From: a virus
Lineage: Duplodnaviria; Caudoviricetes
Direction: 5' to 3' (one strand)
IMG/VR virus record: IMGVR_UViG_3300047457_000862
Coordinates: 1 to 59,311 of that record
Length of the DNA: 59,311 bases
Part shown: positions 1 through 59,311 of the stretch, one piece after another
How positions within the stretch are numbered: position 1 is the stretch's first letter
Layout of the letters: the number at the start of each line of letters is the position of its first letter
The notes under the pieces: generated by a model
Databases searched by the model: none
Seen by the model: only the letters and a program-made list of their open reading frames with translations
What the model was told of the DNA's origin: nothing
Position numbers and translations under genes: made by a program

Positions 1-803
1 AACGTCACTTCTCCGTCTCCCGGCACCGGACTGTCTCCGCCCTCGGCGCTGGTTCCGATGAATGTGTCCACGTAATGCAGCCCACCGCCAACCCCGCCAG
101 GTCCAGGAGGAATATTATAGGTGTATCCAGGATACGGCTCAATGTAGATCCTGATCTTTCCAGTATCCTCCGGGGTGGAGTTGAATACCTTGACGGTCGC
201 AGTGACGTCAAAAGAGAACACCCCGTCGAACGTCGCGCCGTTCAGCCCCATGTCTGCGGGCGACACGTAACCGGGAAGGCTTGTCGAGGCATAGACCGCG
301 AATACATCCAGCTCGCACGCGTAGTGATTATTCGGAGGCAGAACCGATGGAGATACGGAGGGAAAACTCTCATCGCAGCTTTCCGGGCAGGCCGGGCACC
401 GCATCACTTCCTGCCCGCCCCCATCGCGGACGACAATCCACATATCCAGGCTGAGGTCGTTAAGGCAAGCCCCACAAGGCTCGCCGGAGCCGAACAATTC
501 ATCGCGAGTGAATACTATCTCTCCTACATCTCCAGAAACAGTAGCATCCGGAGTTCCATCCACGCCCGACAGATATGCCTCAACAGTCACCTCCGAGGCA
601 GTTGTAGCACCAGCCCTATCGAGAACACACCTTGGAAGCGGAAGCGGCCATCTCAACGTGACGCTTTGAATCCCAACACATGAAGCAAGGCCGGAGACGG
701 TGCCGCGCTGCACTGTGCTTTTAAGCGCAAACTTCGAGCAGCAGCAGTCAGCAAGTGGGTCGCACGGGTCCAGGCAAGGGTCGGAGCATTTAGAAAGCCT
801 CAT
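1..803 (-). CDS. Cys-rich putative tail/virion protein, truncated at window start (not in ORF track)
   Basis: ATG at 803 overlaps the stop of 800..1486. Hand translation MRLSKCSDPCLDPCDPLADCCCSK... stays open to position 1; lies in the tail module. Confidence 0.7.
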   Translation of the reverse strand, partial: MRLSKCSDPCLDPCDPLADCCCSKFALKSTVQRGTVSGLASCVGIQSVTLRWPLPLPRCVLDRAGATTASEVTVEAYLSGVDGTPDATVSGDVGEIVFTRDELFGSGEPCGACLNDLSLDMWIVVRDGGGQEVMRCPACPESCDESFPSVSPSVLPPNNHYACELDVFAVYASTSLPGYVSPADMGLNGATFDGVFSFDVTATVKVFNSTPEDTGKIRIYIEPYPGYTYNIPPGPGGVGGGLHYVDTFIGTSAEGGDSPVPGDGEVT

Positions 804-1486
804 GGAGCCTCAGTAGAAGTCGCGCCAGGACCAGGAAGCAATGCGAAAATTTTATCCCCGTCCACGCACGTCTCCACGACCACAAGATGCGTATTCGTAA
901 GCTGAGCGATCACGAGATCATCCCCGAGGACTGGGTATTCACCAGTGTCGCTGTCTGCCGTGCTGGCCTTGCCCGTCTTCGCGGTCCTCACCTCGGCAAT
1001 CGGATGATACCACTCATTCCAAACCGTGCTTCCAGTGAACTCATATCGGGATGGATACGCGGTCCATCCATTCGCGGATGGGACGCCCTTCTTGAGCACG
1101 CATGAAGTGATTGCCCCGCTCGCGTTGAACTGAGCCATGATCCACACCTTATGGGTCGCCTTCAGCTCGATCTCGGTATCAAGATCCGTGATCGTGACAG
1201 AATCCTCCGAGTCGCTCAGCGGAGTGATCGTGCCCCATGCGACCTCCACCTTGCGGGTGTCGTTCGTTCCCTGCTTCATCCCCAGATCAATGATCTGGAA
1301 CGGGTGGTAGTCCCTACGAGCAACGAACCCTTTATCGCGAACGAGCTCCTGCTGGGATTCAATCAGCGCACGGATTGCGTCCTGGAGGGCATTTATCCTC
1401 GCTGCGGTGACGACTTTCGTGAGTCGCTCGCCTGATTTTACTCTCGTCAACTCGGCGAGAAGCCCGCTGTTAAGACGCCCTGCCAT
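800..1486 (-). CDS. putative minor tail protein
   Basis: 228 aa, in overlapping operon downstream of the tape measure gene. Confidence 0.55.
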   Translation of the reverse strand: MAGRLNSGLLAELTRVKSGERLTKVVTAARINALQDAIRALIESQQELVRDKGFVARRDYHPFQIIDLGMKQGTNDTRKVEVAWGTITPLSDSEDSVTITDLDTEIELKATHKVWIMAQFNASGAITSCVLKKGVPSANGWTAYPSRYEFTGSTVWNEWYHPIAEVRTAKTGKASTADSDTGEYPVLGDDLVIAQLTNTHLVVVETCVDGDKIFALLPGPGATSTEAP

Positions 1487-2243
1487 AGAGTTCCACCTTC
1501 CATCCTGTGCGCGAGCTGGCCTTCCACTCGGTCGTGTGCTGGTAGGCTGCTCCGCGCTTTTTCTGGCTCGTTCCCATGTTCAGCCAGTTGCGCCCATCCG
1601 GGAGGGCTGGCACGGGACCCTCCGGCTTATCAATCTTCCCGGCCTTCATGATGTCGGAAAGGGTGTCTTTCTTCATCACCGTCTTGCGCCAGATAACGGA
1701 GCACGCATCGAGGTAGTTCTCGATCCCAGCGAACGGATTCTGTGCGTCTCCGATCATGTTTGAGAACTTATAGAACTCGTAATTCGCGTCCGAAGGAGGA
1801 TTCCCCTGGAGAGGGCCATACGAATCATTATGGTTTGAAACATGCCTCCAGATCGCACCGTTCAATCTAGCCGTAGGCTTTCCGGCGATTTTCGTGTCGA
1901 AATCCGGGTGCGTCTCGATCGGCTGGCTCTCCACGCCGATGATCAACTCGTACTCGGGGACATCCAGCTCCTCGGACGATACGCCCTCGTAGGAGCAGCG
2001 AGCGACCGCGAACGGACCGGAGATATCCACTTCACGCTCGACCATCCGAATGTAAGACCACAGCGGATGCGGAGACCCCCTGCGCGGAAGCTGATCCCAT
2101 CGGTCAGAACGGATCGTCCACTCGGCGGTGCATGTATCCACGCCCTTTGAATCAGTCTTCAGGGTTCCGACGCGGCTCAAGATGAGCCCCTGGTTCCCGT
2201 GGAACTCGATGTTGTTTGCGCTTTTTACTCCTGAGATCTTCAT
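1470..2243 (-). CDS. putative distal tail/baseplate hub protein
   Basis: 257 aa, directly after tape measure; QPIETHPDF motif seen in phage post-TMP proteins. Confidence 0.55.
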   Translation of the reverse strand: MKISGVKSANNIEFHGNQGLILSRVGTLKTDSKGVDTCTAEWTIRSDRWDQLPRRGSPHPLWSYIRMVEREVDISGPFAVARCSYEGVSSEELDVPEYELIIGVESQPIETHPDFDTKIAGKPTARLNGAIWRHVSNHNDSYGPLQGNPPSDANYEFYKFSNMIGDAQNPFAGIENYLDACSVIWRKTVMKKDTLSDIMKAGKIDKPEGPVPALPDGRNWLNMGTSQKKRGAAYQHTTEWKASSRTGWKVELYGRAS

Positions 2244-4996
2244 TCGATGACAAGGGCCTTCGCGCGATCGGCAGCCTGCGTGATGGACTTAAGTGACTTA
2301 TTCAAGTCACTGAGCAAATCGACCTGTTCCTGCGCGAGATCCTCCATACTTGCGTAGCTTGTGGCAACCCCTCCTCCAGCGCCGATGCTCCTCATGGAGT
2401 CGGCAACAGTGGCGCTCTGGGCCGCAATGTAGTCCTCCTTAGCCCGTATTTTTGTATCCTGAATCACCGAGGCTTCAGCAGCGACCTGAGCCTCCATTGG
2501 GCTCATACCGGCTGCCAGGTTGCTTCGATAAGCATCGAGCGCAGCCGCCGCGTTCCTTACCCTGCGGGCACCCTTGAAGTCCCCATCGAGCTCCATTTGC
2601 TTGATCTGGCCGGAATATCCTCTCGCCATGTTATCCATCGTGAAGTCGCGAGCCTCCATGCCTCCCTCGCGAATGAGTCCCTGCTTCTCAAGCCGAAGTT
2701 CGTTCACCCTGCTCGTGTCGCCGCGCCCCTTGGCGGAGGCCATCTGCCTATCCAGCTCCTTGATCCTCAACTTTCGGGCGTCCTGATTGCGCTGATAGCC
2801 CTCTGACTCAAGGCCAGCGATATCAGCAGCCGAGCTCTGCTGGGCATATCGCTCGCTCATATCCCTACGGGCCTGCTCCTGCTCCGCCGTGAGAGCCTGG
2901 ATACTAGCCTCAGTTCCCTCCAGGTTCTTCTCGCGGTCCTTCGCGATACCGTGCTGCTTGAGATATCTCTGATCCCTGGTCTTGCGGAACATCGCCATTG
3001 CTTCCGTGCTAGTGAGCTGATCGATTGGTTTATTCATCGTCTCCGCGCTCATTCCAACCATCGCGCGATCTGCCTGTGCCTTCGCGAGAGCCACCTTCAT
3101 CTCAGTCTTCTTATCCACGGATACATTCCCACTGTTTGCAAGTTTGTTCTCGGCGCGCTTGACCGCAATATCGGCCTCCTTCTGCTGCGCTGAATACCGC
3201 TCCTCGGCCCTCACTCCAGTTGCGGCGAGATTCGCCTCCTTTCTGAGTTCAGCCAGTCTCTCGTTGCGCAAAACAGCCTGTGCCTCCGGAGATGATGCCG
3301 ACATCTTCTCCTGATACGCCTGCTCCCTTCTCGCTTTCGAGCGCGCTGCTGCGTCCACCTGCCCTTGTATCTCGGCGTCCTCAAGGAAGAACTTGCCTCG
3401 CGACCTCTCTACGGCAGCCTTCGATGACTTTTTGGCGTCGTCGAGCGAGATCTTCGCCTTCTTGATCTCATCCTTGTCGCCGCCAGCCACAGCCTTATCG
3501 TAAGCCTCCTGCGCGTCCGTGACGTTCGCGAGAGCCTCCGCGAGCTTGTCGTGCATCTGGGAGAGTGTTTCCACCTCACCAATCTGCTTCCTCATGGCAT
3601 CCCCGGACTTCTTCACCTCTGCCTCGAACCTGGCCATTTCATCCGCCGCCTTCTTCGAGCTATTGTACCAGTCCTTGATTGCGCCAACCAGGGCGAGCAC
3701 CATTGAGGCGAGCGTAAAGAACGCCATCGCCTTCATTGCCACGCTCAGCAGCGTTAGGGCTACGCGAACAAGCCCGACCTTTGCGGAAAGCTCGATTGCC
3801 TGGCCAGCCATCTTCTTCGCCCAGCCAATCCAACCGCCCATTGCCGTCCCGCTTTGCACAAGGGACGCTCCGTATGCCCTCATGCTGGCAGTAGCCACCA
3901 CTACGTTTGCGGATGACGCCTTGGCGGCCTTCCCGAGCTCCCAGAACCACGACACGAGCTTCGCGCCGCCCCATGCGGACACTACCGCTGCGAGTGCCAC
4001 GAAGGCCCCGACGACAACCTTGATGGCGGCCTGGAATGGACCGAATTGCGCGATCGCTTTCACGACCGATGACGTCGTGGTCGAGAACCCGTTGAACAGA
4101 ATCGCCAGTGCGTCGGAAACCGTCTTCACGACCGGAGCGAGAGCATTCAGGGCCGCGGTGTAATTCTTCGTGTTCTCAACGTCATCCGCGACCCACGCAG
4201 ATCCAGCCCCCTCGGCCATCCTCTTCTTCGCAGCCTCGAAAGCCTCCGTGGCGATGCGAACCTCCTCGGTCGCCCCGGACATTCCGCCCTTGAAGTCCTC
4301 GATCGATTGCCTGGCCTGATCCATGACTTCGCCCATCGTGGCCCCGGTGCGCTGAAGCTCCGCGAGCCGCTCGGCCGACTGCGCGGACACCATGTTCATC
4401 GCACGCATCTCTTCGGTAACGCCGGAGATCGCCCCGCCCTCCCTGAGCGTTGCGTATAGCCTGGCGGTGACGTCCGCAAGGTCATCGATCGACTCACCAG
4501 TGAAGTGAGCGATGTCGGCGAGCTTGTCGATGTCCTTGGCTGTGCCCATCGCGCCGCGGGAGAGCACCATCAGGTTCTTCGCAGCATTCGCCACTGAGTC
4601 GAACCGCAGCCCGCGCGAGTTGGCCAGATTCGTGAGCTCAGCCACCTTGCGCTTCGCCTGCTCTGCCCCTCCAACAAACGGAGCGAACACCTTCTGGAGC
4701 TCCTGCATCTTCGCGAGCTTCTTCAATGCGGCCTCAAGCGATCCGGTGCTGGCGAGAACAGACTTCAGGCCCTTGCCCATCCCGGAGAACATATTCGCAA
4801 ACGAGGCGTGAATGACATACCTCGCACCGACGATGTTCTTCAGAATATTCCAGATCGACTTCAGCCTATCCTCACCGGTGGCGAGGTTCTTCAGATCGTC
4901 AGCCATGAAGACAAAGCCGAGCCCAGCCCCCATCGGGGTCTTCAAATCCTTCATGCCCTGCTTGGCATTGTCCTTGATGAAATCACCGAGTCCCAT
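2240..4996 (-). CDS. tail tape measure protein
   Basis: 918 aa, Ala-rich, helical/coiled-coil with central hydrophobic segments; canonical position. Confidence 0.85.
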   Translation of the reverse strand: MGLGDFIKDNAKQGMKDLKTPMGAGLGFVFMADDLKNLATGEDRLKSIWNILKNIVGARYVIHASFANMFSGMGKGLKSVLASTGSLEAALKKLAKMQELQKVFAPFVGGAEQAKRKVAELTNLANSRGLRFDSVANAAKNLMVLSRGAMGTAKDIDKLADIAHFTGESIDDLADVTARLYATLREGGAISGVTEEMRAMNMVSAQSAERLAELQRTGATMGEVMDQARQSIEDFKGGMSGATEEVRIATEAFEAAKKRMAEGAGSAWVADDVENTKNYTAALNALAPVVKTVSDALAILFNGFSTTTSSVVKAIAQFGPFQAAIKVVVGAFVALAAVVSAWGGAKLVSWFWELGKAAKASSANVVVATASMRAYGASLVQSGTAMGGWIGWAKKMAGQAIELSAKVGLVRVALTLLSVAMKAMAFFTLASMVLALVGAIKDWYNSSKKAADEMARFEAEVKKSGDAMRKQIGEVETLSQMHDKLAEALANVTDAQEAYDKAVAGGDKDEIKKAKISLDDAKKSSKAAVERSRGKFFLEDAEIQGQVDAAARSKARREQAYQEKMSASSPEAQAVLRNERLAELRKEANLAATGVRAEERYSAQQKEADIAVKRAENKLANSGNVSVDKKTEMKVALAKAQADRAMVGMSAETMNKPIDQLTSTEAMAMFRKTRDQRYLKQHGIAKDREKNLEGTEASIQALTAEQEQARRDMSERYAQQSSAADIAGLESEGYQRNQDARKLRIKELDRQMASAKGRGDTSRVNELRLEKQGLIREGGMEARDFTMDNMARGYSGQIKQMELDGDFKGARRVRNAAAALDAYRSNLAAGMSPMEAQVAAEASVIQDTKIRAKEDYIAAQSATVADSMRSIGAGGGVATSYASMEDLAQEQVDLLSDLNKSLKSITQAADRAKALVIE

Positions 4997-5639
4997 TGTT
5001 CTCCTTTTCTAGTTTCTCCTTCAGCTCCTCCTGGTACTGCATCTCCTGCTCGCCGAGGAGGTCGATGTCGTTCCCCAGTATCCGCTGGTGCATCATCAGA
5101 TACCACGAAATCTTCCCCATTGGCAGATTCCACACATACTCCTCGCTCCACCCGCTGAACGCGATCACGGAAGCAGCCTCCTCCAGCTCTTGAGGGGCTC
5201 GCTCCCTGCGCGCCCCGGTCGCCCCAGTCTTCGGGATGATTGAGTATTCCGGCTTCTGGATGTAATCCCCGCAGTATTCGTAGAACTGCTCCGCGACCTT
5301 CGCGAGAGCGCGCTGGTAAGGATTCAACCCCGCCTCATTCTTGGGGTTTTTCGACAGGAGGGCCACCGCGATAGCCTTGACCATGATTAACGCCGGGACG
5401 AGCCACGGGCGACGCACCTTGCTATGTCCGTATGCGAGCTGGCAGACACCAACCGCGGTTCGAAGATCGAAGAACGTGATATCCCCGCCGACGAGCAAGG
5501 GGTTGTCCAGCGTCCGAAGCAGAAGTCGGTGCCAGAGACAAAACCGCCGCAGCTTTTTCCCTAGAACCCGATGCGGAGAGAATTCCCCTCCGTCCGAGTT
5601 GTCGATGAAAGCTGCGGCGAATGTAGGATGAACGGGCAT
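4983..5639 (-). CDS. putative tail assembly chaperone
   Basis: Immediately upstream of TMP; GWSEEYVWNLP resembles the chaperone GWsxxeIxxL motif. Confidence 0.55.
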   Translation of the reverse strand: MPVHPTFAAAFIDNSDGGEFSPHRVLGKKLRRFCLWHRLLLRTLDNPLLVGGDITFFDLRTAVGVCQLAYGHSKVRRPWLVPALIMVKAIAVALLSKNPKNEAGLNPYQRALAKVAEQFYEYCGDYIQKPEYSIIPKTGATGARRERAPQELEEAASVIAFSGWSEEYVWNLPMGKISWYLMMHQRILGNDIDLLGEQEMQYQEELKEKLEKENNGTR

Positions 5640-5654
5640 CGCTACCCGGCCTCC

Positions 5655-6029
5655 TTACAGTTCCGTGAGCGTGACGGAGATATCCAGCGACTCGCTCGGG
5701 GTTGCGTAGATAGTCGCCCCCGCGGCTGGCTTGAACAGCGTGAATTCACCAGGGAGCAGCGCTGCGATTGTATTCGTCGCGTCCGCACTTTGGTTGTCGT
5801 AGTGAATCGTAACGGTCCCAGTAGTGCTCCGGTTGATGATGAGCACGAATCCTCCGAGAGTGATGTCCGGGCCGACCGTGACTGCTTCGCGAGTGGTCCC
5901 GCTGAGCGACTGAATGCCCTGGTAGAATGAGTTTCCGGATAGATCTACCGAAATGGATTTCGATCCTGATGCGGAAACCCCTCCAGAGGTGATCGAAAGG
6001 GATGCTGATGCTTGGATTTCGTTGGCCAT
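5655..6029 (-). CDS. small beta-rich virion structural protein
   Basis: 124 aa, Ser/Thr-rich, between tail tube candidate and chaperone. Confidence 0.5.
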   Translation of the reverse strand: MANEIQASASLSITSGGVSASGSKSISVDLSGNSFYQGIQSLSGTTREAVTVGPDITLGGFVLIINRSTTGTVTIHYDNQSADATNTIAALLPGEFTLFKPAAGATIYATPSESLDISVTLTEL

Positions 6030-6034
6030 AATGA

Positions 6035-6439
6035 TTAAGCGATAGTTGATGCAGGAGTGACGCCAGCTACGGACATCACGTTGAGAGTGACTTCGACGAA
6101 CTCGCCTTTCGGGCGCGGCTCGCTGATTCCGGTCACGATGAAGTGGCGATTCACGCCATTGATCGTGAAGTTGAAGTAGGTCGCGATGTCGTTCGAGCCA
6201 CCAGTGCCGGATCCCAGCGTGGTGAGGATGTAGCCAGTGAACGATCCTGTGATCTTCCGGTATGTTTTCTTCGACAGAGCGATCGACTCGGTATGGCCTT
6301 CACCATCCTTCGCCTCCGCGAGAACTTCAGGTTCGAAAGTGAGCTCAGCGCGACGCGCGGAGAATCCGGTGATCGTCGGAGCGTTCGCTGCCGTGAAACC
6401 GAAAACGTATTGGTTGCCGTGGACTTCGTAGTTCGCCAT
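6035..6439 (-). CDS. putative major tail (tube) protein
   Basis: 134 aa, beta-rich, after tail completion genes; preceded by GTTGACA-N14-ATG motif. Confidence 0.55.
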   Translation of the reverse strand: MANYEVHGNQYVFGFTAANAPTITGFSARRAELTFEPEVLAEAKDGEGHTESIALSKKTYRKITGSFTGYILTTLGSGTGGSNDIATYFNFTINGVNRHFIVTGISEPRPKGEFVEVTLNVMSVAGVTPASTIA

Positions 6440-6459
6440 GACCTGTAATCAGGTGTCAA

Positions 6460-6876
6460 CTACCCTCCGGCCCCGCAGACGAACTTGATGATATCCGCAT
6501 GACACTGCGATTCCGAGTCCGTAGTGCTGGACATTCCTGTGATGTGGATTCCGTGGAACGAGTATGCCGCGTTCACGACCTCCGCAGGGATGCTGTCCAA
6601 TGCGCCGTAGATGCTCCGAGAGAGCGTTGCATGGGCCTGGCTGCTGATGTCCGCTACGTGCGTGATGACCTGGACAGATCCCGTGAGGAGCCACGTCCCC
6701 TCGTGCTGCATGACTTTCTCAGCGTCAACGATGGCGACCACCGACAGCGGAGGCTCCACTTCATCCTTGTTCGCAAATGCGGTCCCTCCGAAGAACGGAT
6801 AGAAGGGGTGCCCGCTGACTGCCGCGGACAACTTGCTGATGATGTGCAGTTCCGTAACTCGCTTGATGTCGCTCAT
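6460..6876 (-). CDS. putative tail terminator/completion protein
   Basis: Start MSDIKR at 6876 overlaps the upstream stop; size and synteny. Confidence 0.5.
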   Translation of the reverse strand: MSDIKRVTELHIISKLSAAVSGHPFYPFFGGTAFANKDEVEPPLSVVAIVDAEKVMQHEGTWLLTGSVQVITHVADISSQAHATLSRSIYGALDSIPAEVVNAAYSFHGIHITGMSSTTDSESQCHADIIKFVCGAGG

Positions 6877-7205
6877 ACTTTTACTCCGGCAGGCCCGCAT
6901 ACGACCATCTGGGTGTCGTTACCATCCTTCTCGATGCCTGTGACCCGAAGGCGCTTCCCGCGCACCACGACGACGCAGCCGTCCACGAGCCCCGATGTGG
7001 CGATCACGGTATCCTTGACCCACATGACCACCTGGCTGTCGTTCTTCATGCCGCCCGGGGCAAGCGTCGCGTTGATCTGGAGGTTGTCAATGCTGATCGC
7101 AGAGTAGGTTCCAAGGTTCCCGTTCTTCACGATCTCGAACGTCTCCGCGCAGGACGCGGCCATCGCCGCGTTGCCCTCATTCATTCCATCGTCAAACTCC
7201 GACAT
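6873..7205 (-). CDS. putative head-tail joining (head closure) protein
   Basis: ~110 aa after MCP; beta-rich C-terminus; start set by GTTGACG-N14-ATG. Confidence 0.55.
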   Translation of the reverse strand: MSEFDDGMNEGNAAMAASCAETFEIVKNGNLGTYSAISIDNLQINATLAPGGMKNDSQVVMWVKDTVIATSGLVDGCVVVVRGKRLRVTGIEKDGNDTQMVVCGPAGVKV

Positions 7206-7232
7206 GCCTTGTCGCAAAACGTCAACTCCCTG

Positions 7233-7272
7233 AAAAGCAGAACGGGCTGTTCGGTTTCCCGAACAGCCCGTT
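7233..7272 (-). terminator. intrinsic terminator after major capsid gene
   Basis: Perfect stem AACGGGCTGTTCGG/CCGAACAGCCCGTT with 4-nt loop, short T run on the minus strand. Confidence 0.75.
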
Positions 7273-7290
7273 TATTCTCCCCAGAATGTC

Positions 7291-8289
7291 TTACGACGCG
7301 GAGTAGTTGGTCGTGATGAGCTCCATCGCCTTAGAGTTCACAACCTTGATCACGCGGTTGCTGCGGACGCGGAGCACCGAACTCCGGCGCTTCTCGTCAC
7401 GGTAGCTCTCGCTGGTGAAGAGACCACCGGGACTGTCTGCGTCCCAAACAATCGTGCGACCCACGCCGCCGTTCATGAAGTCACCATCAGCGAATCGGCC
7501 GATAGCGATGTAATCGTTGCCCCACACGGGAGCGAGATTCGAAGTGAGCCCCTTGGCTGCGAGGTCCACCGACTTCTTGCCGATGACGAGTCGGCTGAGA
7601 CCGAACGCCTGAGCAAACATTTGCTCGGTGATCATCGATCCGCCCTGGCTCACGTTGAGGAAGCCATACACGTAGGTCTGCATCTTCGTCGAGCGACGGA
7701 TCTGATTCCAGAGCGTCAGCGACATGACCACGGTGTCCGGTGGCTCGCCCTTGAGAGTCAGGCGCTCGATGGCCGCATTGATGTCATACGGGCAGTCGAT
7801 CGTCGCGATGAGCGTCTCGGTGTAGTTCACCTTCGGGTTCGTCGCGGTGAACGTGCTGGCGTTCATGATCGTCGCGGCGCACTCCATCTCGTAGTCGAGC
7901 ATCAGGGCGTTGCCGAGCGTCTTGGCCGTAACGACCTCCGCATCGAAGAAGGAAGCCATGCGGCTCGCCACAACATCGTCAACGCGCTCTTCGAGACCGT
8001 ATTCCTCGGTCTGGAAGCTGTCCCATGTGAACTTGCGGTCGATCTCGTTGTAGGTGCCGGTCTGGCCGCGCTTCGTCGAGCTGTTGAAGGTCGAGGCCGC
8101 ACTCGGGTTACGACCCGCGCGAAGCAGCTCGCTCTCCTGCGTGGTGAACTTCGGATAGCGACCGACTTCGGTGGGGCTGTTGTATGTCGGCAACAGAAGA
8201 TTGCCGATATACAGCCCTTCCTGGCCGACTGCCTCCATGAGAACGGTCGAGATGTCCGACCTTGGGATTGAATCAACGGTGTTGAACAT
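7291..8289 (-). CDS. major capsid protein (lambda gpE-like, HK97 fold)
   Basis: 332 aa after decoration and protease genes, followed by a terminator; PDTVVMS motif. Confidence 0.85.
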   Translation of the reverse strand: MFNTVDSIPRSDISTVLMEAVGQEGLYIGNLLLPTYNSPTEVGRYPKFTTQESELLRAGRNPSAASTFNSSTKRGQTGTYNEIDRKFTWDSFQTEEYGLEERVDDVVASRMASFFDAEVVTAKTLGNALMLDYEMECAATIMNASTFTATNPKVNYTETLIATIDCPYDINAAIERLTLKGEPPDTVVMSLTLWNQIRRSTKMQTYVYGFLNVSQGGSMITEQMFAQAFGLSRLVIGKKSVDLAAKGLTSNLAPVWGNDYIAIGRFADGDFMNGGVGRTIVWDADSPGGLFTSESYRDEKRRSSVLRVRSNRVIKVVNSKAMELITTNYSAS

Positions 8290-8313
8290 AGCTTATAGAG
8301 TGAGTGATTGGAC

Positions 8314-9036
8314 TTAGATCGCGGCCTTCAGGACGACGAAGTTGATTGCCATTGCGGCGTTGAGTGCGTTGGACGCGTGGACGTTTGTGATAACCACATC
8401 GAAGGTGCCAGCGGTGACATTCACGACGCTCAGCATCGGAGTTCCCGCACCGTTGTAGGTGGTCGAAAGCGCGATTACGTCGCGAACACCAACGCGGGTG
8501 TTCGTAACCGTGAACCGCTCCTCCGCCGCTGCCGCGGTGGTGAGGGCGACTGTGGTGATGACGCCGGACAAGCCGCTTGCGGTAACTCCGGTCGAAGCGC
8601 TCGTCGCCTGCGTGACGTCGGCACCAGTTCCCAGCGAAGCCCCGCTCGCGCCAGAGAAGAGGATTGCGCGGAACACACCGCCATCCGAGCTGGCAGGAAT
8701 CGCATCGACTGCGATACCGATGACTTCGCCAGCAACGCGTTTCACAACGCGGCCGTCTGTCGGGTCCTGCTCCAGTTCATCGCCCATGGCGATCGCGGTG
8801 CTGTTTCCGCACGTGACGAAGTGGAGGCCATTTCCTGCGGACAGGAAGACGTCGCACGCCATTCCAACCGCGGAACCGGACTCCTTCTTTGCGTTTCCAC
8901 GAAGCAGTGTGCCGATCGGGCGGTCCGTGATGGATGCGCACAGATTGACTCCGGTGCTCGTGAGCTTCACGAGAACATGCTCGTAGGCCGACAGGTCAGC
9001 CGCCACTGGCAGCGAGATTACATTGGATGTGTTCAT
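8314..9036 (-). CDS. capsid decoration/cement protein (DUF2190-like N-domain plus beta-rich C-domain)
   Basis: AIAMGDEL..GRVV..IGIAV cement motif; second domain begins VTQATSASTGVT; position just before MCP. Confidence 0.7.
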   Translation of the reverse strand: MNTSNVISLPVAADLSAYEHVLVKLTSTGVNLCASITDRPIGTLLRGNAKKESGSAVGMACDVFLSAGNGLHFVTCGNSTAIAMGDELEQDPTDGRVVKRVAGEVIGIAVDAIPASSDGGVFRAILFSGASGASLGTGADVTQATSASTGVTASGLSGVITTVALTTAAAAEERFTVTNTRVGVRDVIALSTTYNGAGTPMLSVVNVTAGTFDVVITNVHASNALNAAMAINFVVLKAAI

Positions 9037-9070
9037 TGATTGAGAATTTCCTTTGGTTCGAGTTCGTGGA

Positions 9071-9907
9071 TTACGACTGCATCCGGATCACCCGGCGACC
9101 CTGGCTTTGGAGCCAGTCAGCGTGGAGCGCCGCACCACCCGGCTCCTTCATCGCGAAGTGAATGGCATTTGCCTCGGAGCACTTCTGCGTGTCGCGAATT
9201 TCCTTCACGAGCTGCTGGAAGGCATGAAGCTCGCCGTTGCCGTTTGCGGAGAAGAGTCGAACGCCGTTCTCCACGCCAGCCGCTACCGGACGAGTTCCAG
9301 TGTTGAGAGCGATTTCGAGAGCTTCGTTCTCGTTGACGAGGCGCTCGGCAAGCTCGATGGCCTGGTCGCGCTGCGCTGCGAGAGCGGTGATCTTCGACTG
9401 GACTTCACCGAACTGGATATCCTCGGCCACCTGCTGCTCCTTGGCGCGCTGCGCTTGAATCATCGAGCGGAGCTGGATGACTTCGTTGCGGAGTGCGCTG
9501 AATGCAGCACCACCAGCGGATGCGCCAGCAGCGGCTCCAGCACCAGCAGCGGCGGAGCCTTCGGCACCACCGGCTTCGCCGTAGTAGCCAGCGTAGTCGC
9601 CATCGCCCTCTTCGCCGCCAACTTCGCCTTCGCCCTCGCCTTCACCCTCGAACTGCGAGTTGAACTGATCGATGGCCGCGTTCACGTCGTCGCGCGTCAG
9701 GCCGATCTGAGCGAGCTCTTCGTCGGAAGCGTGGTTGAGAGCCTGAAGATCTTCGGGAGTGATTCCGTCTTGATCGGCACCCTGCTCATGCAGAGCGGAG
9801 ATTGCCTGCTCATGCGCGTCGAGGCGCTGATTGAGTCCGTTGATTGCGTTCAGAACATCTGCGATGCTCGGTTCGCCCTGTTGGTTTTGGTTAGTGTTTC
9901 CAGCCAT
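9071..9907 (-). CDS. nested in-frame scaffold protein (Nu3-like internal start)
   Basis: In-frame ATG at 9907 (MAGNTNQ) lies exactly 14 nt after GTTGACA, as for other late genes. Confidence 0.65.
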   Translation of the reverse strand: MAGNTNQNQQGEPSIADVLNAINGLNQRLDAHEQAISALHEQGADQDGITPEDLQALNHASDEELAQIGLTRDDVNAAIDQFNSQFEGEGEGEGEVGGEEGDGDYAGYYGEAGGAEGSAAAGAGAAAGASAGGAAFSALRNEVIQLRSMIQAQRAKEQQVAEDIQFGEVQSKITALAAQRDQAIELAERLVNENEALEIALNTGTRPVAAGVENGVRLFSANGNGELHAFQQLVKEIRDTQKCSEANAIHFAMKEPGGAALHADWLQSQGRRVIRMQS

Positions 9908-10432
9908 GCCCTGTAAATTGGTGTCAACTGGATTTTCATCACGCGCCCCGAAAAGCCCATCAGCATTTGCTGCGGGCCGTGTTACACAGTCCACTGAGAG
10001 CAGCTTCTCTGCGCGTGCGGCTTTCTTTCCAGGTGCCACTTCGACACCCTGCCCCTTGAATGCCACGGAGAGGCCGAAGCAGTCAGGCATCGTTGCCGCG
10101 CGCTCAAGCATCAGCGGGGTCTCATCATGGTTTTTCAGCAGGTGCCAGTCGCCACGCAGCTTATTCCCGTCCATGCGGAAGTTGGTGACGTAGCCATTCA
10201 TCTTCTCGATGCCGCTGCCGTGATCGAGGTTGACCGGGACCTTGCCGCGCTCCTTCGCGAGCTGGAATAGCTTGCCGACTGTTTCATCGTCCACTTGCAG
10301 GTTGTGACCCTCCGCCTCACAGCCGCATGTAATGAGCGACACGCCCTTGATCACGCAGTCGTTTGCGTCGATGGTTCCCGTCTGTCCCGCGAACAGACCC
10401 TTCTGTTGTAGATGTATGGTTTGAAGTGCCAT
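9071..10432 (-). CDS. prohead maturation protease-scaffold
   Basis: VNLDH, GLSV and SVDCVTRPA motifs (His/Ser/Asp type, Mu gpI/HK97-like); acidic coiled-coil C-half; start set by GTTGACA-N15-ATG. Confidence 0.8.
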   Translation of the reverse strand: MALQTIHLQQKGLFAGQTGTIDANDCVIKGVSLITCGCEAEGHNLQVDDETVGKLFQLAKERGKVPVNLDHGSGIEKMNGYVTNFRMDGNKLRGDWHLLKNHDETPLMLERAATMPDCFGLSVAFKGQGVEVAPGKKAARAEKLLSVDCVTRPAANADGLFGARDENPVDTNLQGMAGNTNQNQQGEPSIADVLNAINGLNQRLDAHEQAISALHEQGADQDGITPEDLQALNHASDEELAQIGLTRDDVNAAIDQFNSQFEGEGEGEGEVGGEEGDGDYAGYYGEAGGAEGSAAAGAGAAAGASAGGAAFSALRNEVIQLRSMIQAQRAKEQQVAEDIQFGEVQSKITALAAQRDQAIELAERLVNENEALEIALNTGTRPVAAGVENGVRLFSANGNGELHAFQQLVKEIRDTQKCSEANAIHFAMKEPGGAALHADWLQSQGRRVIRMQS

Positions 10433-10524
10433 ACCTTGAATGCGGACTGTCAACGCACCGCCAGTACAGCAGAAACCCTCACGCATCGCGATGGCGACAC
10501 ATGAGGGTCTTGCCTATGAAGAAA

Positions 10525-13500
10525 CTACACGTTGGATGATCCACCGCCCAGAGCGTATCCAGCACCGAGCCCAGCGGCCCCTGCCAGAGATGCTCCGCGC
10601 CATCCACGCAGGCGATACTTCAGATTCGGCCCCGACATCGCCGTTGGCTGCTTTACGGCACCTCCGGCCATTTCTTCGGCCTGCTTCTGTGCCGCCTGCT
10701 GCGCGACAGCCTCCTGCGCTACTGGCTGCTTCGCTACTGGCTGCTGATACGGGGCAGGGTTCACTGGCTGCACCGAAGACCCAGTCTGTCCGACCGGAGT
10801 GTTCCCGTATGAAGCAGCGGTCTTCAGTCTCGGATCTGGAGCGGTCCCTGAATTAGGCGCGATCGGCCGTTCGGCGACTGGCTTTTTGAACGGAGCATTG
10901 CGAGTGGCCTTTCGGGCCTCGTTGAGCTGGCCAGCCAGGTGACTGCGAACCTTTCCGATCGTGTCTGCCCCAGCGAGATCAGCGCGACCCGCTCCTGTCG
11001 CGGCCTGATTGAATGCGCCCTGCACTCCGCGGCCAGCAGCCTCGATCGCATCGAGCTCGGCGCGGGGCGTGCTGACTCCGACCTTCTTCATGGTCCTCAT
11101 CAGGAAATCGCCTTTGGCGAAGTTGATGATGCTGTCGAGCGACTCACGAGCGCCCCAATGAAACTTTCCAGTGTAGCCAGTGGCTCGCAGCTCATCCTTT
11201 TGATAAGCCATCGCCTTCCTTAACTCAGGCAGCTCAGCCCTGAGTCTGTCGGCCAGCATTTTCCTGCTTTTGGCGAATACCGGAACCTTGTTGAACATCG
11301 CCATTTTCTCGTGCTCGGTAACTGGCCAGATCTGACGTATCGCCCTCTCGCCTCTGGCGAACCGAATCTCATCGAGGGACTCACGAGCCGACATGCGAAT
11401 CTTCTTCCCCTTCAGCTTGCGAGCGATCCCGGCCAATGCGCTTTCCTCCTGCTGTGCCACCTGCGCGCCCTGCTTATACACCGTCCCGATGGCTTCTGGG
11501 TCGATTCCGGAGCCATCTGCGCCAGTGAACATGCCAAGCGGGTTGCGTGGGCGTGGATCAGCAAAGCAGATGGCGTTGAGGGATTCACGAGCGGACATAG
11601 CCACGGGGCGCTCTTTGATCGCTTTCATGATCTTCTTCTCGCTGTTATTGGAATCGCGCTTGCTGATACCGTATTGGATAGCTGGAGGAATAACACTCCA
11701 CGCAACGATCTTACGGTTGATCTCCCCTGTCTTCTCTCGGGCAATCTTCCTGCCTTGCTCGATAATTGCCTCTCCGTCGATCCCTGCCATCTTCGCTGCC
11801 GGATGCGCTGCGGTCTTGCGAATAGCCTCTTCAACAGCAGGGGGCATGGTAGCCCCTTCTCCGGTAAAAAACCTGCGCACTGGACCCGGTATCGCCTTGG
11901 CGGCTTTATCACGCCAGCCAAACTCAATAATACTAATCAGCTCCTCCCTTGCCGACATTTCGACGCGACCAGCTTTTCTTATCTTACTTGCCGCACCAGC
12001 GGCGTAGGTTGACCATGCACGGGCAAGCGCCGGAATAGCGTCTTTCCCGAGATGCTTTACCGCCCTTCGGCTCGCATCTGCTTCGATTGCTAGATTCGGA
12101 AGCGATGCGATAACTGCTCCTGCTTTCGTTTTTGTTGGGATCTGCTTCGCGTAATTGGTTCCAGCAAACACAGCAGCAGGAGCATTCTTCGCGATCGCAA
12201 TAGCCTCGTGAGCGGGAACGCCTGCCTTCTTGGCAGCACGGTATGCGAGCACCTTGGCGATTCGAGCCTGCCTTGCGTGCCCTGCCTCATGCGCGATAAT
12301 CTCAGCAGTCGGGGATGATCTCATGGCGCTTCCGCCCGCGCTAGTCCCTGGATTGAAATGGCTGCCGCCCTTTACCGCAGTAATATCGAAGTTATCTGGC
12401 AACTTTCCGCCTGCCACTTCTCGATACATCTCCTTAGCGCGGGCTTTGCTCACTCTCGGGAATGCGGATTTGCCTGTCATAACCCGCTCCTGGATCGCAT
12501 TGAACTTTCCTATTTTCTTTTGAATAACAGGAGCAAGCTCATCTGCTTTTTCCTTGATTCTGTTAAGAAACGAAAGCTCGATAATCCCCTCAAGGATCTG
12601 CCGTGGTTGAGTGTTAATAGTGGATAATCCATAGGTTTTTTTGACGCGAGCCATAGCCTCTTCAGCCGCTTTTCGCTCGCCTGCACTTGATGAGTCTATG
12701 CGGAGCTTTTGGATGTGCCTAAGTTTATGGAGCAACCTCTCTCTTGCAGGACTGGGAATGTGTTCCAGCGACCCCCACTCTGGAGCATGTGGGCTCATCG
12801 CACTGGCAGACTCCTCTCTGACCCTTCTAGCCTGTTCAGCATGTCTAGCCCTGACCTTGTTAATATAATCCCTGCGTCCCGTTGCCCCGAGAGCAGCCCT
12901 GTTTTGCGCATCACGCGCAAGCTGTCCAATCGCTCCAGTGTCTTTACTTGCAAGCAGAGAAGACGCTGCGCCTGTTAATCTGCCAATGCTGGAATTAGCA
13001 ACAGCTCCAGAAACAACCTCGCCTGGAGAAACGGTGTTCGCCCTTCGCGCCGTGTTCGTTGCCCCAGGAGCGGCATATACGGCTATCTCCCTGCCGGATT
13101 TAGCAGCGTTTCCAACCCCGCTGACAACAATGCTTTTTCCGGCCCCTGTGAGTGGCGTGATCGCTGTCCCTATACCGCTGGATCTAATGATCGCTGGCGA
13201 CTTCAGCCCCATCATGCCGTCCGTAATACCACCCCCAACGCGCGGCATTTTTACTCCGGCCCGCCTCCATAGCGGGGTTTTTGTGATGGCCCCGATAGCC
13301 GCCAAGGTAGCTGCGCCAATCGGAACGGCTCTCGCCGTGGCTGCGTTGATCCTTCCTGCCGCATCATCGCCAGACCTGGATGCCGACCTCTCTGCTACCG
13401 CCTGCGCACCGCCCGCAATAGCAGCACCAGCAAGCCCGCCTATTGCGGACTTCTTCAATGTTTCGGCGCGAAGCAGCGCTCCGGCTACGCCACCCAGCGC

Positions 13501-13554
13501 GGCAGCTTTGGCAATACGACGCTCAGGACGCTCTTCATTATTTCCAGTTTGCAT
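10525..13554 (-). CDS. large modular basic protein (Gly-zipper segments, DUF2786-like helix, HEXXH metallopeptidase-like module); putative virion cargo polyprotein
   Basis: IAHEAGH; four [M/W][S/G]ARE(S/E)L..I.F[A/G] linkers; located between portal and protease. Confidence 0.6.
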   Translation of the reverse strand: MQTGNNEERPERRIAKAAALGGVAGALLRAETLKKSAIGGLAGAAIAGGAQAVAERSASRSGDDAAGRINAATARAVPIGAATLAAIGAITKTPLWRRAGVKMPRVGGGITDGMMGLKSPAIIRSSGIGTAITPLTGAGKSIVVSGVGNAAKSGREIAVYAAPGATNTARRANTVSPGEVVSGAVANSSIGRLTGAASSLLASKDTGAIGQLARDAQNRAALGATGRRDYINKVRARHAEQARRVREESASAMSPHAPEWGSLEHIPSPARERLLHKLRHIQKLRIDSSSAGERKAAEEAMARVKKTYGLSTINTQPRQILEGIIELSFLNRIKEKADELAPVIQKKIGKFNAIQERVMTGKSAFPRVSKARAKEMYREVAGGKLPDNFDITAVKGGSHFNPGTSAGGSAMRSSPTAEIIAHEAGHARQARIAKVLAYRAAKKAGVPAHEAIAIAKNAPAAVFAGTNYAKQIPTKTKAGAVIASLPNLAIEADASRRAVKHLGKDAIPALARAWSTYAAGAASKIRKAGRVEMSAREELISIIEFGWRDKAAKAIPGPVRRFFTGEGATMPPAVEEAIRKTAAHPAAKMAGIDGEAIIEQGRKIAREKTGEINRKIVAWSVIPPAIQYGISKRDSNNSEKKIMKAIKERPVAMSARESLNAICFADPRPRNPLGMFTGADGSGIDPEAIGTVYKQGAQVAQQEESALAGIARKLKGKKIRMSARESLDEIRFARGERAIRQIWPVTEHEKMAMFNKVPVFAKSRKMLADRLRAELPELRKAMAYQKDELRATGYTGKFHWGARESLDSIINFAKGDFLMRTMKKVGVSTPRAELDAIEAAGRGVQGAFNQAATGAGRADLAGADTIGKVRSHLAGQLNEARKATRNAPFKKPVAERPIAPNSGTAPDPRLKTAASYGNTPVGQTGSSVQPVNPAPYQQPVAKQPVAQEAVAQQAAQKQAEEMAGGAVKQPTAMSGPNLKYRLRGWRGASLAGAAGLGAGYALGGGSSNV

Positions 13555-14281
13555 ATTTGTTGTAAATATCGGTTGCGCCACTTCCGACCTGACCAGAGAT
13601 ACCTCCGGGAATAATCCCGGCGTATGCCCCCGCGCCAGCGCCTATGGCGGCGATATTACGAACATCCCTCCAGCCTCCAATCCTCATTCTGGAACCAGCT
13701 CGAAGCATCCCCGCGATCGCCCCGCGCACCCCACCCTTCTTGGGCGATGCAATGCGGTGCGCCAGCTTGGTCATTGCGCGACCCGTAGCACCCGGCCGCT
13801 TCAGGCCAGCTAATGCGGCACCCCCGGCAAGCGCAGCGCCAATACCAGCGCCCCCTCCCACGTATTTGAGCGTTTGAACAAGAGCATGTTTAGATGCTTC
13901 ATTCTGTGCCTGAGCACGGAGTTCCGGTTTGGCTACGTTTGCTACTGCTGTTGGGTTTCCGGACTGCAATCGCGCCCAGTAGTCGGTCCTTCGTTGTTCT
14001 ATGCGGTTCAGTTTGTCTTCAAACGAGATAATTGATGTGTTCATAATTGATTGGAATGATTGGTTTCTGGAGCGGTTTGCTTTCTTGGATGTCACGCGGA
14101 GGTTGCTCGGTGCGTTGTTTGACGGATTGCGATCCTTGTGGTCAACGTCTTTGCCGTCGCCCTTCTTCACCCTGCCCTCTTTAACGAGTAAACGGCGTGC
14201 AGCATTTCGCTTTGCACGCCGTTTGACTTGTGAAGGTTTGGAGTGGTAGTCGCGGTACTCTTTGGCGTAGTCGCGAGCCAT
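13538..14281 (-). CDS. HNH endonuclease fused to Gly-zipper module
   Basis: MARDYAKEY...DVDHKD..NN..NLRV...NR; linker MNTSIISFE; Gly/Ala-rich hydrophobic tail. Confidence 0.7.
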   Translation of the reverse strand: MARDYAKEYRDYHSKPSQVKRRAKRNAARRLLVKEGRVKKGDGKDVDHKDRNPSNNAPSNLRVTSKKANRSRNQSFQSIMNTSIISFEDKLNRIEQRRTDYWARLQSGNPTAVANVAKPELRAQAQNEASKHALVQTLKYVGGGAGIGAALAGGAALAGLKRPGATGRAMTKLAHRIASPKKGGVRGAIAGMLRAGSRMRIGGWRDVRNIAAIGAGAGAYAGIIPGGISGQVGSGATDIYNKYANWK

Positions 14282-14287
14282 GGCTGA

Positions 14288-14740
14288 TTACTTTCCGCGC
14301 AACCGTGCGATCAGCTTTGCAACCGCGCCGCCTGCCGCCGCGACACGACCCCTTCCGAGACGCTGACCGACCTTTGCTCCGCTCCCCCACTCTCCGAGTC
14401 TCGCTTCACGGTAGTCGCCTGCGACTTTTCCAGCCTGCGACTTGAGGCTTTCATAATCACCGGGAAGGGCGCGATAACCGGCTTTGATCTTGTCTCCGAC
14501 GCTACGGACCCGATTCATCGCTCCGGGTCCACGCTCTGAGCCGCCCCAGTCATTCCACACCTTTGAGCCCCTGGCGTACAGAGCGCCGGTGCCAGCTACG
14601 CCTGTCACGCCTGCTCCGATCGCGAGATTGCGCCCGAGATTGGATTCATCCTCGTCTCCGTACCGAGAGAAGTTGATTTCCAGCGCCTTGTCGGCAATAG
14701 CGTTGAGTTGAACGAGGCGGTTAATGCGATGATTGCTCAT
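14288..14740 (-). CDS. small Gly-rich basic protein of the cargo cluster
   Basis: 150 aa; leader ends in EINFSR. Confidence 0.55.
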   Translation of the reverse strand: MSNHRINRLVQLNAIADKALEINFSRYGDEDESNLGRNLAIGAGVTGVAGTGALYARGSKVWNDWGGSERGPGAMNRVRSVGDKIKAGYRALPGDYESLKSQAGKVAGDYREARLGEWGSGAKVGQRLGRGRVAAAGGAVAKLIARLRGK

Positions 14741-14791
14741 AATGGTGTGTTCTTGATGATTCTGAATTACACTGTGGGTACCGATGTCAAC

Positions 14792-17700
14792 TCACAGAAC
14801 ATCGTCCAGCAGCGACGAAAGAGCGATGAGGTCTTTGGTGACTGAGGACATCCCCATGGCACGCCGCTTCGCCCCCTCCGCAATCCCCTCCCGGAGCTTG
14901 TCGGCATAGACCGATCTATCGCCGGTCACTGCGGCCCCCGCGCCCCCGCTCGTCCTGCTGCCAGCGGCTCGCCCACCCTTATGAAGTATCGCCATCAGGC
15001 CCATTCCACCCAGCCAAGATGCTGTCATCTTCGCTGGAGTGACGACCGTATCCTGCCAGTCCTTGCGCTCAAGCAGCTTCTTCTCGCGACGCTCACGGCG
15101 GCGGATGTCCTTCAGGAGAACGAGATCGCCCTCCCTGCGGGTATCCCAGCCAGGGGCGCGGTCTTCGTTGGAGATGAAGTGGATGATGCCCCGGCCCTTG
15201 CTCCGTGCGCTGAATTTACCTTCGATGATCTTCCCGTATTTCTTGACCGCATCCTGCTGGTCCTTCGCGACCTTTGCTGCCTCGATTGCAGTAGCCGCCT
15301 CGTCTCCGGCGGCACCGCGAGCTGCGGCTTTCTTAGCCTCCCTACGAGCTGCTGCGTTTCGCCTGACCCATGCCAGGCCACGCCCGGCAATGCCCGATTG
15401 ATTCACGGCAGACGCCGCCTCGTTCACGGCGTCATCGGTATATCCCGTGATGGCATTGTAAGCCTTAGCCAGTCGCGGCATCTTGTGCGTAAGAGCATCT
15501 CGGAGCTCCCCGCTTTGAACTGCATCCCTCCAGCCTGAAATCACTGTCCCCTCCCCGGTGCCCTTCACTATGCGGCGGCTTGCGAGCGCACCGCCAGTCA
15601 GAATTGTCCCGAGGATCGCATTGCGAACCCACGGCTTATCCCATTCACGCTGACGCTCGCGGCCACGGCTATCGACGTTCTTCTCACCCTTGACTGCGCG
15701 AATCACGTCTTTCGCAAGACGAGTGCCGCGCTTTCCTGCGACGATTGCCTTGTTCGCGAATATGCGGCCTTTGCGCCATTCCTTCGAACCTTCCGGATTA
15801 CGCAGGAACTCAGGATCGGTTTCAATGTCCTCCTCGTCACGGAACTGAATTGTTTTGAGCTTTGAGTTCATAAGTAGATTTGCACCGATCAGGCCAGCGC
15901 CAACGAGGCCAGCGATCTTCGCGGCTTTCTTGGCGTTCTTCGCTCCGACATTAAAGCGGTTCGCGACCCCGCGGACGCGATTGATCCCCTTGTGCGCTGC
16001 CAGAGCGCCAGCACCAAGGGCTGCGGCTTTCCAAGGAATCCCCTCGGCGCGCTTTCCTTCGCGGGTGCGCTCGCCATACATATCCTTCCCTGCTTCTGTG
16101 CGGGTCCGAATCAGCGGCACGAGCAGAGCGCCAGCACCAGCACCAGCAGCGGCTCCGCGACGGCCCTTCATAACCCCGCCGAGCGCAGCGCCAGCAAGCA
16201 TTGTCCGCATGATGTTCGCATCACGGCGGTCAAGGTCTTCATCCTGGATCCTCTTGCGATAGCGGTCTGCCGCCAGCTTTCCGCTCAACGGAGCCTCTGC
16301 GAACCGAATCTGACGAACCTTACTGGACATCTTAACTGGCTTCTTGAGGTTGCGAAGCGTGTCAGCCTGCTGCCCCTCGTCTGCCATCTGAGCGGCACCA
16401 GCGAGCGTTCCCACAGCGCCCCCAATCAGAGCGCGACGAGCCGAACCTCCATTGCCCATCGCGGCGATCGGTATCCAGTTCTTGTTCCGGCGCACCAATC
16501 CGGCCGCCTTCTTGGTCAGGCCGAACACAGCGAGCTTCTTCGGGTCAGCCCCGGCGAGCGCCCCGAGCGCAGCTCCACTGAGCCCGCCGACGACCGCGCC
16601 ACCGACCGCGCCACTCTTCGTAGCAGATGCGGCATCACGCTTATCCGGCTTTCCGAGAATAGCCCGTCCTACGAGGCTCGACGCAAGACCCGCAGCGCCC
16701 ATGAAAGCACCAGCCTTGAACGCGGCCTTGCCGATTCGATTGAACTGTTTGCGAAGCGGTGCGGCCTTTGGAGCAGGCCCTCCTTTGCGGAACGCATTCC
16801 CATCGCGAGGACGAAGCAGCGATGCTACGATTCCACCGCCAGCAGCTCCGGTCACAGCAGAGCTGATCGCCATGCGCTTCGCGTCGTCGTATTCACCACG
16901 CTCGAAACGTAGTTGCTTCTGCTTCGACTTGTTCTCGCCTGCTTCACGCATCGCACTGCTTCCGAGCGCAGCCCCGCCAACAAGGCCAGCTCCAGTTCCG
17001 ATTGCAACGTGTTTATAGCGACGACTCTGCTCGTCATACATTTGCTTGGCGTGCTGCTTACCGAGCTTATCAGCAAGAGACTCCCTAGCCCCCTCAACGG
17101 CGCTGCTAATCCTATCCTCTGATTTGATTCGAGCAGCCTCAGCGGCCCGCGCTTTTGCCTCTGCGCTTTCGACCGCGATGCTCGCCCCGTAGTTTTCTTC
17201 GAGAAGCCTGCGGTTCTCCCTGCGAAGAGCAGCCGCCTCATTCTCGACTCGCCCAAGGTTCTCGGTCACGTCTTCAATAACCATTGGTCGCTCAGCAACC
17301 TTTTCCTTCTTAGGGGGCGCTGTCTTGACGGACTTCACCCTGCCTTTTTTGTATGGCACATGCTTCCCTGTTGGAGACGAACCACTATAACCAGGAATGC
17401 TGCGCGTGGAAAACCCCTCTGCGATGTCATTCACATCTAGCACACTCTTCGGACTTGAAAAGGTATCGCGCAAATCCTCAATGCTTTCCTGCACGCCCGC
17501 GTATTCCTCCTTAACGCGCTTCCTGCGAAGGCGCATCATGTCCGCAGCGGTTTTAGCCATACTCTTATTTTTCTTTGCCTTCCACTTTGAAAAACCTGGC
17601 CTTACCCTCACGAGATCTCCGATATGCGGCCCGTTTTCTGCCAGTTGCTTCTCGATCTCTTTTCTCAGACTTGGAAACATATCCTTCAGCCTATCTCCGC

Positions 17701-19075
17701 GAGCGAACTGGAAAGCGGTGCCCGTAGCAGACATGAGCATCTTGCGCTGCTCATCTTCCTTCTTGCGACCAGACAAAGCCTTTGCAGCAAGAACACCACC
17801 ACCGATCAGTCCGGCTGCGATCCCAATCTTCTTCAGCGTAGGGTAGCTGGTCCTAGATACATCAGGCATCTTTCCTTTCCATCCTTTCGGACGGCCCCCG
17901 CTTGCGAGCGCCTCCGCTGCTGCCGTGGGGTTGAATGCTGTGCGCTTTGACCCACCTTTCCATGGAATAGCCGCGTTCTTACCAGCCTCGACCTGAGTAA
18001 TATACTCAGGCACGTTGGATGGGTTTTTGAGGTAGTTCAGCTTTTCGCGAACTTCATCAACCCGGTTCGCATCAATACCAAGTCTGTGCGCCACCTCTGA
18101 GCGCATTTTATCACGTTGCTGTATGCGGATATTCCGAGCAGCCTCGCTCGGCAGCGCACTGACTCCAGACGTGGTTGCTTTTCCAGTAATATCCTGATCC
18201 GACTTCATCAAATTCTCGAAAGCATCCAGCGTATTGCGCTGCGCGGTAGGCAGGTCCTCTCCTAGCGCCCTACCGACCACAACCCCTCGACTCTTCATAT
18301 CATCCTCTATCGCCGCAGCGCGAGCGCGTATCTTCTGAAATCCCTCGTCCATCATGCGCCGATCCGCAATATCGTACTTTCTCCGTACCGCCTTCAGCTC
18401 CTTTTCTTGAGCCGGGGTCAGATCGTATGACAGTCGCGATTTTCCTGTGTATTTTCCGCTTTGGGATTTAACACCTCCGGTACGCCAGTCTCCATCGCGT
18501 TTCTTTATCTCCCTGACAAGGTTTCGGTTGATGACCGCCTGTGCGGCAAGTGCGCGACGAGCCTCGCTGTGCTTCTTTTCAAGGAACTTAGATCCAGCCC
18601 TCTGTAAAAACGAAGGGGCGTCCGGCTTCCCGGTTTGTTTGACTTCGATACCAATGAGAGCGTGCTTGAGTCGCTTCTTATCGATGAGCGGGGCTTTCGG
18701 GTATTGGCCTTCAGCGACCCGAACCAGAGGCTCCGCTCCTTTTTCTGTTCTCACATACCTGCCTCCACCCATCACCTCATAATTCTCGACCTTCTTCTGC
18801 CTCCAGAGCTTAGGGTTATCTACGCGCTCTCCACCCTTCCAGATTTTCATCGGCTGCTTCTTGCGCATGATCTCCTCCTCGCTCACGCGCTTGCGCTCCT
18901 CGGTAACGGCCCCGTGAAGCTCTCGGCCGAGCGCAGAATCAAGCGGGACCCCCATAGCATCTCCAGCTACGAGAATCTTCTTCGACATCACCCCCGGCTT
19001 CGCGAACATGAGCAGCCGCGAGATCGAGCTATTGAGTCGGAACAGGTGGTTTTTTGAGATTGGCGCGTGTGACAT
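14792..19075 (-). CDS. 1427 aa modular basic Gly-zipper-rich protein; putative polyprotein
   Basis: Repeated linkers (MSATGTAFQFA, MSSKVRQIRFA, MNSKLKTIQFR, FSARSKGRGIIHFI) separate Gly/Ala-zipper modules. Confidence 0.6.
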   Translation of the reverse strand: MSHAPISKNHLFRLNSSISRLLMFAKPGVMSKKILVAGDAMGVPLDSALGRELHGAVTEERKRVSEEEIMRKKQPMKIWKGGERVDNPKLWRQKKVENYEVMGGGRYVRTEKGAEPLVRVAEGQYPKAPLIDKKRLKHALIGIEVKQTGKPDAPSFLQRAGSKFLEKKHSEARRALAAQAVINRNLVREIKKRDGDWRTGGVKSQSGKYTGKSRLSYDLTPAQEKELKAVRRKYDIADRRMMDEGFQKIRARAAAIEDDMKSRGVVVGRALGEDLPTAQRNTLDAFENLMKSDQDITGKATTSGVSALPSEAARNIRIQQRDKMRSEVAHRLGIDANRVDEVREKLNYLKNPSNVPEYITQVEAGKNAAIPWKGGSKRTAFNPTAAAEALASGGRPKGWKGKMPDVSRTSYPTLKKIGIAAGLIGGGVLAAKALSGRKKEDEQRKMLMSATGTAFQFARGDRLKDMFPSLRKEIEKQLAENGPHIGDLVRVRPGFSKWKAKKNKSMAKTAADMMRLRRKRVKEEYAGVQESIEDLRDTFSSPKSVLDVNDIAEGFSTRSIPGYSGSSPTGKHVPYKKGRVKSVKTAPPKKEKVAERPMVIEDVTENLGRVENEAAALRRENRRLLEENYGASIAVESAEAKARAAEAARIKSEDRISSAVEGARESLADKLGKQHAKQMYDEQSRRYKHVAIGTGAGLVGGAALGSSAMREAGENKSKQKQLRFERGEYDDAKRMAISSAVTGAAGGGIVASLLRPRDGNAFRKGGPAPKAAPLRKQFNRIGKAAFKAGAFMGAAGLASSLVGRAILGKPDKRDAASATKSGAVGGAVVGGLSGAALGALAGADPKKLAVFGLTKKAAGLVRRNKNWIPIAAMGNGGSARRALIGGAVGTLAGAAQMADEGQQADTLRNLKKPVKMSSKVRQIRFAEAPLSGKLAADRYRKRIQDEDLDRRDANIMRTMLAGAALGGVMKGRRGAAAGAGAGALLVPLIRTRTEAGKDMYGERTREGKRAEGIPWKAAALGAGALAAHKGINRVRGVANRFNVGAKNAKKAAKIAGLVGAGLIGANLLMNSKLKTIQFRDEEDIETDPEFLRNPEGSKEWRKGRIFANKAIVAGKRGTRLAKDVIRAVKGEKNVDSRGRERQREWDKPWVRNAILGTILTGGALASRRIVKGTGEGTVISGWRDAVQSGELRDALTHKMPRLAKAYNAITGYTDDAVNEAASAVNQSGIAGRGLAWVRRNAAARREAKKAAARGAAGDEAATAIEAAKVAKDQQDAVKKYGKIIEGKFSARSKGRGIIHFISNEDRAPGWDTRREGDLVLLKDIRRRERREKKLLERKDWQDTVVTPAKMTASWLGGMGLMAILHKGGRAAGSRTSGGAGAAVTGDRSVYADKLREGIAEGAKRRAMGMSSVTKDLIALSSLLDDVL

Positions 19076-19104
19076 CTTACCCTGAAGGCGAAGATGTCAA
19101 CGGT

Positions 19105-19860
19105 TCAGAGTTTCTGCACTTTCGCGAGAATCTTGCGCTTTCCCTGACGGAGAATGGCGTTCACCCGATGGTTCCCGTCCTTCAGAACATACACCCCATG
19201 GCCAAGGTGGCTCACCACCGGAGGCGGGAGGTTCTTTTTCCGGGCCATCTTGCTGACCTTGCCATTGTCGATTCCCCACTGCGGGCTCACGATGGAGCGG
19301 ATGCGGACCATGCGCTCCTTGCCCTCTCCGATGCGGTGAATGCCTGGCTTTACTCCCTTTCGGAAGATTGGGTTCTCGACTCGCTCGAACTGGATGGCGG
19401 GGAGGAGGGAGGAAAATACCGTGGCACCAGCCGCAAGCACCTGACTTGGCTGTCTGGTTCGATCCAACGCCCAGTCAAGATGGCCTGCATACCACTTTTC
19501 CGCTTGCTTCTTGTACGGCTCGACCATATCCGGCGACATCCTGCGGACAGCCGCTCGGTTGGCCATCCTCTCGCCCAATAACTTCCATCGGATGCGCTTG
19601 TCTCCTTGTGATTTCTGAAATCTCTCCACCGGGCGCTGTGCGGCGTGATGACCCGCCTCGTGATGTAGCGCGAATACAGGATGTTCGCGCCCTACCTCGA
19701 TCCCGCCGATAGGATTCTCGAATGTTCCTGGTCGATAGTAACCAGATGTAGCTTCCTTTGTCCGCGTGACTGGCAACCCCTGCCTTTTGAGGTCCCGGAG
19801 CAAACTTTTTGTGTTCCCGAGCCATCCAAACTGGATCAGATCAATGATTTGCCTGCTCAT
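19105..19860 (-). CDS. two-module protein: HEXXH metallopeptidase-like plus ParB/Srx-like domain
   Basis: LHHEAGHH; LPPPVV...VLKDGNHRV; modules preceded by IQFG and IQFE. Confidence 0.7.
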   Translation of the reverse strand: MSRQIIDLIQFGWLGNTKSLLRDLKRQGLPVTRTKEATSGYYRPGTFENPIGGIEVGREHPVFALHHEAGHHAAQRPVERFQKSQGDKRIRWKLLGERMANRAAVRRMSPDMVEPYKKQAEKWYAGHLDWALDRTRQPSQVLAAGATVFSSLLPAIQFERVENPIFRKGVKPGIHRIGEGKERMVRIRSIVSPQWGIDNGKVSKMARKKNLPPPVVSHLGHGVYVLKDGNHRVNAILRQGKRKILAKVQKL

Positions 19861-21638
19861 TTCTTCTTCGGTGGCTGGTTGGATTCTGGAGCGTGCTCGC
19901 CTTCCGGAGTGAGCCCGGCTTCGCGATTCAAATCTTCGGTGGTCGGCTCCTGCGGAACGATCTTCTCGGCCTCGCCCTGCGGAAGCCCGAACACCTGCAT
20001 GAGCGTCTGGATGGCGCTGTCGCGGTCCATCTTCCCCTCTCCGACCGCAACGAGAATATCCGTGAGCTGCTTGACCCCCTTATCTCCGATCGCCTGAATG
20101 CTGACCGGAGGCGGCGGCGGCTGCGGGGTCGGAGACAGATATGCGGCCTTCTGCGCTGTGATGTCCGAGTAGAGTCCGCGAGCGAACACCTCCGCAGGCA
20201 GTCCGGCTTTGGCCCCTTCCGAGATTGCCGTGTTGGCAGCCTGAGCATTTGACTGGAACACCTCCTGCGGTGTGTAGCCATACTTGGATGTGACGTCGGA
20301 CACGGGAAAGATCCCTGTCTGGACACCATGAATGTCGTTCTGCATCTCGTATCCGGCATCCGTGGTGATCCACGGGCCGAAGTGCCATGCCGAGTTGAAC
20401 TGCCCCGGGCTCGCCGGAATCTCCTTCCGAGCAACTCCGAATGCGATCACCTTGTTGCGGATTCGGGTGAGGATCTTCTGGACGATGATGTTGTTCTGCC
20501 AGCCCTGAATCGTGCGGAGGTCGCCCTGAAGCTCGATGCGCTGCGAAACGCCCCCAAGGCTCGCGAGATCCCACAGGAAGCCGTAGGACAGCTTCATGGA
20601 GTGCGCCATGCGCCGGATGAGGGTCTGGACGAACACCATTGTCGAACCCGATGGACGGGCGGAAGGAGTGACCATCTGGAACATCTCGCCCTCACCCATC
20701 TTGAGGATCTTGCCCCATGCGGCCTCCTGCGATGGAGTACCCGCCGCCGTCTTGCCATCCCAAGCGCCGGGTCCAGTATTTGTGAATGGGTCTTTCGTGC
20801 CAACCAGTGCAGTGAACTGACTCTGCGCCTTCATGGAGACCTTCTCTGCGTCGATCCACTCCTTGATGTCGCGAGCGTCGTTCAGTAGACGCAGCAGCTT
20901 CGTTCTACCACGGTATTCATCCCCAGCCTCGGGATCGAACACGTGAATGAAGGCCCGTGGCTCCACCTCGCGCTTATCGACGTACTGGTTGTTCTTCGTG
21001 CGGCGGAATGTGCGATAGCTCACCACCCGTCCGGTCAACGGGTCGATCGTAATACCCCCGATGTAGTTCTCGTTCGTGTCGGACTCCTGCGGGTTGCCGA
21101 TCCTGTCCGCGCTGATCAACTGAACACAGAACTCCCCGTTCGGAGAATACGCAGGATCGACTTCGACGATGCCGCTGTCTCCGTCCACAAGGAACCCAGT
21201 GAACGCGAGCTGCACGAGCTTCGAGAAGCGGTGCCTTCCAGTGATGTCGCAGCGAGTCGTTCCATCCTGTGCTGGCAAGTCCCCGCACCATCCGTGGAAG
21301 TAGTCGTCGTAAATCTTGTTCAGCTCCGGATCACCGGAGTTCGCGTGGTTCGTGATCGTGCCGCACACGTAGTTCACGATGCGTCCGATTACACCGCCGA
21401 TCCACTGATACTGGCACAGGTCCCGGGCATCCCACATCGCCTTGATGCGATCGCGGTTTGCCAGCGAAGTTTCACGCCCTGCGTTCTGGCTCTGGCCGCC
21501 GCTTCCTCCGCGGTGAGTTGAATTCGGGTTATATCCGGTCGAGAACGCCACTTCACTGAACCGAGGATTGAAAACGGTGACGATATTGCCCTGGCCGTCA
21601 TACAATCCCTGCCCTGCTGCGAGTTTGATATCCTTCAT
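19857..21638 (-). CDS. portal protein, lambda family
   Basis: 593 aa; ARDL, DGD.., FIHVFDP..EYRG motifs; follows gpW-like gene. Confidence 0.85.
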   Translation of the reverse strand: MKDIKLAAGQGLYDGQGNIVTVFNPRFSEVAFSTGYNPNSTHRGGSGGQSQNAGRETSLANRDRIKAMWDARDLCQYQWIGGVIGRIVNYVCGTITNHANSGDPELNKIYDDYFHGWCGDLPAQDGTTRCDITGRHRFSKLVQLAFTGFLVDGDSGIVEVDPAYSPNGEFCVQLISADRIGNPQESDTNENYIGGITIDPLTGRVVSYRTFRRTKNNQYVDKREVEPRAFIHVFDPEAGDEYRGRTKLLRLLNDARDIKEWIDAEKVSMKAQSQFTALVGTKDPFTNTGPGAWDGKTAAGTPSQEAAWGKILKMGEGEMFQMVTPSARPSGSTMVFVQTLIRRMAHSMKLSYGFLWDLASLGGVSQRIELQGDLRTIQGWQNNIIVQKILTRIRNKVIAFGVARKEIPASPGQFNSAWHFGPWITTDAGYEMQNDIHGVQTGIFPVSDVTSKYGYTPQEVFQSNAQAANTAISEGAKAGLPAEVFARGLYSDITAQKAAYLSPTPQPPPPPVSIQAIGDKGVKQLTDILVAVGEGKMDRDSAIQTLMQVFGLPQGEAEKIVPQEPTTEDLNREAGLTPEGEHAPESNQPPKKK

Positions 21639-21895
21639 TGAATCTGTGAGAAATCGACAACACCGATGCCGTGGTTGATTACTGGCTTAACGATCACGGT
21701 CGCACCGCGCTCCTTGAGGACGTAGGCGATTGCATTGAGCTGATCCTGAAGCATTCGCAGATCGCGGGTGAGAGACTTCGTCCCCATCGACTGAGACACG
21801 ATGGTCGTCTCCTTCGCCTCAAGGGCGGTCTGCAACGCTTCGAGCGCGGCGGTGTCTTTGGCGCGGTAGCGCAGCAGGTAGTCCGTATAGGCCAT
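21635..21895 (-). CDS. head-to-tail joining protein (gpW-like)
   Basis: 86 aa just upstream of portal; helix-SQSMGTKSLTR-helix pattern. Confidence 0.65.
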   Translation of the reverse strand: MAYTDYLLRYRAKDTAALEALQTALEAKETTIVSQSMGTKSLTRDLRMLQDQLNAIAYVLKERGATVIVKPVINHGIGVVDFSQIQ

Positions 21896-21916
21896 GCTGT
21901 GTGCCTCAATGTCAAC
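21896..21916 (-). promoter_or_regulatory. GTTGACA-N14-ATG late-gene motif (copies also at 6454, 7220, 9922, 10448)
   Basis: Recurrent motif at fixed spacing to start codons. Confidence 0.6.
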
Positions 21917-22160
21917 ACCCCGGCTTTCCACCACCAAAAATGAAAAATTCCGAGTTACGTTTAGTTAGAGATAATTAAGCGTAACCCAGGTTGTAGCGGG
22001 TGTTTGGGCGGCGCTGCCGGATCACACAAAATGGTTTGGCAGGCAGCCCGACCCCGCCGCACGTCCCGGGTCGCGTGACTCGGGGGAGCGCAATACTATC
22101 ATCACGACGCTCCCGTGGTAACAAACTCTAGTCCGGAGGATAAAGGGACAGCCAAAGCAA

Positions 22161-22427
22161 GTGAAAACACGCAACCAAAAGACCAGCACCGTAAACGTGA
22201 TCCTAAAGGATCGCTCATCATACGCCTTCGCCTCGCGGGATGAGGCGAAGGCATTCGCTCGCGGATCGTACCGGCCGTATGTTATGTCGGTGAAGAAGAG
22301 TCGCCCGCAGACAATCATCAACCCCCTCCAAAAACCCACGAACTCGGAGGTATCAGAGGCGATAGAGAGGTGGAGAATCGAGGATGCGAGGCGTCTGTAC
22401 CGCGACATGCTCGGCGCTGAAATCTAG
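22161..22427 (+). CDS. hypothetical early protein
   Basis: First ORF of the plus-strand block. Confidence 0.45.
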   Translation: MKTRNQKTSTVNVILKDRSSYAFASRDEAKAFARGSYRPYVMSVKKSRPQTIINPLQKPTNSEVSEAIERWRIEDARRLYRDMLGAEI

Positions 22428-22562
22428 TCAGACGAACTCCCCTTCTCGGCGAAAGCCGGGGAGGGGAGCGGTCTGCTTGGAAGTCCAAGCAACGGGGAAA
22501 TCAACCGCAGGCGACCCGTGCCTGCAACAAACCAAGTCTCCCGATAACGGAGCATCAAAACA

Positions 22563-22778
22563 ATGGCACGCACTGTGCGCAACGTAACCCATGCCGGATA
22601 CCTACGGCACATCAAAACCCACAACGAAGCTGCGGCATATTTCCGCTCCGTATTCGAGGCCGAGGAGACCCCCGAGTACCGCCATCGCCATCGCCGCGTC
22701 CCTCGCAGCACGCTCCCCGATGCGTGGGAGGACATCCCGCTGTCCTGCTATCGCGAGGCCCGACTCCACCGCCGCTAG
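22563..22778 (+). CDS. hypothetical protein
   Basis: 71 aa; A-rich leader; LPDAWED motif; followed by a hairpin. Confidence 0.55.
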   Translation: MARTVRNVTHAGYLRHIKTHNEAAAYFRSVFEAEETPEYRHRHRRVPRSTLPDAWEDIPLSCYREARLHRR

Positions 22779-22892
22779 GCAGACACCCCGCCCTCTTCCA
22801 ATCGGGAGAGGGCGGCAGTCTGCTCGGACAATCCGAGTGAGGCACAACACAACTCCGCAGGAGAGCCTCCCTGCACAAGAAAAAGCAAAACA

Positions 22893-23243
22893 ATGAAAAG
22901 CAACGCAATCATCGCCCTCGCGGCGATGCTCAACAACGCCAACAAGAACCTCCGCAACGCCGCCAGCAATGGCGAGCGATTCAGCCCTGCCCTCGGCCTG
23001 GACGCTATCAGGAAGGAGACAGCAGCCCAAGCACTGAGAACCATCGGGGTTCCAGTGCTGGACCCCTACGCCGGGCAGGCAGTCGTCCGCAAGGACGGCA
23101 CGCAGTTCCGCGTGATCCACGTCTCCCTCGAAGGGGATGTGGTGGCCGAGTCGGTCCGCACGACGGAGATGTTCTCCGGAGACATCGTCTCCTTCTCGAC
23201 TCAGTTCACGGAGGCCCCACTCCCGGAGGGCTGCGAGCACTGA
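22893..23243 (+). CDS. hypothetical protein
   Basis: 116 aa; A-rich leader; flanked by hairpins. Confidence 0.6.
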   Translation: MKSNAIIALAAMLNNANKNLRNAASNGERFSPALGLDAIRKETAAQALRTIGVPVLDPYAGQAVVRKDGTQFRVIHVSLEGDVVAESVRTTEMFSGDIVSFSTQFTEAPLPEGCEH

Positions 23244-23466
23244 GTTAGTTCCAACACTGCCGGGAGCCCCCACTCCCGGCAGCATGGAGCCAACGAAGAC
23301 ACTGTTCTTCAGAAGCACCAACCGTCCGCGTCAAGTGATTCGGACTGGGCGAACACAACAGGCAGACAAGCTCTGCCGACCCGGTCGCATACGCCCTGCG
23401 ACCAACCAACCCCTGCGCACTCACTCCGGCTGTGAGTGTAGCGAATCAAATGCCGGAATCAAAACC

Positions 23467-24345
23467 ATGCAAAACAATGCACAAAACAACCCCCATCACG
23501 TAACCGTCCGCGAAGCAGCGGTCGCACTCCAGGCAGCCGGAGTAATCATCCCGGCAAACCTGCCAAAAATCGCCTACGCACGCGCCGTGCGCGAGGCTTA
23601 CGCAAAGCTCCAGCGCCGCAACGCGCAGGCAGCAGCGCCGAAACCCGCGCCGAAGCCGATGGTGGCTCAGGTGAAGCCCAAGCGCGTCGAGGAGCCAACC
23701 TCTCCGGCAGAGGTGTTCGCGCCTGGAACACGGTTCGTCGCATCGCGGACTGTGAACCAGCTCAGGGACATCGTCGTGTCCCTCGGAGGCCGCGACCCGC
23801 TGGCTGGTTCCAAGAGCTCGCTTGCACGTCTTGTGGTCAAGCTGACCGCCGACGACATCGAGCGTCGCAATCGCGATGTCGCTAACGCGGCGATGGCGAT
23901 TCACCGCCGCCGCCAGAAGTGGCAGGCCAAGGCAGCCCGCGCTGCGGAGCTCGGAGTGGAACTGGCGAACGAGGAGCGCCGGACGGGGATCTACCGCTTC
24001 GAGACGGAGCTGGAGCTCAAGGAGCGCATCAACCCGCTCAAGTGGGAGGACATCATCATAGACGGTCTCCGCGCCGCCCTTGAGGCACCGAAACCCAGCA
24101 ATCCACCGCAGGCATGGCGCGTCGTAACGCCTCAAGAAATTGAGGAGCACGACGAGTTCATGGACCGCGTGCTCGACGCTAACCGCCGCGCCCGCAAGGC
24201 CCGTGCGAAGCGTGACGCAGACTTCGTCAAGAAGTCACACCGCAAAGCACGCGGTCAACGCCGCGAGGAGATCGCCCCGGAAGCGGAGCCCGTGATCGTG
24301 TCGCTTATCGACAACGATCCAGCGTCGAATCCGGGGCGCTGGTAG
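23467..24345 (+). CDS. hypothetical basic protein
   Basis: Likely start MQNNAQ after an AAAACC leader. Confidence 0.6.
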   Translation: MQNNAQNNPHHVTVREAAVALQAAGVIIPANLPKIAYARAVREAYAKLQRRNAQAAAPKPAPKPMVAQVKPKRVEEPTSPAEVFAPGTRFVASRTVNQLRDIVVSLGGRDPLAGSKSSLARLVVKLTADDIERRNRDVANAAMAIHRRRQKWQAKAARAAELGVELANEERRTGIYRFETELELKERINPLKWEDIIIDGLRAALEAPKPSNPPQAWRVVTPQEIEEHDEFMDRVLDANRRARKARAKRDADFVKKSHRKARGQRREEIAPEAEPVIVSLIDNDPASNPGRW

Positions 24346-24554
24346 TGAAACCCGGCCTCATAGCGCTGGCCCTTATGGCCGGACTGCTCCCGTGGATACC
24401 GGGGTGCGAAAAGCAACCGACAAGAGCGAGCACTACAAAGGGTGGCTACACGCTCGAAACCATAGAGCACGATGGACACCGCTTCGTTGTATGGGAGGGT
24501 GGCAACCGAGGAGGAATCCTGCACCATCCAGGATGCCCCTGCGGCGGAAAATAA
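24345..24554 (+). CDS. small putative lipoprotein
   Basis: Signal-like N-terminus with Cys; GGILHHPGCPC motif. Confidence 0.55.
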   Translation: MKPGLIALALMAGLLPWIPGCEKQPTRASTTKGGYTLETIEHDGHRFVVWEGGNRGGILHHPGCPCGGK

Positions 24555-24752
24555 CATGAGTCGAGGACAAAAAGCGGTTGCGAAGAGCCGCCGCATACTA
24601 AAGCGCCGGACAGCGAAGCGCGAACGCCGCGACGGGATGTTTCTCGTCCAGGTCCAACTCCACGAGGAACTCTCGTTCGCGCTCAGCGTGCGCGAGATGA
24701 CCGAGAAGGAGTACGACCGGGTCCTTAGCGACATGATCGCGGAGGGATCGCT

Positions 24753-25016
24753 ATGATCGAGCTTCCAGAGCACCTAGTCATCGCGGCCAGCGTGATCGTG
24801 TTCGTCCTGGGCGCGCTGTTCGGAGTCGGGTGGCACCTGCTCATGAAGCGCAAGTTCCCGGAAAAGCGGAATCACTCGTGTCCGTACTGCGGAAGCACTG
24901 ACCTCCGCTACATGACGGACTGGAACTCCGAGACCGTCGATAAGGACGATATCGGGTTCTCCGAGACAACATCGGAGTATCTGTGCCAGGACTGCAACAG
25001 GGGGCATTGGATATGA
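24753..25016 (+). CDS. membrane-anchored Zn-ribbon protein
   Basis: TM helix, CPYC...CQDC. Confidence 0.6.
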   Translation: MIELPEHLVIAASVIVFVLGALFGVGWHLLMKRKFPEKRNHSCPYCGSTDLRYMTDWNSETVDKDDIGFSETTSEYLCQDCNRGHWI

Positions 25017-25122
25017 GCCAGCCAGCAATCGGGGCTCTCGCCCTGTTCGCGGCCTTCGCTGTCGCCTGCATCGTGGCTTACGCTACGGTGAAGTTCCTGA
25101 ACTGGCTCGACGGGAGCGACAA

Positions 25123-25359
25123 GTGAGCGACCGCATCGTAGCCCGCTGGGAGACTCGCGGAAAGGACTGGCTCCAGCTCACAAAGGACGAGAAGCCGCGC
25201 TGGTATTCCTACAAAGGAAACGGATGCGGTGGCGGGTTCGAGGCAGACTCGGACGAAGCCGCAATCAAGCGCATGGAGAACCCGTGGGGACATCCAGACG
25301 GCACCGGACAGGTCACGGTGCTGAAAAGCGACAGACCTTCGCTACGGAGGGTGAAGTGA
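25123..25359 (+). CDS. hypothetical protein
   Basis: 78 aa; stop overlaps the next start. Confidence 0.55.
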   Translation: MSDRIVARWETRGKDWLQLTKDEKPRWYSYKGNGCGGGFEADSDEAAIKRMENPWGHPDGTGQVTVLKSDRPSLRRVK

Positions 25360-25539
25360 AGCGCAAGACCCAAGAGCAGCTACCGCTGCTGCTCAACACC
25401 GATCGCCAGGGACAACTGTTCCTTGGCGACGAAAAGACCAGCCGTGAAAACATGCACCGCTATCGCATGAGCAAGTTGCTCGGCGAGATGGCGCGCGGAC
25501 TGGCAATCCGAACTGGCGGAAACCACCAGAAATAACACC

Positions 25540-25966
25540 ATGAGCACACCAAACCTCGGAGTGGCACTGACAAAGTGCTTCTTCTGCAACAAGGATGACG
25601 CGATCATCCTCAACACCAAACTCACCCCGTTCTTCGCGAACAGGGTGAAGGAGGCGCACGGCAAAGTCATCAGCATGGACCCGTGCAACAAGTGCCGGGA
25701 CTTCATGAAGATGGGGGGTCATCGTAATCACCATCGACGACTCGAAGAGCGACCCGGGCTGGAACCGACCGGATGGAACCGACCACTGGATGCCGAACCC
25801 ATACCGCACGGGCGGATGGTTCGTCGTCAAGGATGACTTCGTGAAGCGACTTCCGGAGCCGTTATCCAGCCACGCACTGAAGCATCGCTTCATGTTCATG
25901 GAGCATGAAGCGGCGAAGCAGATAGGGCTGCTGGACGCGAAACCAACGATGGAGGAGACCGAATGA
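25540..25966 (+). pseudogene. Zn-binding phage protein interrupted by one extra G in a G6 run
   Basis: CFFC...PCNKC; removing one G at 25713-25718 restores ...MGVIVITID...PNPYRTGGWFVVK... ending in a TGA that overlaps the next ATG. Confidence 0.7.
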
Positions 25967-26226
25967 CCGCGCTCGAAAAACTGATCGCTGAAGCCACTCC
26001 TATGCCTTGGCGATGCGGACTGAGTGAGCGCGACCCACAGAAGCGCAAGGCGAACGAGAAGCTGTTCGTCCACGCCGTCAACATGCTCCCGAAGCTGGTG
26101 GCGGCGCTGGAAGAAATCGAGCGCCTCACTACGACATACAGCGAGAGCAGCTTGTCGTTCGGGGTGATTAGCAAGAAGGCTGCCGCCGTCCTCGCCGAAG
26201 CCAACAACCCGGAGGTCTCAAAGTGA
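25963..26226 (+). CDS. hypothetical protein
   Basis: ATPMPW...ANEKLFVHAVN; coupled ORF. Confidence 0.6.
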   Translation: MTALEKLIAEATPMPWRCGLSERDPQKRKANEKLFVHAVNMLPKLVAALEEIERLTTTYSESSLSFGVISKKAAAVLAEANNPEVSK

Positions 26227-27032
26227 TCCTGGCAACCGACCCAGAGGCGCGCAGGCTCCTGGAGGCAGTGGCCGACATCGCGTTCATCGCAGGAGCGAAC
26301 CACTATCATTCCGGTGATTCGCGGCAGGACACCGATCTCTTCATCAAGGGAGCGTTCGAGTTCGAGAAGAAGCGCAAGGTGGACGAGAAAAGGAATGAAA
26401 CCTACGATGGCGAGGACTACATGACCGCCATCGAGCGGTTCGCATACGACCTACTGGAATTGGAACCCCTCTGGGGCCAACAACCGCCCGCAACGGGCAA
26501 CGCCACTCCGACATTGATCGGTGATGGCGAAACACAAAAAGAGAAAATAAACATGGAAGAAACTGCAAGCAAATGGACTCGATTCATGGACATGAACTCT
26601 GGCGGAGGCCAGAAAGAGAAATGGTCGATCATCTTGATTGAAGCGCCGGAGAATGAGGCGAGAGTGATCTTCTACAACCGCTTTGGGCATAATCCGGAGC
26701 GCGTCACCTGCACCTGCTGCGGCGAGGATTACTCAATCACCGAGGGCGATTCGCTGGAGCAACTCACCGCCTACGAACGCGGCTGCCGATACGCCTATGT
26801 GCATAAGGAGACAGGCGTGGTAGCGCCACACGGCTTCGTCCCCACAGAGGGCGCAGTTGAACAATACACAAGGAAGTACGTCGAAGGCAGCGAGCACGGA
26901 ACCTCGCGCCGCTACCTGACACTGGAGGAATACCTCAAGGACGAGAAAGTGCTCGTCGTTCGAGCATCCGAGATCCCTCCCGATCAGCGCCAAGGAGACG
27001 TGCCAGCGCAAGGCTATGTATGGGCCGAATGA
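26223..27032 (+). CDS. hypothetical protein, C-half with CxCCG motif (possible two-gene fusion)
   Basis: Low-complexity linker then MEETASKW...; CTCCGEDY. Confidence 0.55.
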   Translation: MILATDPEARRLLEAVADIAFIAGANHYHSGDSRQDTDLFIKGAFEFEKKRKVDEKRNETYDGEDYMTAIERFAYDLLELEPLWGQQPPATGNATPTLIGDGETQKEKINMEETASKWTRFMDMNSGGGQKEKWSIILIEAPENEARVIFYNRFGHNPERVTCTCCGEDYSITEGDSLEQLTAYERGCRYAYVHKETGVVAPHGFVPTEGAVEQYTRKYVEGSEHGTSRRYLTLEEYLKDEKVLVVRASEIPPDQRQGDVPAQGYVWAE

Positions 27033-27634
27033 GCACCGCCAAGAAATCAGGCCCGGTGACACTGCGGGGAATTGCCGCCAATGCCGCGTGCATCGGAGCT
27101 GAAGTTCGGAACCTGATGCCAGGAACGGACATCGGCAGAATCTACGACAAGATCATCGATGCCGCACTGGCGCTTTCGGAAGTCGAAGCCGAGGAGGGAT
27201 TCTCGTGGGAGACCTCTCCGAATGATTGGGAGTCCGTTTGCTACGCAGCGGCGGGGCTGATCTCGGACTCGAAGGAAACCGACTGGAGCCACTTCTTCCG
27301 AAAGACTACCCACCCCCCATCCATCCAGAGGTCGCTAAAAGAAGCGCTTGAAAAAGTGCGCGGCGACAAACGCCATCCACTACACATCGAAGCATGGCAT
27401 CCTTCGTACTGGAGAACCAGCCAATACCCGACCTATGAGGCAGCGAAGGAACAAGGAGGGGTCTATAAAGGCGAGGTCTGCTATGGACTCTCCTCATTCC
27501 TCGATTCGATGTCCAATGTGGCAGCCGCGATGAACTGCTGCGATGGAGGATGGGACATGGAGGGGCTCATGGTTCGCATACTCGCAGACGGGGTCGATAT
27601 CGGCGACTTCGAGCTCTCAAAGGGAATCGCGTGA
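27029..27634 (+). CDS. hypothetical protein
   Basis: Coupled ORF. Confidence 0.55.
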   Translation: MSTAKKSGPVTLRGIAANAACIGAEVRNLMPGTDIGRIYDKIIDAALALSEVEAEEGFSWETSPNDWESVCYAAAGLISDSKETDWSHFFRKTTHPPSIQRSLKEALEKVRGDKRHPLHIEAWHPSYWRTSQYPTYEAAKEQGGVYKGEVCYGLSSFLDSMSNVAAAMNCCDGGWDMEGLMVRILADGVDIGDFELSKGIA

Positions 27635-27856
27635 GCACCCGCATAAAATCCGCAGCAGAGTGCGAAATAGACGCACTGGCAGCGTGCAATGTCGGCGGCC
27701 GAATCAGGGCCGCGATCCACAAGATCGACAACAATGAGCCATCATCAGCGAAGCTCATTCTCGAAGAACTTCTCTGCTTCATCGAACAGATAGACCTCCC
27801 CGAACAACCCAGCGCCGACATGCTCGACGCGGGGACGAAAACACAGGAATAACCCT

Positions 27857-28183
27857 ATGGCAAAAACAACCAATACTCGCCGTCGTGAACGCGACCGCGA
27901 GCAGTCAGCAGCACGCAACATCGTGATCGCTGCAATCAGCCCGCTCAAAGCGGCACTCAAGGACGAACACATCACGTTCGACGACATCGGAGTGGCTTCA
28001 TCCCCCAGCGGGGCTGCGGCCTACCGACTGGCGCTGGTGTCGCGCAAGCCGGTTACTATCACCGTGCTTTCGGACTCCCCGATGAACTTCCTCGTTCAGC
28101 AAGGAGGAACAGCCGACACATGCCCAGGCGTGGCGCGGGCTATGGCCGCCGTCACGTTTTTCCTCACAGGAGGCACCCGATGA
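27857..28183 (+). CDS. hypothetical protein
   Basis: 108 aa in operon. Confidence 0.5.
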   Translation: MAKTTNTRRRERDREQSAARNIVIAAISPLKAALKDEHITFDDIGVASSPSGAAAYRLALVSRKPVTITVLSDSPMNFLVQQGGTADTCPGVARAMAAVTFFLTGGTR

Positions 28184-28647
28184 CCCAAGTGCGCGTAATC
28201 ATTCGCACAAAGGACGGCTACTGGGCAAAGTCGTCGTCACTGGATGGGGCGGTGCGACAGCTCCGGAAAGCCGGGGCTCGCGGCGTCCTTGACGCCAGCA
28301 TCACCGTCGCAACCGGAAAGATGGAGGACATCTCCGGAGTTCAAGTAAGCAGCTACGGTGACATCACGGCACCGCACGGCACCGAGCTTCATCACATCGG
28401 GACGATTCGCATCTCCACACGGAAGGCGTCCAAGTGAAGCGCGAAGGATGGACGAAAGTGCCATCGGCAACCCCGGGAGGAAAACCGTTCTTCTACCACA
28501 ACAAAGCACTCAAGCGATGGGTGGTATGGGACCGCGAACAAGGCGCATGGGTAGTATCCAGCGTTTCTGTTCGAGTAATCAAGTTTAGAAGACAATCGTT
28601 CTTCCAGACTCCAACACAGGCTGCAATCGCAGCGGAAGGAAAATAAT

Positions 28648-30090
28648 ATGAGACCCAACATCAGCACAACCCTCAAACAAACACTGCGGAACGTAGCGCA
28701 CCAATGCAGGCCAGCGCACATCCTGGTTCTCGCCATGGCAGACAAGTATCGCCAATACTCAGCCACATATCGATCCAGGCGCTTGTTCTTTGCCGATCAA
28801 ATGATTGGCGACTACTTCTCATGCCGAGAGCAGGAGGGGCTCATCTCCTACATGCCGCGCGGCAGGGAGCAGAAGCTCACCGCGGACGGCCGATGGGAGA
28901 GAAAAGGCAGGCAGACCATCTCCCCCGTTAAATGGCTGCGCTCCATGTTCTCCGATAGAGCCATCCGACTCCTGAAGCTCACAGAGAAGGACTTCGCATC
29001 GTTCAGTCCGGCATTCCGGGCTCACGAGAACCAGTATCGACTCACGTTCAAGGAGACGAGCTTTGAGGACGCCTACAATCCGAACAACTTCGTTGAGGGA
29101 ATCGGATCATGCATGTGGGATCGCGACGTTGGGCCGTTCTACCGATCACTAGGAGCCAAGGTTCTAGTGGCGGAGAACCCGGAAGGGAAATACCTGGCCA
29201 GGGCGATCCTGTGGGAAACAGTGACATCCGTGCCGCGAATGGGATATTCAAGCGGAGAGATGACCCTGAAAGTCATGGACCGCATCTATTCGTCTGAGCC
29301 GTGGGTCCTGACCGCGATGAAGGAGTGGGCGAGGAACAACGGCTACGCAAGCCTGATATCGCAATCCAACGGAAACGAAGGAAGGCTCAGTCTCCCAGAT
29401 GGAACAGAGCGCATCAGCAGGCTATCTGTGAAGATACCGCACGACACCTCATGCTATGACTTTGTCCCATACATGGACACATTCCGATGGGAGGATTGCG
29501 GTCGCCTATACTCATTCGCTGTCGCGGGATGGACAGCAGAGCTCAACGACACCGATGGCGGAGTAACGCACCAGGAAGAGGATGAGCCGTACGCGCATGA
29601 CGTGGACGGCGAACCGATATGGACTGAAAGCGAAGCGGATGAGGACTACCATTACGTCGATGGCCAATACTACCAGGAAGGCGACGATCGAATCGTGTAT
29701 GTAGAAAGGAACGGTGAGTATGAGCTGTGCGCAAGGTGCGTCTACACAAACGATGACCGATGGGAGCTTAGATCCGAGTGCGTACAGATCGATAGCTTAT
29801 GGTATCACACCGATGACGAGGACATAGTTTACTCAAGCCAACATGTCGACTACTACCTGCTCGAAGACTGCGTCAAACTGAACTACAACTACTACCCGGC
29901 ATGGAGTGAATACTTGTGCCAGGACGCATACGGCGAGAATCAGTTGATCGACAACTGCGTCAAGGTGGACGGAAAATGGTATCTCAGCGACAGCGACGAC
30001 ATCGTTCAGCTTAGCGACGGAACATGGATCATGCGCGAGGACGCAGTAGAGCTATCCGGCATGGCGGCATCGGTGGGAGGAACGGTATGA
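28648..30090 (+). CDS. conserved phage protein with acidic Cys/Tyr/Trp repeat C-terminus
   Basis: ARAILW, VMDRIY and PYMDTF motifs; repeated CV..DG.WY..D units; precedes peptidase. Confidence 0.65.
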   Translation: MRPNISTTLKQTLRNVAHQCRPAHILVLAMADKYRQYSATYRSRRLFFADQMIGDYFSCREQEGLISYMPRGREQKLTADGRWERKGRQTISPVKWLRSMFSDRAIRLLKLTEKDFASFSPAFRAHENQYRLTFKETSFEDAYNPNNFVEGIGSCMWDRDVGPFYRSLGAKVLVAENPEGKYLARAILWETVTSVPRMGYSSGEMTLKVMDRIYSSEPWVLTAMKEWARNNGYASLISQSNGNEGRLSLPDGTERISRLSVKIPHDTSCYDFVPYMDTFRWEDCGRLYSFAVAGWTAELNDTDGGVTHQEEDEPYAHDVDGEPIWTESEADEDYHYVDGQYYQEGDDRIVYVERNGEYELCARCVYTNDDRWELRSECVQIDSLWYHTDDEDIVYSSQHVDYYLLEDCVKLNYNYYPAWSEYLCQDAYGENQLIDNCVKVDGKWYLSDSDDIVQLSDGTWIMREDAVELSGMAASVGGTV

Positions 30091-31205
30091 CACCACTCCT
30101 AAAGTCGATTCTCGAAATCGAGAGCGAATCAGGGATGTGCGACTACATGCAGGCGTTCCTGATCGCGTTCGCCGAGCAAATGCAGTGGGAGTGCCGGATC
30201 GACAAAATCGGCAACATCTACATGCAGCGAGGAAGCGCCGAGACATACCCGTGCGTTGTGGCACACATCGACACCGTCCATAGCGTGCTCCCACCCGGGC
30301 ACGCACTAATGGCCGCAGAGGTGAAGCCAGGAGTCGTCACCGGGTTCGACGCGGCCACAATGGAGCAATCCGGAATCGGCGGCGACGATAAGTGCGGCAT
30401 CTACGCTGCACTTCGGGCAATGATCGCAACTCCGGCTTGCAAGGCCGCGTTCTTCGTGGACGAGGAGGTCGGATGCATTGGATCGGGTCGCGCAGATATC
30501 GGATTCTTCTCCAACTGCCGATTTATCCTTCAGGCCGACAGGCGAGGCGGATCGGACTGGGTGCGTGACATCCAAGGTCCGCTCGGCTCGGATGAGTTCC
30601 AGGCAGCCGTCGCGCCATACCTCAAGGCTTATGGATATTCGCCTACAAGCGGAGCGATGAGCGACGTCATGGCACTGCGGGACAACAATGTCGGAGTGTC
30701 ATGCGCGAACATGAGCGCGGGATACCACAACCCCCACCAGTCAAGCGAATGGATCGACATCCAGCAGCTTGAGAACTGCGTGGCGATGATCACCGCGATG
30801 TGCCTCGGACTGCAACAGTCGTTCCCATTCACAATGGAGCAACGACACGAGGCTGCTTACGACATAAAGTGGAACTGGCACGGCGACTGGGGAAACAACA
30901 GCCGATCCTCGACGGACAAAAAGCGCGGCAGGCGTCGCAATGGCTCGCGCAGCTCGAAAGACTCACTGGTGCTGTGTGATCGATGCGAACGAGAGCCAGC
31001 GCAGGAGCTCACCAACGATGGCGAGTATCTGTGCGAATACTGCTCAGCGGCGGAGATGGAGAGCGAAGACTCCGGCATTTGCGATTCATGCCGAGCCACG
31101 GGAGTCCTTCGTTACATCGATCCGTTCGGCAACCTGTGTGACTCATGCCACACCGACGCATCGGAATACCTCGGAATCGACAACGGATGGAGCGGGCAGC
31201 AATGA
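30087..31205 (+). CDS. M20/M28-family zinc peptidase with C-terminal Zn fingers
   Basis: AHIDTVH, GGDDKCG, DEEVG, DRRG, GYHNPH. Confidence 0.85.
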   Translation: MTPLLKSILEIESESGMCDYMQAFLIAFAEQMQWECRIDKIGNIYMQRGSAETYPCVVAHIDTVHSVLPPGHALMAAEVKPGVVTGFDAATMEQSGIGGDDKCGIYAALRAMIATPACKAAFFVDEEVGCIGSGRADIGFFSNCRFILQADRRGGSDWVRDIQGPLGSDEFQAAVAPYLKAYGYSPTSGAMSDVMALRDNNVGVSCANMSAGYHNPHQSSEWIDIQQLENCVAMITAMCLGLQQSFPFTMEQRHEAAYDIKWNWHGDWGNNSRSSTDKKRGRRRNGSRSSKDSLVLCDRCEREPAQELTNDGEYLCEYCSAAEMESEDSGICDSCRATGVLRYIDPFGNLCDSCHTDASEYLGIDNGWSGQQ

Positions 31206-31403
31206 GCAAAAAGCTCAAGACCATCCTTGAGGTCGCAGCGGAAGTGTTCGGAGCGGTGGTAGCACTACTTCCGATCATCCGGCTGTTCCGGAGGAAGAAA
31301 TGATCGCACACCTACTGCACATGCCGCACCTGCACATCCACGAGCAACTCGTGATCGCCGCAATCGTAATCGTGATCAGCGCACTCGCACTGAGGAGCAC
31401 GCG

Positions 31404-31823
31404 ATGAACGTGGAGCTACTAATCCGACAGGGATCGGATGCAAAAACATGGCGTCACGTCGGACGCGGAGCCGAAGATCTGGGGATCCGCGTGAAAGCAA
31501 CGCACCTATGGTTCGAGGGTCCGGATGATCTTCACATACACCTGAAAGGTTTCGACGGTCCACTGCAACCGCTCTACTCGGGCTACTGCGGGGACTACAT
31601 CATCCCTGACCCAAGCGGTCCAGGATTCGTTCGATGCCACAGCATCATGATCAAGAATCCCAATAGGCGCTGCGCTCCGATACCGGACGCAACGCAGGCA
31701 TATATGAAGCGGCTCGCGCACGCATGGGATGCCCTTGGATGTCTGCTGAGCAGAATGCCAGCAGCGGAAAAGCGGCGTCTCAATGCGTTCATTGCGAACC
31801 TCGAAAGGAAGCCACAGGCATGA
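31404..31823 (+). CDS. hypothetical protein
   Basis: 139 aa coupled ORF. Confidence 0.5.
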   Translation: MNVELLIRQGSDAKTWRHVGRGAEDLGIRVKATHLWFEGPDDLHIHLKGFDGPLQPLYSGYCGDYIIPDPSGPGFVRCHSIMIKNPNRRCAPIPDATQAYMKRLAHAWDALGCLLSRMPAAEKRRLNAFIANLERKPQA

Positions 31824-32293
31824 GCAGGCGCACATCCAAGTCGCAAAAGAGGACTGGCTTCATCAACGGGAGGCTCATCGGGCGCAACCCGAGCACGCTC
31901 ACCCCGGAGGCATACGACCTATCGGAATGTGAGACATACAAGACTCTCACGGAAGCGATCACTGACCTGACACTTCGGGTCCAGCAGACACCAGCCATCG
32001 CGCCATACTTGCAGACATTGTTCTGCGAGATGGACGCGGATGGCTCCATAACCAACTACACGCCCGTACGCTCCGGCGCGGTGGTTCAATCAATACTGAG
32101 CGCACAAAACACCCATGAGTAAAAGAAAGCGAAAGCCCAAAACTATCATCGTGATTCCACAGCGAACCGAAGAAATCACTCCCGGCGATGTCATTCACGC
32201 AGCCAATCAGATCGGCCGAGCAATCGGCGCGGTCAGGGATGCGATTGAGGCCGCGAAGCCCATCGTCAAGCACGTGATGAAACGGAGGACGAA

Positions 32294-33784
32294 ATGAACC
32301 ATCTCGACACATTCAAGTCGGCGCGTCTAGCAGGCTGCCCGATCGTGGTCATTCGGACGCCGGACTACTCCGCCACCATCAGAGAGATCGCAAAGGCAAA
32401 CGAGAAGTTCCCGATCCTCAAATGGGACGTGTGCAGGGGCGCACTCGGGATCAATGGCCCGGGGGAGCGGGCATCCGATGACATCAATGGCGGAGTCGAT
32501 CCGGCAATCACGACGGGCAATCCGGTTGAAGCGCTTCAGCTCGCGCTCGCAAAAGCCCCGGCAGGGACCATCCTGTTCATGGTGAACGCTGGAATGTTTC
32601 TCGAAGTTCCGGACAGCTCGAAGATCCCGTTCATTCAGGGCATCAGCAACGTCAGGGACGCGTTCAAGTCGTCGCAGCGCACGTTGGTCCTTATCGGGCC
32701 GGACGCGAAGCTGCCGCCCGAGCTGTCGAATGACTCGATCACGATCGATGTCGCGCTCCCAACCCCCGAGAAGCTCGCGGAAATCTCGACCGGGATCCAC
32801 AAGGCAGGAGAGGTGAAGCCGCCGAGCGAGGAAGACCAGGAGCGAATCGTCGCAGCGGTTCGCGGTCTGTCGTCGTTCTCCGCGGAACAGGTGCTCGCGA
32901 TGGCGCTGACGCAGCAGGGAATGAACATCCCGATGCTGTGGGACCAAAAGCGCGCGATCATCGAACGCGCTGGCGGGCTCAAGGTGAGCAGCAGCAAGGT
33001 GACGTTTGCTTCACTTGGCGGTCTCGACACCATCAAGGGGTTCGCAAAGATGATCCTCGGCGGCCGCAAGGTCCCGAAGCTGGTCGTGCTCATCGACGAG
33101 ATCGAGAAGCAGATGGCTGGACTCGGGGACTCCAACGGGATCAACCAGGACGCATTCGGTCAGTTGCTCGCAGCGATGCAGAACTACAACTGGTCAGGGA
33201 TGCTGCTTCCCGGCTTCCCTGGAACGGGCAAGACGGAGTTCGCCAATGCCCTCGGCAACGAGGCGGGTGGGCTGTTCGTCCAGATGGACCTTGGGGCGAC
33301 AAAGGGTTCGCTCGTTGGTCAGTCCGAGAAGATGATCCGCAACGCCATCCAGATGCTCTACGCGATGGGCGGAGAGGACGTGATGTTCGTAGGCACATGC
33401 AACAGCATGGCGGGACTACGGCCGGAGCTCAAACGACGCTTCGGGCACGGCACGTTCTTCTTCGACCTCCCGAGCGTGGAGGAAGTGGTTCCGATCTGGA
33501 ACATCTACCGCAACCGATTCGAGCTCGGGAACGACGAGACTCCAGACTGCTCCGGATGGACCGGGGCGGAGATCAGGAAGTGTTCACAACTTGCGTGGGA
33601 ATTACGCATCCCACTCAAGAAGGCTGCCGAGTTCATCACTCCGGTAGCAAAAATCATGGGCGACGAAGCAGACAAGCTCCGCGCGTCAGCCCACATGCGA
33701 TACCTGTCAGCGTCGAAGCCTGGCCTCTACCAGCGCCAGACCACGAAGGCGGATATCGCACGCGTAATCAAAGGAGGAAACTAA
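32294..33784 (+). CDS. AAA+ ATPase (Ycf46-like)
   Basis: GFPGTGKT Walker A, LVGQSE, IDEIEK, FFFDLP, GWTGAEI. Confidence 0.9.
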   Translation: MNHLDTFKSARLAGCPIVVIRTPDYSATIREIAKANEKFPILKWDVCRGALGINGPGERASDDINGGVDPAITTGNPVEALQLALAKAPAGTILFMVNAGMFLEVPDSSKIPFIQGISNVRDAFKSSQRTLVLIGPDAKLPPELSNDSITIDVALPTPEKLAEISTGIHKAGEVKPPSEEDQERIVAAVRGLSSFSAEQVLAMALTQQGMNIPMLWDQKRAIIERAGGLKVSSSKVTFASLGGLDTIKGFAKMILGGRKVPKLVVLIDEIEKQMAGLGDSNGINQDAFGQLLAAMQNYNWSGMLLPGFPGTGKTEFANALGNEAGGLFVQMDLGATKGSLVGQSEKMIRNAIQMLYAMGGEDVMFVGTCNSMAGLRPELKRRFGHGTFFFDLPSVEEVVPIWNIYRNRFELGNDETPDCSGWTGAEIRKCSQLAWELRIPLKKAAEFITPVAKIMGDEADKLRASAHMRYLSASKPGLYQRQTTKADIARVIKGGN

Positions 33785-34026
33785 TATGGCAGAACTAGCA
33801 GACCAGGAGTTCATCGATAAGGATGAAATGAGCCAGATGCTCGCGTGGCTCAATGGCAAACCAGCAGTCGAAGTCGCGAGGTACGTCATCGCGCTGGAGA
33901 AGCGCGTGCTTCGACTATCATCAACAGCCAAAGTGGTCGCGTTTATCGCCTCGAACGAGGAGTTCACGACCACAGCACCACTCGACATGATCGAGTCGGT
34001 GTTCGGCAGGAAACTGAAATAACACC

Positions 34027-34392
34027 ATGGCAAACGGTAAGACACATAAAACCGCGTTATCGGACGCGGCGCATAAGAAGACAGTTAAGCAGATCGCAGA
34101 TCGCTGCGGGCTGAACTCCACGCAGCGATTCAGGCTGGAGAACGCGATCAATGGAAAAGGATATTCGCATGACCCGACGATTGCGGAAGTAGTCACGGCG
34201 CTGTACCGCCAAATCGAGAAGCTTGAGAAGGAGAAGGCGAGTCTCGGGGGCAATCTCGACGACTTGCTCTTCTGCATCGAAGACTTCCAGCTTGGAGACT
34301 ACTCGCCGCTGATGGACGAAGTCTTCGATTCCAGATACGCGCTTGAGCAGGCAGGGATCACGCGTCGCCGCACACCAAGAAAGGAAGGATAG
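34027..34392 (+). CDS. hypothetical protein
   Basis: 121 aa, AATAACACC leader. Confidence 0.55.
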   Translation: MANGKTHKTALSDAAHKKTVKQIADRCGLNSTQRFRLENAINGKGYSHDPTIAEVVTALYRQIEKLEKEKASLGGNLDDLLFCIEDFQLGDYSPLMDEVFDSRYALEQAGITRRRTPRKEG

Positions 34393-34396
34393 GGCC

Positions 34397-34711
34397 ATTC
34401 CTTGTTTCACGATGTCTTCGATGGAAACAACTCTCGAAGCGAAAGACCCCGCAACCCTGAAAGCCGCCCTTGAGGAGATGGGATTCGCCGTGCGAGAGAT
34501 CGCAGGGCAGATCAACTTCTCGGGCCGGAACAAGGAGACCGGGATGTATGAGACTGGGAGCTACATTAACGGTGTGCTCACCGCCTCCAAGACACTGAGC
34601 GTGAACTCAGTGAAGAAATCCTACGCCGTACAGGTTGCGGCGCAGGCAGCAAAAAAGATGGGGTTCAAGTTCGGGCAACTCCCGAACGGAACTTACGTCA
34701 CATACCAATAA
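34397..34711 (+). CDS. DUF1257/Ycf35-like protein
   Basis: KDPATLKAALEEMGF...YA...AKKMGF; near the AAA ATPase; start uncertain. Confidence 0.65.
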   Translation: MPCFTMSSMETTLEAKDPATLKAALEEMGFAVREIAGQINFSGRNKETGMYETGSYINGVLTASKTLSVNSVKKSYAVQVAAQAAKKMGFKFGQLPNGTYVTYQ

Positions 34712-34931
34712 CGACCATGCCAAAGCACAAACAAACATGCCCGATCTGCTCTATGCCGATCGCAGAGGACGAGCAGTTGCTCGCCTACTACTTCGCCCCG
34801 AAGGGCTGGTGGGTGATGCACCACCTCAAGAAGTCCGTGAATGAGAATCTCGTCGGCAACGAAGAGAAGCTCGTAGTCGTCGGGTTCAAGAGCACATGCG
34901 CGCTGGCCTACTTCAAGGAGCCACAGCAACA

Positions 34932-35246
34932 ATGAAGTCCGTGACTTCCGGAATGACGATCCAAGAAAAAGTGCATCTGATCGCAGAGATTGCGAGCTAC
35001 GCACTGGATGCGTCATTATACGACGAATCGGGAGACAGGAAGAATGAGATAAGCGAAGCGTACGCAGAATACGACCTTGGCGCAATCGACGCCGTCGGCC
35101 ACATGGCCGCCTGCTGCATCAGCCAGTGGATCACGAAGGACTCCGAACCCACCTCAGACATAATCGAAGCACTGAAGCTCGATAAATACCCGTCTCGCGA
35201 CAAGATTCGCAAGCGGCTCGTCAAATACCTGAAAGGAAAACTATGA
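34932..35246 (+). CDS. hypothetical protein
   Basis: Coupled ORF. Confidence 0.5.
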   Translation: MKSVTSGMTIQEKVHLIAEIASYALDASLYDESGDRKNEISEAYAEYDLGAIDAVGHMAACCISQWITKDSEPTSDIIEALKLDKYPSRDKIRKRLVKYLKGKL

Positions 35247-35491
35247 AAATCGAACAACTCGACAAAGCGCCGAAGGGCACCATCTTCACACACGCCGTCC
35301 TTGAGGACGGCACTGTGAAAACCCAGAGCGGAAAGATCGCCATGCCGATCCATTCCAAGGGAGAAGCCCTGCTGCGGGACCTGATCATCGGGCTCAACGC
35401 AGGAAAGGGAGCGAACACTCGCGCCAATCTGCCGCACGCACACCGGGATACCGGGATGCACGTCCATGGCGGGGAAGGGCATCAGCACTGA
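35243..35491 (+). CDS. DUF2997-like small protein with His-rich tail
   Basis: VLEDGTVK motif; HVHGGEGHQH tail; AAA ATPase context. Confidence 0.5.
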   Translation: MKIEQLDKAPKGTIFTHAVLEDGTVKTQSGKIAMPIHSKGEALLRDLIIGLNAGKGANTRANLPHAHRDTGMHVHGGEGHQH

Positions 35492-35493
35492 TT

Positions 35494-36285
35494 ATGAAAG
35501 CACATATCATCTACGCCCTTGCCGTGATATCACCAATCGCCGCTATTGCGCAGTCCACAAGCGCAATCAGCCAAGCTGCGGCGAAGCACCCGGATCTCAA
35601 AATTGCAGGGAGCCCCATCCATGCAGAATTCATGCGGTTAAAGAGAATAGCCGAAACCTCCAATGACCCGATTATGAATAACCCGAATTGGCCGGTCCTG
35701 CTCGCCGACAAAGCTGCGAAAACGCAAGCATCGGCAAAGCAAAAGCAATCCGCAACTTTGGCCGGGTTCCTGAACATTCCTTGGGGAACTCGCAAACAGG
35801 AAGCCGTTGAGATGATGCTCTCCCGTCCAGGGGTTGAAAAAGAGCCTGCGACAAAACCGACCGTTGAAACCTTCAAGGGCGGTGAGTTCGCGGGGTTCCC
35901 GGCGAAATTCTGGGTACTCGGATTCGACTCCGCGGAGAGATTCCACACGGCCAGAATCAGCATCGACACTCGACCAAGCGAACTCCTGGAGAAATTCGAC
36001 TCTGTTCGCGACCTGATCTCCGAGAAATACGGCAAGCCGGACGCTGACGTAAAAAGATATGCCTACCCGTATGACACGGATGCCAACGGTCACGAACTGA
36101 CGGCAATCAAGCTCGGGAAGGCCACGATATACGCAGCTTGGAAATTCCCAGTTGACGGGAAACCGGGCAACATTGTGACCATCGAAGTCACCGAGTTTCA
36201 GAGCATTATGATCACGTATCAGAATGGCGAGCTGATAAAAGCGGTGGTCTCCGAGAGCAAGGAAACCAAAAAGAAAGACTTATGA
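35494..36285 (+). CDS. secreted/periplasmic protein
   Basis: Signal peptide with AIA cleavage-like site; ISEKYGKP motif. Confidence 0.6.
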   Translation: MKAHIIYALAVISPIAAIAQSTSAISQAAAKHPDLKIAGSPIHAEFMRLKRIAETSNDPIMNNPNWPVLLADKAAKTQASAKQKQSATLAGFLNIPWGTRKQEAVEMMLSRPGVEKEPATKPTVETFKGGEFAGFPAKFWVLGFDSAERFHTARISIDTRPSELLEKFDSVRDLISEKYGKPDADVKRYAYPYDTDANGHELTAIKLGKATIYAAWKFPVDGKPGNIVTIEVTEFQSIMITYQNGELIKAVVSESKETKKKDL

Positions 36286-36626
36286 TCGCAAGCAAACTCA
36301 AGCAAATCACCCCACTAGCGATCGACGACGGGATGGTGTCAATGAAGGACCAGGCACAAATGCTTCTGGATCACATCGGCACCGAGCGAGAATGGTGCTC
36401 GGTCGGGATTAACGATCGCGAAGGGCTCGCAGAGATCGTACTACTCACGCACCCAACCAACGCCACCCTCATCGTCCATTGCGTGAACAACTTCATTCCG
36501 CTACTGGATGCACTGGAGGAACTGGAATCCTACATGGACATGACCGAGCATGAAACTGGGGTCATAATGGAACATGGCATCATGCTGGCCCGCAAATCCA
36601 TCGCCGCCGCCAAGGAAGTCAAATGA
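36282..36626 (+). CDS. hypothetical protein
   Basis: Coupled ORF. Confidence 0.55.
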   Translation: MIASKLKQITPLAIDDGMVSMKDQAQMLLDHIGTEREWCSVGINDREGLAEIVLLTHPTNATLIVHCVNNFIPLLDALEELESYMDMTEHETGVIMEHGIMLARKSIAAAKEVK

Positions 36627-36907
36627 TCGACCGCAAGAAACTAATCGACTGGGCAAGCACACTGCACCCAGAGAGCAGCATCGGCATCGATGATGACGGC
36701 GTCGCGCTTATCGAGATCGACAAGAAAGGCGACGATACAGGCGCATACCTTGAAGTCGGAGGCGTCCCTCGCGTTGGGCCAGAGGACTTCCCCGAGGGCG
36801 ACGACCTGTGTGATAAGTGTATGAAGTCTGACGTTCAGGTGTCGCGCACGGATGAGGCGGGAAATACCATCTGCGCCGAGTGCGACGCATACGGGACCGC
36901 GATATGA
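36623..36907 (+). CDS. small Zn-finger protein
   Basis: CDKC...CAEC. Confidence 0.55.
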   Translation: MIDRKKLIDWASTLHPESSIGIDDDGVALIEIDKKGDDTGAYLEVGGVPRVGPEDFPEGDDLCDKCMKSDVQVSRTDEAGNTICAECDAYGTAI

Positions 36908-37118
36908 GCAAATCATACCTCGACCCAGACTCAGAAGCCGCACGTCAATGGCTACGCAGACTCCTCGGAATGATCGCAGAAGGAGGGCGGTGGGCTATCC
37001 CGCGCTCCGACACGGTGTATGAAATCCTGCATGAGAAAAAGATCATTAAGCGGATGTCGGGACGCGGAGACGCGGACACAGAACGAGTCGCCAAGGCGAT
37101 TGGATGGAGCGTGCAGGT

Positions 37119-37691
37119 ATGATACCGTTCCGAAAAACATTCGAGAACTTCGCCTGCCCACCTGGCGGATACACGAAGATCGAGCTATGCACCATCCGGC
37201 GATACAAGCCTCCAGGTCTTGCCCCTTACCTGCACGGGCGCGTCACCGAGGCATTCCAATGCGATCCAGACTACGAGCTGGAGCCCGGATGCCCGACAGG
37301 ACCAGTGGAGATCGGGGTGTTCGGGTCGATCGACAACGAGAACCCGAGGCTCCTGTTCGTATGCGACACCCCGGAATGCGCGCTGGAAGCCCTCACCATG
37401 CTCGGAATCATCGCCCCGCTGGTCCCACACCATGATGAAAGAAAAACGCTGGCACCGCACGTTACCCTCGCGGAGCGGGTCGATCCGGACACGCACCGCA
37501 TCGTGGCGGCATTCAATAAGCCGAAGCGAGTGAGCCAGGAAAGGTTTTCACTCGCTGTCGCGCTGCTGAGGCAGCTACTATCACCAACTGCTGATGTGAT
37601 CGAGAGACAGGATCTCCCAGATACACTCAGCGACATCCTCCCGAACACCGACGACGCGACATCGATTGCGCCGAAGGATCAACAACACTGA
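37119..37691 (+). CDS. hypothetical protein
   Basis: Coupled ORF. Confidence 0.5.
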   Translation: MIPFRKTFENFACPPGGYTKIELCTIRRYKPPGLAPYLHGRVTEAFQCDPDYELEPGCPTGPVEIGVFGSIDNENPRLLFVCDTPECALEALTMLGIIAPLVPHHDERKTLAPHVTLAERVDPDTHRIVAAFNKPKRVSQERFSLAVALLRQLLSPTADVIERQDLPDTLSDILPNTDDATSIAPKDQQH

Positions 37692-37699
37692 AACAACCT

Positions 37700-38788
37700 A
37701 TGACTAAGTTCCAAGAATACGCACGCAAGAACTACACCCCAGGAAACCCCATCGATGAGATGTGGCACCCCGACATCCAGGCCGAGTGCCAGGTGATGAA
37801 CGAGGAGGAGGCTGCCCGCAAGGAGGCAGAGCGCAAGCAGCGCGAGGAAGAGCGTGAGCGCATCCGCGAAGTGGTCTCCAAGACTGCTGACATCAGCGCG
37901 GAGCTCACGGGCCGCATTGTAGTGAAGGTCTCGTTTGAGGGATCGCACGCGAAGACAAAGCGCCTTACCCCGGCAGAGCGGCGACTGGTCATCACACAGC
38001 CGGACGACGTCAAAGGCGTCATCGGCGCGGAGAAGCCGCTGTTCGATAGCGCGGCGTATGATGAGCTCATGAGCTTCATCAACGACCGCAGGAGCGATTT
38101 CGCCAACTACGGAATCCCGCACATCAACTTCGCGTCATCGCACGTGGTCGATGTGATGCGAATCCCCGAGATCGAGGCGCTGGCGACAAAGACCGAGAAG
38201 GAGCTCGCCGATAAGGTCGATGCGTTCATCGCGGACTGGCCGCGCGCAATCGAGGCCGCCAAGGAGCGCCTTGGACCGCTGTTCAACGCGGCTGACTACA
38301 AGCCCGCGGAGACGCTCCGGAACACGTTCCAGTTCAAATACGACTGGATGGCATTCGGAGTTCCCGATCAGCTCAAGCAGTTCGACATCGCGATCTACGA
38401 GAGGGCTCGGGAGAAAGCCGAGAAGGCATGGAAGCAAATCGAAGCCAATGGCGTGCTGCTCCTGCGCGAGACCATCATGGAACTCGTCGGGAACCTTGCA
38501 GACGCCCTCACACCAAAAGAGGGCGGCGAGAAGAAGCGGTTCTACGCGTCGAACGTCACGAAGATCCAGCAGTTCATCGAGGACTTCAAGAAGCGCAACA
38601 TCTGCAACGACGAGCTGCTCAACCTGGAGGTCGAGAAGCTCAACTCGATCGTCTCCGGCGTGGACGTGAAGGCACTGTCTTCGGACGACACACTTCGCGC
38701 AAGCATCAGGGCGAAAATGGAGACGGCGCGTGAGTCCATCTCCGAACTCGTTATTGACGCGAGCGCACGGAAGATCACGTTCGAATAA
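37700..38788 (+). CDS. DUF3150-like coiled-coil protein
   Basis: AKERLGPLFNAADY..F.F motif; ends ARKITFE; typical companion of these AAA ATPases. Confidence 0.65.
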   Translation: MTKFQEYARKNYTPGNPIDEMWHPDIQAECQVMNEEEAARKEAERKQREEERERIREVVSKTADISAELTGRIVVKVSFEGSHAKTKRLTPAERRLVITQPDDVKGVIGAEKPLFDSAAYDELMSFINDRRSDFANYGIPHINFASSHVVDVMRIPEIEALATKTEKELADKVDAFIADWPRAIEAAKERLGPLFNAADYKPAETLRNTFQFKYDWMAFGVPDQLKQFDIAIYERAREKAEKAWKQIEANGVLLLRETIMELVGNLADALTPKEGGEKKRFYASNVTKIQQFIEDFKKRNICNDELLNLEVEKLNSIVSGVDVKALSSDDTLRASIRAKMETARESISELVIDASARKITFE

Positions 38789-38906
38789 TGAAACGCTTCT
38801 TCAAATGGCTCCGACTGCTGTTCACGAAACGGCCGACCAATCCGCTGCGGGAATACCTGCGCCAATTCAACGACCAGCGGAAGTTCCGCGACAAACGGGA
38901 CGAGAA

Positions 38907-39533
38907 GTGAGCGAGCCTCTTCCGGTCTTTGCCGCCATATTCAAGGGCGGCGGATACGATGGCTGCTTCTGGGAGTGGAACGCCATACTCACACACCCGG
39001 ATCACTCACTGATGTTCGCTCAGAACCGCATCTCCGGCCGCATCGGCAAAGAGATGCTGAGCACCGCCAATATCGTTGGCATCGAGATTGCGATCTCCGA
39101 GGAGAAAGGGGACACGTTCTGGGTCAGAACCCAGGATGATATCGACCAGTTCACCAAGGAGTTCAACGCTGGGTTCGCACTCAAGGTTCTATCAGCGATG
39201 CACGAAGCAGCTCCGCTCGAAAAGCGGAACGCAATCACAATGCTGTGCGAGTGCTGCAAGAAGCGATTCACTCCAGCCGACATATACCACACGAAATACT
39301 CCGGAGCTGGCGGTCTCGCCATCGCCTATCACGACAACGTGTGCTACGAGTGCGCCGAGCTACAACACGACAAATGGATAGCTGAATTTGAGTGGCCGCG
39401 CATGAAGAAAAAGGAGCGCGTCGAGGCTATTCAGAAAGCAAACGCCGACGGAGCAGACATCGATCTCTCCGAGGCAGACAACGACAAGTGCCCGATCTCC
39501 GGGCGCTACGTCTATGAAATGGAACTCTACTAA
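38907..39533 (+). CDS. hypothetical Zn-binding protein
   Basis: GGGYDGCFWEWN, CECC, CYEC. Confidence 0.6.
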   Translation: MSEPLPVFAAIFKGGGYDGCFWEWNAILTHPDHSLMFAQNRISGRIGKEMLSTANIVGIEIAISEEKGDTFWVRTQDDIDQFTKEFNAGFALKVLSAMHEAAPLEKRNAITMLCECCKKRFTPADIYHTKYSGAGGLAIAYHDNVCYECAELQHDKWIAEFEWPRMKKKERVEAIQKANADGADIDLSEADNDKCPISGRYVYEMELY

Positions 39534-39534
39534 T

Positions 39535-39885
39535 ATGGACCCAACAAACCTGGATGTATTCTCCCCGGATCAGATAAAAGTGACCGAACTGTTCGAGTCC
39601 AAAGGATACGACCTGTTCAAACATATGGCAGCGCTGACAATCACGACGGCATTGATGAGGATCTCGTCGGTACCACTGCCGATACTCGATCGAATCTGCT
39701 TCGAGCAGGCGCTCAAGAAGGAGCGAGGGCCTCTTTCTGAGTGCGAAGAGAATGAACTCGTGGTGCTTCTGGCTGCACGGAAACTCATTCACGAGATTTC
39801 CGATGTCGCCTATGAGTATGCCAAAAAGGGAGGGCTCGGGCAGGACATCCTTAAGTCGATCCGCAAGGCAGCGGAGGAAGATTAA
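39535..39885 (+). CDS. hypothetical protein
   Basis: Last ORF before the terminator. Confidence 0.55.
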   Translation: MDPTNLDVFSPDQIKVTELFESKGYDLFKHMAALTITTALMRISSVPLPILDRICFEQALKKERGPLSECEENELVVLLAARKLIHEISDVAYEYAKKGGLGQDILKSIRKAAEED

Positions 39886-39920
39886 CCACAAAATGAGCAA
39901 CATGAGACGCTACTAACCGA

Positions 39921-39963
39921 AAAGAAAGAAAGGCCGGGGAGAAATCCCCGGCCTTTTGTTTTT
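39921..39963. terminator. bidirectional intrinsic terminator
   Basis: AAAGGCCGGGGA-GAAA-TCCCCGGCCTTT with A and T tails, between convergent operons. Confidence 0.85.
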
Positions 39964-40071
39964 GGACCCAGACAATTCGTGAAACCGATGTTCGAGATGG
40001 CGTTCACGGTCGCCACTATGCAGGAACAATTAAGACCCCTCGCGCGCACCTTCGGCTGACGCTATCTGCAA

Positions 40072-40377
40072 CTACGGAGCACTCACATTGAACTCAGACG
40101 CCACCGCAAGCAACCCCAATCTTCTCGCATCAGCCCCGTTGTCTCCGATCCAGTTGTGGCACGGTCGGCAGATCGCAAGGAAGAACCTCGCGTCACACAG
40201 AAGCCGACCAACCCTGCCGCGCTTGTGATGAATCTCCGTGGCTTTCCCGGAGCACACACCATTCACGCACGCCATGCACTTCGGATTCTCCTTCAGGAAC
40301 ACATCGCGGACCTTGTTATACTCCTGGTTCTGCCTCTGTCGCTTCTTCGAAACAGACTTCAATCGCGTGCGTTTCAC
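40072..40377 (-). CDS. HNH endonuclease (NinG-like)
   Basis: CMAC...EIHHKRGR...ICRPCH; GTG start overlaps upstream stop. Confidence 0.8.
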   Translation of the reverse strand: MKRTRLKSVSKKRQRQNQEYNKVRDVFLKENPKCMACVNGVCSGKATEIHHKRGRVGRLLCDARFFLAICRPCHNWIGDNGADARRLGLLAVASEFNVSAP

Positions 40378-40922
40378 AGCATCATACCCCTCTCCTGCGA
40401 TATTCCGTAGTCGAGGATCAAGAGCGCGTCGCACGTCTTGAGCGTCACGTTGCACATCGGGAACCGACGCTCCGCCTCGCCCTTCAACTTCGACTTCCAC
40501 TGGCGCTTCAGCAGCGCGTTGTGAGACTTGATGCCCTTGCGCTCATCGGGGGTCATCTCCGGAGTCGCCCGCAGAAGCCCCTTGCCGCCCAGGGACAGTG
40601 ACTTCTGCCACACTTGAGGAGTTACCTCTATGATGCGAATCCCAAGAGCCTCAACGATGCACCCGACGCGCTCCACAGAGCGCCCGAATTCAAACATCTG
40701 CGAAGCCCCTCCGTCCGGGATGAATCCCGTGATTTTCTCGATGTACGCCACGGGGGCACCGTCACTGCCTCCCGTGGCGTTTTCTTCGAGTATAAGTTTC
40801 ACCGCGTCGATCACCCCGCGCCGCGTGTCCGGCATCGGAATCACCTGAACCCCGATTCGGTTCGACCATGCGAACCCTCCGGAAGCACCGGGGTCGATGC
40901 CGATGATAGTGCGCGAGGTCAT
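40374..40922 (-). CDS. RuvC-like Holliday junction resolvase
   Basis: IIGIDPG, AYIEK, TPQVWQK, DALLI. Confidence 0.8.
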   Translation of the reverse strand: MTSRTIIGIDPGASGGFAWSNRIGVQVIPMPDTRRGVIDAVKLILEENATGGSDGAPVAYIEKITGFIPDGGASQMFEFGRSVERVGCIVEALGIRIIEVTPQVWQKSLSLGGKGLLRATPEMTPDERKGIKSHNALLKRQWKSKLKGEAERRFPMCNVTLKTCDALLILDYGISQERGMML

Positions 40923-41106
40923 TGGGTCACAATAGATGCGGCAGCGCGCCTTGCGGCACGCTTCGCGCGCTTAATGTCCACAGGGCGCGGTCCTACTCGG
41001 CGCACGGTGAATCCGCTGCCGCGCTGGCCCTTGATCACCTCCCTGCTGGCCCTCCAGCTTTCGCGCTCGGCGACGTATGGTGTTCCGCATGCATCCGTGA
41101 AGCGGC

Positions 41107-41661
41107 TCACTCTGCACCTCCTTCAATTCCTGGAAGCGCGGGTTGCAGGAACCCGAAGTACACCTGCCCAGCCTCGTCGAAGATCGTCTTCGCCTGCTTA
41201 ACCTCGATACTGCTTTCACCGTGGCGCTTCGCAACAGCGTCGAACCATCCGAACTGGCGGTCATGCTTCCGCATCGACAGCTTAGGCCGCCCGTGCGTAT
41301 CCACGAGAACCTCTCCGGCGTGATTGCGGCGCACCGCAAGGAACTGAAGTTGGTGATCTAGGATCGCCTTCTTGTTCTCGTCAGTGAGCGACTCCCAGAT
41401 GTCGCCGTCGAGGATGATCTCCGCGTCTCCGCGCCCCATCACCCGGTTCTTCAGGTTCACGATCCCGGTGAGCGCGTTGGCCTGATAGCCGTGCAAGCGC
41501 ACAGCGCAGCCGACTTTCTCACCGCCGTCGTTCTCCGGCGCGAACGCCATGATTACGTCGATTTTTACGTCCTGTGTATCAAGGTCCTTGTGGAACTCCT
41601 TCACCAGCGCCTTGACGATCGCCAGTGTTTCTTTGTCCGCTTTTTCGTAACGCGAGCTCAT
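41107..41661 (-). CDS. phage metallopeptidase-like protein with degenerate active site
   Basis: D.EI.LD..W..L...K.AILDHQLQF...RKHD..F..V..RHG; HEXXH position reads HQLQF. Confidence 0.65.
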   Translation of the reverse strand: MSSRYEKADKETLAIVKALVKEFHKDLDTQDVKIDVIMAFAPENDGGEKVGCAVRLHGYQANALTGIVNLKNRVMGRGDAEIILDGDIWESLTDENKKAILDHQLQFLAVRRNHAGEVLVDTHGRPKLSMRKHDRQFGWFDAVAKRHGESSIEVKQAKTIFDEAGQVYFGFLQPALPGIEGGAE

Positions 41662-41709
41662 GTTTGTTTTGGTCGCTGGTTTTCCCGCCAGCGGTCGGGT
41701 TGTTGAAAA

Positions 41710-42042
41710 TCAGTCAGCCTCCCCTGCTCTGCGCGGCTGCTTCGCGTAATGCCCGATGATTGCATCGAGGATGTAGTTCCTCACGCGTCGAATGTGCTTG
41801 CAGCGAAACGTGTCACGCGGCTTTCGCACTTCGCTCCAGCGCGGTTTCCTGCGGGCGACGAAATCGACACATGTGCAGCTCCCCAGCCCTCCGTAGTGCG
41901 AAACATCCACCATGTATGCCACTTCTGGCTTACTCATCGAGTGGGCCAGGTATTGCCCGCGCCCTACCTTCGTGAGCCGCATTCCTTCGAGGGTCACTTC
42001 TTCAGCGTCAGATTCAGTGGTAAGTTCAGCGTTTTTCTTCAC
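41710..42042 (-). CDS. SWIM zinc-finger protein
   Basis: CTCVDF...CKHI. Confidence 0.75.
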   Translation of the reverse strand: MKKNAELTTESDAEEVTLEGMRLTKVGRGQYLAHSMSKPEVAYMVDVSHYGGLGSCTCVDFVARRKPRWSEVRKPRDTFRCKHIRRVRNYILDAIIGHYAKQPRRAGEAD

Positions 42043-42044
42043 GG

Positions 42045-42470
42045 CTACTCCTTCAATTCGATACCGAGTCCGGACGCAAGCTCTTTCGCCCTTGCCTTGT
42101 TCTCCTTCTTGGAGTTCGAAGCGCACACAAATCCGACGAGCTCGTGGATTGCGGCGATTGCGGCGTCTCTCCATGCGTTGACCTCGGCGGAAAGATCCTC
42201 CGTGTATTCGACTGCAAGAACCCCGCGGGCGTGCTCGCTGCGGATGTCGATGTCGCGGCGATCCGAGCGGGAGATCGCGAGCAGCATGATCTTTCGCTCG
42301 TCGTCGGAAGCCCTGGTGACAGCCTCGCAGTCTATCGCCTGCGCACGAACCACTGGCATCCCGCACGGAAACACGTGAGGTCCGATTTGATCGATGGCCA
42401 ACTGCCATCGCTCACCAGTCGGTAGATGATCCACTACGTCGCCTGCTCTGAATAATGTCGATTCGCTCAT
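42045..42470 (-). CDS. hypothetical protein
   Basis: GDVVDHLPTGERW motif; coupled ORF. Confidence 0.55.
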   Translation of the reverse strand: MSESTLFRAGDVVDHLPTGERWQLAIDQIGPHVFPCGMPVVRAQAIDCEAVTRASDDERKIMLLAISRSDRRDIDIRSEHARGVLAVEYTEDLSAEVNAWRDAAIAAIHELVGFVCASNSKKENKARAKELASGLGIELKE

Positions 42471-42985
42471 TTGAATTTTACTGTTAAAACTGCGCCGTTC
42501 GCCATCCCGGCAGCGCGGACGATCACCTCAATCGCCTCCCTGATATCAACGGCATGGCAGATCGAGTCATCGATGCCTTCCGCGTAGATGGTGATTTCGG
42601 AGTGCGTTTCGTCGGAGTCTGTTATGCTCCATCGCATCTGGATGAAGCATTTCTCGAAAGCCTCCATCATCAGATCGACGATCGCGCGGTTCCACTCTGG
42701 GTTCGGCCGGTACGGCAACTGGATCCCGCTGGATCGTTTCTTTGGGTCCAGCAACTTCACCGGAGTCTGCTTCTCGGTCCGTCGAACAGATGCAGCGGTA
42801 ACAACCGCCGAAATAGCCCAGATCGTCTTACCGTGCTTCCCAATCACCCGCCCCTGATCCTCCGGGGACACCTCAACGGCGTATCCATTCTTCACCCGAG
42901 AGATGATCGGCGGCAACGCTGGCGTCGTAAGGGAGGCGAATAGGTTTCGCACTACTTCGAAAATTTCAGAGTCAGTATCAGTCAT
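42467..42985 (-). CDS. KH-domain RNA-binding protein (KhpA-like N-terminus)
   Basis: VSPEDQGRVIGKHGKTIWAI (GxxG loop). Confidence 0.8.
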   Translation of the reverse strand: MTDTDSEIFEVVRNLFASLTTPALPPIISRVKNGYAVEVSPEDQGRVIGKHGKTIWAISAVVTAASVRRTEKQTPVKLLDPKKRSSGIQLPYRPNPEWNRAIVDLMMEAFEKCFIQMRWSITDSDETHSEITIYAEGIDDSICHAVDIREAIEVIVRAAGMANGAVLTVKFK

Positions 42986-43024
42986 TTGATCGGCGATTAC
43001 ATATCGACAGCAGCGCTGTCAACA

Positions 43025-44317
43025 TTATCGGCATGTGAACATGCTGATTTTTCCAAGGAAGTCGAAAGGAACCACCGCACCGCGCGCGCCGTCGCGATTC
43101 TTGTCGATCGAGACGGAACGTGATCCGTCCTCGTTCTCGGTTACAGTCAGGATGATGTTCGCGAAGTTCTCCTTCGCCTGCGAGTAGCGAGCCTTCAACA
43201 CCCCGTCCTTGCTCTCCGTAACCTGCGACAGCAGAATCGTCGTGATCCCGAGTTCTCCAGCCACCTTCTTCCAGGACGCGGAGATTTCAGACAACCCCTC
43301 CTCCTTCGAAACCTTCGGAGGAAGCGTGAGGAGTTCGTCGTAATCCAACACGGCGAGCCCGAGGTCCCCCCTGCTGGCCCGGATCCGAGTGCGCTGGATC
43401 ACCGACTCGATCGTGGCTGGGCGCTCCTCGATGAATTCGATCTTCGAGTTCTTCACGCTTTCGGCCCCATGCTTGATTAGCCCGAGAGCACCCTTCTCGT
43501 GCAGGAGGTCGCCGCGGGACTTCATGTAGTCCTTGATGTTCGTCCTTCCGCGAAGCTGAATGAGCCGAGACACCTGCTGGCGCACGGTCATCTCGTAGGT
43601 GAAGTAGGCAGTGCCGAGCTTGTGAGCCCTGTCAAATGCCTCTGCGAGATTCAGAGCAAACGCGCTCTTTCCACTCCCGCGCGCTCCGCGGATTAGAATC
43701 ATGTCGCCCTTCTGGAATCCCCCAATCTGCTCATCGAGCGCACCAAATCCGGTGGGCATACCGAAGATGGCCTGCGAGTTCCCGGATTCGATGTCGCGGA
43801 TGATGTCGTCAACAGCAGCCTCAGTGGTGGTCTGGCGACTCCTTCCGGCAGCGCACATCCCAGCGGTTGCGGCAGCCACGGCAAGCTCGGAACAAATCTC
43901 CGCGGCAGTCTGAGCCCTGGATTCGATTCCGGCCAGGATGCCAAGACATGCCTCGCGGGCCGTGCGAACCACGTACATGTCCCTGACGATCTCCGCATAC
44001 TCGCGGACGTTGTGAGCGAACGCTACCGACGACATGATCCCGAAGATCATCGAGAAGTCGATGTGCGTGTGCCCCTTGCTGTGAAGGAACCGCAGAAACA
44101 CCACGGTATCGATCGCGTGCCCACTCAATGCTCCGCCAGAGATCACATACTCCCTCAGAGCGAGGTAGATGAATTTGTTCGTTGCGTTCTGGGAAAACCA
44201 TCCCTCGTCAGCGCCCATCTGTTCGACGACGATAAGGCACTCATGCGGGGCGTGCATGATCGATCCGAGCAAATGCTTCTCAGCTTCCTCGTTTGAATAT
44301 CGGATTGCGGAGCTCAC
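43025..44317 (-). CDS. dnaB: DnaB-like replicative helicase
   Basis: EAEKHLLG, PTGFGALD, GARGSGKS, TYEM, LDY, LLSQ, KNRDG. Confidence 0.9.
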   Translation of the reverse strand: MSSAIRYSNEEAEKHLLGSIMHAPHECLIVVEQMGADEGWFSQNATNKFIYLALREYVISGGALSGHAIDTVVFLRFLHSKGHTHIDFSMIFGIMSSVAFAHNVREYAEIVRDMYVVRTAREACLGILAGIESRAQTAAEICSELAVAAATAGMCAAGRSRQTTTEAAVDDIIRDIESGNSQAIFGMPTGFGALDEQIGGFQKGDMILIRGARGSGKSAFALNLAEAFDRAHKLGTAYFTYEMTVRQQVSRLIQLRGRTNIKDYMKSRGDLLHEKGALGLIKHGAESVKNSKIEFIEERPATIESVIQRTRIRASRGDLGLAVLDYDELLTLPPKVSKEEGLSEISASWKKVAGELGITTILLSQVTESKDGVLKARYSQAKENFANIILTVTENEDGSRSVSIDKNRDGARGAVVPFDFLGKISMFTCR

Positions 44318-45228
44318 TTGGCACCTCCCTGCTTCAGCAAACGGGCCTCCAGCTCACGCTGGTAAGCATCCCTCTTCTCTTTTTCCGACATCTGGCGCTC
44401 CGCAGCCATTTTCGCTGGCGACGCGACCACGGGGCTCGCAGGCGCGTTAAACCGTTCGAAGTTCATCTTCCAAGTCCGGGCCGCCGCCTTCCAGTCCTTC
44501 ATCTTCGTCCGACCAAGCATCCAACCGCGGGCCGCGTGGTGATTCACGAAAGCCTCGGCCTGCTGCTGCGACGCTCCGTTCAGACCAAGAGCCTTGAAGT
44601 AGCCTTCAGCCTCATCGAGCCTCGGTGGCGAGAACCGCCTCGGTGGCGCGTCCAGCAAAAGGGGGTCGGCGACACTGGGGGTTTTGTCACTGCATTTTGT
44701 TCCTACGGTTGATGTGGTTCTTCCATCAGTAGCCACTTCCCCTTCTTGTATTTTTTTCTTTTGTTCTCCAGAACTATTTGAAGAAGTCTTTGTACCTATA
44801 TAGGGAGTCTCTCGTTTTGATAGAATGGGTTGATCAATTTGATCATCACATGATTCTATCAATCTGATAGAATGGGTGCGCCTATCGATCCTTTCTTCAA
44901 GCACCTCGATAGCATCCCAGTCGATTCGATAATAGCACCTGCGGTTGAACTTCTCCGGCTGGCATGTGATGAGCAGTCCGCGCTCCTTCAATTCAGCCAT
45001 GACGCGGTTCAGTGTCGGGACGCTCAGAAACGGGAAATACTGAGCCTGCCATTCATCTATCGAATTAAAAACCCAAAGCTCACCATCGATGACGCGCCCT
45101 GTTCGTGGCTGCTGAAGGAGGTAGGCTATCTGCTGGAGCACGAGCGCCTCATTGACCCCGATTTCAACTGCGAGTTGAGGGAGAAGGAGGAGCGGGGTCT
45201 CCCCTCCGATTGTGCGAAAGCGGCTCAT
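44314..45228 (-). CDS. phage replication initiator protein
   Basis: N-terminal wHTH (LAVEIGVNEALVLQQI); C-terminal FSPP...GW...MKDWKAAARTW; upstream of helicase. Confidence 0.8.
   Translation of the reverse strand: MSRFRTIGGETPLLLLPQLAVEIGVNEALVLQQIAYLLQQPRTGRVIDGELWVFNSIDEWQAQYFPFLSVPTLNRVMAELKERGLLITCQPEKFNRRCYYRIDWDAIEVLEERIDRRTHSIRLIESCDDQIDQPILSKRETPYIGTKTSSNSSGEQKKKIQEGEVATDGRTTSTVGTKCSDKTPSVADPLLLDAPPRRFSPPRLDEAEGYFKALGLNGASQQQAEAFVNHHAARGWMLGRTKMKDWKAAARTWKMNFERFNAPASPVVASPAKMAAERQMSEKEKRDAYQRELEARLLKQGGAK
44818..44877. repeat. iteron-like repeats (candidate ori)
   Basis: TGATAGAATGGGT at 44818 and 44865; inverted ATTCTATCA at 44853; AT-rich flank inside the initiator gene. Confidence 0.55.
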
Positions 45229-45542
45229 AGCGTTGCCTCCCCGAAAAGAAACACCATCCTATCCTCGTGAACATCTGCATTCCTCTCGATGCGGGTGGCC
45301 GGAAAGACCACGAACCCCGCCTCCTTCATGCGCTCATGCGCCCGGGCTATCAGTGCCGTGACACGCTCGGTCGAGTCGATTTGTATTTCGTAGCTCTCGC
45401 AAAAGTTCACAAAGTCGCAAGCATGTTCAGCGCGGGTGAAAAACGGGAAGGGAGACATGCAGTATTTATCCATTATCCCAATTATTTCCTCAGTGGTCAG
45501 CGGACACACCGAGCTATTCAAGATTTCAGTTTTCATAAGCAA
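45225..45542 (-). CDS. hypothetical protein
   Basis: First gene of the replication operon. Confidence 0.5.
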   Translation of the reverse strand: MLMKTEILNSSVCPLTTEEIIGIMDKYCMSPFPFFTRAEHACDFVNFCESYEIQIDSTERVTALIARAHERMKEAGFVVFPATRIERNADVHEDRMVFLFGEATL

Positions 45543-45828
45543 TAAAACGGCCCATCAAGGAAATCGGTCGGAGAGAGAATTTCACAGGCGGCGTGTCTCC
45601 ACGCTCTTTGGGTTCTCCGCCCGACTTCCTAGATGGGCCAAAATGTTACTCGAATTGATGTTATCCCGTGCGGTTTCTCAGGCCGATCGATTGCTCGATG
45701 GGCGATGAATTGCAGAACAAAACTTTCACGTCAACGATTATTTTCGTTGCACTTCTTTCCGATAAATGATGAAAACAGCTCGCTCGACGACAAGTTCGCG
45801 AGCAGCTTACACTGACAAAAACAAAACA

Positions 45829-46548
45829 ATGACACTGATCAAAACATCCACCCCCGACAGCCAGATAACGCTGTCTGAATCAGCCGCGGAAGCGAAGAAA
45901 ACGCTCACCATGGCTTCGTCTGAAATCACCGAGGTAAAATCCCCGGAAGAGTCCACCGCGGCGAAAGCCGTGATCGCGAGAATCGACACCCACATGAAGG
46001 ACTTCGAGAAAGCGCGGGTCGCTGCAAAAGCGCCGTTCCTCGAAATCTGCCAGAAGCTCGACGCACTCAGCAGGGAGCATGTGGCATCGCTGGACTCGGA
46101 ACGGAAGCGGCTCAGCCGAATCGCAGCAGGGTTCGACGCCGAACAACTTCGAAAAGCGCAGGAGGAGGCGGCAGCGGCGCAGCGAAAGGCCGAGGAAGAA
46201 GAGCGCGAGCGGCGGAAGGCAATCGCTGAAGCTGAGAAAAAGCAGCGTGAGGCCGAGCAGTCCGGAGACGAGGCGGCAAAGCTGGAGGCGGAGATCCTCG
46301 CGGAAACCGCCAATGAGGCACCAGCGAAAGCCGTGGTCGTCGCCCCGATTCCAGAACATCTGGAGGGCATCCGGATGAAGACGGAGATCACCGTCACGGA
46401 CATCAAGGCGCTCTACGCTGCGCATCCGATGTTCGTGCGGCTTGAACCTGATCTGCGGATGATCCGCGCTGCGATCGACTCCGGGCAAACACTACCTGGG
46501 GTCAAGGTTGAGAGAGTTCCCGATGTCGCGAAGAGGAGGGGCGTATGA
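45829..46548 (+). CDS. coiled-coil recombination-associated protein (Gam/Gp157-like)
   Basis: Long helix, C-terminal LPGVKV; upstream of SSB and recombinase. Confidence 0.6.
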   Translation: MTLIKTSTPDSQITLSESAAEAKKTLTMASSEITEVKSPEESTAAKAVIARIDTHMKDFEKARVAAKAPFLEICQKLDALSREHVASLDSERKRLSRIAAGFDAEQLRKAQEEAAAAQRKAEEEERERRKAIAEAEKKQREAEQSGDEAAKLEAEILAETANEAPAKAVVVAPIPEHLEGIRMKTEITVTDIKALYAAHPMFVRLEPDLRMIRAAIDSGQTLPGVKVERVPDVAKRRGV

Positions 46549-46859
46549 GCGAAAAACGAGACAACAGCGGATCGTCGTTCCCGAACGACAGACGCCGCGA
46601 AGGGAAGAACGACCCGAACATCACAGGTTCCGTCATGATCGACGGGGAAGAATACTGGATGGACACGTGGGTCAAGAACCACCCCAAGCAGCCCAACCAC
46701 GACCCTTCGAAGAAGACCTGGTATTCGCACAGCTTCCGAAAGAAAGACTCACAGCGACAAGCTCGCCAACCACAACAACGCCGACAATCGGCACCACCTC
46801 CACCACCACCATCCGATAACGATGGAGGACTCCACCCGGACGAACAAACCTGGCAATAA
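46545..46859 (+). CDS. putative ssDNA-binding protein
   Basis: PNITGSVMIDGEEYW..W; Pro/acidic tail. Confidence 0.65.
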   Translation: MSEKRDNSGSSFPNDRRREGKNDPNITGSVMIDGEEYWMDTWVKNHPKQPNHDPSKKTWYSHSFRKKDSQRQARQPQQRRQSAPPPPPPSDNDGGLHPDEQTWQ

Positions 46860-46865
46860 CACACC

Positions 46866-47930
46866 ATGAACGAACAATACACACTCGAAACAATCGCAAC
46901 CATCAGCGAGAAACTTGCCCGAAGCGGCTTGATGGGAGGAAAAACGTCACCGGACGCGGTCTTTGGACTGATGCTCCTGTGCCAGAGCGAAGGCATGACG
47001 CCGATCTCTGCCATGAAGCGATACCACGTCATCGAGGGCAAGCCCTCTATGCGCGCAGACGCCATGCTTGCGGAGTTCCTCAACGACGGCGGCCGCGTCA
47101 TCTTTCACATCCGCGATGATGACATGGTGGGCGCTACGTTTATCTCGAAGACAGTGACGGTAGGGCAGGAGCACATCGACCGCGCCAACCAGCGGTTCCT
47201 TGCGGTGTGGAAGCTATGCTCAGCCCCGGCAGGGGAGCGCACGGGCCTCTACACGACCATTGCCAAGCTGTCGCACCCGGGCGAGGAAACCATCATCCGC
47301 ACATTCGCTGACTGCGACGCCAAGGGGCTTACGACGGGCAGCGACGGAAACCTGAAGAAGAACTGGGCGCAGTCACCGCGACAGATGCTCACCGCCCGCG
47401 TGATCACCGAGGGAATCCGACTGGTGGCACCACAGCTCGTCACCGGGGTCTATACGCCGGAGGAAATCAGCGATGAATCACCGCTTTCAGGGCTGGTGAA
47501 GAAGCAGACTGCCGAAGAGTTGCGGAAGGCCGCGCTCGACGAGACAGACCCCGAGAAGCGTCGTGAGCTGCTGGGTGCCGCTTCAGATATCGCGCACTCG
47601 GAGACGAAAGAGGCAGTGCTTGTGTTGGAGCAGGACGATATCCCGATGGGAGACGCGAAGCCCGCGAAGGCCAAGCAGATCAAACAGCAGGAAACCGAAC
47701 CCGCTCCGGACGTCGAGCCGCCGCTCCAGATCGGAGTTCCGTGGCAGGACTACGTGATCACCGAACTGAAGAACAAGCAGATGAACGGGCGAAAGCTCGG
47801 GACTCTGTCGAAGGCTGAGCTCGCAATGCTTCACCGCACGCGCTGCATGCCGTTCCTCAAGTCCGACAACGACAGGCTGCGCCTTGAGGCCGAGAAGATC
47901 CTTGAAGCATGTGAATCCTTCGCGCAATGA
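46866..47930 (+). CDS. RecT-like ssDNA annealing recombinase
   Basis: HVIEGKPSMRADAM, NWAQSPRQMLTAR, GVYTPEE. Confidence 0.75.
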   Translation: MNEQYTLETIATISEKLARSGLMGGKTSPDAVFGLMLLCQSEGMTPISAMKRYHVIEGKPSMRADAMLAEFLNDGGRVIFHIRDDDMVGATFISKTVTVGQEHIDRANQRFLAVWKLCSAPAGERTGLYTTIAKLSHPGEETIIRTFADCDAKGLTTGSDGNLKKNWAQSPRQMLTARVITEGIRLVAPQLVTGVYTPEEISDESPLSGLVKKQTAEELRKAALDETDPEKRRELLGAASDIAHSETKEAVLVLEQDDIPMGDAKPAKAKQIKQQETEPAPDVEPPLQIGVPWQDYVITELKNKQMNGRKLGTLSKAELAMLHRTRCMPFLKSDNDRLRLEAEKILEACESFAQ

Positions 47931-48208
47931 ACAACGACGCAAACACTCCGGCAGTAAGGATCACCGCATCCGCAATCGAGGCGACCATTCTCATGTTTCT
48001 GTTCACGTGGGTCCTTGGGAAATACGGAGTCCACGCGCCGAAGATTCCGATGTGGATGTCCGTATTCATTGCGTCCTTGTTCGAGGCATGGGCGAGTAGA
48101 TGGGGATACCACCCAACGAAATTGTCAAACATGGTCCGACGCTCATTCCAGGGCTCTGTAATCATTGCGATCCTCGCGCTGATCGCAAAATGGGTCGGGA
48201 TGCTATGA
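47927..48208 (+). CDS. small membrane protein
   Basis: Three hydrophobic segments. Confidence 0.55.
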   Translation: MNNDANTPAVRITASAIEATILMFLFTWVLGKYGVHAPKIPMWMSVFIASLFEAWASRWGYHPTKLSNMVRRSFQGSVIIAILALIAKWVGML

Positions 48209-48576
48209 CAACCAAGAAGAAGCTGAGTGCAATCCGCGCGAAGTGCGTTGAGCTTTTGGCGATTGCTGAGAAGCGGACGCAAGGCCAATGGAAACGGCAG
48301 TCAATATATGGGACGGCTATTTTATGCGAGAATAGCAAGAATAACGGGAATATGGTTTGCGATTTGCCAGATTCAAGCCCTGAGTGCGATCAATTTTCAC
48401 CTAATGCAGATTTTATTGCCTCATGCGCCGGACCCGCAGAGGCAGGATGGAAAGCTACGATTGCGGCGATTGATTCACTCGAAACAGTTGCGGAATGGCA
48501 TCCAAGTGGTGCCGCTAAAAACGAAGAAGCCGCAGCGATTGACGCAATCATCGCCGCATGGGAGGGCCTGGCATGA
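48205..48576 (+). CDS. Ead/Ea22-like protein
   Basis: KRTQGQW...NADFIASC. Confidence 0.55.
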   Translation: MTTKKKLSAIRAKCVELLAIAEKRTQGQWKRQSIYGTAILCENSKNNGNMVCDLPDSSPECDQFSPNADFIASCAGPAEAGWKATIAAIDSLETVAEWHPSGAAKNEEAAAIDAIIAAWEGLA

Positions 48577-48820
48577 CCAAGCTGCTTCCCGGAGATCGCG
48601 TTTCGTTCATCCAGAACGGACGCAGACTGCGCGGCGTGATCGCCGATGCTTTGCAGATAAAAGTGCGCGGCGAGGAGCTGGAGCTACCCGTGGTTCGGCC
48701 ATCGCGAAGATCTGCTTCTCGCCCGCTCATGGAGCAGCAAAGGCCGCCGAAGCTGCGCTGGATCAAGCGGTCCCTGCTCAGGAAATTGCCAGTCAAGAAG
48801 GAGGGCGGAAAGGAGCAACA

Positions 48821-49144
48821 ATGACAGAGAAAACTGCAACGCCCGACGAATTGGGAGCAGCGCCTTTTTCGCCAGTTTCGTGTCCGCTCTGCGACGGAGG
48901 CGGGCAAATCACAAATCCCGAGCATCCCGACCACCCAAAGAACACACACGACGGCCACGACGAAACGTGGTGCCTCGGCTGCGATGGCAGCGGTCTGCTT
49001 GAAGTAAAGCGAGGCGTAGTCATGCAGGGCAGATACGAGGGCGAAAGGCTCTCGCGGCTGAAAAGGTGGCGCGCGCAGGATGGTCCGCCGAACGACAAAC
49101 ACAGCGAACCCGCCGAGGGAACGCGCAACCAACACGAAAAATGA
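48821..49144 (+). CDS. DnaJ-type Zn-finger cassette protein
   Basis: CPLCDGGG...CLGCDGSG. Confidence 0.6.
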   Translation: MTEKTATPDELGAAPFSPVSCPLCDGGGQITNPEHPDHPKNTHDGHDETWCLGCDGSGLLEVKRGVVMQGRYEGERLSRLKRWRAQDGPPNDKHSEPAEGTRNQHEK

Positions 49145-49208
49145 CTGATACTAACCAACCCCAAAAGAAACCAGAAACGGCGGGTTCGCCTGCTGTGATG
49201 GGTTCTGA
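49087..49208 (-). repeat. attC site
   Basis: On +: GCCGAAC...CACAGCGAACCCGCCG / CGGCGGGTTCGCcTGcTG...GTTCTGA. Confidence 0.75.
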
Positions 49209-49611
49209 TTCCCTAGCCGAAAAGCTCTTTGCTGCCGACGGACTGGATATGGAGCTATTCGACACGGTAAACATGATACTTGGGTGCGACACGGGAAAAT
49301 GCACTGACACAGGATTTTTGTGGGGTGCGACCGATACAACTTGGGATCATTACGACTGCTCGGTTGAAATCATTCGTCCTATTCACAGCGAATGGATGTC
49401 GCGCGAGCAGGCAGATCAAATCCTTGCGTTAGGCTTCGCTCAGATATTTGAAACTGTTGGCGATAAAGCGCGGCAAATCACAAGGAAAGGAATAGGCACC
49501 TGTTCGCCGCGTGAGGCAGGGGAGGTCAGAAGGCTCAAGGCGGAAATAAACGCACTCAGGAATCAGAACGCAGAAGTCAGCGACCCGACGGAGGAGGGTT
49601 CGCTGCACTGA
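49141..49611 (+). CDS. cassette ORF, hypothetical
   Basis: Starts inside one attC loop and ends inside the next attC. Confidence 0.65.
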   Translation: MTDTNQPQKKPETAGSPAVMGSDSLAEKLFAADGLDMELFDTVNMILGCDTGKCTDTGFLWGATDTTWDHYDCSVEIIRPIHSEWMSREQADQILALGFAQIFETVGDKARQITRKGIGTCSPREAGEVRRLKAEINALRNQNAEVSDPTEEGSLH

Positions 49612-49621
49612 CTGGTTCGGC
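49563..49621 (-). repeat. attC site (59 bp)
   Basis: Minus strand: GCCGAAC-CAGTC-AGTGCAGC-GAACCC..GGGTC-GCTGACT-TCTGC-GTTCTGA. Confidence 0.9.
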
Positions 49622-49631
49622 ACATTCACCG

Positions 49632-49979
49632 ATGAAAACGAAAGACCAACTCAAACCAAACTTCGGGCCAGCCTACGCCGCCGCTATGTATCCCGGCCTC
49701 GCGGCAATTTTCCACTGCCACGGCTACGCGCTCGCGTGCCACGGAAGCCTCGCCCGCGACTTCGACCTGATAGCTGTGCCGTGGGCTGAAACTGTGTCAG
49801 ACCATGCGACGGTGCTGAAAGACGTGACGACGGAATACGCGCTGCGACTCACGGACGATGGCGAAATGAAAAACCACGGGCGAAAAGCCTACACGCTCTC
49901 ATGCGGATTTGGTGAGTGCGCGATAGACCTGAGCTTTGTGTCGAACGACCCAAGCTCAGCGACGCGGGAGACAATATGA
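49632..49979 (+). CDS. cassette ORF, nucleotidyltransferase-like
   Basis: GYALACHGSLARDFDLIAVPW (GS..D.D motif). Confidence 0.7.
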   Translation: MKTKDQLKPNFGPAYAAAMYPGLAAIFHCHGYALACHGSLARDFDLIAVPWAETVSDHATVLKDVTTEYALRLTDDGEMKNHGRKAYTLSCGFGECAIDLSFVSNDPSSATRETI

Positions 49980-50165
49980 CGAACGAACGGAAACCAAAGC
50001 AGCCTGCGGTCCTTGGCGGGCCGTGTGAATGCGGCGATGGATATGCCGCGTGCAATATGGTGCTCGCCTACGAATGCACCCAGTGCGGTAGGCGGGAGGC
50101 TGCGGATGAATCGGCTAAAGCGCCGGACGAACAGGAGGCGCGTTCGCTGCAGCGCGTGGTTAGTC
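49940..50165 (-). repeat. attC site with long loop (226 bp)
   Basis: GTCGAAC..GCTCAGCGACGCG / CGCGtTCGCTGcAGC..GTTAGTC. Confidence 0.75.
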
Positions 50166-50464
50166 GCCTTGAGTGGACTTTCGAAGCAGAGTCGCGGCGG
50201 TGGCTGGGGCGGCTTCGTGGACATCCCGACCGCACGCTGTTCATCCTCAATCTCGTGGAGGGCCGCGACGACCGCTGCCACCTTCTTGGCGGGGTGATGT
50301 CCGACAGCGAGGATAGGCAACACACCCGCGCACTCGTGACTTGGGCGAAAATGGCGGCGGAGTGGTATCTCGACGACTTCGAAGCACTGCTGAAGGCGAC
50401 TAACAATCAAGCTCACCTACCCGCTCCGGCGGAGACGGTGGAGCGCAAGAAAGACAATCTATGA
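49976..50464 (+). CDS. cassette ORF, hypothetical
   Basis: Starts inside an attC loop. Confidence 0.6.
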   Translation: MTNERKPKQPAVLGGPCECGDGYAACNMVLAYECTQCGRREAADESAKAPDEQEARSLQRVVSRLEWTFEAESRRWLGRLRGHPDRTLFILNLVEGRDDRCHLLGGVMSDSEDRQHTRALVTWAKMAAEWYLDDFEALLKATNNQAHLPAPAETVERKKDNL

Positions 50465-50523
50465 ACACAGACACATCGAACGCAGAACAGCAGGAGCGGG
50501 TTAGGTGCAGCGCATGGTTAGAT
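50398..50523 (-). repeat. attC site
   Basis: GACTAAC..GCTCACCTACCCGCTCC / GGAGCGGGtTAGGTGcAGC..GTTAGAT. Confidence 0.88.
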
Positions 50524-50706
50524 GCCTGTAAGCGGCGCTACGAAGCAGCAATCAAAGCGCACTCGAAAGCACAAACAGCGGACGAGGAAAATAGACTGTT
50601 TGACGAAGTGGTGGCTGCAACCGACGAATACAGAACCGCGTCGGCATCTAACGCTGAACGCAGCGGCGTAACGTCCGCTGCCGTGACTGGTTCGCCACCT
50701 TTATGA
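50461..50706 (+). CDS. cassette ORF, hypothetical
   Basis: 81 aa; both termini are encoded by attC DNA. Confidence 0.55.
   Translation: MNTDTSNAEQQERVRCSAWLDACKRRYEAAIKAHSKAQTADEENRLFDEVVAATDEYRTASASNAERSGVTSAAVTGSPPL
50646..50696 (-). repeat. attC site (51 bp)
   Basis: ATCTAAC..CGCAGCGGCG / CGtCCGCTGcCG..GTTCGCC. Confidence 0.8.
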
Positions 50707-51065
50707 ACTCACTCGAAGTAATCAATGCCGAGAAACGCGCCTACGAGAAAGCGTGGAGATTGAAGAACATCGAAAGGTGTCGGCAATACTCGCGTGACAA
50801 TTACGCGAAGAATAAGGAACGCCGCCGCGAATATCGGTCCAAGTGGAGCAAAGCCAATCGCGCAAAGAAGAACGCCATAAACAAGCGGTGGCGCGAACGG
50901 CACCCGGATGTCGTGAAGGAATGCAATCGCCGCGAAATCGAGAACCTATCGGCAGCGTATGTAGCCAAGAAGATGCGCCTGCGTGTTAGCGAGTGCCCGC
51001 CCGAACTCATTCAACTGAAACGAACCCATATCCAACTGCAAAGAGAATTACGAAAAACCAAATGA
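50703..51065 (+). CDS. basic helical protein (cassette)
   Basis: R/K/Y/W repeats; PPELIQLKR. Confidence 0.65.
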   Translation: MNSLEVINAEKRAYEKAWRLKNIERCRQYSRDNYAKNKERRREYRSKWSKANRAKKNAINKRWRERHPDVVKECNRREIENLSAAYVAKKMRLRVSECPPELIQLKRTHIQLQRELRKTK

Positions 51066-51268
51066 CCACACCAACGAACATGCAAGAACTCCGCGCCGTG
51101 CTCTGCGAAACCATCGCCGCCGTTCGCGCAAAAGAAATCACACCCGACGCGGCGGAGGCCGTGAGTAATGCGAGCGGCAAAATAGTCGCGAGTTTCCGTG
51201 TGGAACTCGAATACCGCAGGATGCGAGGCGAAGTGCCTACACTCGGCTTCATGGAGGGCGGGAAATGA
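51062..51268 (+). CDS. small hypothetical protein (cassette)
   Basis: AEAVSNASGKIV; coupled to previous ORF. Confidence 0.6.
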   Translation: MTTPTNMQELRAVLCETIAAVRAKEITPDAAEAVSNASGKIVASFRVELEYRRMRGEVPTLGFMEGGK

Positions 51269-51672
51269 ACTGCGACGACGACCACCACGCGGCTATGGGT
51301 TCCATCGCGGAATCCAGCGCCGCGCAGGAGCAGGCTGTTAAACTCGCAAACCAAATCGACAAAGCACTCGCGCTAGTGAACGAAGAATGCCCAGCAATGG
51401 ATCATTTCACAAACATCGTTCCAACCGTAGAATGGCTGATTCAGAAATGGCGCGAATGTCGGAGGCTTTGGTCTAAATCATGCCAATACCGGGACAAATT
51501 ACGCGAGGAAAATCAACGTCTCCGCGACCACTTTTCTGGCCTGATTTACAGCGCAGAACGCGCAGCCGATTTGATTATTTCCGTGAGCGACCGATACGAC
51601 ATTGATGTTGCGATAGAGTCGGCAAAGGCGGTGCTGGCGAACGATGAGATCAGCCGGGAGGCGGGAGAATAA
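51265..51672 (+). CDS. hypothetical protein (cassette)
   Basis: Ends within an attC arm. Confidence 0.55.
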   Translation: MNCDDDHHAAMGSIAESSAAQEQAVKLANQIDKALALVNEECPAMDHFTNIVPTVEWLIQKWRECRRLWSKSCQYRDKLREENQRLRDHFSGLIYSAERAADLIISVSDRYDIDVAIESAKAVLANDEISREAGE

Positions 51673-51731
51673 TTTATGAAAAACACACAAGGCTCGCAGC
51701 CCGCCTCATCGGCTGCATCGACGGGTTCGGC
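51636..51731 (-). repeat. attC site
   Basis: GGCGAAC..GATCAGCCGGGAGGCGGG / CCCGCCTCATCGGCTGcATC..GTTCGGC. Confidence 0.85.
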
Positions 51732-52110
51732 ACTTACATTCGATGCGTTTCGTGCAGCGAACGTAGCACGCTGCCTCAAATGGCATCCCAAAGGAATCGA
51801 ATCGTGGTCGTCGTCAGACTGGCTCACCGCCGTCGCTGGCGAACTCGGAGAACTGGCATCACTGCTGAAAATGCGCAACCGAGAACGCGACGGGCTGCCC
51901 GGAAATAAGTTCAGCCCGACAGACAAACAAATCGCCGATGAAGTAGCCGACGTAGCGACCTACCTCGACCTGCTGGCATACGTGCTCGGCGTGGACATGG
52001 GCCGCGCGGTTGCGGAGAAATTCAATGCTGTCAGCGAGCGCGTGGGATTCCCCGACCGCCTCGAGGTGCCGAACGCAGAATCCACCGACGCGAAGCGTTC
52101 GGTGCGATGA
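51676..52110 (+). CDS. MazG-like nucleotide pyrophosphohydrolase (cassette)
   Basis: GELGEL...DEVADV..YL...KFN. Confidence 0.85.
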   Translation: MKNTQGSQPASSAASTGSALTFDAFRAANVARCLKWHPKGIESWSSSDWLTAVAGELGELASLLKMRNRERDGLPGNKFSPTDKQIADEVADVATYLDLLAYVLGVDMGRAVAEKFNAVSERVGFPDRLEVPNAESTDAKRSVR

Positions 52111-52120
52111 TTTGTTCGAC
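52068..52120 (-). repeat. attC site (53 bp)
   Basis: GCCGAAC..ATCCACCGACGC / GCGtTCGGTGcGAT..GTTCGAC. Confidence 0.88.
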
Positions 52121-52130
52121 ATTTACGACT

Positions 52131-52757
52131 ATGCAAACACAAGAAGCACTCGAAACACTTGACGCCATGCAGCGTCAAGTCATTCACGGCTCGACAGTCT
52201 TCAGGGACATCGGCGACGTGATACGGAATCTCACGCTTTCATGGACCGAAAAACCGCCAGACCAAGAGGGATGGTATTGGATTCGTTTCGCTGGGGTAGA
52301 AGCGCGACTGGTCAGTGTGGCTCATAATGGGACCACTTTGGAATACTACATATCAGGAATGGGTAAATTTAACCTATTCTACCCGCCCTCGCATTTCGTT
52401 GAGTTCGCCGGACCTGTGCGCGAACCGTCGAACAATAAAATGAACGAACCAGAACCAACTCCACCAACAGACAGCGGGCGCTTGCCTGACGCTACTTGTT
52501 CGCCTGCGGACGTTTTGCGGATACGCTGCATTCACCACATTAACGTGCCGCAACAAAACACGGCAGAGCACACTGGCGCGGAATGTGGTGGATGTATTGC
52601 CGCCGAACGGGACGCACTCAGATCCAAACTGGAGCAAGTGAGGAGACTGGCTGAGCATCTTGGATTCTGCCAACAGGTCTCCCAGAGGGAGATTGCCGAT
52701 GCGCTGACAAGCATACTGAATCAGGCGAACAAGGATTCTGCAACCGATTCACTCTAA
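52131..52757 (+). CDS. hypothetical protein, fusion of two cassette ORFs
   Basis: WTEKPPDQEGWYW module plus CIHH/ECGGC module joined across a decayed attC; second in-frame ATG at 52440. Confidence 0.55.
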   Translation: MQTQEALETLDAMQRQVIHGSTVFRDIGDVIRNLTLSWTEKPPDQEGWYWIRFAGVEARLVSVAHNGTTLEYYISGMGKFNLFYPPSHFVEFAGPVREPSNNKMNEPEPTPPTDSGRLPDATCSPADVLRIRCIHHINVPQQNTAEHTGAECGGCIAAERDALRSKLEQVRRLAEHLGFCQQVSQREIADALTSILNQANKDSATDSL

Positions 52758-52780
52758 CCGTTCGTCTAATCAAAATCCGA
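52724..52780 (-). other. attI-like recombination site candidate
   Basis: G|TTCGCC core without attC hairpin; two further GTT cores at 14-bp spacing. Confidence 0.5.
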
Positions 52781-52781
52781 C

Positions 52782-54632
52782 CTACCCCTGCACGTTCGCC
52801 GCGCTGGTCTCCCCGGGCATCGAAAGCAACCCGAGCTGGAGCGCCCTGATCGCAACGTGGCTCTCGCAGTCCGAGAGATGGTTCTCCTGATGAAGCTCAA
52901 CCCATGTCCACTCTACCTTGCCAGTGCGCTTATTCTTCTGCTGGCGCTTCACGCGTGAGTTCAAGTGGCGCTGGTAGCGGTCGCTCACGTTGATTGAAGC
53001 GTGCCAGATAACGGGGTCCGCGTAGCGCAGGCTCGACACGAGATCGAGGGCTCCGTTCTTCGAGAACTTCACGAATCGCACGCGCTGGACAGTGCGGTTC
53101 TCCCATGCGGTTCCGAGGAGCGGATCGCGGAACTGGACCTGTGAGTAAATCCTGGTGGTTCTCGTTCCATTCGGCCCTGGGTGGTAGAACTCCTTCGTGT
53201 TTGATCCCCAGATGCCGCGCCATCCGTAGCTGAGTATGATTCGGCCGACAGCGTTCGGTCGGTTCGCCATATCCACGGTGACGTTCTCGTCCGCAACTCC
53301 GTATTCGATCTGGACCTTCTTGATGTCGTCCTCGGTGTCCACGCGCTCCGCAAACACCAGCCAGCTCTCGCCGTGCGGCTTCTGTGGCGTCGGGCGGGCG
53401 AACTTCCGCACCAGCACCCAGTAGTGCCCCTCCTGCGCGTCCACGGCCATAAGCGGGACGGAGTCCTCCGGGGTCGATGTAATCTCCTCCAGCGGGATTT
53501 CCTTGTGATCGTAGCCGCGTGACTCGTCCCACGGTTCCGCAAGCCACGAGTTGATGAAGTTCTGCATGTCGCGCAGCAGCCCCTTGGATGTGAGATACTG
53601 AACTGCCACGGCCGACAGCGACGTCTGCTGCGACAGGATCGAGTATAGCGAGCTGAGTTGATACCCGAACCAGCCCGGGGCGCACTGCGAGTTTGTCGGG
53701 GTCCATATCCCCTCGCTGAGCATTGCCTGCCTCTCGATGTCCTGAATCTCTCCTCCGCACTCCTGACAGCGATAGAAGGCGTTCCTCGCCACTTTCTCCA
53801 TGTCCCACGCCCCATCGGTCTTCGATTCCTCCTCAGACTCTCTCCACCACCGCACCCCGCAATCGCCGTGCTCCTCCGACTTCGTTGTGAACATCAACCG
53901 GATGCGCCGTTCGCACCGCGGGCATGGGAGCATGTAGTATCGCTGGTCTGTCTTCAGGAACTCGGTCCAGATCATCCGGTTCGCCAGCGTCGGCGTGGAC
54001 GATTTCACCACCAGCGGGAACGGGTAGGTCTTCGTGCGCTCCTCCGCCAGTTTGATCGCCGCTGCCTCGAACTTCGACTCGTCGCCATACTTGTCCGTCT
54101 CGTCCATCCACAGCAGCCCTACGGGTCGGCTGGAAAGGTTCGCCGGAGAGTTGGAGCCTACAAAGTTGAGCACCATCGACGAGAAGTGCTGCTCCATGAA
54201 TCCGAAGAGATGCTTGTCGAACTCGCCGGATGCCGATCGAGGGACCATCGCCGCTGCCTGGGCGCACGCCCTGACGAACTTCTGCCACCGCGACTTCGAG
54301 AATGACTTCGCGAGCTCGCCATTCGGAAGCACCCACATGGCGTCCTGCGGATCCCGGGCCAGCCGATAGAGCATCCCGAGCTGCATGACCGAGGTTTTCC
54401 CGCTCTGCGTTCCGAACACCAGGACGAGGTGCTTTGAGTCCTTCTGCCCGATCCGCTCCAGCGGCTCCCTCAGATACGGAGTGAGCGTCATCGATGCCCG
54501 CCCCTGCACGGCACCAGTAGGGATGTCGCAGTTCGCCTCCACCCAGCTCACCACACTCTCGGTGGTCGGAGGCCTCAGTGCGTCCCTGAACCGCTGTTGC
54601 AGCTCCCTCAGTGCTTCAAGTCGATTACTCAT
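52782..54632 (-). CDS. terminase large subunit, GpA family
   Basis: TPYLREP, GTQSGKT, WMDETD, SSTPT, CPRC/CQEC, ENHLSDC. Confidence 0.92.
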   Translation of the reverse strand: MSNRLEALRELQQRFRDALRPPTTESVVSWVEANCDIPTGAVQGRASMTLTPYLREPLERIGQKDSKHLVLVFGTQSGKTSVMQLGMLYRLARDPQDAMWVLPNGELAKSFSKSRWQKFVRACAQAAAMVPRSASGEFDKHLFGFMEQHFSSMVLNFVGSNSPANLSSRPVGLLWMDETDKYGDESKFEAAAIKLAEERTKTYPFPLVVKSSTPTLANRMIWTEFLKTDQRYYMLPCPRCERRIRLMFTTKSEEHGDCGVRWWRESEEESKTDGAWDMEKVARNAFYRCQECGGEIQDIERQAMLSEGIWTPTNSQCAPGWFGYQLSSLYSILSQQTSLSAVAVQYLTSKGLLRDMQNFINSWLAEPWDESRGYDHKEIPLEEITSTPEDSVPLMAVDAQEGHYWVLVRKFARPTPQKPHGESWLVFAERVDTEDDIKKVQIEYGVADENVTVDMANRPNAVGRIILSYGWRGIWGSNTKEFYHPGPNGTRTTRIYSQVQFRDPLLGTAWENRTVQRVRFVKFSKNGALDLVSSLRYADPVIWHASINVSDRYQRHLNSRVKRQQKNKRTGKVEWTWVELHQENHLSDCESHVAIRALQLGLLSMPGETSAANVQG

Positions 54633-55248
54633 ACATTTTCTGCGCCTCCGTGATAATTTCCGTCGCTGCCGCCTCAAGCACATCGAACGCCCTGCGCGGG
54701 TCGGCTGGGTTACAGAGCGTGCATTTCGCCTGCGGGAGACGCTTCAGCCTGCCAATCATCAGATCCCACCCCTTCCTGAACATCTCCGTTGCTTCAGCCA
54801 GCGGGACAAGCACCCTGCGCTGCGCCTGCTCCTCGCGGTACGCCTTTTCCGCCGCGAACCGGGCCTCGATAGCCTTCGTGTGGATCGAGAGCGCTGGCGC
54901 GACCGCAGCGGGCTTTCCGGACGCCATGGCATCATCGAGCATCTTTTTCGCCTGAATCTGTGCCATGATCGCCGACTTCAGTGCCCCCTCCAGCGACATA
55001 TCCGCCGCGCTCGACGCATCCTTCCTCGGTCTGCCCCTTTTCCTCTTGGGTGGCTCGATCGACGCCACAACCTCCTCCATTTGCTCTGCCGCCCGCTTCC
55101 CTCCGGCCGACTTTCTCGACCTGGCATTCGCCTCCCGCCACTCCGTAGCGGCTTCTTCTGAGTCCAACGGCATCCCCTTCGTCGTGAGCTTCCTCACATA
55201 CTCCCGGGAGACGCCCCATCTGCGGGCAAGTTCAGCTTGGCGTATCAT
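54625..55248 (-). CDS. terminase small subunit (Nu1-like)
   Basis: N-terminal wHTH QAELARRWGVSREYV..GMP; LVP motif; overlaps terL. Confidence 0.8.
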   Translation of the reverse strand: MIRQAELARRWGVSREYVRKLTTKGMPLDSEEAATEWREANARSRKSAGGKRAAEQMEEVVASIEPPKRKRGRPRKDASSAADMSLEGALKSAIMAQIQAKKMLDDAMASGKPAAVAPALSIHTKAIEARFAAEKAYREEQAQRRVLVPLAEATEMFRKGWDLMIGRLKRLPQAKCTLCNPADPRRAFDVLEAAATEIITEAQKMYE

Positions 55249-55891
55249 CTTCAGTAGTCAGTTCTACCCAGAGCCGCTCACGTCAACCTTAATTCCGTGA
55301 AATACCAAATAAAAACTCGAAACGCTGGTTCCCAGGACACCTCAAGCCCTCTGAGGGAAGAGATTCCTTGACCACCACCGCAACAATTTCACGCAATAAT
55401 GCCAGTTGACGAGGTCCGCGCCGGTGGATATGGCAGCAACACCTTCCTTGACTGCGCTACGGCTCCGGGGCTGCGGCGTGTGAGACATGCGGGATCGCAA
55501 TACCGCAGGAGGCCGAGTGGTGGCAGTAGTAGCGTATGACGATGCGTGAGGCTGCCGCTGCTCGACAGGCGAATCAGAATACACTTACACTTCGACTATG
55601 CGCTTCCTGTCTTACAATCTCGTCTCCCTCACCTGCCTCATCATTGCTGGCTCGCTCATCTGGGGCGGACAAAGACCATTGGGGATGGTTCCTGGTCATC
55701 GGTGCGTTAACGGCCGTTGTTCCGGACGGCAAATCGAAAGATTGACACGGCGATTTCTGCGCCCTAGCACGGCGACGTGACGCTCGGCGTTGTGTTGCCT
55801 CGGGAGATCCGGGGCTAGGTTAAATCGCTGGCTCGACGGCTGGTTTGGATCTTCCTCATGAATCAGAGCTGGGTGTCACAACAAATAATTT

Positions 55892-55963
55892 GAGCGCGTC
55901 GTCTAATCAGGACACCTCCACAGGCGTAGTGAAATGCAGGTTCAAATCCTGCCGCGCTCACCA
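55892..55963 (+). tRNA. tRNA-like element with non-canonical anticodon arm (pseudo-tRNA)
   Basis: Acceptor GAGCGCG/CGCGCTC plus ACCA; T arm GCAGG-TTCAAAT-CCTGC; anticodon stem does not pair. Confidence 0.65.
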
Positions 55964-56154
55964 ATCTCGCCCGTAAGCAACCGGGCAAATGACCGTGACT
56001 GCGAAGTACAAGCACAGCGGACAATCGGGTAAGAGTAAATCCCGGTCGCTCTTCTCGGCGGCGTAGAACTGCCCGAGAAAGATTTTCCTTCCATTCCCCG
56101 CAGAACATGAGCTACACGCTCACCTGCCATCGAGACATGCTCTCGGCGGCAATT

Positions 56155-56176
56155 ACTGAACATACACTGAACATAC
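56155..56176 (+). repeat. 11-bp tandem duplication ACTGAACATAC x2
   Basis: Directly before the RNA ligase ATG. Confidence 0.8.
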
Positions 56177-56177
56177 A

Positions 56178-56789
56178 ATGAATAACGAACTCGAATTCAC
56201 TGAATTCCCAAAGATAGCGCGACTCTCTCGCGACTGCATCATTACTGAGAAGCTGGATGGCACAAATGCCCAGATCTGCATCACCGAGGACGGCGTAATG
56301 TACGTCGGATCTCGCTCCAGATGGATCACCCCGGAAGATGACAATTACGGATTTGCAAGCTGGGCTCGCGACAACAAGGAAGAGTTATTGAAGCTCGGGC
56401 CAGGCCGCCACTTCGGCGAGTGGTGGGGGCAGGGCATCCAGCGCAAATATGGGATGACAGAAAAGCGCTGGAGCCTATTCAACGTCGCTCGCTGGTGCCT
56501 TCACGGTACCGAGCCGCAGCGCATCATCACAGAAGACCCACGTATTGAGAAATACCAAGAAGTGCTTCCTTCCTGCTGTCATCTCGTTCCGTTGATGTAT
56601 CGAGGCCCATTTGTCACATCGACTATCGAATGGCATCTCGACCTTTTGCGCAAGAATGGAAGCCTTGCATCACCTGGCTTCATGCGGCCAGAGGGCATCG
56701 TGTGCTACCACATCGCTGCTGGGGTTGCGTTCAAGAAAACGGTCGAGAATGACGCGTCCAGGAAAGGTTTTTCGAAAACGATCATCTAA
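56178..56789 (+). CDS. RNA ligase (Rnl2-like adenylation domain)
   Basis: FPKI, TEKLDGTN, GSR, FGEW, EGIV, FK. Confidence 0.85.
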   Translation: MNNELEFTEFPKIARLSRDCIITEKLDGTNAQICITEDGVMYVGSRSRWITPEDDNYGFASWARDNKEELLKLGPGRHFGEWWGQGIQRKYGMTEKRWSLFNVARWCLHGTEPQRIITEDPRIEKYQEVLPSCCHLVPLMYRGPFVTSTIEWHLDLLRKNGSLASPGFMRPEGIVCYHIAAGVAFKKTVENDASRKGFSKTII

Positions 56790-57036
56790 TCACTCGCAAT
56801 GAAAAACATAGAATCAATCCGGCATCTCAAGAATGCCGCGCAAACACTCAGAACGCTCCGCCCGAATTTCCTCAAGGAGATCGCGGAGCCTCGGTGCGAC
56901 AAGCCCGCAACGCCATCGACGCAGCCATGAAAGGAGCCGAATGAGCGACGATCAAATAGAATTCATCGGGCAAGTCGCGATCCTCATCGTGGCAATAATT
57001 TGCATCACGGCACTCATCATCAAATTCGGTTAATTT

Positions 57037-57960
57037 ATGGGAAAAGACTCAGCAATCAGCTGGACGCACCACACGTTTAATACGTGGTGGGGATGCGAGA
57101 AAGTATCACCGGCCTGCGCTCACTGCTACGCCGAAACGTGGTCGAAGCGCACGGGGCTTGATTCGCTATGGAAGGGTGAGCGTCGATTCTTCAGCGACAA
57201 GCATTGGAACGACCCGATTCGCTGGAACAAGGCGGCGGAACTGGCGGGGGAGCGTCGGCGGGTGTTTTGCGCGAGCATGGCGGATGTGTTTGAGGACAGG
57301 GAGGAGTTGATTCCGCATCGGGCGCGGTTATTCGACCTCATCCGCCGCACTCCAAACCTCGACTGGCTGCTGCTCACGAAAAGGCCGGAGAACATCGGCA
57401 TTCACATGAAACAAGTCTGGCATCAAGCGGATGATACAGGAATGTCGGAATTGAGGACGTTCGTGAAGGAATGGCTGCAAGGCACCGCGCCCGCAAACGT
57501 GTGGATTGGGACTACGGTGGAAAATCAGGAAATGGCGGAGAAGCGGATTCCTTCGCTACTCAAAGTTCCGGCTGCTGTGCATTTCCTAAGCTGCGAGCCG
57601 TTGCTTGGGCCGGTTGATATTTCTTTGTTTTTGGATGACTGCAACGGAATCCCTCGCACGCCTTGGGTGATTTGCGGCGGGGAATCCGGCGCACACGCAC
57701 GCCCAATGAACCCCGATTGGGCGCGAACACTCCGGGACCAATGCGCCGCCGCTGGCGTGCCGTTTCATTTCAAGCAGCATGGGGAATGGTGCCCCGGTGC
57801 ATTCGGGACAAACATTCCCGATTGTTTAACGCCGGAACAGCGCGCCGATAAACGGTTTTACCATTACTTTGATCCACCCGGAGGTAAAACTTGGCGCGTC
57901 GGCACCAAGCGCGCCGGACGGCTGCTCGATGGTGTGCTCCATGATGAATTCCCTCGATAG
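57037..57960 (+). CDS. phage Gp37/Gp68 (DUF5131) radical-SAM-like protein
   Basis: ISWTHHTFN.W.GC.KVSPACAHCYA, LLTKRP, SCEPLL, GGESG, FHFKQ. Confidence 0.92.
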   Translation: MGKDSAISWTHHTFNTWWGCEKVSPACAHCYAETWSKRTGLDSLWKGERRFFSDKHWNDPIRWNKAAELAGERRRVFCASMADVFEDREELIPHRARLFDLIRRTPNLDWLLLTKRPENIGIHMKQVWHQADDTGMSELRTFVKEWLQGTAPANVWIGTTVENQEMAEKRIPSLLKVPAAVHFLSCEPLLGPVDISLFLDDCNGIPRTPWVICGGESGAHARPMNPDWARTLRDQCAAAGVPFHFKQHGEWCPGAFGTNIPDCLTPEQRADKRFYHYFDPPGGKTWRVGTKRAGRLLDGVLHDEFPR

Positions 57961-57962
57961 CC

Positions 57963-58163
57963 ATGGGCAGGAAGCCAGACGCGCGAATAGACCTCGGGCT
58001 TGCCATCCTGTCCACCCGCCCGCGCAAGCCGCGCACGCTGGAGGAGATTGCCGCCTTCTGTGGCTGCCACAACACCGCGATCAGCCGGATAGAGCGGTCG
58101 GCCCTGAAAAAGCTCAAGGCGAGGCTCCTGGAGCGCCAGGCGACCCATTCCGCAATGCGATGA
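57963..58163 (+). CDS. stand-alone sigma70 region-4-like HTH protein
   Basis: RTLEEIA...ISRIERSALKKLK. Confidence 0.75.
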   Translation: MGRKPDARIDLGLAILSTRPRKPRTLEEIAAFCGCHNTAISRIERSALKKLKARLLERQATHSAMR

Positions 58164-58444
58164 CAACGAACATTGAGATATCGAAGCAGATATTCACCGC
58201 GGGATGCGCCATGAAGCTGAGCACGCACGGGATCCAACTGATCACATTCGTCGGATCCAAGACGATGAACGAACTGACGCGTGAGCTATCGGTGGATTCG
58301 CACCCCGGCGTGATTGAGGCCGGGGATGGCAATCGATACTACCGCAGCTACGTTGTGGACTCCGGGATCGATGGATACGGCTCCATCACGATCCGGATCA
58401 AAGATATGACCCCCGAAATGAAACGAAACCTGAACGAACAATGA
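58160..58444 (+). CDS. hypothetical protein
   Basis: Coupled ORF. Confidence 0.5.
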   Translation: MTTNIEISKQIFTAGCAMKLSTHGIQLITFVGSKTMNELTRELSVDSHPGVIEAGDGNRYYRSYVVDSGIDGYGSITIRIKDMTPEMKRNLNEQ

Positions 58445-58659
58445 CCAAGAAAACCGACTCATGGCTTACTCGAACAAGCCGACCTGAAAAACCGACGCGA
58501 CGCAAAGGATTCCGACTCGGAGCTCTCGTGTTCCATTCTAGATGGGGATACGGGCACATCGAGAGGTTGTTGGGGCATCTGGAAGCCTGTGTGAAGTTCA
58601 ACAGAACAGGCGACGTCCGCGTGATAAGGAGAACTCAAGTGAAATGCTTCAAGCCATGA
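58441..58659 (+). CDS. small SH3/Tudor-like protein
   Basis: FRLGALVFHSRWGYGHI...VKF. Confidence 0.55.
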   Translation: MTKKTDSWLTRTSRPEKPTRRKGFRLGALVFHSRWGYGHIERLLGHLEACVKFNRTGDVRVIRRTQVKCFKP

Positions 58660-58868
58660 AAAGGGTAAGAATCGTATTCGCTGACGAACTTCCAGACTGT
58701 GAGTGCTGCGAAGACAAGTGGTGTCTGGAGCACAAGATGCACTACGCAGACTGCCCATGCGTAGGCCCAACGAACGCGGAAGAGCTCGGATACAAGCTCG
58801 TAGAGGACGGGGATGGGGTGCTGTGGGGGGTTCAGGCTTCTATGATCGATCGCCGGACCTCGTCGTAG
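58656..58868 (+). CDS. small Cys/His-rich protein
   Basis: CECC..WC..H..HYADCPC. Confidence 0.6.
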   Translation: MKRVRIVFADELPDCECCEDKWCLEHKMHYADCPCVGPTNAEELGYKLVEDGDGVLWGVQASMIDRRTSS

Positions 58869-59302
58869 AACGAAGCCATAGGGCGCAGGGTATTCAGCAC
58901 ATCCGAAGCTGCGCTCTTCCCCATCTCGACCACGCCGCGCACTCCTCCAACCCTGCGGGACCACAATGCGAACTCGGCTTTCACTCCCTGCACTGTCGCA
59001 ACTCCTCCGCCCCCATCCTTGGCCCGGAGGATCTTCGCGGCCAGCTTCAGCTTCCTGCGGTTACACCCCGCCTTCGTGCCCTCCTCGGGAACCGGAATGC
59101 CTAGTCGCTCACACCATTCGTCCCTGCCCCTGCGGATCCACTCACGGGACACTCCGCAAGCCTCCGCACTCTTGTTCATCGATGAGAACCCGTTGATCAC
59201 CGCAAGGCGCGGGATGGAGTGAAGTAGCTGATGAATTCGAGCCCTTAGATTCGCAGTCTCGCAGTGAACAAGGATGCAAACGATGGTTGAGATCATCTGC
59301 AT
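58832..59302 (-). CDS. HTH-containing protein, probably 5'-truncated by the window
   Basis: MNKSAEACGVSREWIRR. Confidence 0.55.
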   Translation of the reverse strand: MQMISTIVCILVHCETANLRARIHQLLHSIPRLAVINGFSSMNKSAEACGVSREWIRRGRDEWCERLGIPVPEEGTKAGCNRRKLKLAAKILRAKDGGGGVATVQGVKAEFALWSRRVGGVRGVVEMGKSAASDVLNTLRPMASFYDEVRRSIIEA

Positions 59303-59311
59303 CCGCCCAAG

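Follow-up and report, generated by a model that had tools for sequence, protein, structure and literature searches.

Integrons are known as bacterial gene-capture devices; to our knowledge, the case for them in phages is based chiefly on a single survey of cultured phage genomes. A CALIN, as IntegronFinder defines it, is a group of at least two neighbouring attC sites that has no integrase close by. In the hyperplastic regions of T4-type phages, the PeSL (promoter-stem-loop) cassettes consist of small accessory genes that are flanked by repeated stem-loops. These stem-loops are thought to mediate shuffling, which is a likeness to the array described here; we know of no AAC/GTT core, attC geometry or dedicated tyrosine recombinase in PeSLs.

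Clusters of attC sites in phages are already in print. The survey results of Qi, Rajabal, Ghaly, Tetu and Gillings 2023 (PMC9892861) give 17 CALINs among 10,705 NCBI phage genomes, and IntI1 recombined five of the six phage attC sites tested there. The parts of that paper used here describe co-directional cassettes as typical of bacterial arrays and do not mention a reversed layout. Our array shares with these CALINs, as presented there, the attC array in a phage and the lack of an integron integrase nearby. It differs from them in keeping an attI-like end, in its seven to eight homologous sites, in belonging to a family of uncultured phages that has an IntI clade of its own, and in having its genes on the bottom strand, read through the crossover.

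Overall organization of the array

The array occupies positions 49087-52770 of the window (the whole stretch of DNA that was analysed, 59,311 nt), which stems from an uncultured freshwater phage; CheckV estimates the completeness of the phage record as 81%. It is located in a phage operon, with recombination genes on one side (exonuclease, SSB and RecT at 45766-47930, directly upstream) and the terminase on the other. This segment is very likely an integron-type array of eight cassettes with seven folded attC sites, one decayed junction and an attI-like end, in a phage without an integrase. Its features are as follows.

49087-49208, + (bottom) strand: attC site F; cassette c1 is 49093-49568
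49563-49621, + strand: attC site A, 59 nt, perfect geometry match; cassette c2 is 49569-49945
49940-50165, + strand: attC site E, 226 nt with a long loop, perfect geometry match; cassette c3 is 49946-50403
50398-50523, + strand: attC site G, match in fold and geometry; cassette c4 is 50404-50651
50646-50696, + strand: attC site B, 51 nt, geometry match; cassette c5 is 50652-51641, with three ORFs
51636-51731, + strand: attC site C, geometry match; cassette c6 is 51642-52073, with the MazG-like ORF 51676-52110
52068-52120, + strand: attC site D, 53 nt, geometry match; cassette c7a is 52074-52432
52427-52504, + strand: junction d, with AAC and GTT boxes but no stem, within the 216-aa ORF 52107-52757
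52724-52770, + strand: terminal site T, attI-like, an AAC box and then some 40 nt of constant sequence
48821-49144, 49141-49611, 49632-49979, 49976-50464 and 50461-50706, + strand: ORFs 1-5 of the ORF list
50703-51065, 51062-51268, 51265-51672, 51676-52110 and 52107-52757, + strand: ORFs 6-10 of the ORF list

An earlier note on this DNA had read the region as a phage-borne integron-type array. This reading is now largely supported by an attC model, by variation at the cores and by intI and attI in relatives, and all seven hairpins that it had claimed were recovered in sequence and folds, at the positions it had given.

Structure of the attC sites

Read along the + strand, a site begins with a 7-nt AAC box, a 5-nt spacer, 3 bp and 6 bp, followed by stem and loop; the second half consists of an unpaired T, 6 bp, an unpaired C, 3 bp, a 5-nt spacer and a 7-nt GTT box. 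All seven are imperfect hairpins closed by inverted boxes with the AAC and GTT triplets. The two spacers measure 5/5 nt in sites A, B, C and D, 5/6 in G, 5/7 in E and, judged by eye, 5/5 in F. In five of the seven, positions 16 and 23 of the bottom strand are occupied by an unpaired base and a T, respectively, separated by 6 bp. The unpaired C and T that the earlier note had seen on the + strand in five sites are indeed there (sites starting at 49563, 49940, 50398, 50646 and 52068), and it was also correct in taking the + strand as the bottom strand of an attC architecture and in measuring one site as exactly 59 bp (49563-49621).

According to the description of attC structure in Nivina 2016 (PMC5027507), the extrahelical bases stand at positions 16 and 23/24, 6 bp apart, the spacers have 5-6 nt and the crossover takes place in the AAC of the bottom-strand R'. 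The one geometry that six of the phage hairpins share equals this published bottom-strand layout and that of real class 1 attC sites, and the aadA1 attC of R100 has the same layout. Shared with class 1 cassettes (R100 In2, pNY8709-IMP, pFDL-VIM) are the 7-nt box, the 5-nt spacer, the 3 bp, the unpaired base, the 6 bp and the second unpaired base, as well as the AAC/GTT cores and a site that is split at the cassette edge; the class 1 sites differ in that they vary widely in sequence. Position 16 of the bottom strand is a C in the phage sites, the usual base being G, and a C is also found there in the real attC sites of blaIMP-1, dfrA14 and blaVIM-1.

The sites are 51, 53, 59, 96, 122, 126 and 226 nt long, so that four of the seven fall inside the range of 57-141 given in the same description (Nivina 2016, PMC5027507). 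The extended consensus RYYYAAC/GTTRRRY is, by our reading, strictly matched by only one of nine AAC boxes (ATCTAAC), most of them reading xxxGAAC. This misfit weakens the attC assignment little, because only the triplet is conserved among all attC sites in that account.

A geometry filter (AAC, spacer of 4-7 nt, 3 bp, 1-nt bulge, 6 bp, mirror arm, spacer, GTT) was run over both strands of the whole window with zero mismatches allowed. It returned six matches, all on the minus strand and all between 49567 and 52116, compared with a mean of 0.15 and a maximum of two in 40 dinucleotide shuffles. In a positive control with four class 1 arrays, this filter recovered five of the roughly nine real attC sites present, each of them on the top strand. 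Across an alignment of 26 family sites, two of the three AAC/GTT pairs are present in 26/26 and the third in 25/26; changes on both sides were observed at all 12 stem pairs, with 98.7% of cells paired.

Six hairpins gave fold z-scores of -2.0 to -3.6 on both strands with DNA parameters. The 176-nt loop of the 226-nt site (49940-50165) leaves it without an overall z signal, yet its arms (49940-49966 and 50133-50165) pair in the family pattern. Site F (z = -3.0) has the same boxes as the family but a 4-nt bulge variant. The loops also contain coding sequence, namely the start codon of ORF 49141-49611 in site F, the start and 53 codons of ORF 49976-50464 in site E and the start codon at 50461 in site G.

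Two junctions were absent from the earlier note, the hairpin-less boundary at 52427-52504 and the terminal attI-like site at 52724-52770. Junction d shows no fold signal (z = -0.6) and is probably a decayed attC that has fused two cassette genes, c7a and c7b (52433-52729). No hairpin is formed at site T.

Two covariance models were used, one of them (R2) home-made from seven real class 1 attC sites and the other (R1) built from phage sites; their E-values are rough owing to a short calibration. On the window, R2 matched five of the seven hairpins in the predicted orientation (minus strand, E between 6e-7 and 5e-3) and nothing else at E<1. Site D was the best match (E = 6.1e-7), followed by C (0.00069), B (0.0033), A (0.0046) and G (0.0052); sites E and F were not detected by R2. 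R1 found site F with E = 0.018 and site C, which was not among the sites used to build it, with E = 1.3e-5; site E was found by neither model. In a specificity control on 208 kb of other loci, R2 recovered its own seven training sites and nothing else, and it also detects arrays beside IntI genes in bacterial MAG loci outside the training set.

Box pairing between neighbouring sites

If circular cassettes recombine with a fixed AA|C crossover, the GTT box of one site should pair with the AAC box of the next. This was the case for seven of eight neighbours with perfect complementarity and for the eighth via a G-T pair (permutation test, P ~2e-4), and none of the eight GTT boxes is a perfect partner of its own AAC box. 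Sites F and A are one example, the GTT box of F being fully complementary to the AAC box of A. The rule extends across junction d, whose AAC box is a perfect partner for the GTT box of site D. The GTT box of junction d is in turn fully complementary to the AAC box of site T, the two lying in a 12-nt perfect inverted repeat. The rule is visible by eye in the sequence of a near-identical contig (L001), and IntI-bearing loci follow it as well, the step onto attI included.

Cassette differences at the cores

Near-identical contigs and four metagenome runs differ from the window by whole cassettes at AAC/GTT, which bears out the earlier suggestion that variation would be bounded at the cores. The flanks of L001 are 99.7-100% identical to ours; 49946-52729 is missing, with the joint inside CGAAC, and three other cassettes replace c1. 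The left edge of this replacement cannot be placed at an AAC, the two versions having identical arms and diverging from the loop onward. In a second contig (L007), a third sequence is joined at the same terminal AAC, which is thus found with three different upstream cassettes in the window, L001 and L007. In the IntI-bearing viral contig L018, a copy of cassette c2 (93% nucleotide identity) ends at AAC and adjoins attI and intI.

In the four runs, which come from four studies, contigs break or join at 49089/49566, 49944, 50402-50404, 50650-50652 and 52726-52728. One contig of run X3 skips exactly 476 nt from 49089 to 49566, which is c1. Contig pieces in three of the four runs (X5, X8 and X11) fit exactly 49944-50404 and have unlike sequence on both sides, and pieces that cover 50402-50652 and then continue into attI-like sequence were present in 4/4 runs. 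Since Logan contigs break at any repeat, the ends of such pieces show shared cassettes and not an enzyme.

Integron integrases in related viruses

As the earlier note had stated, there is no tyrosine recombinase in the window: searches in six frames with PF00589, TIGR02249 and IntI proteins gave no match. As its seven sites lie within 3.1 kb and the 59 kb contain no integrase, the array is a CALIN. It retains the attI-like site of a complete integron and lacks the intI beside it; relatives have both. Site T has its homologue in the attI of related viruses, in 27 loci that have an integron integrase at this place, and can be aligned with the sequence immediately before intI in these loci as far as the TAAT that precedes the start codon. 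Where the relatives have intI, the window continues after site T with the 3' end of TerL.

The recombinase of L018 gives a full-length match to TIGR02249 (integron integrase), with 256.9 bits and E = 2.8e-76, compared with 185.6 bits for the next family, the relatives' IntI lying 8 bits under NCBI's cut-off. It is 37% identical to IntI1, and the alignment spans a stretch that we take to be the IntI-specific insert. Among the 27 viral loci with an integrase of this clade, 19 have attC matches upstream of intI. R2 matches in the IntI-bearing viral loci lie on the strand opposite to intI in 27/27 cases, as in R100. Judged by these homologies, the array very likely belongs to an integron family on uncultured phages, in which relatives have intI after the same attI.

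The closest bacterial IntI proteins (56-61% identity) come mostly from Verrucomicrobiota MAGs. The sedentary chromosomal integrons beside them share with the viral family the intI-attI-attC polarity, a homogeneous family-specific set of attC sites (R1 also matches the sites of the loci L079, L131, L103 and L081) and a cassette size of a few hundred bases. In contrast to them, the window has no intI, and its array lies inside a phage operon between recombination genes and terminase.

Gene layout and expression

The array region has ten co-directional ORFs on the + (bottom) strand (48821-52757). In all seven cassettes the gene lies on the bottom strand, not on the canonical top strand, and each attC therefore precedes its gene. 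When only the longest open frame of each cassette is compared, it falls on the bottom strand in 7/7 cassettes of the window and on the top strand in 13/13 cassettes of the bacterial array L079. Class 1 cassettes likewise have their genes on the top strand, with the stop before or at attC, and a promoter on the integrase side drives their expression.

At 9/9 junctions the crossover AAC is in frame with the long upstream ORF. The ORFs that cross a junction run on for another 9-20 codons and end within the next site or shortly after it, with the exception of junction d, which is read through inside ORF 52107-52757. Five of the seven hairpin sites contain a stop/start overlap of the form ATGA. Because this overlap is so frequent, expression of the cassettes probably relies on read-through transcription and translational coupling. 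Genes antisense to the polarity of the sites, together with an in-frame crossover codon, are a layout that is not described for integrons, and we did not find the reversed layout in print. The antisense polarity, the in-frame reading through the crossover and the retained attI are also absent from the earlier note.

The names given to the cargo in that note are weakly founded. The MazG-like ORF reaches 20.2 bits against a cut-off of 27, and the "nucleotidyltransferase-like" label is backed by no family match. ORF 49632-49979 matches phrog_35913 (E = 2e-31).

Origin and activity of the array

We tentatively propose, as a reading that is plausible if somewhat short of probable, that these phages run their own version of the integron. 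In it the cassette would be reversed, attC coming first with the start codon; AAC would serve as an in-frame Asn codon, attC or attI would supply the tail and the stop, and members without integrase would be reshuffled by integrases of the host or of co-infecting phages. Since our phage carries no integrase, its enzyme would have to act in trans. It could be provided by a chromosomal integron of the host, the closest bacterial IntI being found in Verrucomicrobiota MAGs, by a co-infecting IntI-bearing phage, or by the fifth of the genome that lies outside the sequence. The hairpins are on the sense strand, and being transcribed may in addition help them to fold for recombination. We infer that the array still recombines in this phage today; for recombination of its sites by an integron integrase, the AAC joints of natural variants give indirect support.

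It is conceivable, if unlikely, that the array is instead a fossil in which true attC sites from an IntI-bearing ancestor are now inert, the variants having arisen by homologous exchange or before intI was lost. Such a history would fit the absence of intI from the window, the stemless junction d with its two fused genes and the arms of site F, which are identical in both c1 variants as homologous exchange would allow. However, the cassette content differs three ways despite flanks of 99.7-100% identity, and the changes must therefore be recent. The joints moreover share only 3-5 nt, too little for homologous exchange, and the sites keep a perfect geometry and paired boxes.

Far less probable is a recombination at the hairpins in which IntI has no part, carried out by the phage exonuclease, SSB and RecT or by template switching at stalled hairpins. 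Convergence would then have to account for the resemblance to attC, which extends to where the unpaired bases lie and to matches with a model trained on real attC sites. The genes for these three proteins do lie directly upstream, and the joints show a short microhomology (CGAAC); against this, relatives have an integron integrase beside a homologous attI in canonical orientation, and the boxes pair across cassettes as a fixed AA|C crossover on circular cassettes predicts.

A role of the hairpins in the operon transcript alone, as RNA processing sites, terminators or translational couplers and not in DNA recombination, is already contradicted as a sole explanation and has next to no probability left, since their place on the sense strand at gene junctions, their stop/start overlaps at five of seven sites and RNA folds as good as the DNA folds are set against no Rfam match, no terminator excess and no T tracts, and since the neighbour box pairing, the AAC-cut differences in gene content and the relatives' integrase would be left unexplained. 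An additional RNA role of the hairpins is likely.

Implications for phage gene exchange

The window and its relatives point to a dedicated lineage of phage integrons in freshwater communities, with an integrase clade of its own, and to cassettes that are common to unrelated phage backbones. If the reversed-cassette reading is true, a cassette inserted anywhere would be translated by coupling to its upstream neighbour, without a promoter or ribosome-binding site of its own. Such frame-locked coupling would explain the expression of cassettes without promoters in a virus. Recombination sites placed inside coding sequence, so far an engineering result (Nivina 2020, PMC7439510), would then also have a natural example. 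The family would provide a concrete route for gene traffic between phages and the chromosomal integrons of their hosts. Integron-type swappable cassettes without an integrase of their own, with genes reversed through the hairpins, may thus be one way in which phages trade genes.

Location of the array in the phage genome

The linear record of 59,311 bases is 81% complete according to CheckV and derives from a tailed phage. Its relevant features are listed below by position, together with the sites and cassettes discussed in this section.

19857–21638, lambda-type portal
43025–45228, DnaB and helicase loader
45766–47930, + strand, block of exonuclease, SSB and RecT genes
49087–49208, site F
49093–49568, cassette c1
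49563–49621, site A
49569–49945, cassette c2
49940–50165, site E
49946–50403, cassette c3
50398–50523, site G
50404–50651, cassette c4
50646–50696, site B
51636–51731, site C
52068–52120, site D
52427–52504, junction d, a boundary with no hairpin
52724–52770, site T, attI-like array end
52782–55248, minus strand, small and large terminase

The cassette array forms the tail of the + strand operon that carries the exonuclease, SSB and RecT genes, and it extends to where the convergent terminase gene ends. Amid large structural genes on the minus strand, at 13538–14281, is a gene for an HNH endonuclease (PF13392, E = 1.2e-8). The stretch just past the terminase genes, 56178–57960, encodes a DUF5131 protein (E = 5e-83) as well as an RNA ligase (PF09414); a DUF5131 relative is also present on L072, one of the IntI-bearing loci. 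At the gathering threshold, Rfam gave no match in the whole window, and no tRNA genes were found there. A promoter and terminator scan stayed at chance level (3 versus 2.5 and 13 versus 11.3), with nothing at the + strand sites.

Hairpins with attC architecture

The earlier note had described seven hairpins in the array, and sequence and folds placed all seven at the coordinates listed here. On the minus strand, the first arm of six of them consists of a 7-nt box with a terminal AAC, a 5-nt spacer, 3 bp, an unpaired G, 6 bp and an unpaired A; after the stem and loop follow the mirror arm, a spacer of 5–7 nt and a 7-nt box opening with GTT. Site F has the same boxes and stems as the other six, but its bulge measures 4 nt. 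A zero-mismatch filter for this geometry returned six matches on both strands of the whole window, all of them array sites on the minus strand, while 40 dinucleotide shuffles gave a mean of 0.15 matches and a maximum of 2. The + strand folded better than the minus strand in only four of six sites, by about 0.6 kcal/mol on average, a difference too weak to be of use. Scanning viral contigs with an IUPAC pattern of the conserved 3' arm produced a single match, a near-identical contig. A CxxC-rich ORF starts in the 176-nt loop of site E, which holds 53 of its codons. Joints in metagenome contigs skip 169–176 nt of this loop (the intervening letters are ambiguous), so that a short-loop form of site E may exist.

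According to Nivina et al. 2016 (PMC5027507), the recombinogenic bottom strand of attC has an R' box of RYYYAAC with crossover between A and C, an R'' box of GTTRRRY, unpaired spacers of 5–6 nt, and extrahelical bases at position 16 (usually G) and at 23/24 (T) with a 6-bp stem between them; lengths range from 57 to 141 bp. Counted from the GTT box on the + strand, the phage sites have 7 + 5 + 3 nt before the unpaired base at position 16, and a 6-bp stretch then leads to an unpaired T at position 23. This is the published bottom-strand layout, with C at position 16. On its top strand, the aadA1 attC of R100 is laid out identically, and in the blaIMP-1, dfrA14 and blaVIM-1 sites the first unpaired position is G on the top and hence C on the bottom strand. 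Applied to four class 1 arrays, the geometry filter recovered 5 of about 9 real attC sites; every match was on the top strand, and the bottom strand gave none.

Two covariance models were used, and their short calibration makes all E-values given for them rough. The first (R1), built from phage sites A, B and D, found site C (E = 1.3e-5), the variant site F (E = 0.018) and nothing else in the window, as well as a new site in a related contig (E = 0.005). An eighth hairpin candidate at 48610–48700 was ruled out (R1 E = 6.6, fold z = -0.1). The second model (R2) was trained exclusively on seven real class 1 sites. Searched unfiltered against the window, it agreed with the attC identity put forward in the earlier note for five of the seven hairpins, all on the minus strand: D (E = 6.1e-7), C (6.9e-4), B (3.3e-3), A (4.6e-3) and G (5.2e-3). 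The next-best match had E = 4.3, and sites E and F were missed. On 208 kb of other loci R2 returned only its seven training sites, and it detected arrays adjoining IntI genes in bacterial loci outside the training set. Distant TerL relatives with 27–45% identity (L002–L005 and L009–L011) contained no attC matches and therefore give no synteny information.

Box pairing between neighbouring sites

In integrons, the crossover splits the attC site, so that the final six bases of the box at one edge of a cassette are part of the site at the opposite edge. The array carries this signature. Seven of the eight GTT boxes are exact reverse complements of the next downstream AAC box (F-A, E-G, G-B, B-C, C-D, D-d and d-T), and the step from A to E is complementary via one G-T pair. 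None of the eight GTT boxes is perfectly paired with its own AAC box. When boxes were permuted, at least seven perfect matches arose in 41 of 200,000 trials. In L001, a close variant of the phage, visual inspection of the new cassettes shows the same rule, which also holds in integrase-carrying relatives, including the final step onto attI. Among 26 aligned family sites, both-side changes occurred in 12 of 12 stem pairs and 98.7% of cells were paired, figures biased towards structure because the alignment was fitted to the model. In agreement with the split-site rule, pairing within a site is poor at the outer box-helix positions.

The pairing analysis also exposed boundary d, where the boxes (52427–52433 and 52498–52504) persist without a stem. 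They lie within a 216-aa ORF (52107–52757), in which an in-frame ATG at 52440 occupies the position expected for the start of a second gene. This ORF looks like two cassette genes that were fused through decay of the intervening attC.

Integrase and attI in related phages

As the earlier note had stated, there is no tyrosine recombinase in the window; intI is absent from these 59,311 bases of an 81% complete record. A different viral contig, L018, has a copy of c2 with 93% nucleotide identity; the attC stem of this copy shows compensatory changes, and the copy ends at an AAC. About 30 nt of site sequence lie between this AAC of L018 and a gene for a 318-aa tyrosine recombinase that comes next. 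The protein matches the integron integrase family TIGR02249 from end to end (E = 2.8e-76, 256.9 bits against a cut-off of 265), with the next family at 185.6 bits. Its full-length alignment with IntI1, at 37% identity, includes the stretch of the IntI-specific insert.

Integrases of this clade occur in 27 viral loci (57–100% identity), and several of these loci have, in addition, genes distantly related to the terminase or portal gene of the window. attC matches lie upstream of intI in 19 of the 27, and in several others intI sits at the edge of the locus. All 27 R2 matches are on the strand opposite intI, a polarity as in R100. The 40–50 nt preceding intI are conserved among the IntI-bearing viral loci, and site T aligns with this stretch up to the TAAT before the intI start codon, beyond which the window sequence is that of the terminase gene's 3' end. 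The phage thus has cassettes and attI without intI.

The closest bacterial IntI proteins (56–61% identity) come mostly from Verrucomicrobiota MAGs, and the arrays beside their genes are also matched by R1. These sequence relationships suggest a host range rather than a specific host. In one Acidobacteriota MAG (L094, 9746–15454), attC matches lie downstream of the IntI gene on the same strand, the reverse of all other loci.

Natural variants and cassette sharing

The earlier note had proposed that related phages be compared for content changes at the GTT junctions, and such changes were found, with joints at AAC, in L001, L007 and L018. L001 is an 8.9-kb IMG/VR contig whose flanks are 99.7–100% identical to the window. 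It lacks 49946–52729, with the joint inside a CGAAC common to site E and the terminal site, and replaces c1 by 1.1 kb containing two further sites and three other ORFs. On its right side, this replacement is joined at the AAC of site A; its left edge is not placeable, because both versions share identical arms and diverge from the loop onward. In L007, a metagenome contig with the same terminase, yet another sequence is joined at the same terminal AAC.

Sharing at the DNA level with the fetched loci was limited to c2. In 31 scanned loci with c2 homologues (L018–L048), c2 was a cassette only in L018, and L019 had one nearby attC match. Twenty public runs from 17 studies, mostly freshwater, contained from about one fifth to nearly all of the sampled array words; two of these runs may be the source sample. 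Contigs from four runs (four studies) were aligned to the array region. One skips from 49089 to 49566, 476 nt with five ambiguous letters, which is exactly c1. Contig pieces fit exactly 49944–50404 (c3, in three of the four runs) and 50402–50652 (c4, in all four) and then continue into unlike sequence, which beyond 50652 is attI-like. The c3 and c4 contigs, 2–5 kb long, had a depth of 20–55 versus 2–11 for the phage backbone; the two cassettes, being deeper and in other contigs, are therefore commoner in the community than this phage. Since Logan contigs break at any repeat, the pieces show cassette sharing and its limits, not the mechanism of movement.

With regard to present activity, the most serious alternative is a fossil array. 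Flanks that are nearly identical around three different sets of cassettes point to recent change. Recombination by the phage RecT module or by template switching would be consistent with the short microhomology at the joints; it does not fit the detailed attC match and the canonical intI-attI-attC order in relatives. A role of the hairpins in RNA only fails, as it accounts neither for the neighbour box pairing nor for the variants or the integrase in relatives, and has neither an Rfam match nor a terminator signal in its favour.

Cassette cargo and reversed reading frames

Qi et al. 2023 (PMC9892861) report 17 CALINs (attC clusters without integrase) and three complete integrons among 10,705 NCBI phage genomes, so that the window as a phage CALIN is not new. 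For a phage IntI clade with reversed, read-through cassettes, we found no published description in the open literature searched.

The gene names in the earlier note proved weak: the MazG-like ORF falls below the Pfam cut-off, and cargo functions are otherwise almost wholly without assignment. Relaxing the Pfam search to E up to 1 gave no further firm assignment, and PADLOC defence families had no match among 13 cargo proteins. For the c2 product there are homologues in phages (phrog_35913, E = 2e-31). The MazG ORF of L001 lies just above the Pfam cut-off. Two different MazG-type genes are carried as cassettes by variants of one phage (L001 2947–3330, minus strand; window 51676–52110), and the one in L001 occupies the array position of an unrelated gene in the window.

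The cassette genes are on the + strand, that is the bottom strand, and each attC therefore precedes its gene. The longest open frame was on the bottom strand in seven of seven window cassettes versus none of 13 in the bacterial array L079. Of the seven start codons, the loop contains four and the 3' arm one, and the other two come immediately after the site. In the frame of the long upstream ORF, AAC encodes Asn at all nine window junctions and at 26 of 31 sites of relatives. The frame stops 9–20 codons past AAC at eight of the nine junctions, the ninth being the read-through at junction d; in a set of 38 sites it ends within the site in 36. At 15 of the 38, including five of the window's seven, the stop codon forms an ATGA overlap with the start codon of an ORF that is 40 codons or longer. 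From this arrangement of frames we infer that translation may be coupled across the junctions. Since the downstream cassette brings along the tail, the stop and the next start, every in-frame fusion at AAC would terminate properly and could pass the ribosome on.

Follow-up and report, generated by a model that had tools for sequence, protein, structure and literature searches.

A phage cassette array with attC-type sites, genes on the attC bottom strand and a codon-phased crossover

In sedentary chromosomal integrons, inverted cassettes (for example, those carrying toxin-antitoxin genes) have an ORF antisense to attC polarity, as does the phage array described here; these are isolated cassettes, with their own promoters and with complete ORFs between the sites, and not whole read-through arrays whose ORFs lack promoters. 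Clusters of attC sites without an integrase (CALINs) have been reported in phage genomes by Qi et al. (2023), and phage attC sites were recombined by IntI1 at G↓TTRRRY, where the arrow marks the crossover (PMC9892861). The present array resembles those clusters in having attC sites with cassettes and no intI nearby, but it is inverted, whereas the arrays in the part of that paper used here are oriented like typical bacterial ones or have divergent sites. The same part of PMC9892861 contains no mention of bottom-strand genes, of ORFs running through attC, of a codon-phased crossover, or of identical cassettes in different phages. A further parallel is offered by ORF-11 and ORF-18 of attI1 and by short attC ORFs, which, in the part of PMC8876359 used here, span the crossover and take an in-phase stop from the neighbouring cassette, with termination and reinitiation coupling translation to the next cassette. 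Those are small top-strand leader peptides of class 1 integrons, while in the phage array the neighbour's attC completes a full-length bottom-strand protein at every junction. The existence of attC clusters in phages is established, but the literature searched contained no example of this inverted, phase-locked, read-through architecture.

The array lies in a 59,311-nt stretch (“the window”) that constitutes IMG/VR record IMGVR_UViG_3300047457_000862 (Duplodnaviria; Caudoviricetes). We regard it as likely that the region is an integrase-less integron-type cassette array (CALIN) whose phage genes lie on the attC bottom strand, are phase-locked, and recombine at AA↓C. Its main properties are that the AA↓C crossover is codon-phased and that the cassettes are demonstrably mobile between phages. 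Sites were located with a covariance model, R1, trained on 14 aligned sites: six from the window, three from sibling contig L002, two from L041, and three from genome G002, the last being genuine attC sites that adjoin intI. The features, with the putative sites and genes, are as follows.

48821..49144, + strand: final backbone gene ahead of the array, 107 aa, with two CxxC pairs; attC1 encodes its stop and the preceding 17 codons, from Asn AAC 49091-49093 onwards
49087..49208, + strand: attC1 (bottom strand); R1 82 bits, E = 1.7e-17, and fold; in the loop, the upstream gene's stop overlaps ATG 49141 as ATGA
49141..49611, + strand: cassette 1 ORF, 156 aa, no family match; cassette limits 49093-49568, AA↓C to AA↓C
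49563..49621, + strand: attC2, compact, 59 nt; R1 59.9 bits on + and 11.2 bits on -; encodes the tail NAEVSDPTEEGSLH and stop of any ORF upstream
49632..49979, + strand: cassette 2 ORF, 115 aa; phage family phrog_35913, function unknown
49940..50165, + strand: attC3, with a ~170-nt loop, ATG 49976 (ATGA overlap) and a CxC...CxxC segment
49976..50464, + strand: cassette 3 ORF, 162 aa; cassette limits 49946-50403
50398..50523, + strand: attC4; R1 69.3 bits, and fold; loop with ATG 50461 (ATGA overlap)
50461..50706, + strand: cassette 4 ORF, 81 aa; cassette limits 50404-50651
50646..50696, + strand: attC5, compact, 51 nt; R1 43.8 bits; the upstream ORF reads through to a stop 8 nt past the site, overlapping ATG 50703
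50703..51672, + strand: cassette 5 region, with overlapping ORFs 50703-51065, 51062-51268 and 51265-51672
51636..51731, + strand: attC6; R1 57 bits; fold z = -2.8; stop 51670 and ATG 51676 in the loop
51676..52110, + strand: cassette 6 ORF, 144 aa, weakly MazG-like
52068..52120, + strand: attC7, compact, 53 nt; R1 51.8 bits; overlap of ATG 52107 and stop in the right arm
52107..52757, + strand: cassette 7 ORF, 216 aa, no family match; last 10 codons (NKDSATDSL) from terminal site T
52724..52766, + strand: terminal recombination site T, with a box ending AAC at 52728-52730 ... GTTCG
52782..54683, - strand: ORF that, from our own reading of the sequence, we take to be the terminase large subunit; convergent with the array, whose end it marks

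The seven R1 matches in the window are all on the + strand, with E values from 1.7e-17 to 1.4e-7, values that carry ascertainment bias for the six that are members of the training set. The seventh, attC3, lies outside that set and still scores 40.5 bits (E = 1.4e-7), and the best match beyond the seven sites across the whole 59 kb has E = 0.66. A scan for AAC...GTT hairpins gave five matches at a score of at least 22, versus 0, 0, 0, 0 and 1 in five shuffles. In the R1 alignment, 91.3% of cells are paired (17-38% in slid controls), with compensatory changes in 10 of 19 pairs; the inner L-box helix (helix 2) is 96.8% paired, with compensatory changes in 8 of 12. The outer R''/R' boxes, AAC at the left end and GTT at the right start, are invariant in all 14 sites, and the right-arm L box has an extra T, as do attC sites adjoining intI, where such an extrahelical base sets the polarity of the site. 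Between cassette 5 ORFs there is no good attC, the weak R1 match at 51200-51305 having 8.5 bits (E = 6.5), and this region may consist of several fused cassettes.

The window hairpin arms align with the three attC sites beside intI in G002, and R1 also matches 27 sites beside intact intI genes in G008 and G011. One arm motif occurs at at least 120 genome loci; among the matches listed, 79 belong to Verrucomicrobiota lineages, 14 to Planctomycetota and 27 to others. With R''/R' boxes, an L-box helix, homology to intI-adjoining sites and AA↓C boundaries all present, sequence comparison confirms the window hairpins as homologues of genuine attC sites of Verrucomicrobiota and Planctomycetota integrons. 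Seven sites in one orientation (+) within 3.0 kb, with no intI nearby, make the region a CALIN, as called with our own covariance model rather than that of IntegronFinder. The chromosomal integrons of G002, G008 and G011 have the same attC arms, boxes, extra T, AAC/GTT and crossover position, but unlike the phage array they possess intI and attI. Most of their sites have the same length, 93 nt, and GC-rich loops, whereas the phage sites range from 51 to 226 nt with A-rich coding loops.

The initial annotation had proposed that every array ORF is on the + strand, and that this is the attC bottom strand. The reference integrons bear this out: in 4 of 4 intI-bearing integrons, R1 matches fall on the intI-coding strand (30/30 sites; 3/3 in G002, and 27/27 in G008:C8, G011:C311 and G011:C444 together), so the window + strand is the attC bottom strand and the phage ORFs are antisense to normal cassette polarity. 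The G002 cassette ORFs listed lie on the strand opposite to the R1 matches, and of 91 cassette bodies in bacterial arrays, 86 have a top-strand frame that equals or exceeds the bottom-strand frame in length. A typical cassette has a promoterless top-strand ORF followed by its attC, and ORFs of G002 end before the site; those of the phage array occupy the bottom strand and continue through the sites.

At all seven window sites, the R'-box crossover triplet AAC is read in frame, as Asn, by the upstream ORF, and the ORF so framed stops inside or just past the site. By our own arithmetic, the chance of seven in-frame AACs is (1/3)^7, or approximately 5e-4. In phage arrays (canonical L041 left out), AAC is in the longest entering frame of at least 50 codons at 40 of 49 sites, another frame being longest at 4 and none qualifying at 5, a count that carries ascertainment bias in that the comparison phage loci were retrieved with a motif taken from the window. 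The corresponding figure for bacterial arrays is 22 of 112, and the full phase pattern is present at 19 of 112, a background level that GC-rich DNA is expected to give. Five of the seven window sites have a stop and start that overlap as ATGA; across 11 phage loci this holds for 17 of 50 sites, and the next start (of an ORF of at least 40 codons) is inside attC at 34 of the 50.

In the proposed mechanism, recombination would take place between A and C of the bottom-strand box ...AA↓C, i.e., G↓TT on the top strand, the usual place in integrons. Each cassette would then comprise the C of AAC with the rest of the left arm, which give the upstream ORF its final 10-20 codons and its stop; a loop in which this stop lies, usually overlapped by the start of the cassette's own ORF; a right arm encoding an N-terminal stretch; and a gene body that is still open at its ...AA end. 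Because AAC is always an in-frame Asn codon, any cassette order leaves every ORF intact and terminated, and the inverted in-frame layout would allow cassettes to be swapped between phages without breaking any gene. The hairpin, with a stop and a start in its loop, plausibly also couples translation of neighbouring ORFs.

Several lines of evidence suggest that the + strand ORFs are genes. The cassette 2 ORF matches phrog_35913 over residues 4-103 (E = 2.2e-31), and its homologue in L010 (60% identical) is followed by its own attC, again with AAC in frame. Cassette 6 has a match to PF12643 that is under the curated cut-off (E = 7e-4), and the loop region of attC3 has a weak DUF7129 match (E = 0.009). 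The tail NAEVSDPTEEGSLH of attC2 ends a different, MazG-like protein in L002, which matches phrog_715 (E = 5e-5). The PHROG search of minus-strand ORFs gave 0 matches for 6 ORFs. The fraction of purines at codon position 1 is 0.58-0.74 in the + ORFs, like that of backbone genes, versus 0.32-0.55 in antisense ORFs, and AT skew over the array is positive, as in other + strand gene blocks. Other phage arrays likewise have bottom-strand phage genes that end or start in attC, including DNA methyltransferases in L025 and L031 and phrog_3657 in L031. By these sequence measures, the + strand array ORFs look real.

The mobility of the cassettes is seen in two sibling contigs and four metagenomes, in which cassettes are gained, lost or replaced with joints at AAC. 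Siblings were found with the terminase ORF as anchor, which is 100% identical in L002 and L181. L002 lacks 49947-52725, with the joint inside a common 5-nt box, and has three other cassettes in place of cassette 1; the gene at 48821..49144 is identical there as far as the top of the left arm. In a contig from run X3, position 49089 is joined directly to 49566 with 5 letters in common, so that 476 nt are missing and cassette 1 is precisely absent. Loose contig ends occur at 49566, 49944, 50402/50404, 50652, 52071 and 52726 (four metagenome runs from four studies). Cassette 3 (49944-50404, 461 bp) recurs at 100% identity in a phage unrelated to the window phage, represented by the near-identical contigs L196, L197 and L198, and cassette 4 (50402-50652, 251 bp) does so in another unrelated phage, represented by the near-identical contigs L194 and L195. 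In both cases the match extends from AAC to AAC, neither set of contigs has any other match to the window, and the ORFs that flank the two cassettes are in frame there too. Overall, joints or homology ends fall at AAC in L002, L181 and L194-L198, and in runs X3, X4, X5 and X8. The depth of cassette 4 exceeds that of the backbone in runs X3 and X8.

The position adjoining site T is the most variable of the array. Three sibling contigs have three different upstream sequences there, each joined at AAC and each in frame (L181 providing the third neighbour), and a loose end in run X3 shows yet another. Site T is not a good attC by R1 (10.5 bits only, on the - strand), and in L197 cassette 3 is inserted at a non-attC AAC within a gene, so recombination is not restricted to attC x attC. 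Its sequence context makes site T a candidate for an attI-like site in the phage array; in L194, cassette 4 is followed by a T-like site.

The main competing explanation, which we consider unlikely, accepts the hairpins as recombination sites but attributes the exchange to something other than an integron integrase: a phage enzyme encoded in the unsequenced 19% of the genome, or RecT/exonuclease annealing of the conserved arms, with the likeness to attC reflecting common descent or capture of the sites only. There are RecT-like and exonuclease-like genes just upstream of the array, able to recombine short homologies, and a RuvC-like resolvase adjoins cassette 3 in L197. No intI or other tyrosine recombinase was found in any of six phage records (the window and five others), all of them fragments, 14-81% complete. 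Moreover, attC1 of the window and of L002 have both arms in common and different loops, which is not predicted by a simple whole-cassette swap. Annealing, however, would scatter breakpoints over arms of 20-25 nt, whereas the joints fall in the 5-nt box at the exact integron crossover position, even between sites that are otherwise unlike (attC3 and site T, or the non-attC target in L197), and the asymmetric bulge that sets polarity is conserved.

We find it improbable that the hairpins persist chiefly for a function in RNA, as translational couplers, attenuators or processing sites of the phage operon, with mobility a rare side effect of their resemblance to attC. The frequencies of stop/start overlaps and of starts inside sites given above would suit such a role, and an influence of attC hairpins, and of short ORFs inside them, on cassette translation is reported in the part of PMC8876359 used here. 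An RNA role nevertheless does not account for the crossover triplet being in codon phase, for cassettes that are 100% identical between unrelated phages, or for every box having several different neighbours across four metagenomes. RNA and recombination roles of the hairpins are not mutually exclusive.

It is very improbable that this is an ordinary bacterial array with minus-strand genes, captured by or mis-assembled into a viral contig, its + ORFs being accidents of GC-rich DNA: minus-strand open frames of 62-175 aa are present, and at least one array in IMG/VR has normal polarity (L041, which is classed as a provirus), but the PHROG matches are on the plus strand only, the plus ORFs tile the region with ATGA overlaps, and the junctions to the terminase and the RecT operon recur in independent contigs and runs.

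For an integrase-less array of the kind we favour, the recombinase would be a host IntI. The 59-kb record (81% complete) has no TIGR02249 or PF00589 match. The host of this freshwater phage is probably a member of Verrucomicrobiota. The contig has neither intI nor Pc, and the array is the far end of a + strand exonuclease/RecT operon, so read-through from this phage operon is the only evident route of expression and presumably transcribes the array.

We tentatively suggest, as a possibility that may well prove wrong, that phages infecting Verrucomicrobiota and related hosts keep a private pool of phase-locked cassettes, borrowing the host IntI for cassettes that are inexpressible in host integrons. 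If so, a phage cassette in a bacterial integron would be antisense to Pc and silent, as would a bacterial cassette in the phage operon, and the two pools would have the recombinase in common, but not expression. Site T would be the phage's own entry point, resembling attI, and the universal AAC phase would be comparable to intron phase in exon shuffling, any cassette order giving intact proteins. The recombining bottom strand would be the non-template strand of transcription and, if replication is co-directional with transcription, also the lagging-strand template; either placement would help the hairpins to fold and the cassettes to turn over quickly in the course of infection.

Expression, the true start codons and translational coupling are predicted here from ORF and site positions. 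The suggestion that stops and starts sit in the attC loops agrees with the site limits and ORF coordinates, and the four ATGs named in the initial annotation (49141, 49976, 50461 and 51676) are indeed inside attC, as judged from the fold and the R1 site limits. A fifth start, 52107, is also inside a site, while 49632 and 50703 are just downstream of theirs. All of the attC-encoded N- and C-terminal peptides that had been quoted as tags are present, with the exception that RSLQRVVSR is not N-terminal: it lies ~55 residues into ORF 49976, the attC3 loop being ~170 nt. Two further C-terminal tails can be added to the set, NDKHSE... (upstream gene) and NAERSG....

The window is one IMG/VR virus record of 59,311 bases, estimated to be 81% complete. 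Judged from ORF sizes only, the minus-strand genes in the first 22 kb or so resemble a structural block. The array of seven hairpin sites (attC1-attC7) and seven cassettes lies at the far end of a plus-strand operon, in the following surroundings:

43025-44317, minus strand: DnaB-like helicase gene
44314-45228, minus strand: DnaD-like loader gene
near 45.7 kb, plus strand: start of the operon that has the array at its far end
45766-46548, plus strand: exonuclease-like gene
46866-47930, plus strand: RecT-like gene
52782-54683, convergent with the array: large terminase gene, named by reading the sequence and 100% identical in sibling contigs

Deposited phages gave no megablast match to window positions 45000-55000, and a search of viral contigs with the RecT query returned solely a sibling contig that had already been found.

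Read at the junctions, each repeat is an imperfect hairpin. In its left arm, a box that ends in AAC is separated from the inner box by a spacer of 8-11 nt. A variable stem and loop come next, and in the right arm the complementary inner box, which has one extra T, is separated by a spacer of about 9 nt from a box starting with GTT. The spacers adjoining the boxes are unpaired. A scan for AAC...GTT hairpins with a score of at least 22 found five in the window, compared with 0, 0, 0, 0 and 1 in five shuffles, and when folded as single strands, six of the seven junction hairpins have z values from -1.5 to -2.8, with bulged stems. For a covariance model of attC (R1), 14 sites were aligned by their box-to-box coordinates (six from the window, three from the sibling contig L002, two from the locus L041 and three from one bacterial integron). 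Both arms align cleanly across the 14 sites, with 91.3% paired cells (17-38% in slid controls) and a compensatory change in 10 of 19 pairs. Over the 59 kb, R1 recovers seven sites, which lie within 49087-52120 and are all plus-strand (attC1-attC7 at 49087-49208, 49563-49621, 49940-50165, 50398-50523, 50646-50696, 51636-51731 and 52068-52120), and nothing besides these below an E-value of 0.66; the site at 49940-50165 scores 40.5 bits although it was outside the training set.

Two other candidate sites, 52427-52504 (R1 E-value of only 9.3; fold no better than shuffles, z = +0.6) and 51200-51305 (R1 E-value of only 6.5), were not counted, and a likeness of GGTTCG to a tRNA T-loop was dropped on reading, the following base being variable. 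The ATGs at 49141, 49976, 50461 and 51676 fall inside R1 sites, as the initial annotation had claimed; a fifth lies within a site at 52107, and the starts at 49632 and 50703 sit just beyond their sites. The loop of attC3, at about 170 nt (49976-50140), codes for a CxC...CxxC zinc-ribbon-like segment with a weak match to DUF7129 (E-value of 0.009), and appears to have grown into a protein domain.

Integrons are regarded as bacterial devices whose cassettes carry promoterless top-strand genes transcribed from the promoter Pc. When one genome per species was scanned with one right-arm motif, at least 120 loci were found; among the matches listed, 79 belong by their titles to Verrucomicrobiota lineages, 14 to Planctomycetota and 27 to others. 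In the bacterial genome G002 (Limisphaerales by title), three such sites are located directly upstream of an integron integrase gene, and the cassette ORFs are on the strand opposite to the sites, each ending before its site. The match of this integrase gene to TIGR02249 is split into two overlapping parts in different frames (237 and 200 bits; L180 15480-16500; G002:C1 899560-900493), so that the gene is a pseudogene with a frameshift or else carries an error of the long-read assembly. Three further integrons with an intact intI (473, 448 and 427 bits) contain 27 R1 matches, of which 27 are on the intI strand; therefore, the R1 strand corresponds to the bottom strand of normal integrons. Since the coding strand of the array is the plus strand, which is the R1 strand, the polarity call of the initial annotation, that the ORFs run antisense to attC polarity, is correct. 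By the features tested, the array is a set of attC sites and a CALIN, and is neither a complete integron nor made up of typical cassettes. R1 found no sites in loci around other tyrosine recombinase matches (L172, L173, L175, L176, L178 and L179). Verrucomicrobiota-type attC arrays also occur in five contigs titled as Klebsiella or Bifidobacterium metagenome bins (L072, L080, L117, L129 and L157), which are probably mis-binned or mislabelled.

The cassettes are carried by phages with their genes on the bottom strand, and the crossover (AA|C on this strand, G|TT on the top strand) is held in a fixed codon phase. In all seven sites of the window, a long ORF entering from upstream reads the left-box AAC in frame as Asn and terminates 10-20 codons further on; the stop codon is within the site, except for attC5, where it is 8 nt beyond the site. 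Other IMG/VR contigs were picked by the right-arm motif and scored with R1. Because this motif derives from the window, the proportions are not an unbiased census: in 10 viral loci (the window and L002 included, L041 excluded), the AAC frame is the longest entering frame (at least 50 codons) at 40 of 49 sites, with another frame longest at 4 and no qualifying frame at 5, and the stop is also inside the site at 39 of the 49. In 19 bacterial arrays, the AAC frame is longest at 22 of 112 sites, with the stop inside as well at 19, and of 91 cassette bodies, 86 have a top-strand frame no shorter than the bottom-strand one. The layout of L041, a provirus by its classification, is the usual bacterial one. 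Across 11 phage loci with 50 sites, the next ORF (at least 40 codons) starts inside the site in 34 cases, after it in 14, and is absent in 2, and an ATGA stop/start overlap is found at 17 sites. Known phage genes follow the rule, namely DNA methyltransferases in the contigs L025 and L031 and a phrog_3657 protein in L031. At one site of L002 (3342-3434, minus strand), the upstream ORF stops two codons before the AAC, still in the AAC frame; a mini-ORF of 15 codons in the loop extends into the right arm, where it stops, and the next gene begins past the site.

The ORF at 49632-49979 matches phrog_35913 (E-value of 2.2e-31, residues 4-103 of 115) and has a homologue, 60% identical, in the viral contig L010, where it is followed by its own attC; a MazG-like ORF in the sibling array matches phrog_715 (E-value of 5e-5). 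Six minus-strand ORFs gave no match to PHROG. The purine fraction at codon position 1 is 0.58-0.74 for nine plus-strand ORFs, 0.56-0.70 for backbone genes and 0.32-0.55 for antisense frames, and the AT skew over the array is positive, like that of other plus-strand gene blocks. GC3 is 0.53-0.69 for the nine cassette ORFs (49141-52757), whereas four backbone genes, among them those for the terminase, RecT and DnaB, have 0.74-0.81 and the fifth one tested (14792-19075) has 0.61; because the cassette values are below those of four of the five, this composition fits, weakly, with a foreign origin or a different gene pool. Ten ORFs gave no Pfam match above the curated cut-off and two weak sub-threshold ones (DUF7129 and MazG-like), and tblastn of 13 cassette proteins against the array loci gave two matches only, in L010 and L014. 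One cassette-sized interval of the window (50652-51641) contains three overlapping ORFs with two ATGA junctions and no attC between them, the only R1 match being the weak one at 51200-51305; these ORFs may be cassettes fused after site loss.

The elements are integron-type cassettes, bounded at the integron crossover position, and they move between phages. When viral contigs were searched with the cassette 3 and cassette 4 proteins, two phages came up that are not related to the window, and each is represented by a group of nearly identical contigs. The first (L196-L198, with genes for a DnaB helicase and a RuvC-like resolvase) has 461 bp in common with the window at 100% identity (49944-50404), and the second (L194 and L195, with a terminase and a portal gene) has 251 bp at 100% identity (50402-50652). 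Nothing else is shared in either case, and both identical segments are bounded AAC to AAC. In L197 (3900-4520), cassette 3 interrupts a coiled-coil gene at an AAC that is not part of an attC, and the reading frame is kept at both ends of the insert. Its flanks there are similar stretches of about 37 nt, both coding for AELERLKAE, and the cassette ORF continues in frame into roughly the final 30 codons of the target gene. In L194, cassette 4 is followed by a site like T, the terminal site of the window array (52724-52766), giving the tail NKD and a stop. The array-terminal sites of L194 (3789-3830) and the window (52728-52766) both start with AAC|AAGGATT and end with GTTCG, and, going by this likeness, may represent a conserved attI-like site. 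An all-against-all blastn of the array loci gave attC-level matches only, with no cassette common among those loci, and the cassette DNA (49093-52729) matched 0 of 401 genomes at an E-value of 1e-10 or less in an uninformative sample of the phylum of G002.

Exchange is also seen among close relatives of the window. L002, whose terminase is 100% identical to the window's, is without window 49947-52725, and the joint lies within a 5-nt box common to attC3 and site T, and is in frame. Where the window has cassette 1, L002 has three different cassettes and two further attC sites; its homology with the window restarts at the left box of attC2, and therefore the tail NAEVSDPTEEGSLH ends two unrelated proteins. 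In a third sibling, L181, another sequence is joined to T at AAC, in frame. At attC1, the window and L002 share both arms, and the loop and following ORF differ, which does not fit the proposed mechanism.

Contigs of four metagenome DNA runs from four studies were placed on 48800-52800, with uncovered parts not counted as evidence. Two RNA runs (X19 and X20), available as contigs that carry no strand information, contained about 5% of the sampled words. In one contig of 1,676 nt, 49089 is joined to 49566, so that the 476 nt skipped are exactly cassette 1. Loose ends are found at 49566, 49944, 50402/50404, 50652, 52071 and 52726, with several different neighbours (four runs), and the depth over cassettes 3 and 4 is several-fold greater than that of the backbone in three of the four runs. 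Joints such as 49967->50497, with 38 foreign letters in between, were rejected as phage variants; they are short canonical attC sites of other organisms, with 90% likeness.

Taken as a whole, we consider the cassette and phase mechanism highly probable. The structural part of the initial annotation's interpretation (the sites, their polarity, and ORFs on the bottom strand running through attC) stands, and its functional part, on transcription and translational coupling, is kept here in conditional form. The recombinase would be the host's IntI, because the sites belong to the attC family of the host phyla and the joints are at AA|C; dependence on host IntI specifically is somewhat favored. An integrase was found in none of the six phage records, all of which are fragments. 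The array would be transcribed from the phage operon, because it has no intI or Pc and all genes have the same direction. In the mRNA, a hairpin with a stop and a start in its loop could couple translation, such that a ribosome completing the upstream ORF would open the left arm of the hairpin and make the following start accessible; precedents for coupling are known from ORF-11 of attI1 and from short ORFs within attC sites (PMC8876359). Site T would act like attI, because the position adjoining it is the most variable.

To our knowledge, the attC clusters so far reported from phages are all arrays of ordinary appearance. CALINs of phages are known from Qi et al. 2023 (PMC9892861), and IntI1 recombines their attC sites; in the article text of that study, the phage arrays have typical orientation or divergent sites, whereas the window array has bottom-strand genes. 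Full-text searches of the literature returned no description of phage arrays with genes coded on the bottom strand, of phage ORFs that run through attC, or of a crossover in codon phase in phages. In the present array, these recombination sites are used in the reverse sense, with coding sequence woven through them and the crossover codon-phased. If this is true, it would show how phages swap small accessory genes as exact modules, two cassettes being 100% identical in otherwise unrelated phages, and the arrays would be a natural case of phase-compatible modular gene exchange in prokaryotic viruses. Furthermore, attC-encoded C-terminal tails starting with Asn would provide a signature for virome searches, and limits on gene flow between phage and bacterial cassette pools would become directly testable. 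Integron-finding pipelines that assume top-strand ORFs will mis-annotate such arrays.

The strongest AAC...GTT hairpin of the window, with a score of 37 in the hairpin scan, is at 45546-45647, in intergenic sequence from which the DnaD-like loader/DnaB and exonuclease/RecT operons diverge. It was rejected as a member of the array, as the attC model gives no match there, and could be an origin or operator.

Follow-up and report, generated by a model that had tools for sequence, protein, structure and literature searches.

The array described here, from an uncultivated phage of fresh water, is very probably an integron cassette array without an integrase of its own (a CALIN) that is built into the early operon at its end. 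The window, by which we mean the whole 59,311-nucleotide stretch of viral DNA that was analysed, carries it after exonuclease, SSB and RecT early genes and convergent with the large terminase gene (Table 1). No tyrosine or serine recombinase was found in the window, and the attC sites are thus classed as a CALIN; since the estimated completeness of this phage contig is only 81%, an intI gene could still lie elsewhere in the phage. The host is probably a member of the Verrucomicrobiota or Planctomycetota. Phage CALINs have already been published and the eight-unit array is a variant on those; swappable cassettes in a phage early region are one way in which phages trade small genes.

The repeats are integron attC sites, both in structure and in family membership. 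A weight-matrix (PWM) scan gives eight matches of at least 23 bits, every one on the + strand, from 49202 to 52498. The sites combine an AAC/GTT R box with an unpaired spacer of 5–7 nt and a stem from which two bases, 6 bp apart, are extrahelical. Folded as DNA, they show in order the R stem, 5+5 unpaired spacer nucleotides, 3 bp, one bulged base, 6 bp, a bulged T and the loop; on the + strand, the arm facing AAC is the one that carries the bulges. This geometry is the one set out by Nivina et al. (2016, PMC5027507) for the attC bottom strand, in which AAC is cleaved between A and C and the extrahelical bases lie opposite this triplet with a 6-bp spacing, the farthest being a conserved T. A covariance model (CM) built from 70 bacterial sites only matches six window sites at E <= 2.6e-5, all on the + strand and all within the array (the best match outside it reaches 15.6 bits), a result that is partly circular because the bacterial sites were found via a window-derived pattern and weight matrix. 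The independent part of the family evidence is that the bacterial sites adjoin true integrases. In genomes of Verrucomicrobiota and Planctomycetota, sites of this family are neighbours of true integron integrases: all five bacterial recombinases tested score 370–411 bits on TIGR02249 (cut-off 265), and at six of seven bacterial loci intI is encoded on the motif strand, with the array on its 5' side. The family also occurs on one unrelated phage contig (G001), with TerL (E 3.5e-107), a major head protein and 12 sites, then intI at 290 bits. Across 108 viral matches (some contigs counted as viral, here and below, may be bacterial DNA), pairing holds in 95% of cells (62% in shuffles, 28–37% in slid controls), and the covariation score is 0.70 against 0.156, with none of 500 shuffles reaching the observed value.

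The preliminary description had held that the two ends of each cassette are reverse complements while the boxes within one hairpin often mismatch, and this is borne out. All eight pairs of start and end strings that it listed are present at the positions it gave. Beyond GTT/AAC, the contiguous complementarity of cognate ends is 8, 2, 9, 7, 5, 6, 4 and 6 nt, against a non-cognate mean of 1.16 and maximum of 6, and 4 of 40,320 permutations reach the summed cognate value; within hairpins, only 1, 0, 2, 0, 2, 2 and 2 further bases match. Because these ends had been picked, the permutation test was redone without chosen ends, each start being scored by its best anchored reverse-complement run within the final 260 nt of every interval. 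For cognate pairs the runs are then 11, 5, 12, 10, 8, 9 and 7 against a non-cognate mean of 4.67, with 4 of 5,040 permutations reaching the observed sum. Six of the eight ends (49569, 49946, 50404, 50652, 51642 and 52074) are independently fixed by perfect 9/9 inner-stem pairing. Other viral contigs with the same repeat behave likewise (98 cognate pairs, mean run 8.6, 73% of at least 7; 446 non-cognate pairs, mean run 4.65, 14% of at least 7), as do bacterial arrays (mean run 7.6 cognate, 5.6 non-cognate). When segments were circularised in silico, as had been proposed, all eight folded better than the array form, by 2.8–9.1 kcal/mol, and better than the mean of non-cognate ends.

Natural variants directly back excision and integration of integron-type cassettes, in array breakpoints as well as in unit mobility. 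The footprint of such events that the preliminary description saw is therefore upheld, while the crossover point and unit that it proposed are not: its + strand G|TT cut is rejected, since each natural breakpoint lies at AAC, at the opposite end of the segment. The crossover is AA|C on the + (coding) strand, which is the integron 'bottom' strand, G|TT being on the − strand. The mobile unit is thus a hairpin and the segment after it (C, upstream hairpin, GTT box, segment and ..AA), not a segment and the hairpin after it; end complementarity could not separate the two cuts because it is identical under both readings. Among near-identical contigs and public runs, the latter compared as assembled contigs, at least four arrangements occur on one nearly identical phage backbone; no junction of a circle turned up, though assembled contigs would not show rare circles. 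L009, with both flanks 99.7–100% identical, keeps cassette 1 between different neighbours, carries two others and has 49946 fused directly to 52731. X7 contigs skip exactly 458 nt at AAC boundaries (cassette 2) and 656 nt (cassettes 6 and 7 together, 5 nt shared), and an X3 contig skips 476 nt (cassette 0), joining 49089 to 49566 with 5 nt shared, a joint supported by just 30 nt on one side. Cassette 3 occurs in other contexts at higher depth in X3, X5 and X9. Different last cassettes join one and the same right flank in the window, in L009, in L247 (a third cassette end) and among the loose ends from X3 and X5; by position this boundary is either attI-like or a secondary insertion site. Cassette 2, 461 nt from AAC to AAC, is 100% identical over this length in another, otherwise unrelated phage (L030, L044, L038) and in contig G005, which otherwise shares with the window only one 83%-identical gene, the last ORF of cassette 4 (51265–51672), there outside any attC. 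In G005 cassette 2 stands alone, inserted in frame at an AAC inside an ORF, with no other attC in 26.6 kb. Another phage shows contigs (L071 versus L110, L100 and L018) that differ by one 272-nt unit with ends of the same kind.

It is the recombinogenic bottom strand that encodes the cassette genes. The + strand carries the PHROG matches and tight ATGA overlaps (five of eight stops in the window are ATGA), and AAC falls in frame, as a codon for Asn, at all nine window boundaries, of which AAC 49091–49093 is an additional one, upstream of the range described before. Counted by cluster, AAC in viral loci is in frame 0 in 80 cases, frame 1 in 3 and frame 2 in 6, with 46 more undecided, whereas bacterial loci (37, 8 and 32) follow no in-frame rule. 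A stop falls in the next loop at 58 of 80 sites, with an ATGA-type overlap at 39 of 80. In other arrays, where strands were called by a crude longest-open-frame rule, gene and site share a strand in 9 bacterial cases and are opposite in 93, against 42 and 30 in viral arrays.

Table 1. Coordinates of the cassette array, its sites and its neighbours in the window.
Feature	Position	Strand	Evidence and details
Upstream early genes (exonuclease-like, SSB-like, RecT)	45766..47930	+ (as array)	phrog_10477, phrog_18154, phrog_561, PF03837
Entire array: eight cassettes, eight attC-like sites, one orientation	49082..52757	+	PWM, CM, boundaries
attC site 0	49084..49211	+	AAC 49091–49093, GTT 49202; ATGA 49141–49144 in long loop; CM R1 27.7 bits, E 2.6e-5; arm duplex −11.9 kcal/mol
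Cassette 0, 476 nt	49093..49568	+	ORF 49141–49611; exactly missing in X3 contig
attC site 1	49560..49624	+	AAC 49567–49569, GTT 49615; CM 38.4 bits; 9/9 stem pairs; fold
Cassette 1, 377 nt	49569..49945	+	ORF 49632–49979; phrog_35913 (phage family), E 2.2e-31
attC site 2	49937..50168	+	AAC 49944–49946, GTT 50159 (212-nt spacing); ATGA 49976–49979 in loop; 9/9 stem pairs
Cassette 2, 458 nt	49946..50403	+	ORF 49976–50464, Cys-rich; exactly missing in X7 contig
attC site 3	50395..50526	+	AAC 50402–50404, GTT 50517; ATGA 50461–50464 in loop; CM 58.4 bits, E 2.8e-13; 9/9 pairs
Cassette 3, 248 nt	50404..50651	+	ORF 50461–50706; loose ends at 50402 and 50652
attC site 4, shortest	50643..50699	+	AAC 50650–50652, GTT 50690; CM 35.5 bits; fold: R stem, 5+5 nt spacer, 3 bp, bulged base, 6 bp, bulged base
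Cassette 4, 990 nt	50652..51641	+	ORFs 50703–51065, 51065–51268, 51265–51672; site boundaries
attC site 5	51633..51734	+	AAC 51640–51642, GTT 51725; stop 51670–51672 and ATG at 51676 in loop; CM 49.0 bits; 9/9 pairs
Cassette 5, 432 nt	51642..52073	+	ORF 51676–52110, weakly MazG-like
attC site 6	52065..52123	+	AAC 52072–52074, GTT 52114; ATGA 52107–52110 within 3' arm; CM 32.9 bits; 9/9 pairs
Cassettes 6 and 7, 359 and 297 nt	52074..52729	+	single ORF 52107–52757; jointly missing in X7 contig
Degenerate site 7	52425..52506	+	AAC 52431–52433, GTT 52498; PWM 23.1 bits; weak fold, −8.4
Fixed right boundary	52728..52781	+	AAC 52728–52730, then flank conserved among variants; different cassettes abut here
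Large terminase subunit (gpA type), convergent with array	52782..54683	−	PF05876, E 6.3e-49; phrog_15, E 1.8e-73

Some sites and genes depart from the common pattern. Site 0 has an irregular stem with one extra base within the 6-bp stem, and site 2 receives only split CM matches (16.1 and 13.5 bits) because of its long loop. The 3' half of site 7 is recognisable and its 5' arm is not; the site has no CM match, a search for a 5' arm partner found none, and the ORF runs straight through it. Profile searches gave no family match for the cassette 0 ORF, and that of cassette 5 matches PF12643 at E 7.4e-4 and 20.2 bits, under the cut-off of 27.

The acting integrase and its timing, like the functions of the cassette genes, we infer from sequence. 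When single-stranded, the + strand would fold into hairpins that integron integrases recognise, and AAC would be cut between A and C by an integron integrase supplied by the host, by a co-infecting phage or by a related one. The partner in the ensuing strand exchange could be a second attC or the fixed site beside the terminase gene, units leaving as circles and re-inserting. The segment ends are complementary because the variable bases beside GTT and AAC are one attC in the circular unit. The phage's own early promoter would drive the cassette genes, with transcription toward the attI-like end. Since AAC is an in-frame Asn codon, genes run some 10–20 codons into the next unit's hairpin and stop inside it, often at the ATGA that starts the next gene; any unit order thus stays translatable, and translation of neighbouring cassette genes may be coupled.

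The window has no integrase, chromosomal integron fragments have been described in phages (Qi et al. 2023, PMC9892861) and the sites are of the type found in Verrucomicrobiota and Planctomycetota, all of which would suit a passive relic, that is, a piece of host chromosomal integron picked up once that neither recombines in the phage lineage nor serves the phage. We regard this as improbable in view of the different arrangements on one backbone, the genes on the strand opposite to that of bacterial arrays of the same site type (9 same, 93 opposite), an in-frame AAC that is strong in viral arrays (80/3/6) and absent in bacterial ones (37/8/32), and cassettes with phage-type genes (phrog_35913, MazG-like) packed into an early operon. 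Homologous recombination between conserved repeats, for example by a phage exonuclease/RecT, would recall T4-type promoter/stem-loop cassettes and would need no integrase, and exonuclease, SSB and RecT genes do lie directly upstream of repeats that are 63–81% identical over 32–38 nt. It would, however, neither make nor preserve cassette-specific complementary ends; all breakpoints are at AAC with 3–5 shared bases and not within the longer conserved arms, and the lone cassette 2 in G005 has a far side without a repeat, which makes this route very improbable.

We give scarcely any credence to the hairpins being mainly RNA elements (terminators, processing sites or translation-coupling structures), with the complementary ends as long-range RNA helices. 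The hairpins are transcribed inside an operon and many have a stop/start overlap in the loop, and an RNA-level role alongside recombination is quite possible; yet no terminator-like site (stem plus T run) was found on the + strand inside the array, in bacteria such sites border the cassettes on the non-coding strand, beside integrases, and exact unit-sized deletions and an identical unit in another phage would be left unexplained. That these are not terminators or REP elements had been argued in the preliminary description, and the natural variants, which show integron-type cassettes, agree.

The integron-type array can be compared with several known systems. Promoter/stem-loop (PeSL) cassettes of T4-type phages comprise small early genes that lie between repeated structured elements and are exchanged as modules, and their movement is ascribed to homologous recombination between promoter-including repeats. 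The array resembles them in having small early phage genes between structured repeats and in module shuffling, but it breaks at a site-specific crossover of 3 bases, with attC sites as its repeats, and promoter-like sites are not in excess. With classical attC sites (class 1 and chromosomal integrons) as presented in PMC5027507 it shares the AAC/GTT R box, the unpaired central spacer, the variable loop, the A/C crossover and the extrahelical bases opposite AAC on the recombined strand, 6 bp apart, and as in classical arrays the linearised cassette bears cognate R-box halves at its two ends. In those arrays the gene is on the top strand with attC at the 3' end, and Pc, beside attI, drives its expression (PMC5027507); here, on the other hand, the gene is on the bottom strand with attC at its 5' end, many starts lie inside the loop, transcription runs toward the attI-like end and the window holds no intI. 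The nearest extrahelical base is usually C (322 of 357 sites), not G as in classical attC. The lone cassette 2 at a non-classical site in G005 is reminiscent of attG insertions (Loot et al., bioRxiv 10.1101/2022.09.11.507474), but differs from those described there in lying in a phage genome, in frame with the interrupted gene, and is known from sequence only. In class 1 integrons the short frame ORF-11 in attI1 helps to translate the next cassette (review PMC8876359), and here too a reading frame ends within the next cassette's recombination site; unlike ORF-11, which that review describes as one ORF at attI1, one phase rule holds at every junction, with the overlap in the attC loop.

The closest relatives are the published phage CALINs. 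A survey of 10,705 NCBI phage genomes found 21 with integron parts, 17 of those being CALINs, and showed that IntI1 recombines phage attC sites (Qi et al. 2023, Front Microbiol, PMC9892861). As in those, virulent phages included, the attC array lies in a phage genome without an adjoining integrase. The cassettes of two of those phages are described as bacterially oriented, whereas here the genes are on the bottom strand; relative to the CALINs as that survey describes them, the present array further differs in its eight units, its in-frame AAC, its stop/start overlaps in loops and a turnover that is directly shown by natural variants.

We conclude with considerable confidence that the region is a CALIN carried by a phage, with cassettes organised in a new way. 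By the definition attributed to Cury et al. 2016, a CALIN is a group of two or more neighbouring attC sites that lacks an integron integrase in its vicinity, and the array holds eight sites within 3.6 kb, with no integron integrase in the contig. It does not constitute a complete integron, since intI is missing and the stretch between the last AAC and the stop codon of the terminase gene measures just 52 nt; in the entire 59-kb contig, profiles for tyrosine recombinases (PF00589), integron integrases (TIGR02249) and serine recombinases (PF00239) gave no match. The window is a linear IMG/VR viral contig of 59,311 bp, with an estimated completeness of 81% (CheckV). Small + strand ORFs follow one another in series from 48227 to 52757, mostly with overlapping stop and start codons, and PHROG and Pfam searches assigned no function to most of the cassette ORFs. 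Gene calls between RecT and the array (48227-49144) are uncertain, as there are long open frames on both strands (305 aa on +, 195 aa on -); the + frame terminates at an ATGA within the first attC loop. Scans of 45200-53000 returned 3 promoter-like sites (2.9 expected from shuffles) and 13 terminator-like sites (10.7 expected) and are thus uninformative on expression. Where the replication genes (-) and the early operon (+) diverge, the gap contains a 26-nt inverted repeat (45549-45574/45614-45639, 88% complementary), which may be an operator or early promoter region. At 44805-44877, in or beside the ORF downstream of the helicase gene, a ..GATAGAATGGGT-like motif recurs 47 nt apart in direct and inverted orientation, resembling iterons.

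Genes around the attC array and the mobile units within it
Feature	Position	Strand
Portal protein	19857-21638	-
DnaB-like helicase	43025-44317	-
Exonuclease-like protein, SSB-like protein, RecT	45766-47930	+
Cassette unit 0	49093-49568	+
Cassette unit 1	49569-49945	+
Cassette unit 2	49946-50403	+
Cassette unit 3	50404-50651	+
Cassette unit 4	50652-51641	+
Cassette unit 5	51642-52073	+
Cassette unit 6	52074-52432	+
Cassette unit 7	52433-52729	+
gpA-type large terminase	52782-54683	-

All eight array sites carry AAC and GTT at their outer ends, and a weight matrix of the repeat's 3' half finds eight copies, all on + (49202-52498), with nothing comparable in the rest of the contig. Folded as single-stranded DNA, the sites are closed by an outer stem (..AAC/GTT..); inward of it come a spacer with 5-7 and 5 bases unpaired, 3 bp, a bulged C, 6 bp, a bulged T and additional pairing, and the loop at the tip measures between 3 and about 170 nt. 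The stem pairs 9/9 with a 5-7 nt spacer at six of the eight sites, the exceptions being the irregular site 0 and site 7, which fails. According to Nivina et al. 2016 (PMC5027507), the integron integrase cuts AAC between A and C, the extrahelical bases lie in the arm opposite AAC in the recombined bottom strand and in the same arm in the top strand, and 6 bp separate the first and last extrahelical bases, the farthest being the conserved T. The + strand order of the array sites (T, 6 bp, C, 3 bp, spacer, GTT) fits this pattern, the conserved T being partly imposed by the weight matrix used for the search; by these criteria, the window's + (coding) strand is therefore the bottom strand. The nearest extrahelical base is a C in the array sites, whereas in attC it is usually a G. 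A relaxed arm-duplex scan found no further attC in 47800-49085. A candidate arm pair inside cassette 4 (51079/51337, -10.8 kcal/mol) is weak and was treated as noise, and a matrix match at 48867 is also weak (14.3 bits) and has no partner arm.

The preliminary description had claimed that the two ends of each segment are complementary to each other, while the outer boxes within one hairpin often mismatch. This observation is confirmed. All eight string pairs that it named are present at their coordinates, and the outer boxes within one hairpin agree over only 0-2 bases past GTT/AAC. Beyond GTT/AAC, the cognate ends match over 8, 2, 9, 7, 5, 6, 4 and 6 bases, against a mean of 1.16 and a maximum of 6 in the 56 non-cognate combinations, and the cognate sum was equalled or beaten in 4 of 40,320 permutations of the end pairs. 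Because these ends had been picked in the preliminary description, the test was repeated with unchosen ends, the final 260 nt of every interval being searched for the best reverse-complement run anchored to a given start; this gave 11, 5, 12, 10, 8, 9 and 7 for cognate pairs, compared with a non-cognate mean of 4.67, and the observed sum was reached in 4 of 5,040 permutations. Furthermore, six of the eight ends are set independently of the outer boxes, by an inner stem that pairs 9/9 with AAC 5-7 nt outside it. In L071, a contig of an unrelated phage, a cassette at about 2300-2320 ends in GAT...ATC instead of GTT...AAC and is still complementary at 11/11, the central base of the crossover triplet being changed on both sides.

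Two other readings of these hairpins have to be weighed. Intrinsic terminators or REP elements, against which the preliminary description had already argued, are at odds with the array, which has no + strand site with a GC stem and T-run, keeps a single orientation and overlaps coding sequence. The other reading concerns the cut site and the unit. That description recognised integron-type cassettes with complementary ends and was right in substance, but it placed the cut at G|TT of the + strand and took each unit as a segment with its downstream hairpin, and here it was wrong: natural breakpoints all lie at AA|C of +. Circularising the AA|C units in silico and folding them yields eight of eight reconstituted sites that fold better than the array form, by 2.8-9.1 kcal/mol; all eight beat the mean obtained with foreign ends, and six beat the best foreign end. 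Circles built from a segment and its downstream hairpin likewise gain stability, so that folding is blind to the unit definition and it is the natural breakpoints that decide.

Natural variants are thus the decisive evidence for the crossover point. In every variant, the unit begins at the C of AAC, takes the following hairpin and the next segment, and ends in ..AA; because all natural units start at this C, the cut lies at AA|C on +, equivalent to G|TT on -. An integron integrase may be what recombines the array sites at AA|C. L009, an 8.9-kb viral contig whose RecT is identical to that of the window, is 99.7% identical to it up to 49122 and 100% identical from 52726 on; between these flanks lie other cassettes totalling 1.07 kb, including a MazG-like one, and then window 49561-49946, fused directly to 52731 via a shared CGAAC. 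In L247, a metagenome contig, a different cassette end (..GCTCGCTAAC) is fused to the window's right flank. Public assembled contigs from freshwater and aquatic runs of four studies add three joints, which skip 49944-50401 (458 nt, 3 bases shared), 52070-52725 (656 nt, 5 bases shared) and, in assembly X3, 49090-49565 (476 nt, 5 bases shared, one side only 30 nt), the last exposing the AAC of the first site (49091-49093) with a proper 5' arm. Loose ends in the public assemblies all fall at 49944, 50402/50404, 50652, 52077 and 52726/52728. Joints with 21-22 nt sides at 49964-50142, and array parts left uncovered in assemblies X5, X7 and X9, were discounted as other cassettes with similar arms.

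One unit is also shared with another phage. Cassette 2 (window 49944-50404) is 100% identical in three other contig stretches, L030, L044 and L038. In the 26.6-kb contig behind L030 (G005), one 83%-identical gene is the rest of the sequence common to the window, and no other attC was found in the 26.6 kb; the lone cassette 2 is inserted around L030 1804-2264 at an AAC within a coiled-coil-like ORF, which it splits in frame. In the unrelated phage of L071, that contig differs from L110, L100 and L018 solely by a 272-nt unit of the same architecture. An 'empty site' junction, with left flank fused to right flank, was not found in viral contigs. Two variants of one phage each have a MazG-like pyrophosphatase gene as a cassette, and the two genes differ (window 51676-52110; L009 5604-5987).

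A pattern derived from the repeat returned 116 stretches from viral contigs, 45 of which hold 2 to 12 copies on a single strand, and a stricter pattern returned at least 120 stretches from bacterial contigs taken as one genome per species. Verrucomicrobiota (including Kiritimatiellia) account for 48 of the 80 bacterial matches listed, Planctomycetota for 12 and other taxa for 20. A recombinase gene adjoins such sites in seven bacterial loci, and the five neighbours scanned are integron integrases (TIGR02249, 370-411 bits; cut-off 265); it is these integrase neighbours that provide the independent evidence for an attC family. At six of the seven loci, the motif strand is the coding strand of intI and the array lies 5' of intI, which is the classical divergent layout in bottom-strand view. 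With 70 bacterial sites as its sole input, a covariance model finds six sites in the window, all on + and all within the array (E 2.8e-13 to 2.6e-5; best match outside the array 15.6 bits), a fit that is partly built in because the bacterial seed sites were found by window-derived patterns. In an alignment of 108 matches from 20 viral sources, 95% of cells pair, compared with 62% after shuffling and 28-37% with a slid partner, and compensatory changes occur in all 16 pairs. The viral contig L107 has nine very uniform sites, as in a chromosomal integron, and in seven of its eight intervals the longest ORF runs on the other strand, which is the bacterial orientation; it may be bacterial DNA within the viral collection.

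Some viral contigs with such sites encode an integrase of their own. G001, an unrelated phage contig, encodes TerL (phrog_38, E 3.5e-107) along with a major head protein; its 12 sites precede an integron integrase gene of the same strand (TIGR02249, 290 bits). G004, a 100%-complete phage contig, has seven sites and no tyrosine recombinase. By a profile made from six integrases, at least 463 viral stretches encode relatives, some of which may fall below the integron-integrase cut-off or lie on bacterial fragments. Among the best 78 of these at least 463 relatives, outside G001, 38 have attC-model hits of the array type, and 83 of the 89 hits beside the best 78 lie on the integrase's strand. At L187, L290, L267 and L281, which are in the minority, intI and the sites occupy opposite strands, an 'inverted integrase' layout. 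Since the window is free of integrase and integrases stand beside like sites elsewhere, the enzyme acting on the array would most likely be the host integron integrase or one from a related or co-infecting phage. Different cassettes abut one right flank in the window, in L009, in L247 and at two more loose ends, as expected beside attI or a secondary insertion site; the flank is attI-like by position only, and no sequence motif was found that it shares with the DNA preceding intI in G001 or in six bacterial loci.

The most distinctive features of the array concern its coding strand and reading phase. In bacterial arrays of this site type, a crude rule places the longest open frame on the motif strand in 9 cassettes and on the opposite one in 93; for viral arrays the same rule gives 42 and 30, respectively. 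The window is clearly coding on +, the bottom strand, so that each gene lies on the bottom strand with attC at its 5' end. The classical cassette, on the other hand, has its gene on the top strand, attC at the 3' end, and is driven by Pc; the array cassettes are not of this kind. At all nine window boundaries, AAC is an in-frame Asn codon of the crossing ORF, which runs 9-19 codons into the following unit before its stop; only at the degenerate site 7 does it read on. Of the stops, five of eight overlap the next start as ATGA. Across viral loci, AAC falls in frame 0 at 74 sites, frame 1 at 3 and frame 2 at 6 and, after clustering by upstream cassette body, at 80, 3 and 6, with 46 undecided (42 loci), whereas bacterial loci give 37, 8 and 32. 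Arrays beside integrase relatives in viral contigs give 25, 1 and 1. The TAAC box alone closes frame 1, and frame 2 has no such constraint. The stop falls within the next loop at 58 of 80 viral sites, 39 of the 80 having an ATGA-type overlap. Such a shared phase convention would let any unit follow any other, keeping termination and re-initiation whatever the unit order.

We lean, somewhat tentatively, towards the broader proposal that Verrucomicrobiota and Planctomycetota phages have a 'phage-type' cassette of their own, with a bottom-strand gene, an AAC that is always an in-frame Asn, and an attC loop in which the previous stop overlaps the cassette's own start. This would amount to a frame-preserving, plug-and-play grammar in which any unit order can be translated within the early operon; units would be exchanged among unrelated phages by host- or phage-encoded integron integrases, and would enter at the operon's far end and not beside its promoter. 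Many small phage genes of the early region are thought to counter host defences, and homologous or illegitimate recombination is mostly credited with the exchange of such small, fast-changing genes. In this array the swapping is done by a defined site-specific system, and the variants show exact units lost, replaced, or 100% identical in another phage.

Integron parts in phages are already published: Qi et al. 2023 (PMC9892861) surveyed 10,705 phage genomes and found such parts in 21, CALINs making up 17 of the finds, and on that basis what is new here is the cassette organisation. Translational coupling through attI1 (ORF-11) is also known (PMC8876359). In the literature covered, in which subscription journals are mostly missing, we found no account of genes on the bottom strand, of an in-frame crossover codon or of stop/start overlaps in attC loops, none of a Verrucomicrobiota/Planctomycetota-type attC array in phages, and nothing past Qi et al. 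2023 on phage integrons in viromes or on this cassette orientation. To the handful of isolates in which phage integron parts had been published, our data add many viral contigs from the environment, and some of these encode an integrase themselves. If general, the organisation would offer a natural case of attC sites within coding sequence, a handle, in the flanking sites, with which to mine phage accessory genes and, for integron biology, a second mode of cassette expression; genes on the bottom strand, a crossover codon read in frame and hairpin loops with a stop/start overlap make up an arrangement that has not been described for bacterial integrons.

Follow-up and report, generated by a model that had tools for sequence, protein, structure and literature searches.

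A hairpin-less element most likely marks a fixed recombination junction at the end of an integron-like cassette array beside the terminase gene of a freshwater phage

The point at which a row of small gene cassettes meets the terminase gene terL in a phage genome is most likely a real, fixed recombination junction, occupied by a hairpin-less element that ends the array. The genome is a linear IMG/VR virus record of 59,311 bases with a completeness estimate of 81%, and the window referred to throughout is this whole stretch of DNA. Positions 52731-52770 can be read as an attI equivalent, the place where an integrase-less, integron-like array occupying the tail of an early operon has its fixed end, a reading to which we give about even confidence.

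The site lies between two convergent genes. On the minus strand, terL (52782..54683, stop codon at 52782-84) encodes a 633-aa terminase large subunit of the lambda GpA type (GpA_ATPase, E 6e-49; GpA_nuclease, E 2e-9), and a probable terminase small subunit is encoded on the same strand at 54625..55248 (phrog_57, E 1.3e-5). On the plus strand, the converging ORF 52107..52757 (216 aa, without Pfam or PHROG family) closes a tightly packed operon headed by a Red-like recombination module (45766..47930), which consists of exonuclease-like (45766..46548), SSB-like (46545..46859) and RecT (46866..47930) genes. The final 36 nt of this ORF, with the stop TAA at 52755-57, and the 24-nt gap between the two stop codons (52758..52781) make up the segment 52722-52781; its letters are exactly as given in the preliminary description of this DNA. 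The plus strand at 52722-30 is CAGGCGAAC, and the minus strand across the site reads GTTAGAG-TGAATCG-GTTGCAG-AATCCTT-GTTCGCC. The ORF has its last in-frame Asn codon at the junction triplet AAC (52728..52730), which reads GTT on the minus strand. The plus-strand element that follows (52731..52770), AAGGATT through GTTCGTCTAAT, gives in its first 27 nt the tail KDSATDSL and a TAA stop to any ORF joined there, and ends just 11 nt short of the terL stop. A bidirectional terminator in the 24-nt gap was considered and rejected, as folds and a terminator scan show no terminator-like hairpin there. Positions 49000-55300 had no blastn match in a phage isolate collection, and 48500-53000 had no Rfam family at E up to 1.

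The comparative sequences are all metagenome assemblies, and the joints were read from contigs. An 8.9-kb IMG/VR contig (L002, also designated L012) encodes a TerL identical to that of the window and matches 55341-52726 at 100%, then 49946-49561 at 99.7%, then 49206-44258 at 99.1%. It is without 49947-52725; the joint lies within a common CGAAC and fuses ORF 49632 in frame to the KDSATDSL tail. Further left, 49207-49560 has been exchanged for 988 other bases with further hairpins, and the arms of hairpin E0 are kept around a different loop. A 2.7-kb metagenome contig (L007), again with an identical TerL, agrees letter for letter with both the window and L002 between the AAC at 52728 and position 52800, where the alignment ends; its left flank is a third, unrelated sequence ending in CTAAC. 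The preliminary description had predicted conservation to the right of this point and variation to the left, and the alignment bears it out: L002 and L007 are 100% identical right of the AAC at 52728-30 and unrelated left of it, and metagenome contigs break at the same place. Because the relatives diverge exactly there, the terminal junction is far beyond chance.

The terL half was found near-identically in 20 sequencing runs, which come from 15 studies that sampled fresh, river and estuary water. When Logan contigs of four runs (X1, X3, X9 and X13) were mapped on 45000-55400, runs X1 and X3 showed a joint from 49089 to 49566 with five letters in common, skipping the first cassette, and run X9 a joint from 49096 to 52726 with 507 foreign letters in between. 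A contig of run X13 begins at 52726 after 291 foreign letters, one of run X3 diverges before 52728, and a 379-nt contig of run X3 carries 52728-52770 with unlike DNA on both sides. One 251-nt contig of run X1 corresponds exactly to 50402-50652, at a depth of 53 versus about 8-11 for its neighbours. Loose contig ends fall at 49940-46, 50402, 50652, 51643 and 52728. Break points away from an AAC occur at 49633, 50163, 50521 and 52770; 50163 and 50521 are the 3' feet of hairpins E2 and E3, and come from short contigs that match arms alone.

Nine junctions had been predicted before this mapping, and six were matched within 4 nt (49569, 49946, 50404, 50652, 51642 and 52730); two were unmatched (50483 and 52074), and 49109 was superseded by 49093. 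With the whole triplet as the limit of resolution, crossovers map to a common AAC at 49093, 49569, 49946, 50404, 50652, 51642 and 52730. Junction partners and relatives have no more than 3-5 nt in common at the joints, a microhomology too short for the junctions to have come from homologous recombination or assembly chimeras. An element of the window's type has been seen with at least six different left neighbours (cassettes C7 and C2, the L007 flank, and contigs of X9, X13 and X3), and the L016-type element, the version of a more distant relative, with three. The preliminary description also proposed that new cassettes are added at this terminal site; the arrays of relatives differ at both ends, and preferential entry here is unsupported.

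The protein of cassette C2 allows a further view of its junction residue, 105. It has 503 homologues at E up to 1e-5, and among the best 120 of these, 75 alignments omit residue 105 (stopping at 102-104, or in a few cases continuing beyond 105 across a gap). The other 45 reach it, with Asn in 27 and distinct tails in 44, and the family's natural C-terminal variation blurs the test. One of the tails is KD, as an L016-type element would give.

Seven plus-strand cassettes span 49094-52730, each opening with one imperfect hairpin on the coding strand. C1 (49094..49569), the unit skipped in X1 and X3 and replaced in L002, holds hairpin E0 (49087-49208) and ORF 49141..49611. C2 (49570..49946), which in L002 abuts the terminal element directly, has E1 (49563-49621) and ORF 49632..49979; C3 (49947..50404) has the long hairpin E2 (49940-50165) and ORF 49976..50464; and C4 (50405..50652) has E3 (50398-50523) and ORF 50461..50706. 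Three ORFs (starting at 50703, 51062 and 51265) follow E4 (50646-50696) in C5 (50653..51642). C6 (51643..52074), at whose start the loose contig end at 51643 lies, combines E5 (51636-51731) with a weakly MazG-like ORF (51676..52110), and C7 (52075..52730) combines E6 (52068-52120) with the terminal ORF 52107..52757. At every one of the eight junctions the AAC is read in frame, as an Asn codon of the upstream ORF, and each cassette ORF continues 8-19 codons into the next unit and takes its stop there. Successive ORFs overlap by ATGA at five of their seven transitions, and gene starts often lie inside a hairpin loop. Promoter-like sites (2 versus 1.7 expected) and terminator-like sites (8 versus 5.6 expected, none of them on the plus strand) are at chance level.

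Families of direct repeats of 27-38 nt recur over 49589-52125 in differing reading frames, and so are conserved as nucleic acid, not as protein. Parsed box by box by hand on computed folds, a hairpin opens with a heptamer whose last letters are AAC and a purine-rich spacer of 6 nt. Its inner stem, built around CAGCG-like and CGCTG-like pentamers, encloses a loop that ranges from 3 to about 170 nt; the 3' arm reads GT[T]CGCTG[C]A, two of its bases being extra, and a second spacer and a GTT close the element. The spacers after AAC (GCAGAA, GCTGAA, GATGAG, GACAAA and AATCAA), like those before the outer GTT, are partly paired in minimum-energy folds. The inner-stem pentamers co-vary (CAGCG/CGCTG, CACCG/CGGTG, CAGCC/GGCTG and CACCT/AGGTG, with CAGAG/CTCTG in L016). 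Unpaired T and C on the 3' arm are present in E1, E3, E4, E6, the L012 element and one L016 element; in E5 the unpaired C is clear, and a 2-versus-1-nt mismatch stands at the expected T position. The elements span 52, 54, 61, 94, 100, 124, 127 and 227 nt. The plus-strand hairpins are not consistently stabler than their complements. Lying on the sense strand, they are also present in the mRNA, where they enclose stop and start codons.

Arm-duplex energies average -19.3 kcal/mol for cognate pairs versus -12.3 for 56 non-cognate pairs, a difference matched by none of 20000 permutations, and the cognate arm ranks first for six of eight elements by row and for six of eight by column. These energies were used in place of a MAFFT and RNAalifold analysis of nine elements, in which the 5' arms of long-loop elements were misaligned and six pairs were recovered. 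Against dinucleotide or mononucleotide shuffles, the folds of E0, E1, E3, E4, E5 and E6 have z-scores of -2.2 to -3.5; that of E2 (227 nt) has z -1.1, with an ambiguous minimum-energy fold. Pairing of AAC with the outer GTT is seen in five of the folds (E0, E1, E3, E5 and E6), and for E4 in the arm-duplex analysis alone. Scanned automatically between 40000 and 53000, the plus strand had 17 hits at -15.5 or below, 12 of them in 49093-52114 and five in the preceding 9 kb; the scan placed E4 at 50659 rather than 50652 and found E2 in the minus-strand listing alone.

The terminal junction differs from the others in having no such partner. At 285 random AAC sites, the best GTT-anchored partner averages -10.2 kcal/mol (sd 3.0), with a 5th percentile of -15.4. 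All seven internal junctions lie beyond that, at -16.2 to -24.1 kcal/mol. For the 29-nt 5' arm of the terminal junction, the best partner within 370 nt reaches -9.7 kcal/mol, the level of the background, and is nothing more than a 7-bp GGCGAAC/GTTCGCC match at 52794, inside terL; folds of 52724-52766 and of 52724-52800 both have z +0.6. That no attC arm follows the last cassette end, as first described, is borne out by these values. The three GTT cores 14 bp apart that had been pointed out on the minus strand are present, and their significance is not upheld: the pattern GTT-N11-GTT-N11-GTT occurs once in the window versus 0.17 expected, at least once in 17 of 100 shuffles, and the spacing is absent from the element versions of L016, L017 and L018. 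The heptamer GTTCGCC itself is enriched in the window, with 25 copies versus 13.2 expected (25 was reached in none of 100 shuffles), and 14 of the 25 lie within 49184-54537.

Searching IMG/VR with a degenerate pattern of the terminal element gave six loci: the L002 contig, four informative loci (L016-L019), and L020, which has a GC content of 41% and no other similarity and was taken as a chance match. L016 is a 49-kb relative (terL 78%, recT 71% and cassette C5 91% identical), in which the element stands after a cassette ending in AAC and before a 200-aa plus-strand ORF that abuts a convergent terL. The order in L017 is a MazG-like, hairpin-bearing cassette with CAGAAC as its last letters, the element, and then the start codon ATG of a metallopeptidase-like gene. 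L018 and L019 are the same phage from two samples, with the array between terL and a portal gene on the same strand. Their TerL aligns with that of the window at 26% over 113 aa, and beyond C4 no DNA similarity was found; C4 itself is 100% identical over exactly 50402-50652, with another cassette upstream and the element and a 120-aa ORF downstream. Judged from sequence, recognisable versions of the element end cassette runs in at least four phage backgrounds, beside different fixed genes. Eight distant TerL relatives (L003-L006 and L008-L011, 27-45% identity) have the double-GTT motif in a comparable array in no case. A RecT bait recovered the L002 contig alone from IMG/VR, as did the hairpin pattern; among species genomes the hairpin pattern had one match, an Enterorhabdus MAG (L014), versus an estimated 0.5 or so expected by chance.

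These backgrounds bear on what the element is. The adjacency to terL, in the place where an integron would have intI, is real and incidental: in relatives the ATG of other genes comes right after the element. An ordinary hairpin-less leader, the 5' remnant of a lost last operon gene, would have such a start codon next to it, as found before the 200-aa ORF of L016, the metallopeptidase-like gene of L017 and the 120-aa ORF of L018/L019; the AAC would then be one more crossover, and the element would have no docking role. The 379-nt contig of run X3 fits this too, with the identical 43 nt followed by ATGGAACTG... rather than by terL, as do the 11 nt that the window keeps between element and terL stop and the chance level of the GTT periodicity; the window may simply have lost the gene after the element. 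Yet the element persists while the genes downstream of it differ among backgrounds, it is the sole junction partner without a hairpin, and it stands at the end where hairpin polarity predicts an attI. It also gives a stop two or eight codons past the junction, as the hairpin leaders do. We regard the leader explanation as unlikely on balance, and as one that deserves to be taken seriously. The initial designation of the site as an integrase-less attI keeps its basis in a window search that found no integrase, in the position and in the lack of a hairpin; with an ATG right behind it in relatives, the element could equally be a hairpin-less gene leader.

The search for a recombinase covered several levels. 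No Pfam integrase was found among the 76 ORFs scanned, and the six frames of the 59-kb window have no match to PF00589, PF01797 or PF00239 (tyrosine recombinase, Y1 transposase and serine recombinase) at E up to 1. PF00589 was found in none of five related records, fragments that are 11-67% complete against 81% for the window. PHROGs added only a Holliday-junction resolvase (40374..40922), an HNH endonuclease (13538..14281) and the Red-like module, and the genes beside the element in L016 and L018 belong to no recombinase family. The 200-aa ORF of L016 was considered as a candidate and rejected: it has no Pfam, PHROG or PDB sequence match, its Atlas model is poor (pTM 0.30), and the structural neighbours are below the bar.

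With no recombinase found in the window or in the five related records, the junctions might have formed without any site-specific enzyme, the hairpins being RNA or translational-coupling elements and the joints products of Red-type (exonuclease/RecT) or microhomology recombination followed by selection for reading frame. The operon is indeed headed by an exonuclease-SSB-RecT module, and sense-strand hairpins that enclose stop and start codons, together with the ATGA overlaps at five of seven gene transitions, would suit a role in coupling. The arms of different hairpin elements are moreover 65-80% alike, and short contigs match arms alone. Selection for frame alone would nevertheless allow joints anywhere in frame, whereas every mapped junction falls at the same hairpin-foot triplet, with 3-5 nt in common, far under what RecT-type annealing needs. 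Nor is a coupling role evident for the T and C bulges that are conserved on the arm facing the AAC, and an identical AAC-bounded cassette is found in an unrelated phage. We consider an enzyme-free origin improbable. It is very improbable that the site is a secondary, attG-like target at which an integron integrase once inserted at a chance GTT, the flank being conserved merely as phage backbone, since the element recurs at array ends with different backbones and neighbours, which is unexpected for a chance backbone site, even though integrases can insert cassettes outside att sites according to a preprint (bioRxiv 10.1101/2022.09.11.507474), a GTT alone would be needed and no cognate integrase lies nearby.

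The attI-equivalent reading of 52731-52770 is favoured by the position of the element relative to hairpin polarity, its lack of a hairpin, its varied left neighbours and its recurrence beside different fixed genes; against a docking role stand the search that found no enzyme, the differences of arrays at both ends and the gene start that follows in three backgrounds. Under this reading, and by analogy with attC x attC and attC x attI reactions, joining would be a site-specific, single-strand, hairpin-directed recombination within the AAC. The enzyme would act in trans, from the host or from a part of the phage outside the record, with the hairpin-less element as the attI-equivalent docking partner, and the fixed reading phase would preserve translational coupling for any arriving cassette.

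Sites of the attC type are about 57-141 bp long, with a variable terminal structure and an unpaired central spacer that separates the R and L boxes. An attI is a double-strand site without a hairpin, with integrase-binding boxes or direct repeats and a preferred insertion point, and a CALIN is a cluster of at least two attC sites that has no integron integrase near it. Against the attC length, one of the eight elements is too long and two are slightly short. The AAC and GTT triplets pair at the hairpin foot, as at the foot of an attC, and a GTT-anchored partner exists in seven of seven elements. The attC consensus is largely absent: RYYYAAC fits one of eight junction heptamers (ATCTAAC) and GTTRRRY one of seven outer heptamers (GTTAGAT). 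As described by Nivina et al. (2016, PMC5027507), the AAC triplet alone is conserved among all attC sites, and it is the arm facing the recombined triplet that carries the extrahelical bases. The extra bases of the array are likewise opposite the recombined 5' AAC. The plus strand is marked as bottom-like by two independent features, the location of the junctions (5' AAC) and that of the extra T and C (3' arm). The proposed polarity, with this site at the head of the array, accordingly stood: crossovers fall at the 5' AAC of plus-strand hairpins, the extra bases are on the opposite arm, and seven cassettes that each have a hairpin at the far end, with a hairpin-less partner at the head, place that partner in the attI position.

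The array resembles an integron or CALIN in that its small, promoterless cassettes stand in a row and have one imperfect hairpin each, with a variable loop and an AAC crossover. Its seven attC-like hairpins with no integrase found in the window recall a CALIN in particular, and the single hairpin-less site at the polarity-defined head, with cassettes abutting at G|TT, recalls an integron. In contrast to integrons, its junctions lie within coding sequence and are always in frame, starts are often within a hairpin loop, and the terminal site adjoins terL instead of the cognate intI of an attI. All ORFs are on the strand with the bottom-strand features, not on the top strand as for attC cassettes, and each hairpin moves together with the ORF that follows it. 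The array ORFs are inverted in comparison with the integrons described, in which inverted-orientation cassettes 'have never been observed' in the words of one account (PMC5027507).

CALINs with 2-4 predicted attC sites are known from 17 phages, and IntI1 recombined five of six tested phage attCs (Qi et al. 2023, PMC9892861). The window array has seven attC-like hairpins, and in the sections of that paper concerned with phage CALINs no population evidence of shuffling is presented. Two validated attC sites of phage TJE1 (table S3 of the same paper; in HQ225832), used here solely as a folding control, have a similar fold style at -17.5 and -12.5 kcal/mol. The attC bottom strand of TJE1 is antisense to the genes, whereas the bottom-like strand of the window array is the coding strand. 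E4 begins with the same 12 nt as the attC-aadA7 bottom strand in that table.

The nearest homology-based analogue, as titles and abstracts present it, is the PeSL cassette of T4-type phages, in which stem-loop elements flank small accessory genes in hyperplastic regions (Arbiol et al. 2010, PMC2839356; Comeau et al. 2014, PMC4122927). Repeated elements mark gene gain, loss and replacement among close phages in both systems. The same titles and abstracts set PeSLs apart as promoter-terminator motifs that act through homology between copies, unlike the array, with its chance level of promoter-like and terminator-like sites, its 3-5 nt in common and its fixed in-frame triplet junction. Among the papers found by full-text searches on attC or CALIN and phages, titles and the opening lines of abstracts describe no in-frame junctions, inverted cassettes or common hairpin-less end element, and the in-frame, inverted design with a common docking element appears to be new.

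A wider reading, which we offer tentatively and with clearly less than even confidence, is that unrelated freshwater phage lineages draw on a common cassette pool moved by a trans-acting, hairpin-reading recombinase. The in-frame Asn crossover, borrowed stops and starts in loops would then make up a plug-and-play coupled operon, and the AAGGATT-to-GTTCGT element would be a new kind of attI without an adjacent integrase. If true, this would explain how small accessory genes ('ORFan' regions) turn over so quickly in virulent-type phages and would extend integron-type cassette exchange to phage-to-phage traffic, with a design undescribed for integrons, inverted cassettes fused in frame via the crossover triplet. 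The hairpins and the 43-nt docking element would be defined short substrates for recombination assays and for an enzyme search, and the phage concerned is common in freshwater, as the near-identical copies in the 20 runs and 15 studies indicate. MazG-like genes recur as cassettes, which hints at host-manipulating cargo.

Four small genes separate RecT from the first hairpin junction of the cassette array (window 47927-49093), and all four are missing in L016, a 49-kb relative in which a single small ORF (1770-2016) connects RecT with a homologue of cassette C5. Because of this absence, the variable region may start immediately 3' of RecT. A hairpin scan returned a weak candidate near the beginning of the interval, at 47932-48079. 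The final ORF upstream of the array (48821-49144) has its in-frame end point at AAC 49093, the first array junction. This ORF, which had no family match, carries a CxxCxGxG motif twice, and the pair resembles the DnaJ-type zinc finger.

A second site of population variation was found upstream of the array, in a 123-aa ORF at 48205-48576. When metagenome contigs of sequencing run X13 were compared with the window, they contained three joints within this ORF (48262 to 48441, 48280 to 48414 and 48280 to 48418), accompanied by a 190-nt contig at about four times the depth of its neighbours.

Within the arrays, MazG-like (NTP pyrophosphatase-like) genes occur in four cases, as differing cassette alleles. 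The window copy (51676-52110) was recognized by a weak Pfam match (E 7e-4), and those in the near-identical contig L012 (5604-5987) and in two other phages, L017 (minus strand) and L018 (4218-4607), on the basis of similar sequence and of PHROGs without an assigned function.

The interior of the ORF at 52107..52757 (window 52400-52510) contains two CGAAC motifs at a distance of 16 nt (52429-52449). It also has an ATG in frame at 52441 and a copy of GTTCGCC at each of 52403 and 52498; this 216-aa ORF may be two cassettes fused. Extra AAC...GTT hairpin candidates were also found inside cassettes C5 (50898-51122, -18.1 kcal/mol) and C6 (51879-52009, -19.6 kcal/mol), in each case with the AAC off the mapped junctions.

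On the minus strand of L018, the terminal element, the hairpin-less end piece of the array, is followed by a 120-aa ORF (3638-4000) and then by a metallopeptidase-like gene (3409-3708). The first ten residues are common to the two, and the 120-aa ORF departs from the gene at a CGAAC; the arrangement looks like the insertion of a unit that duplicated the leader and N-terminus. In species genomes, one match to the hairpin pattern was seen, at 5001-5045 of an Enterorhabdus MAG contig (L014), and is probably due to chance.

The terS-terL pair (52782-55248) is about 31 kb away from the portal and head genes (19857-21638), and opposes the end of the early operon rather than heading the structural block. 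Beyond terS, the interval 56178-58163 encodes an RNA ligase (E 3e-14) and a DUF5131 protein (E 5e-83), along with a 66-aa protein that matches sigma-70 region 4.
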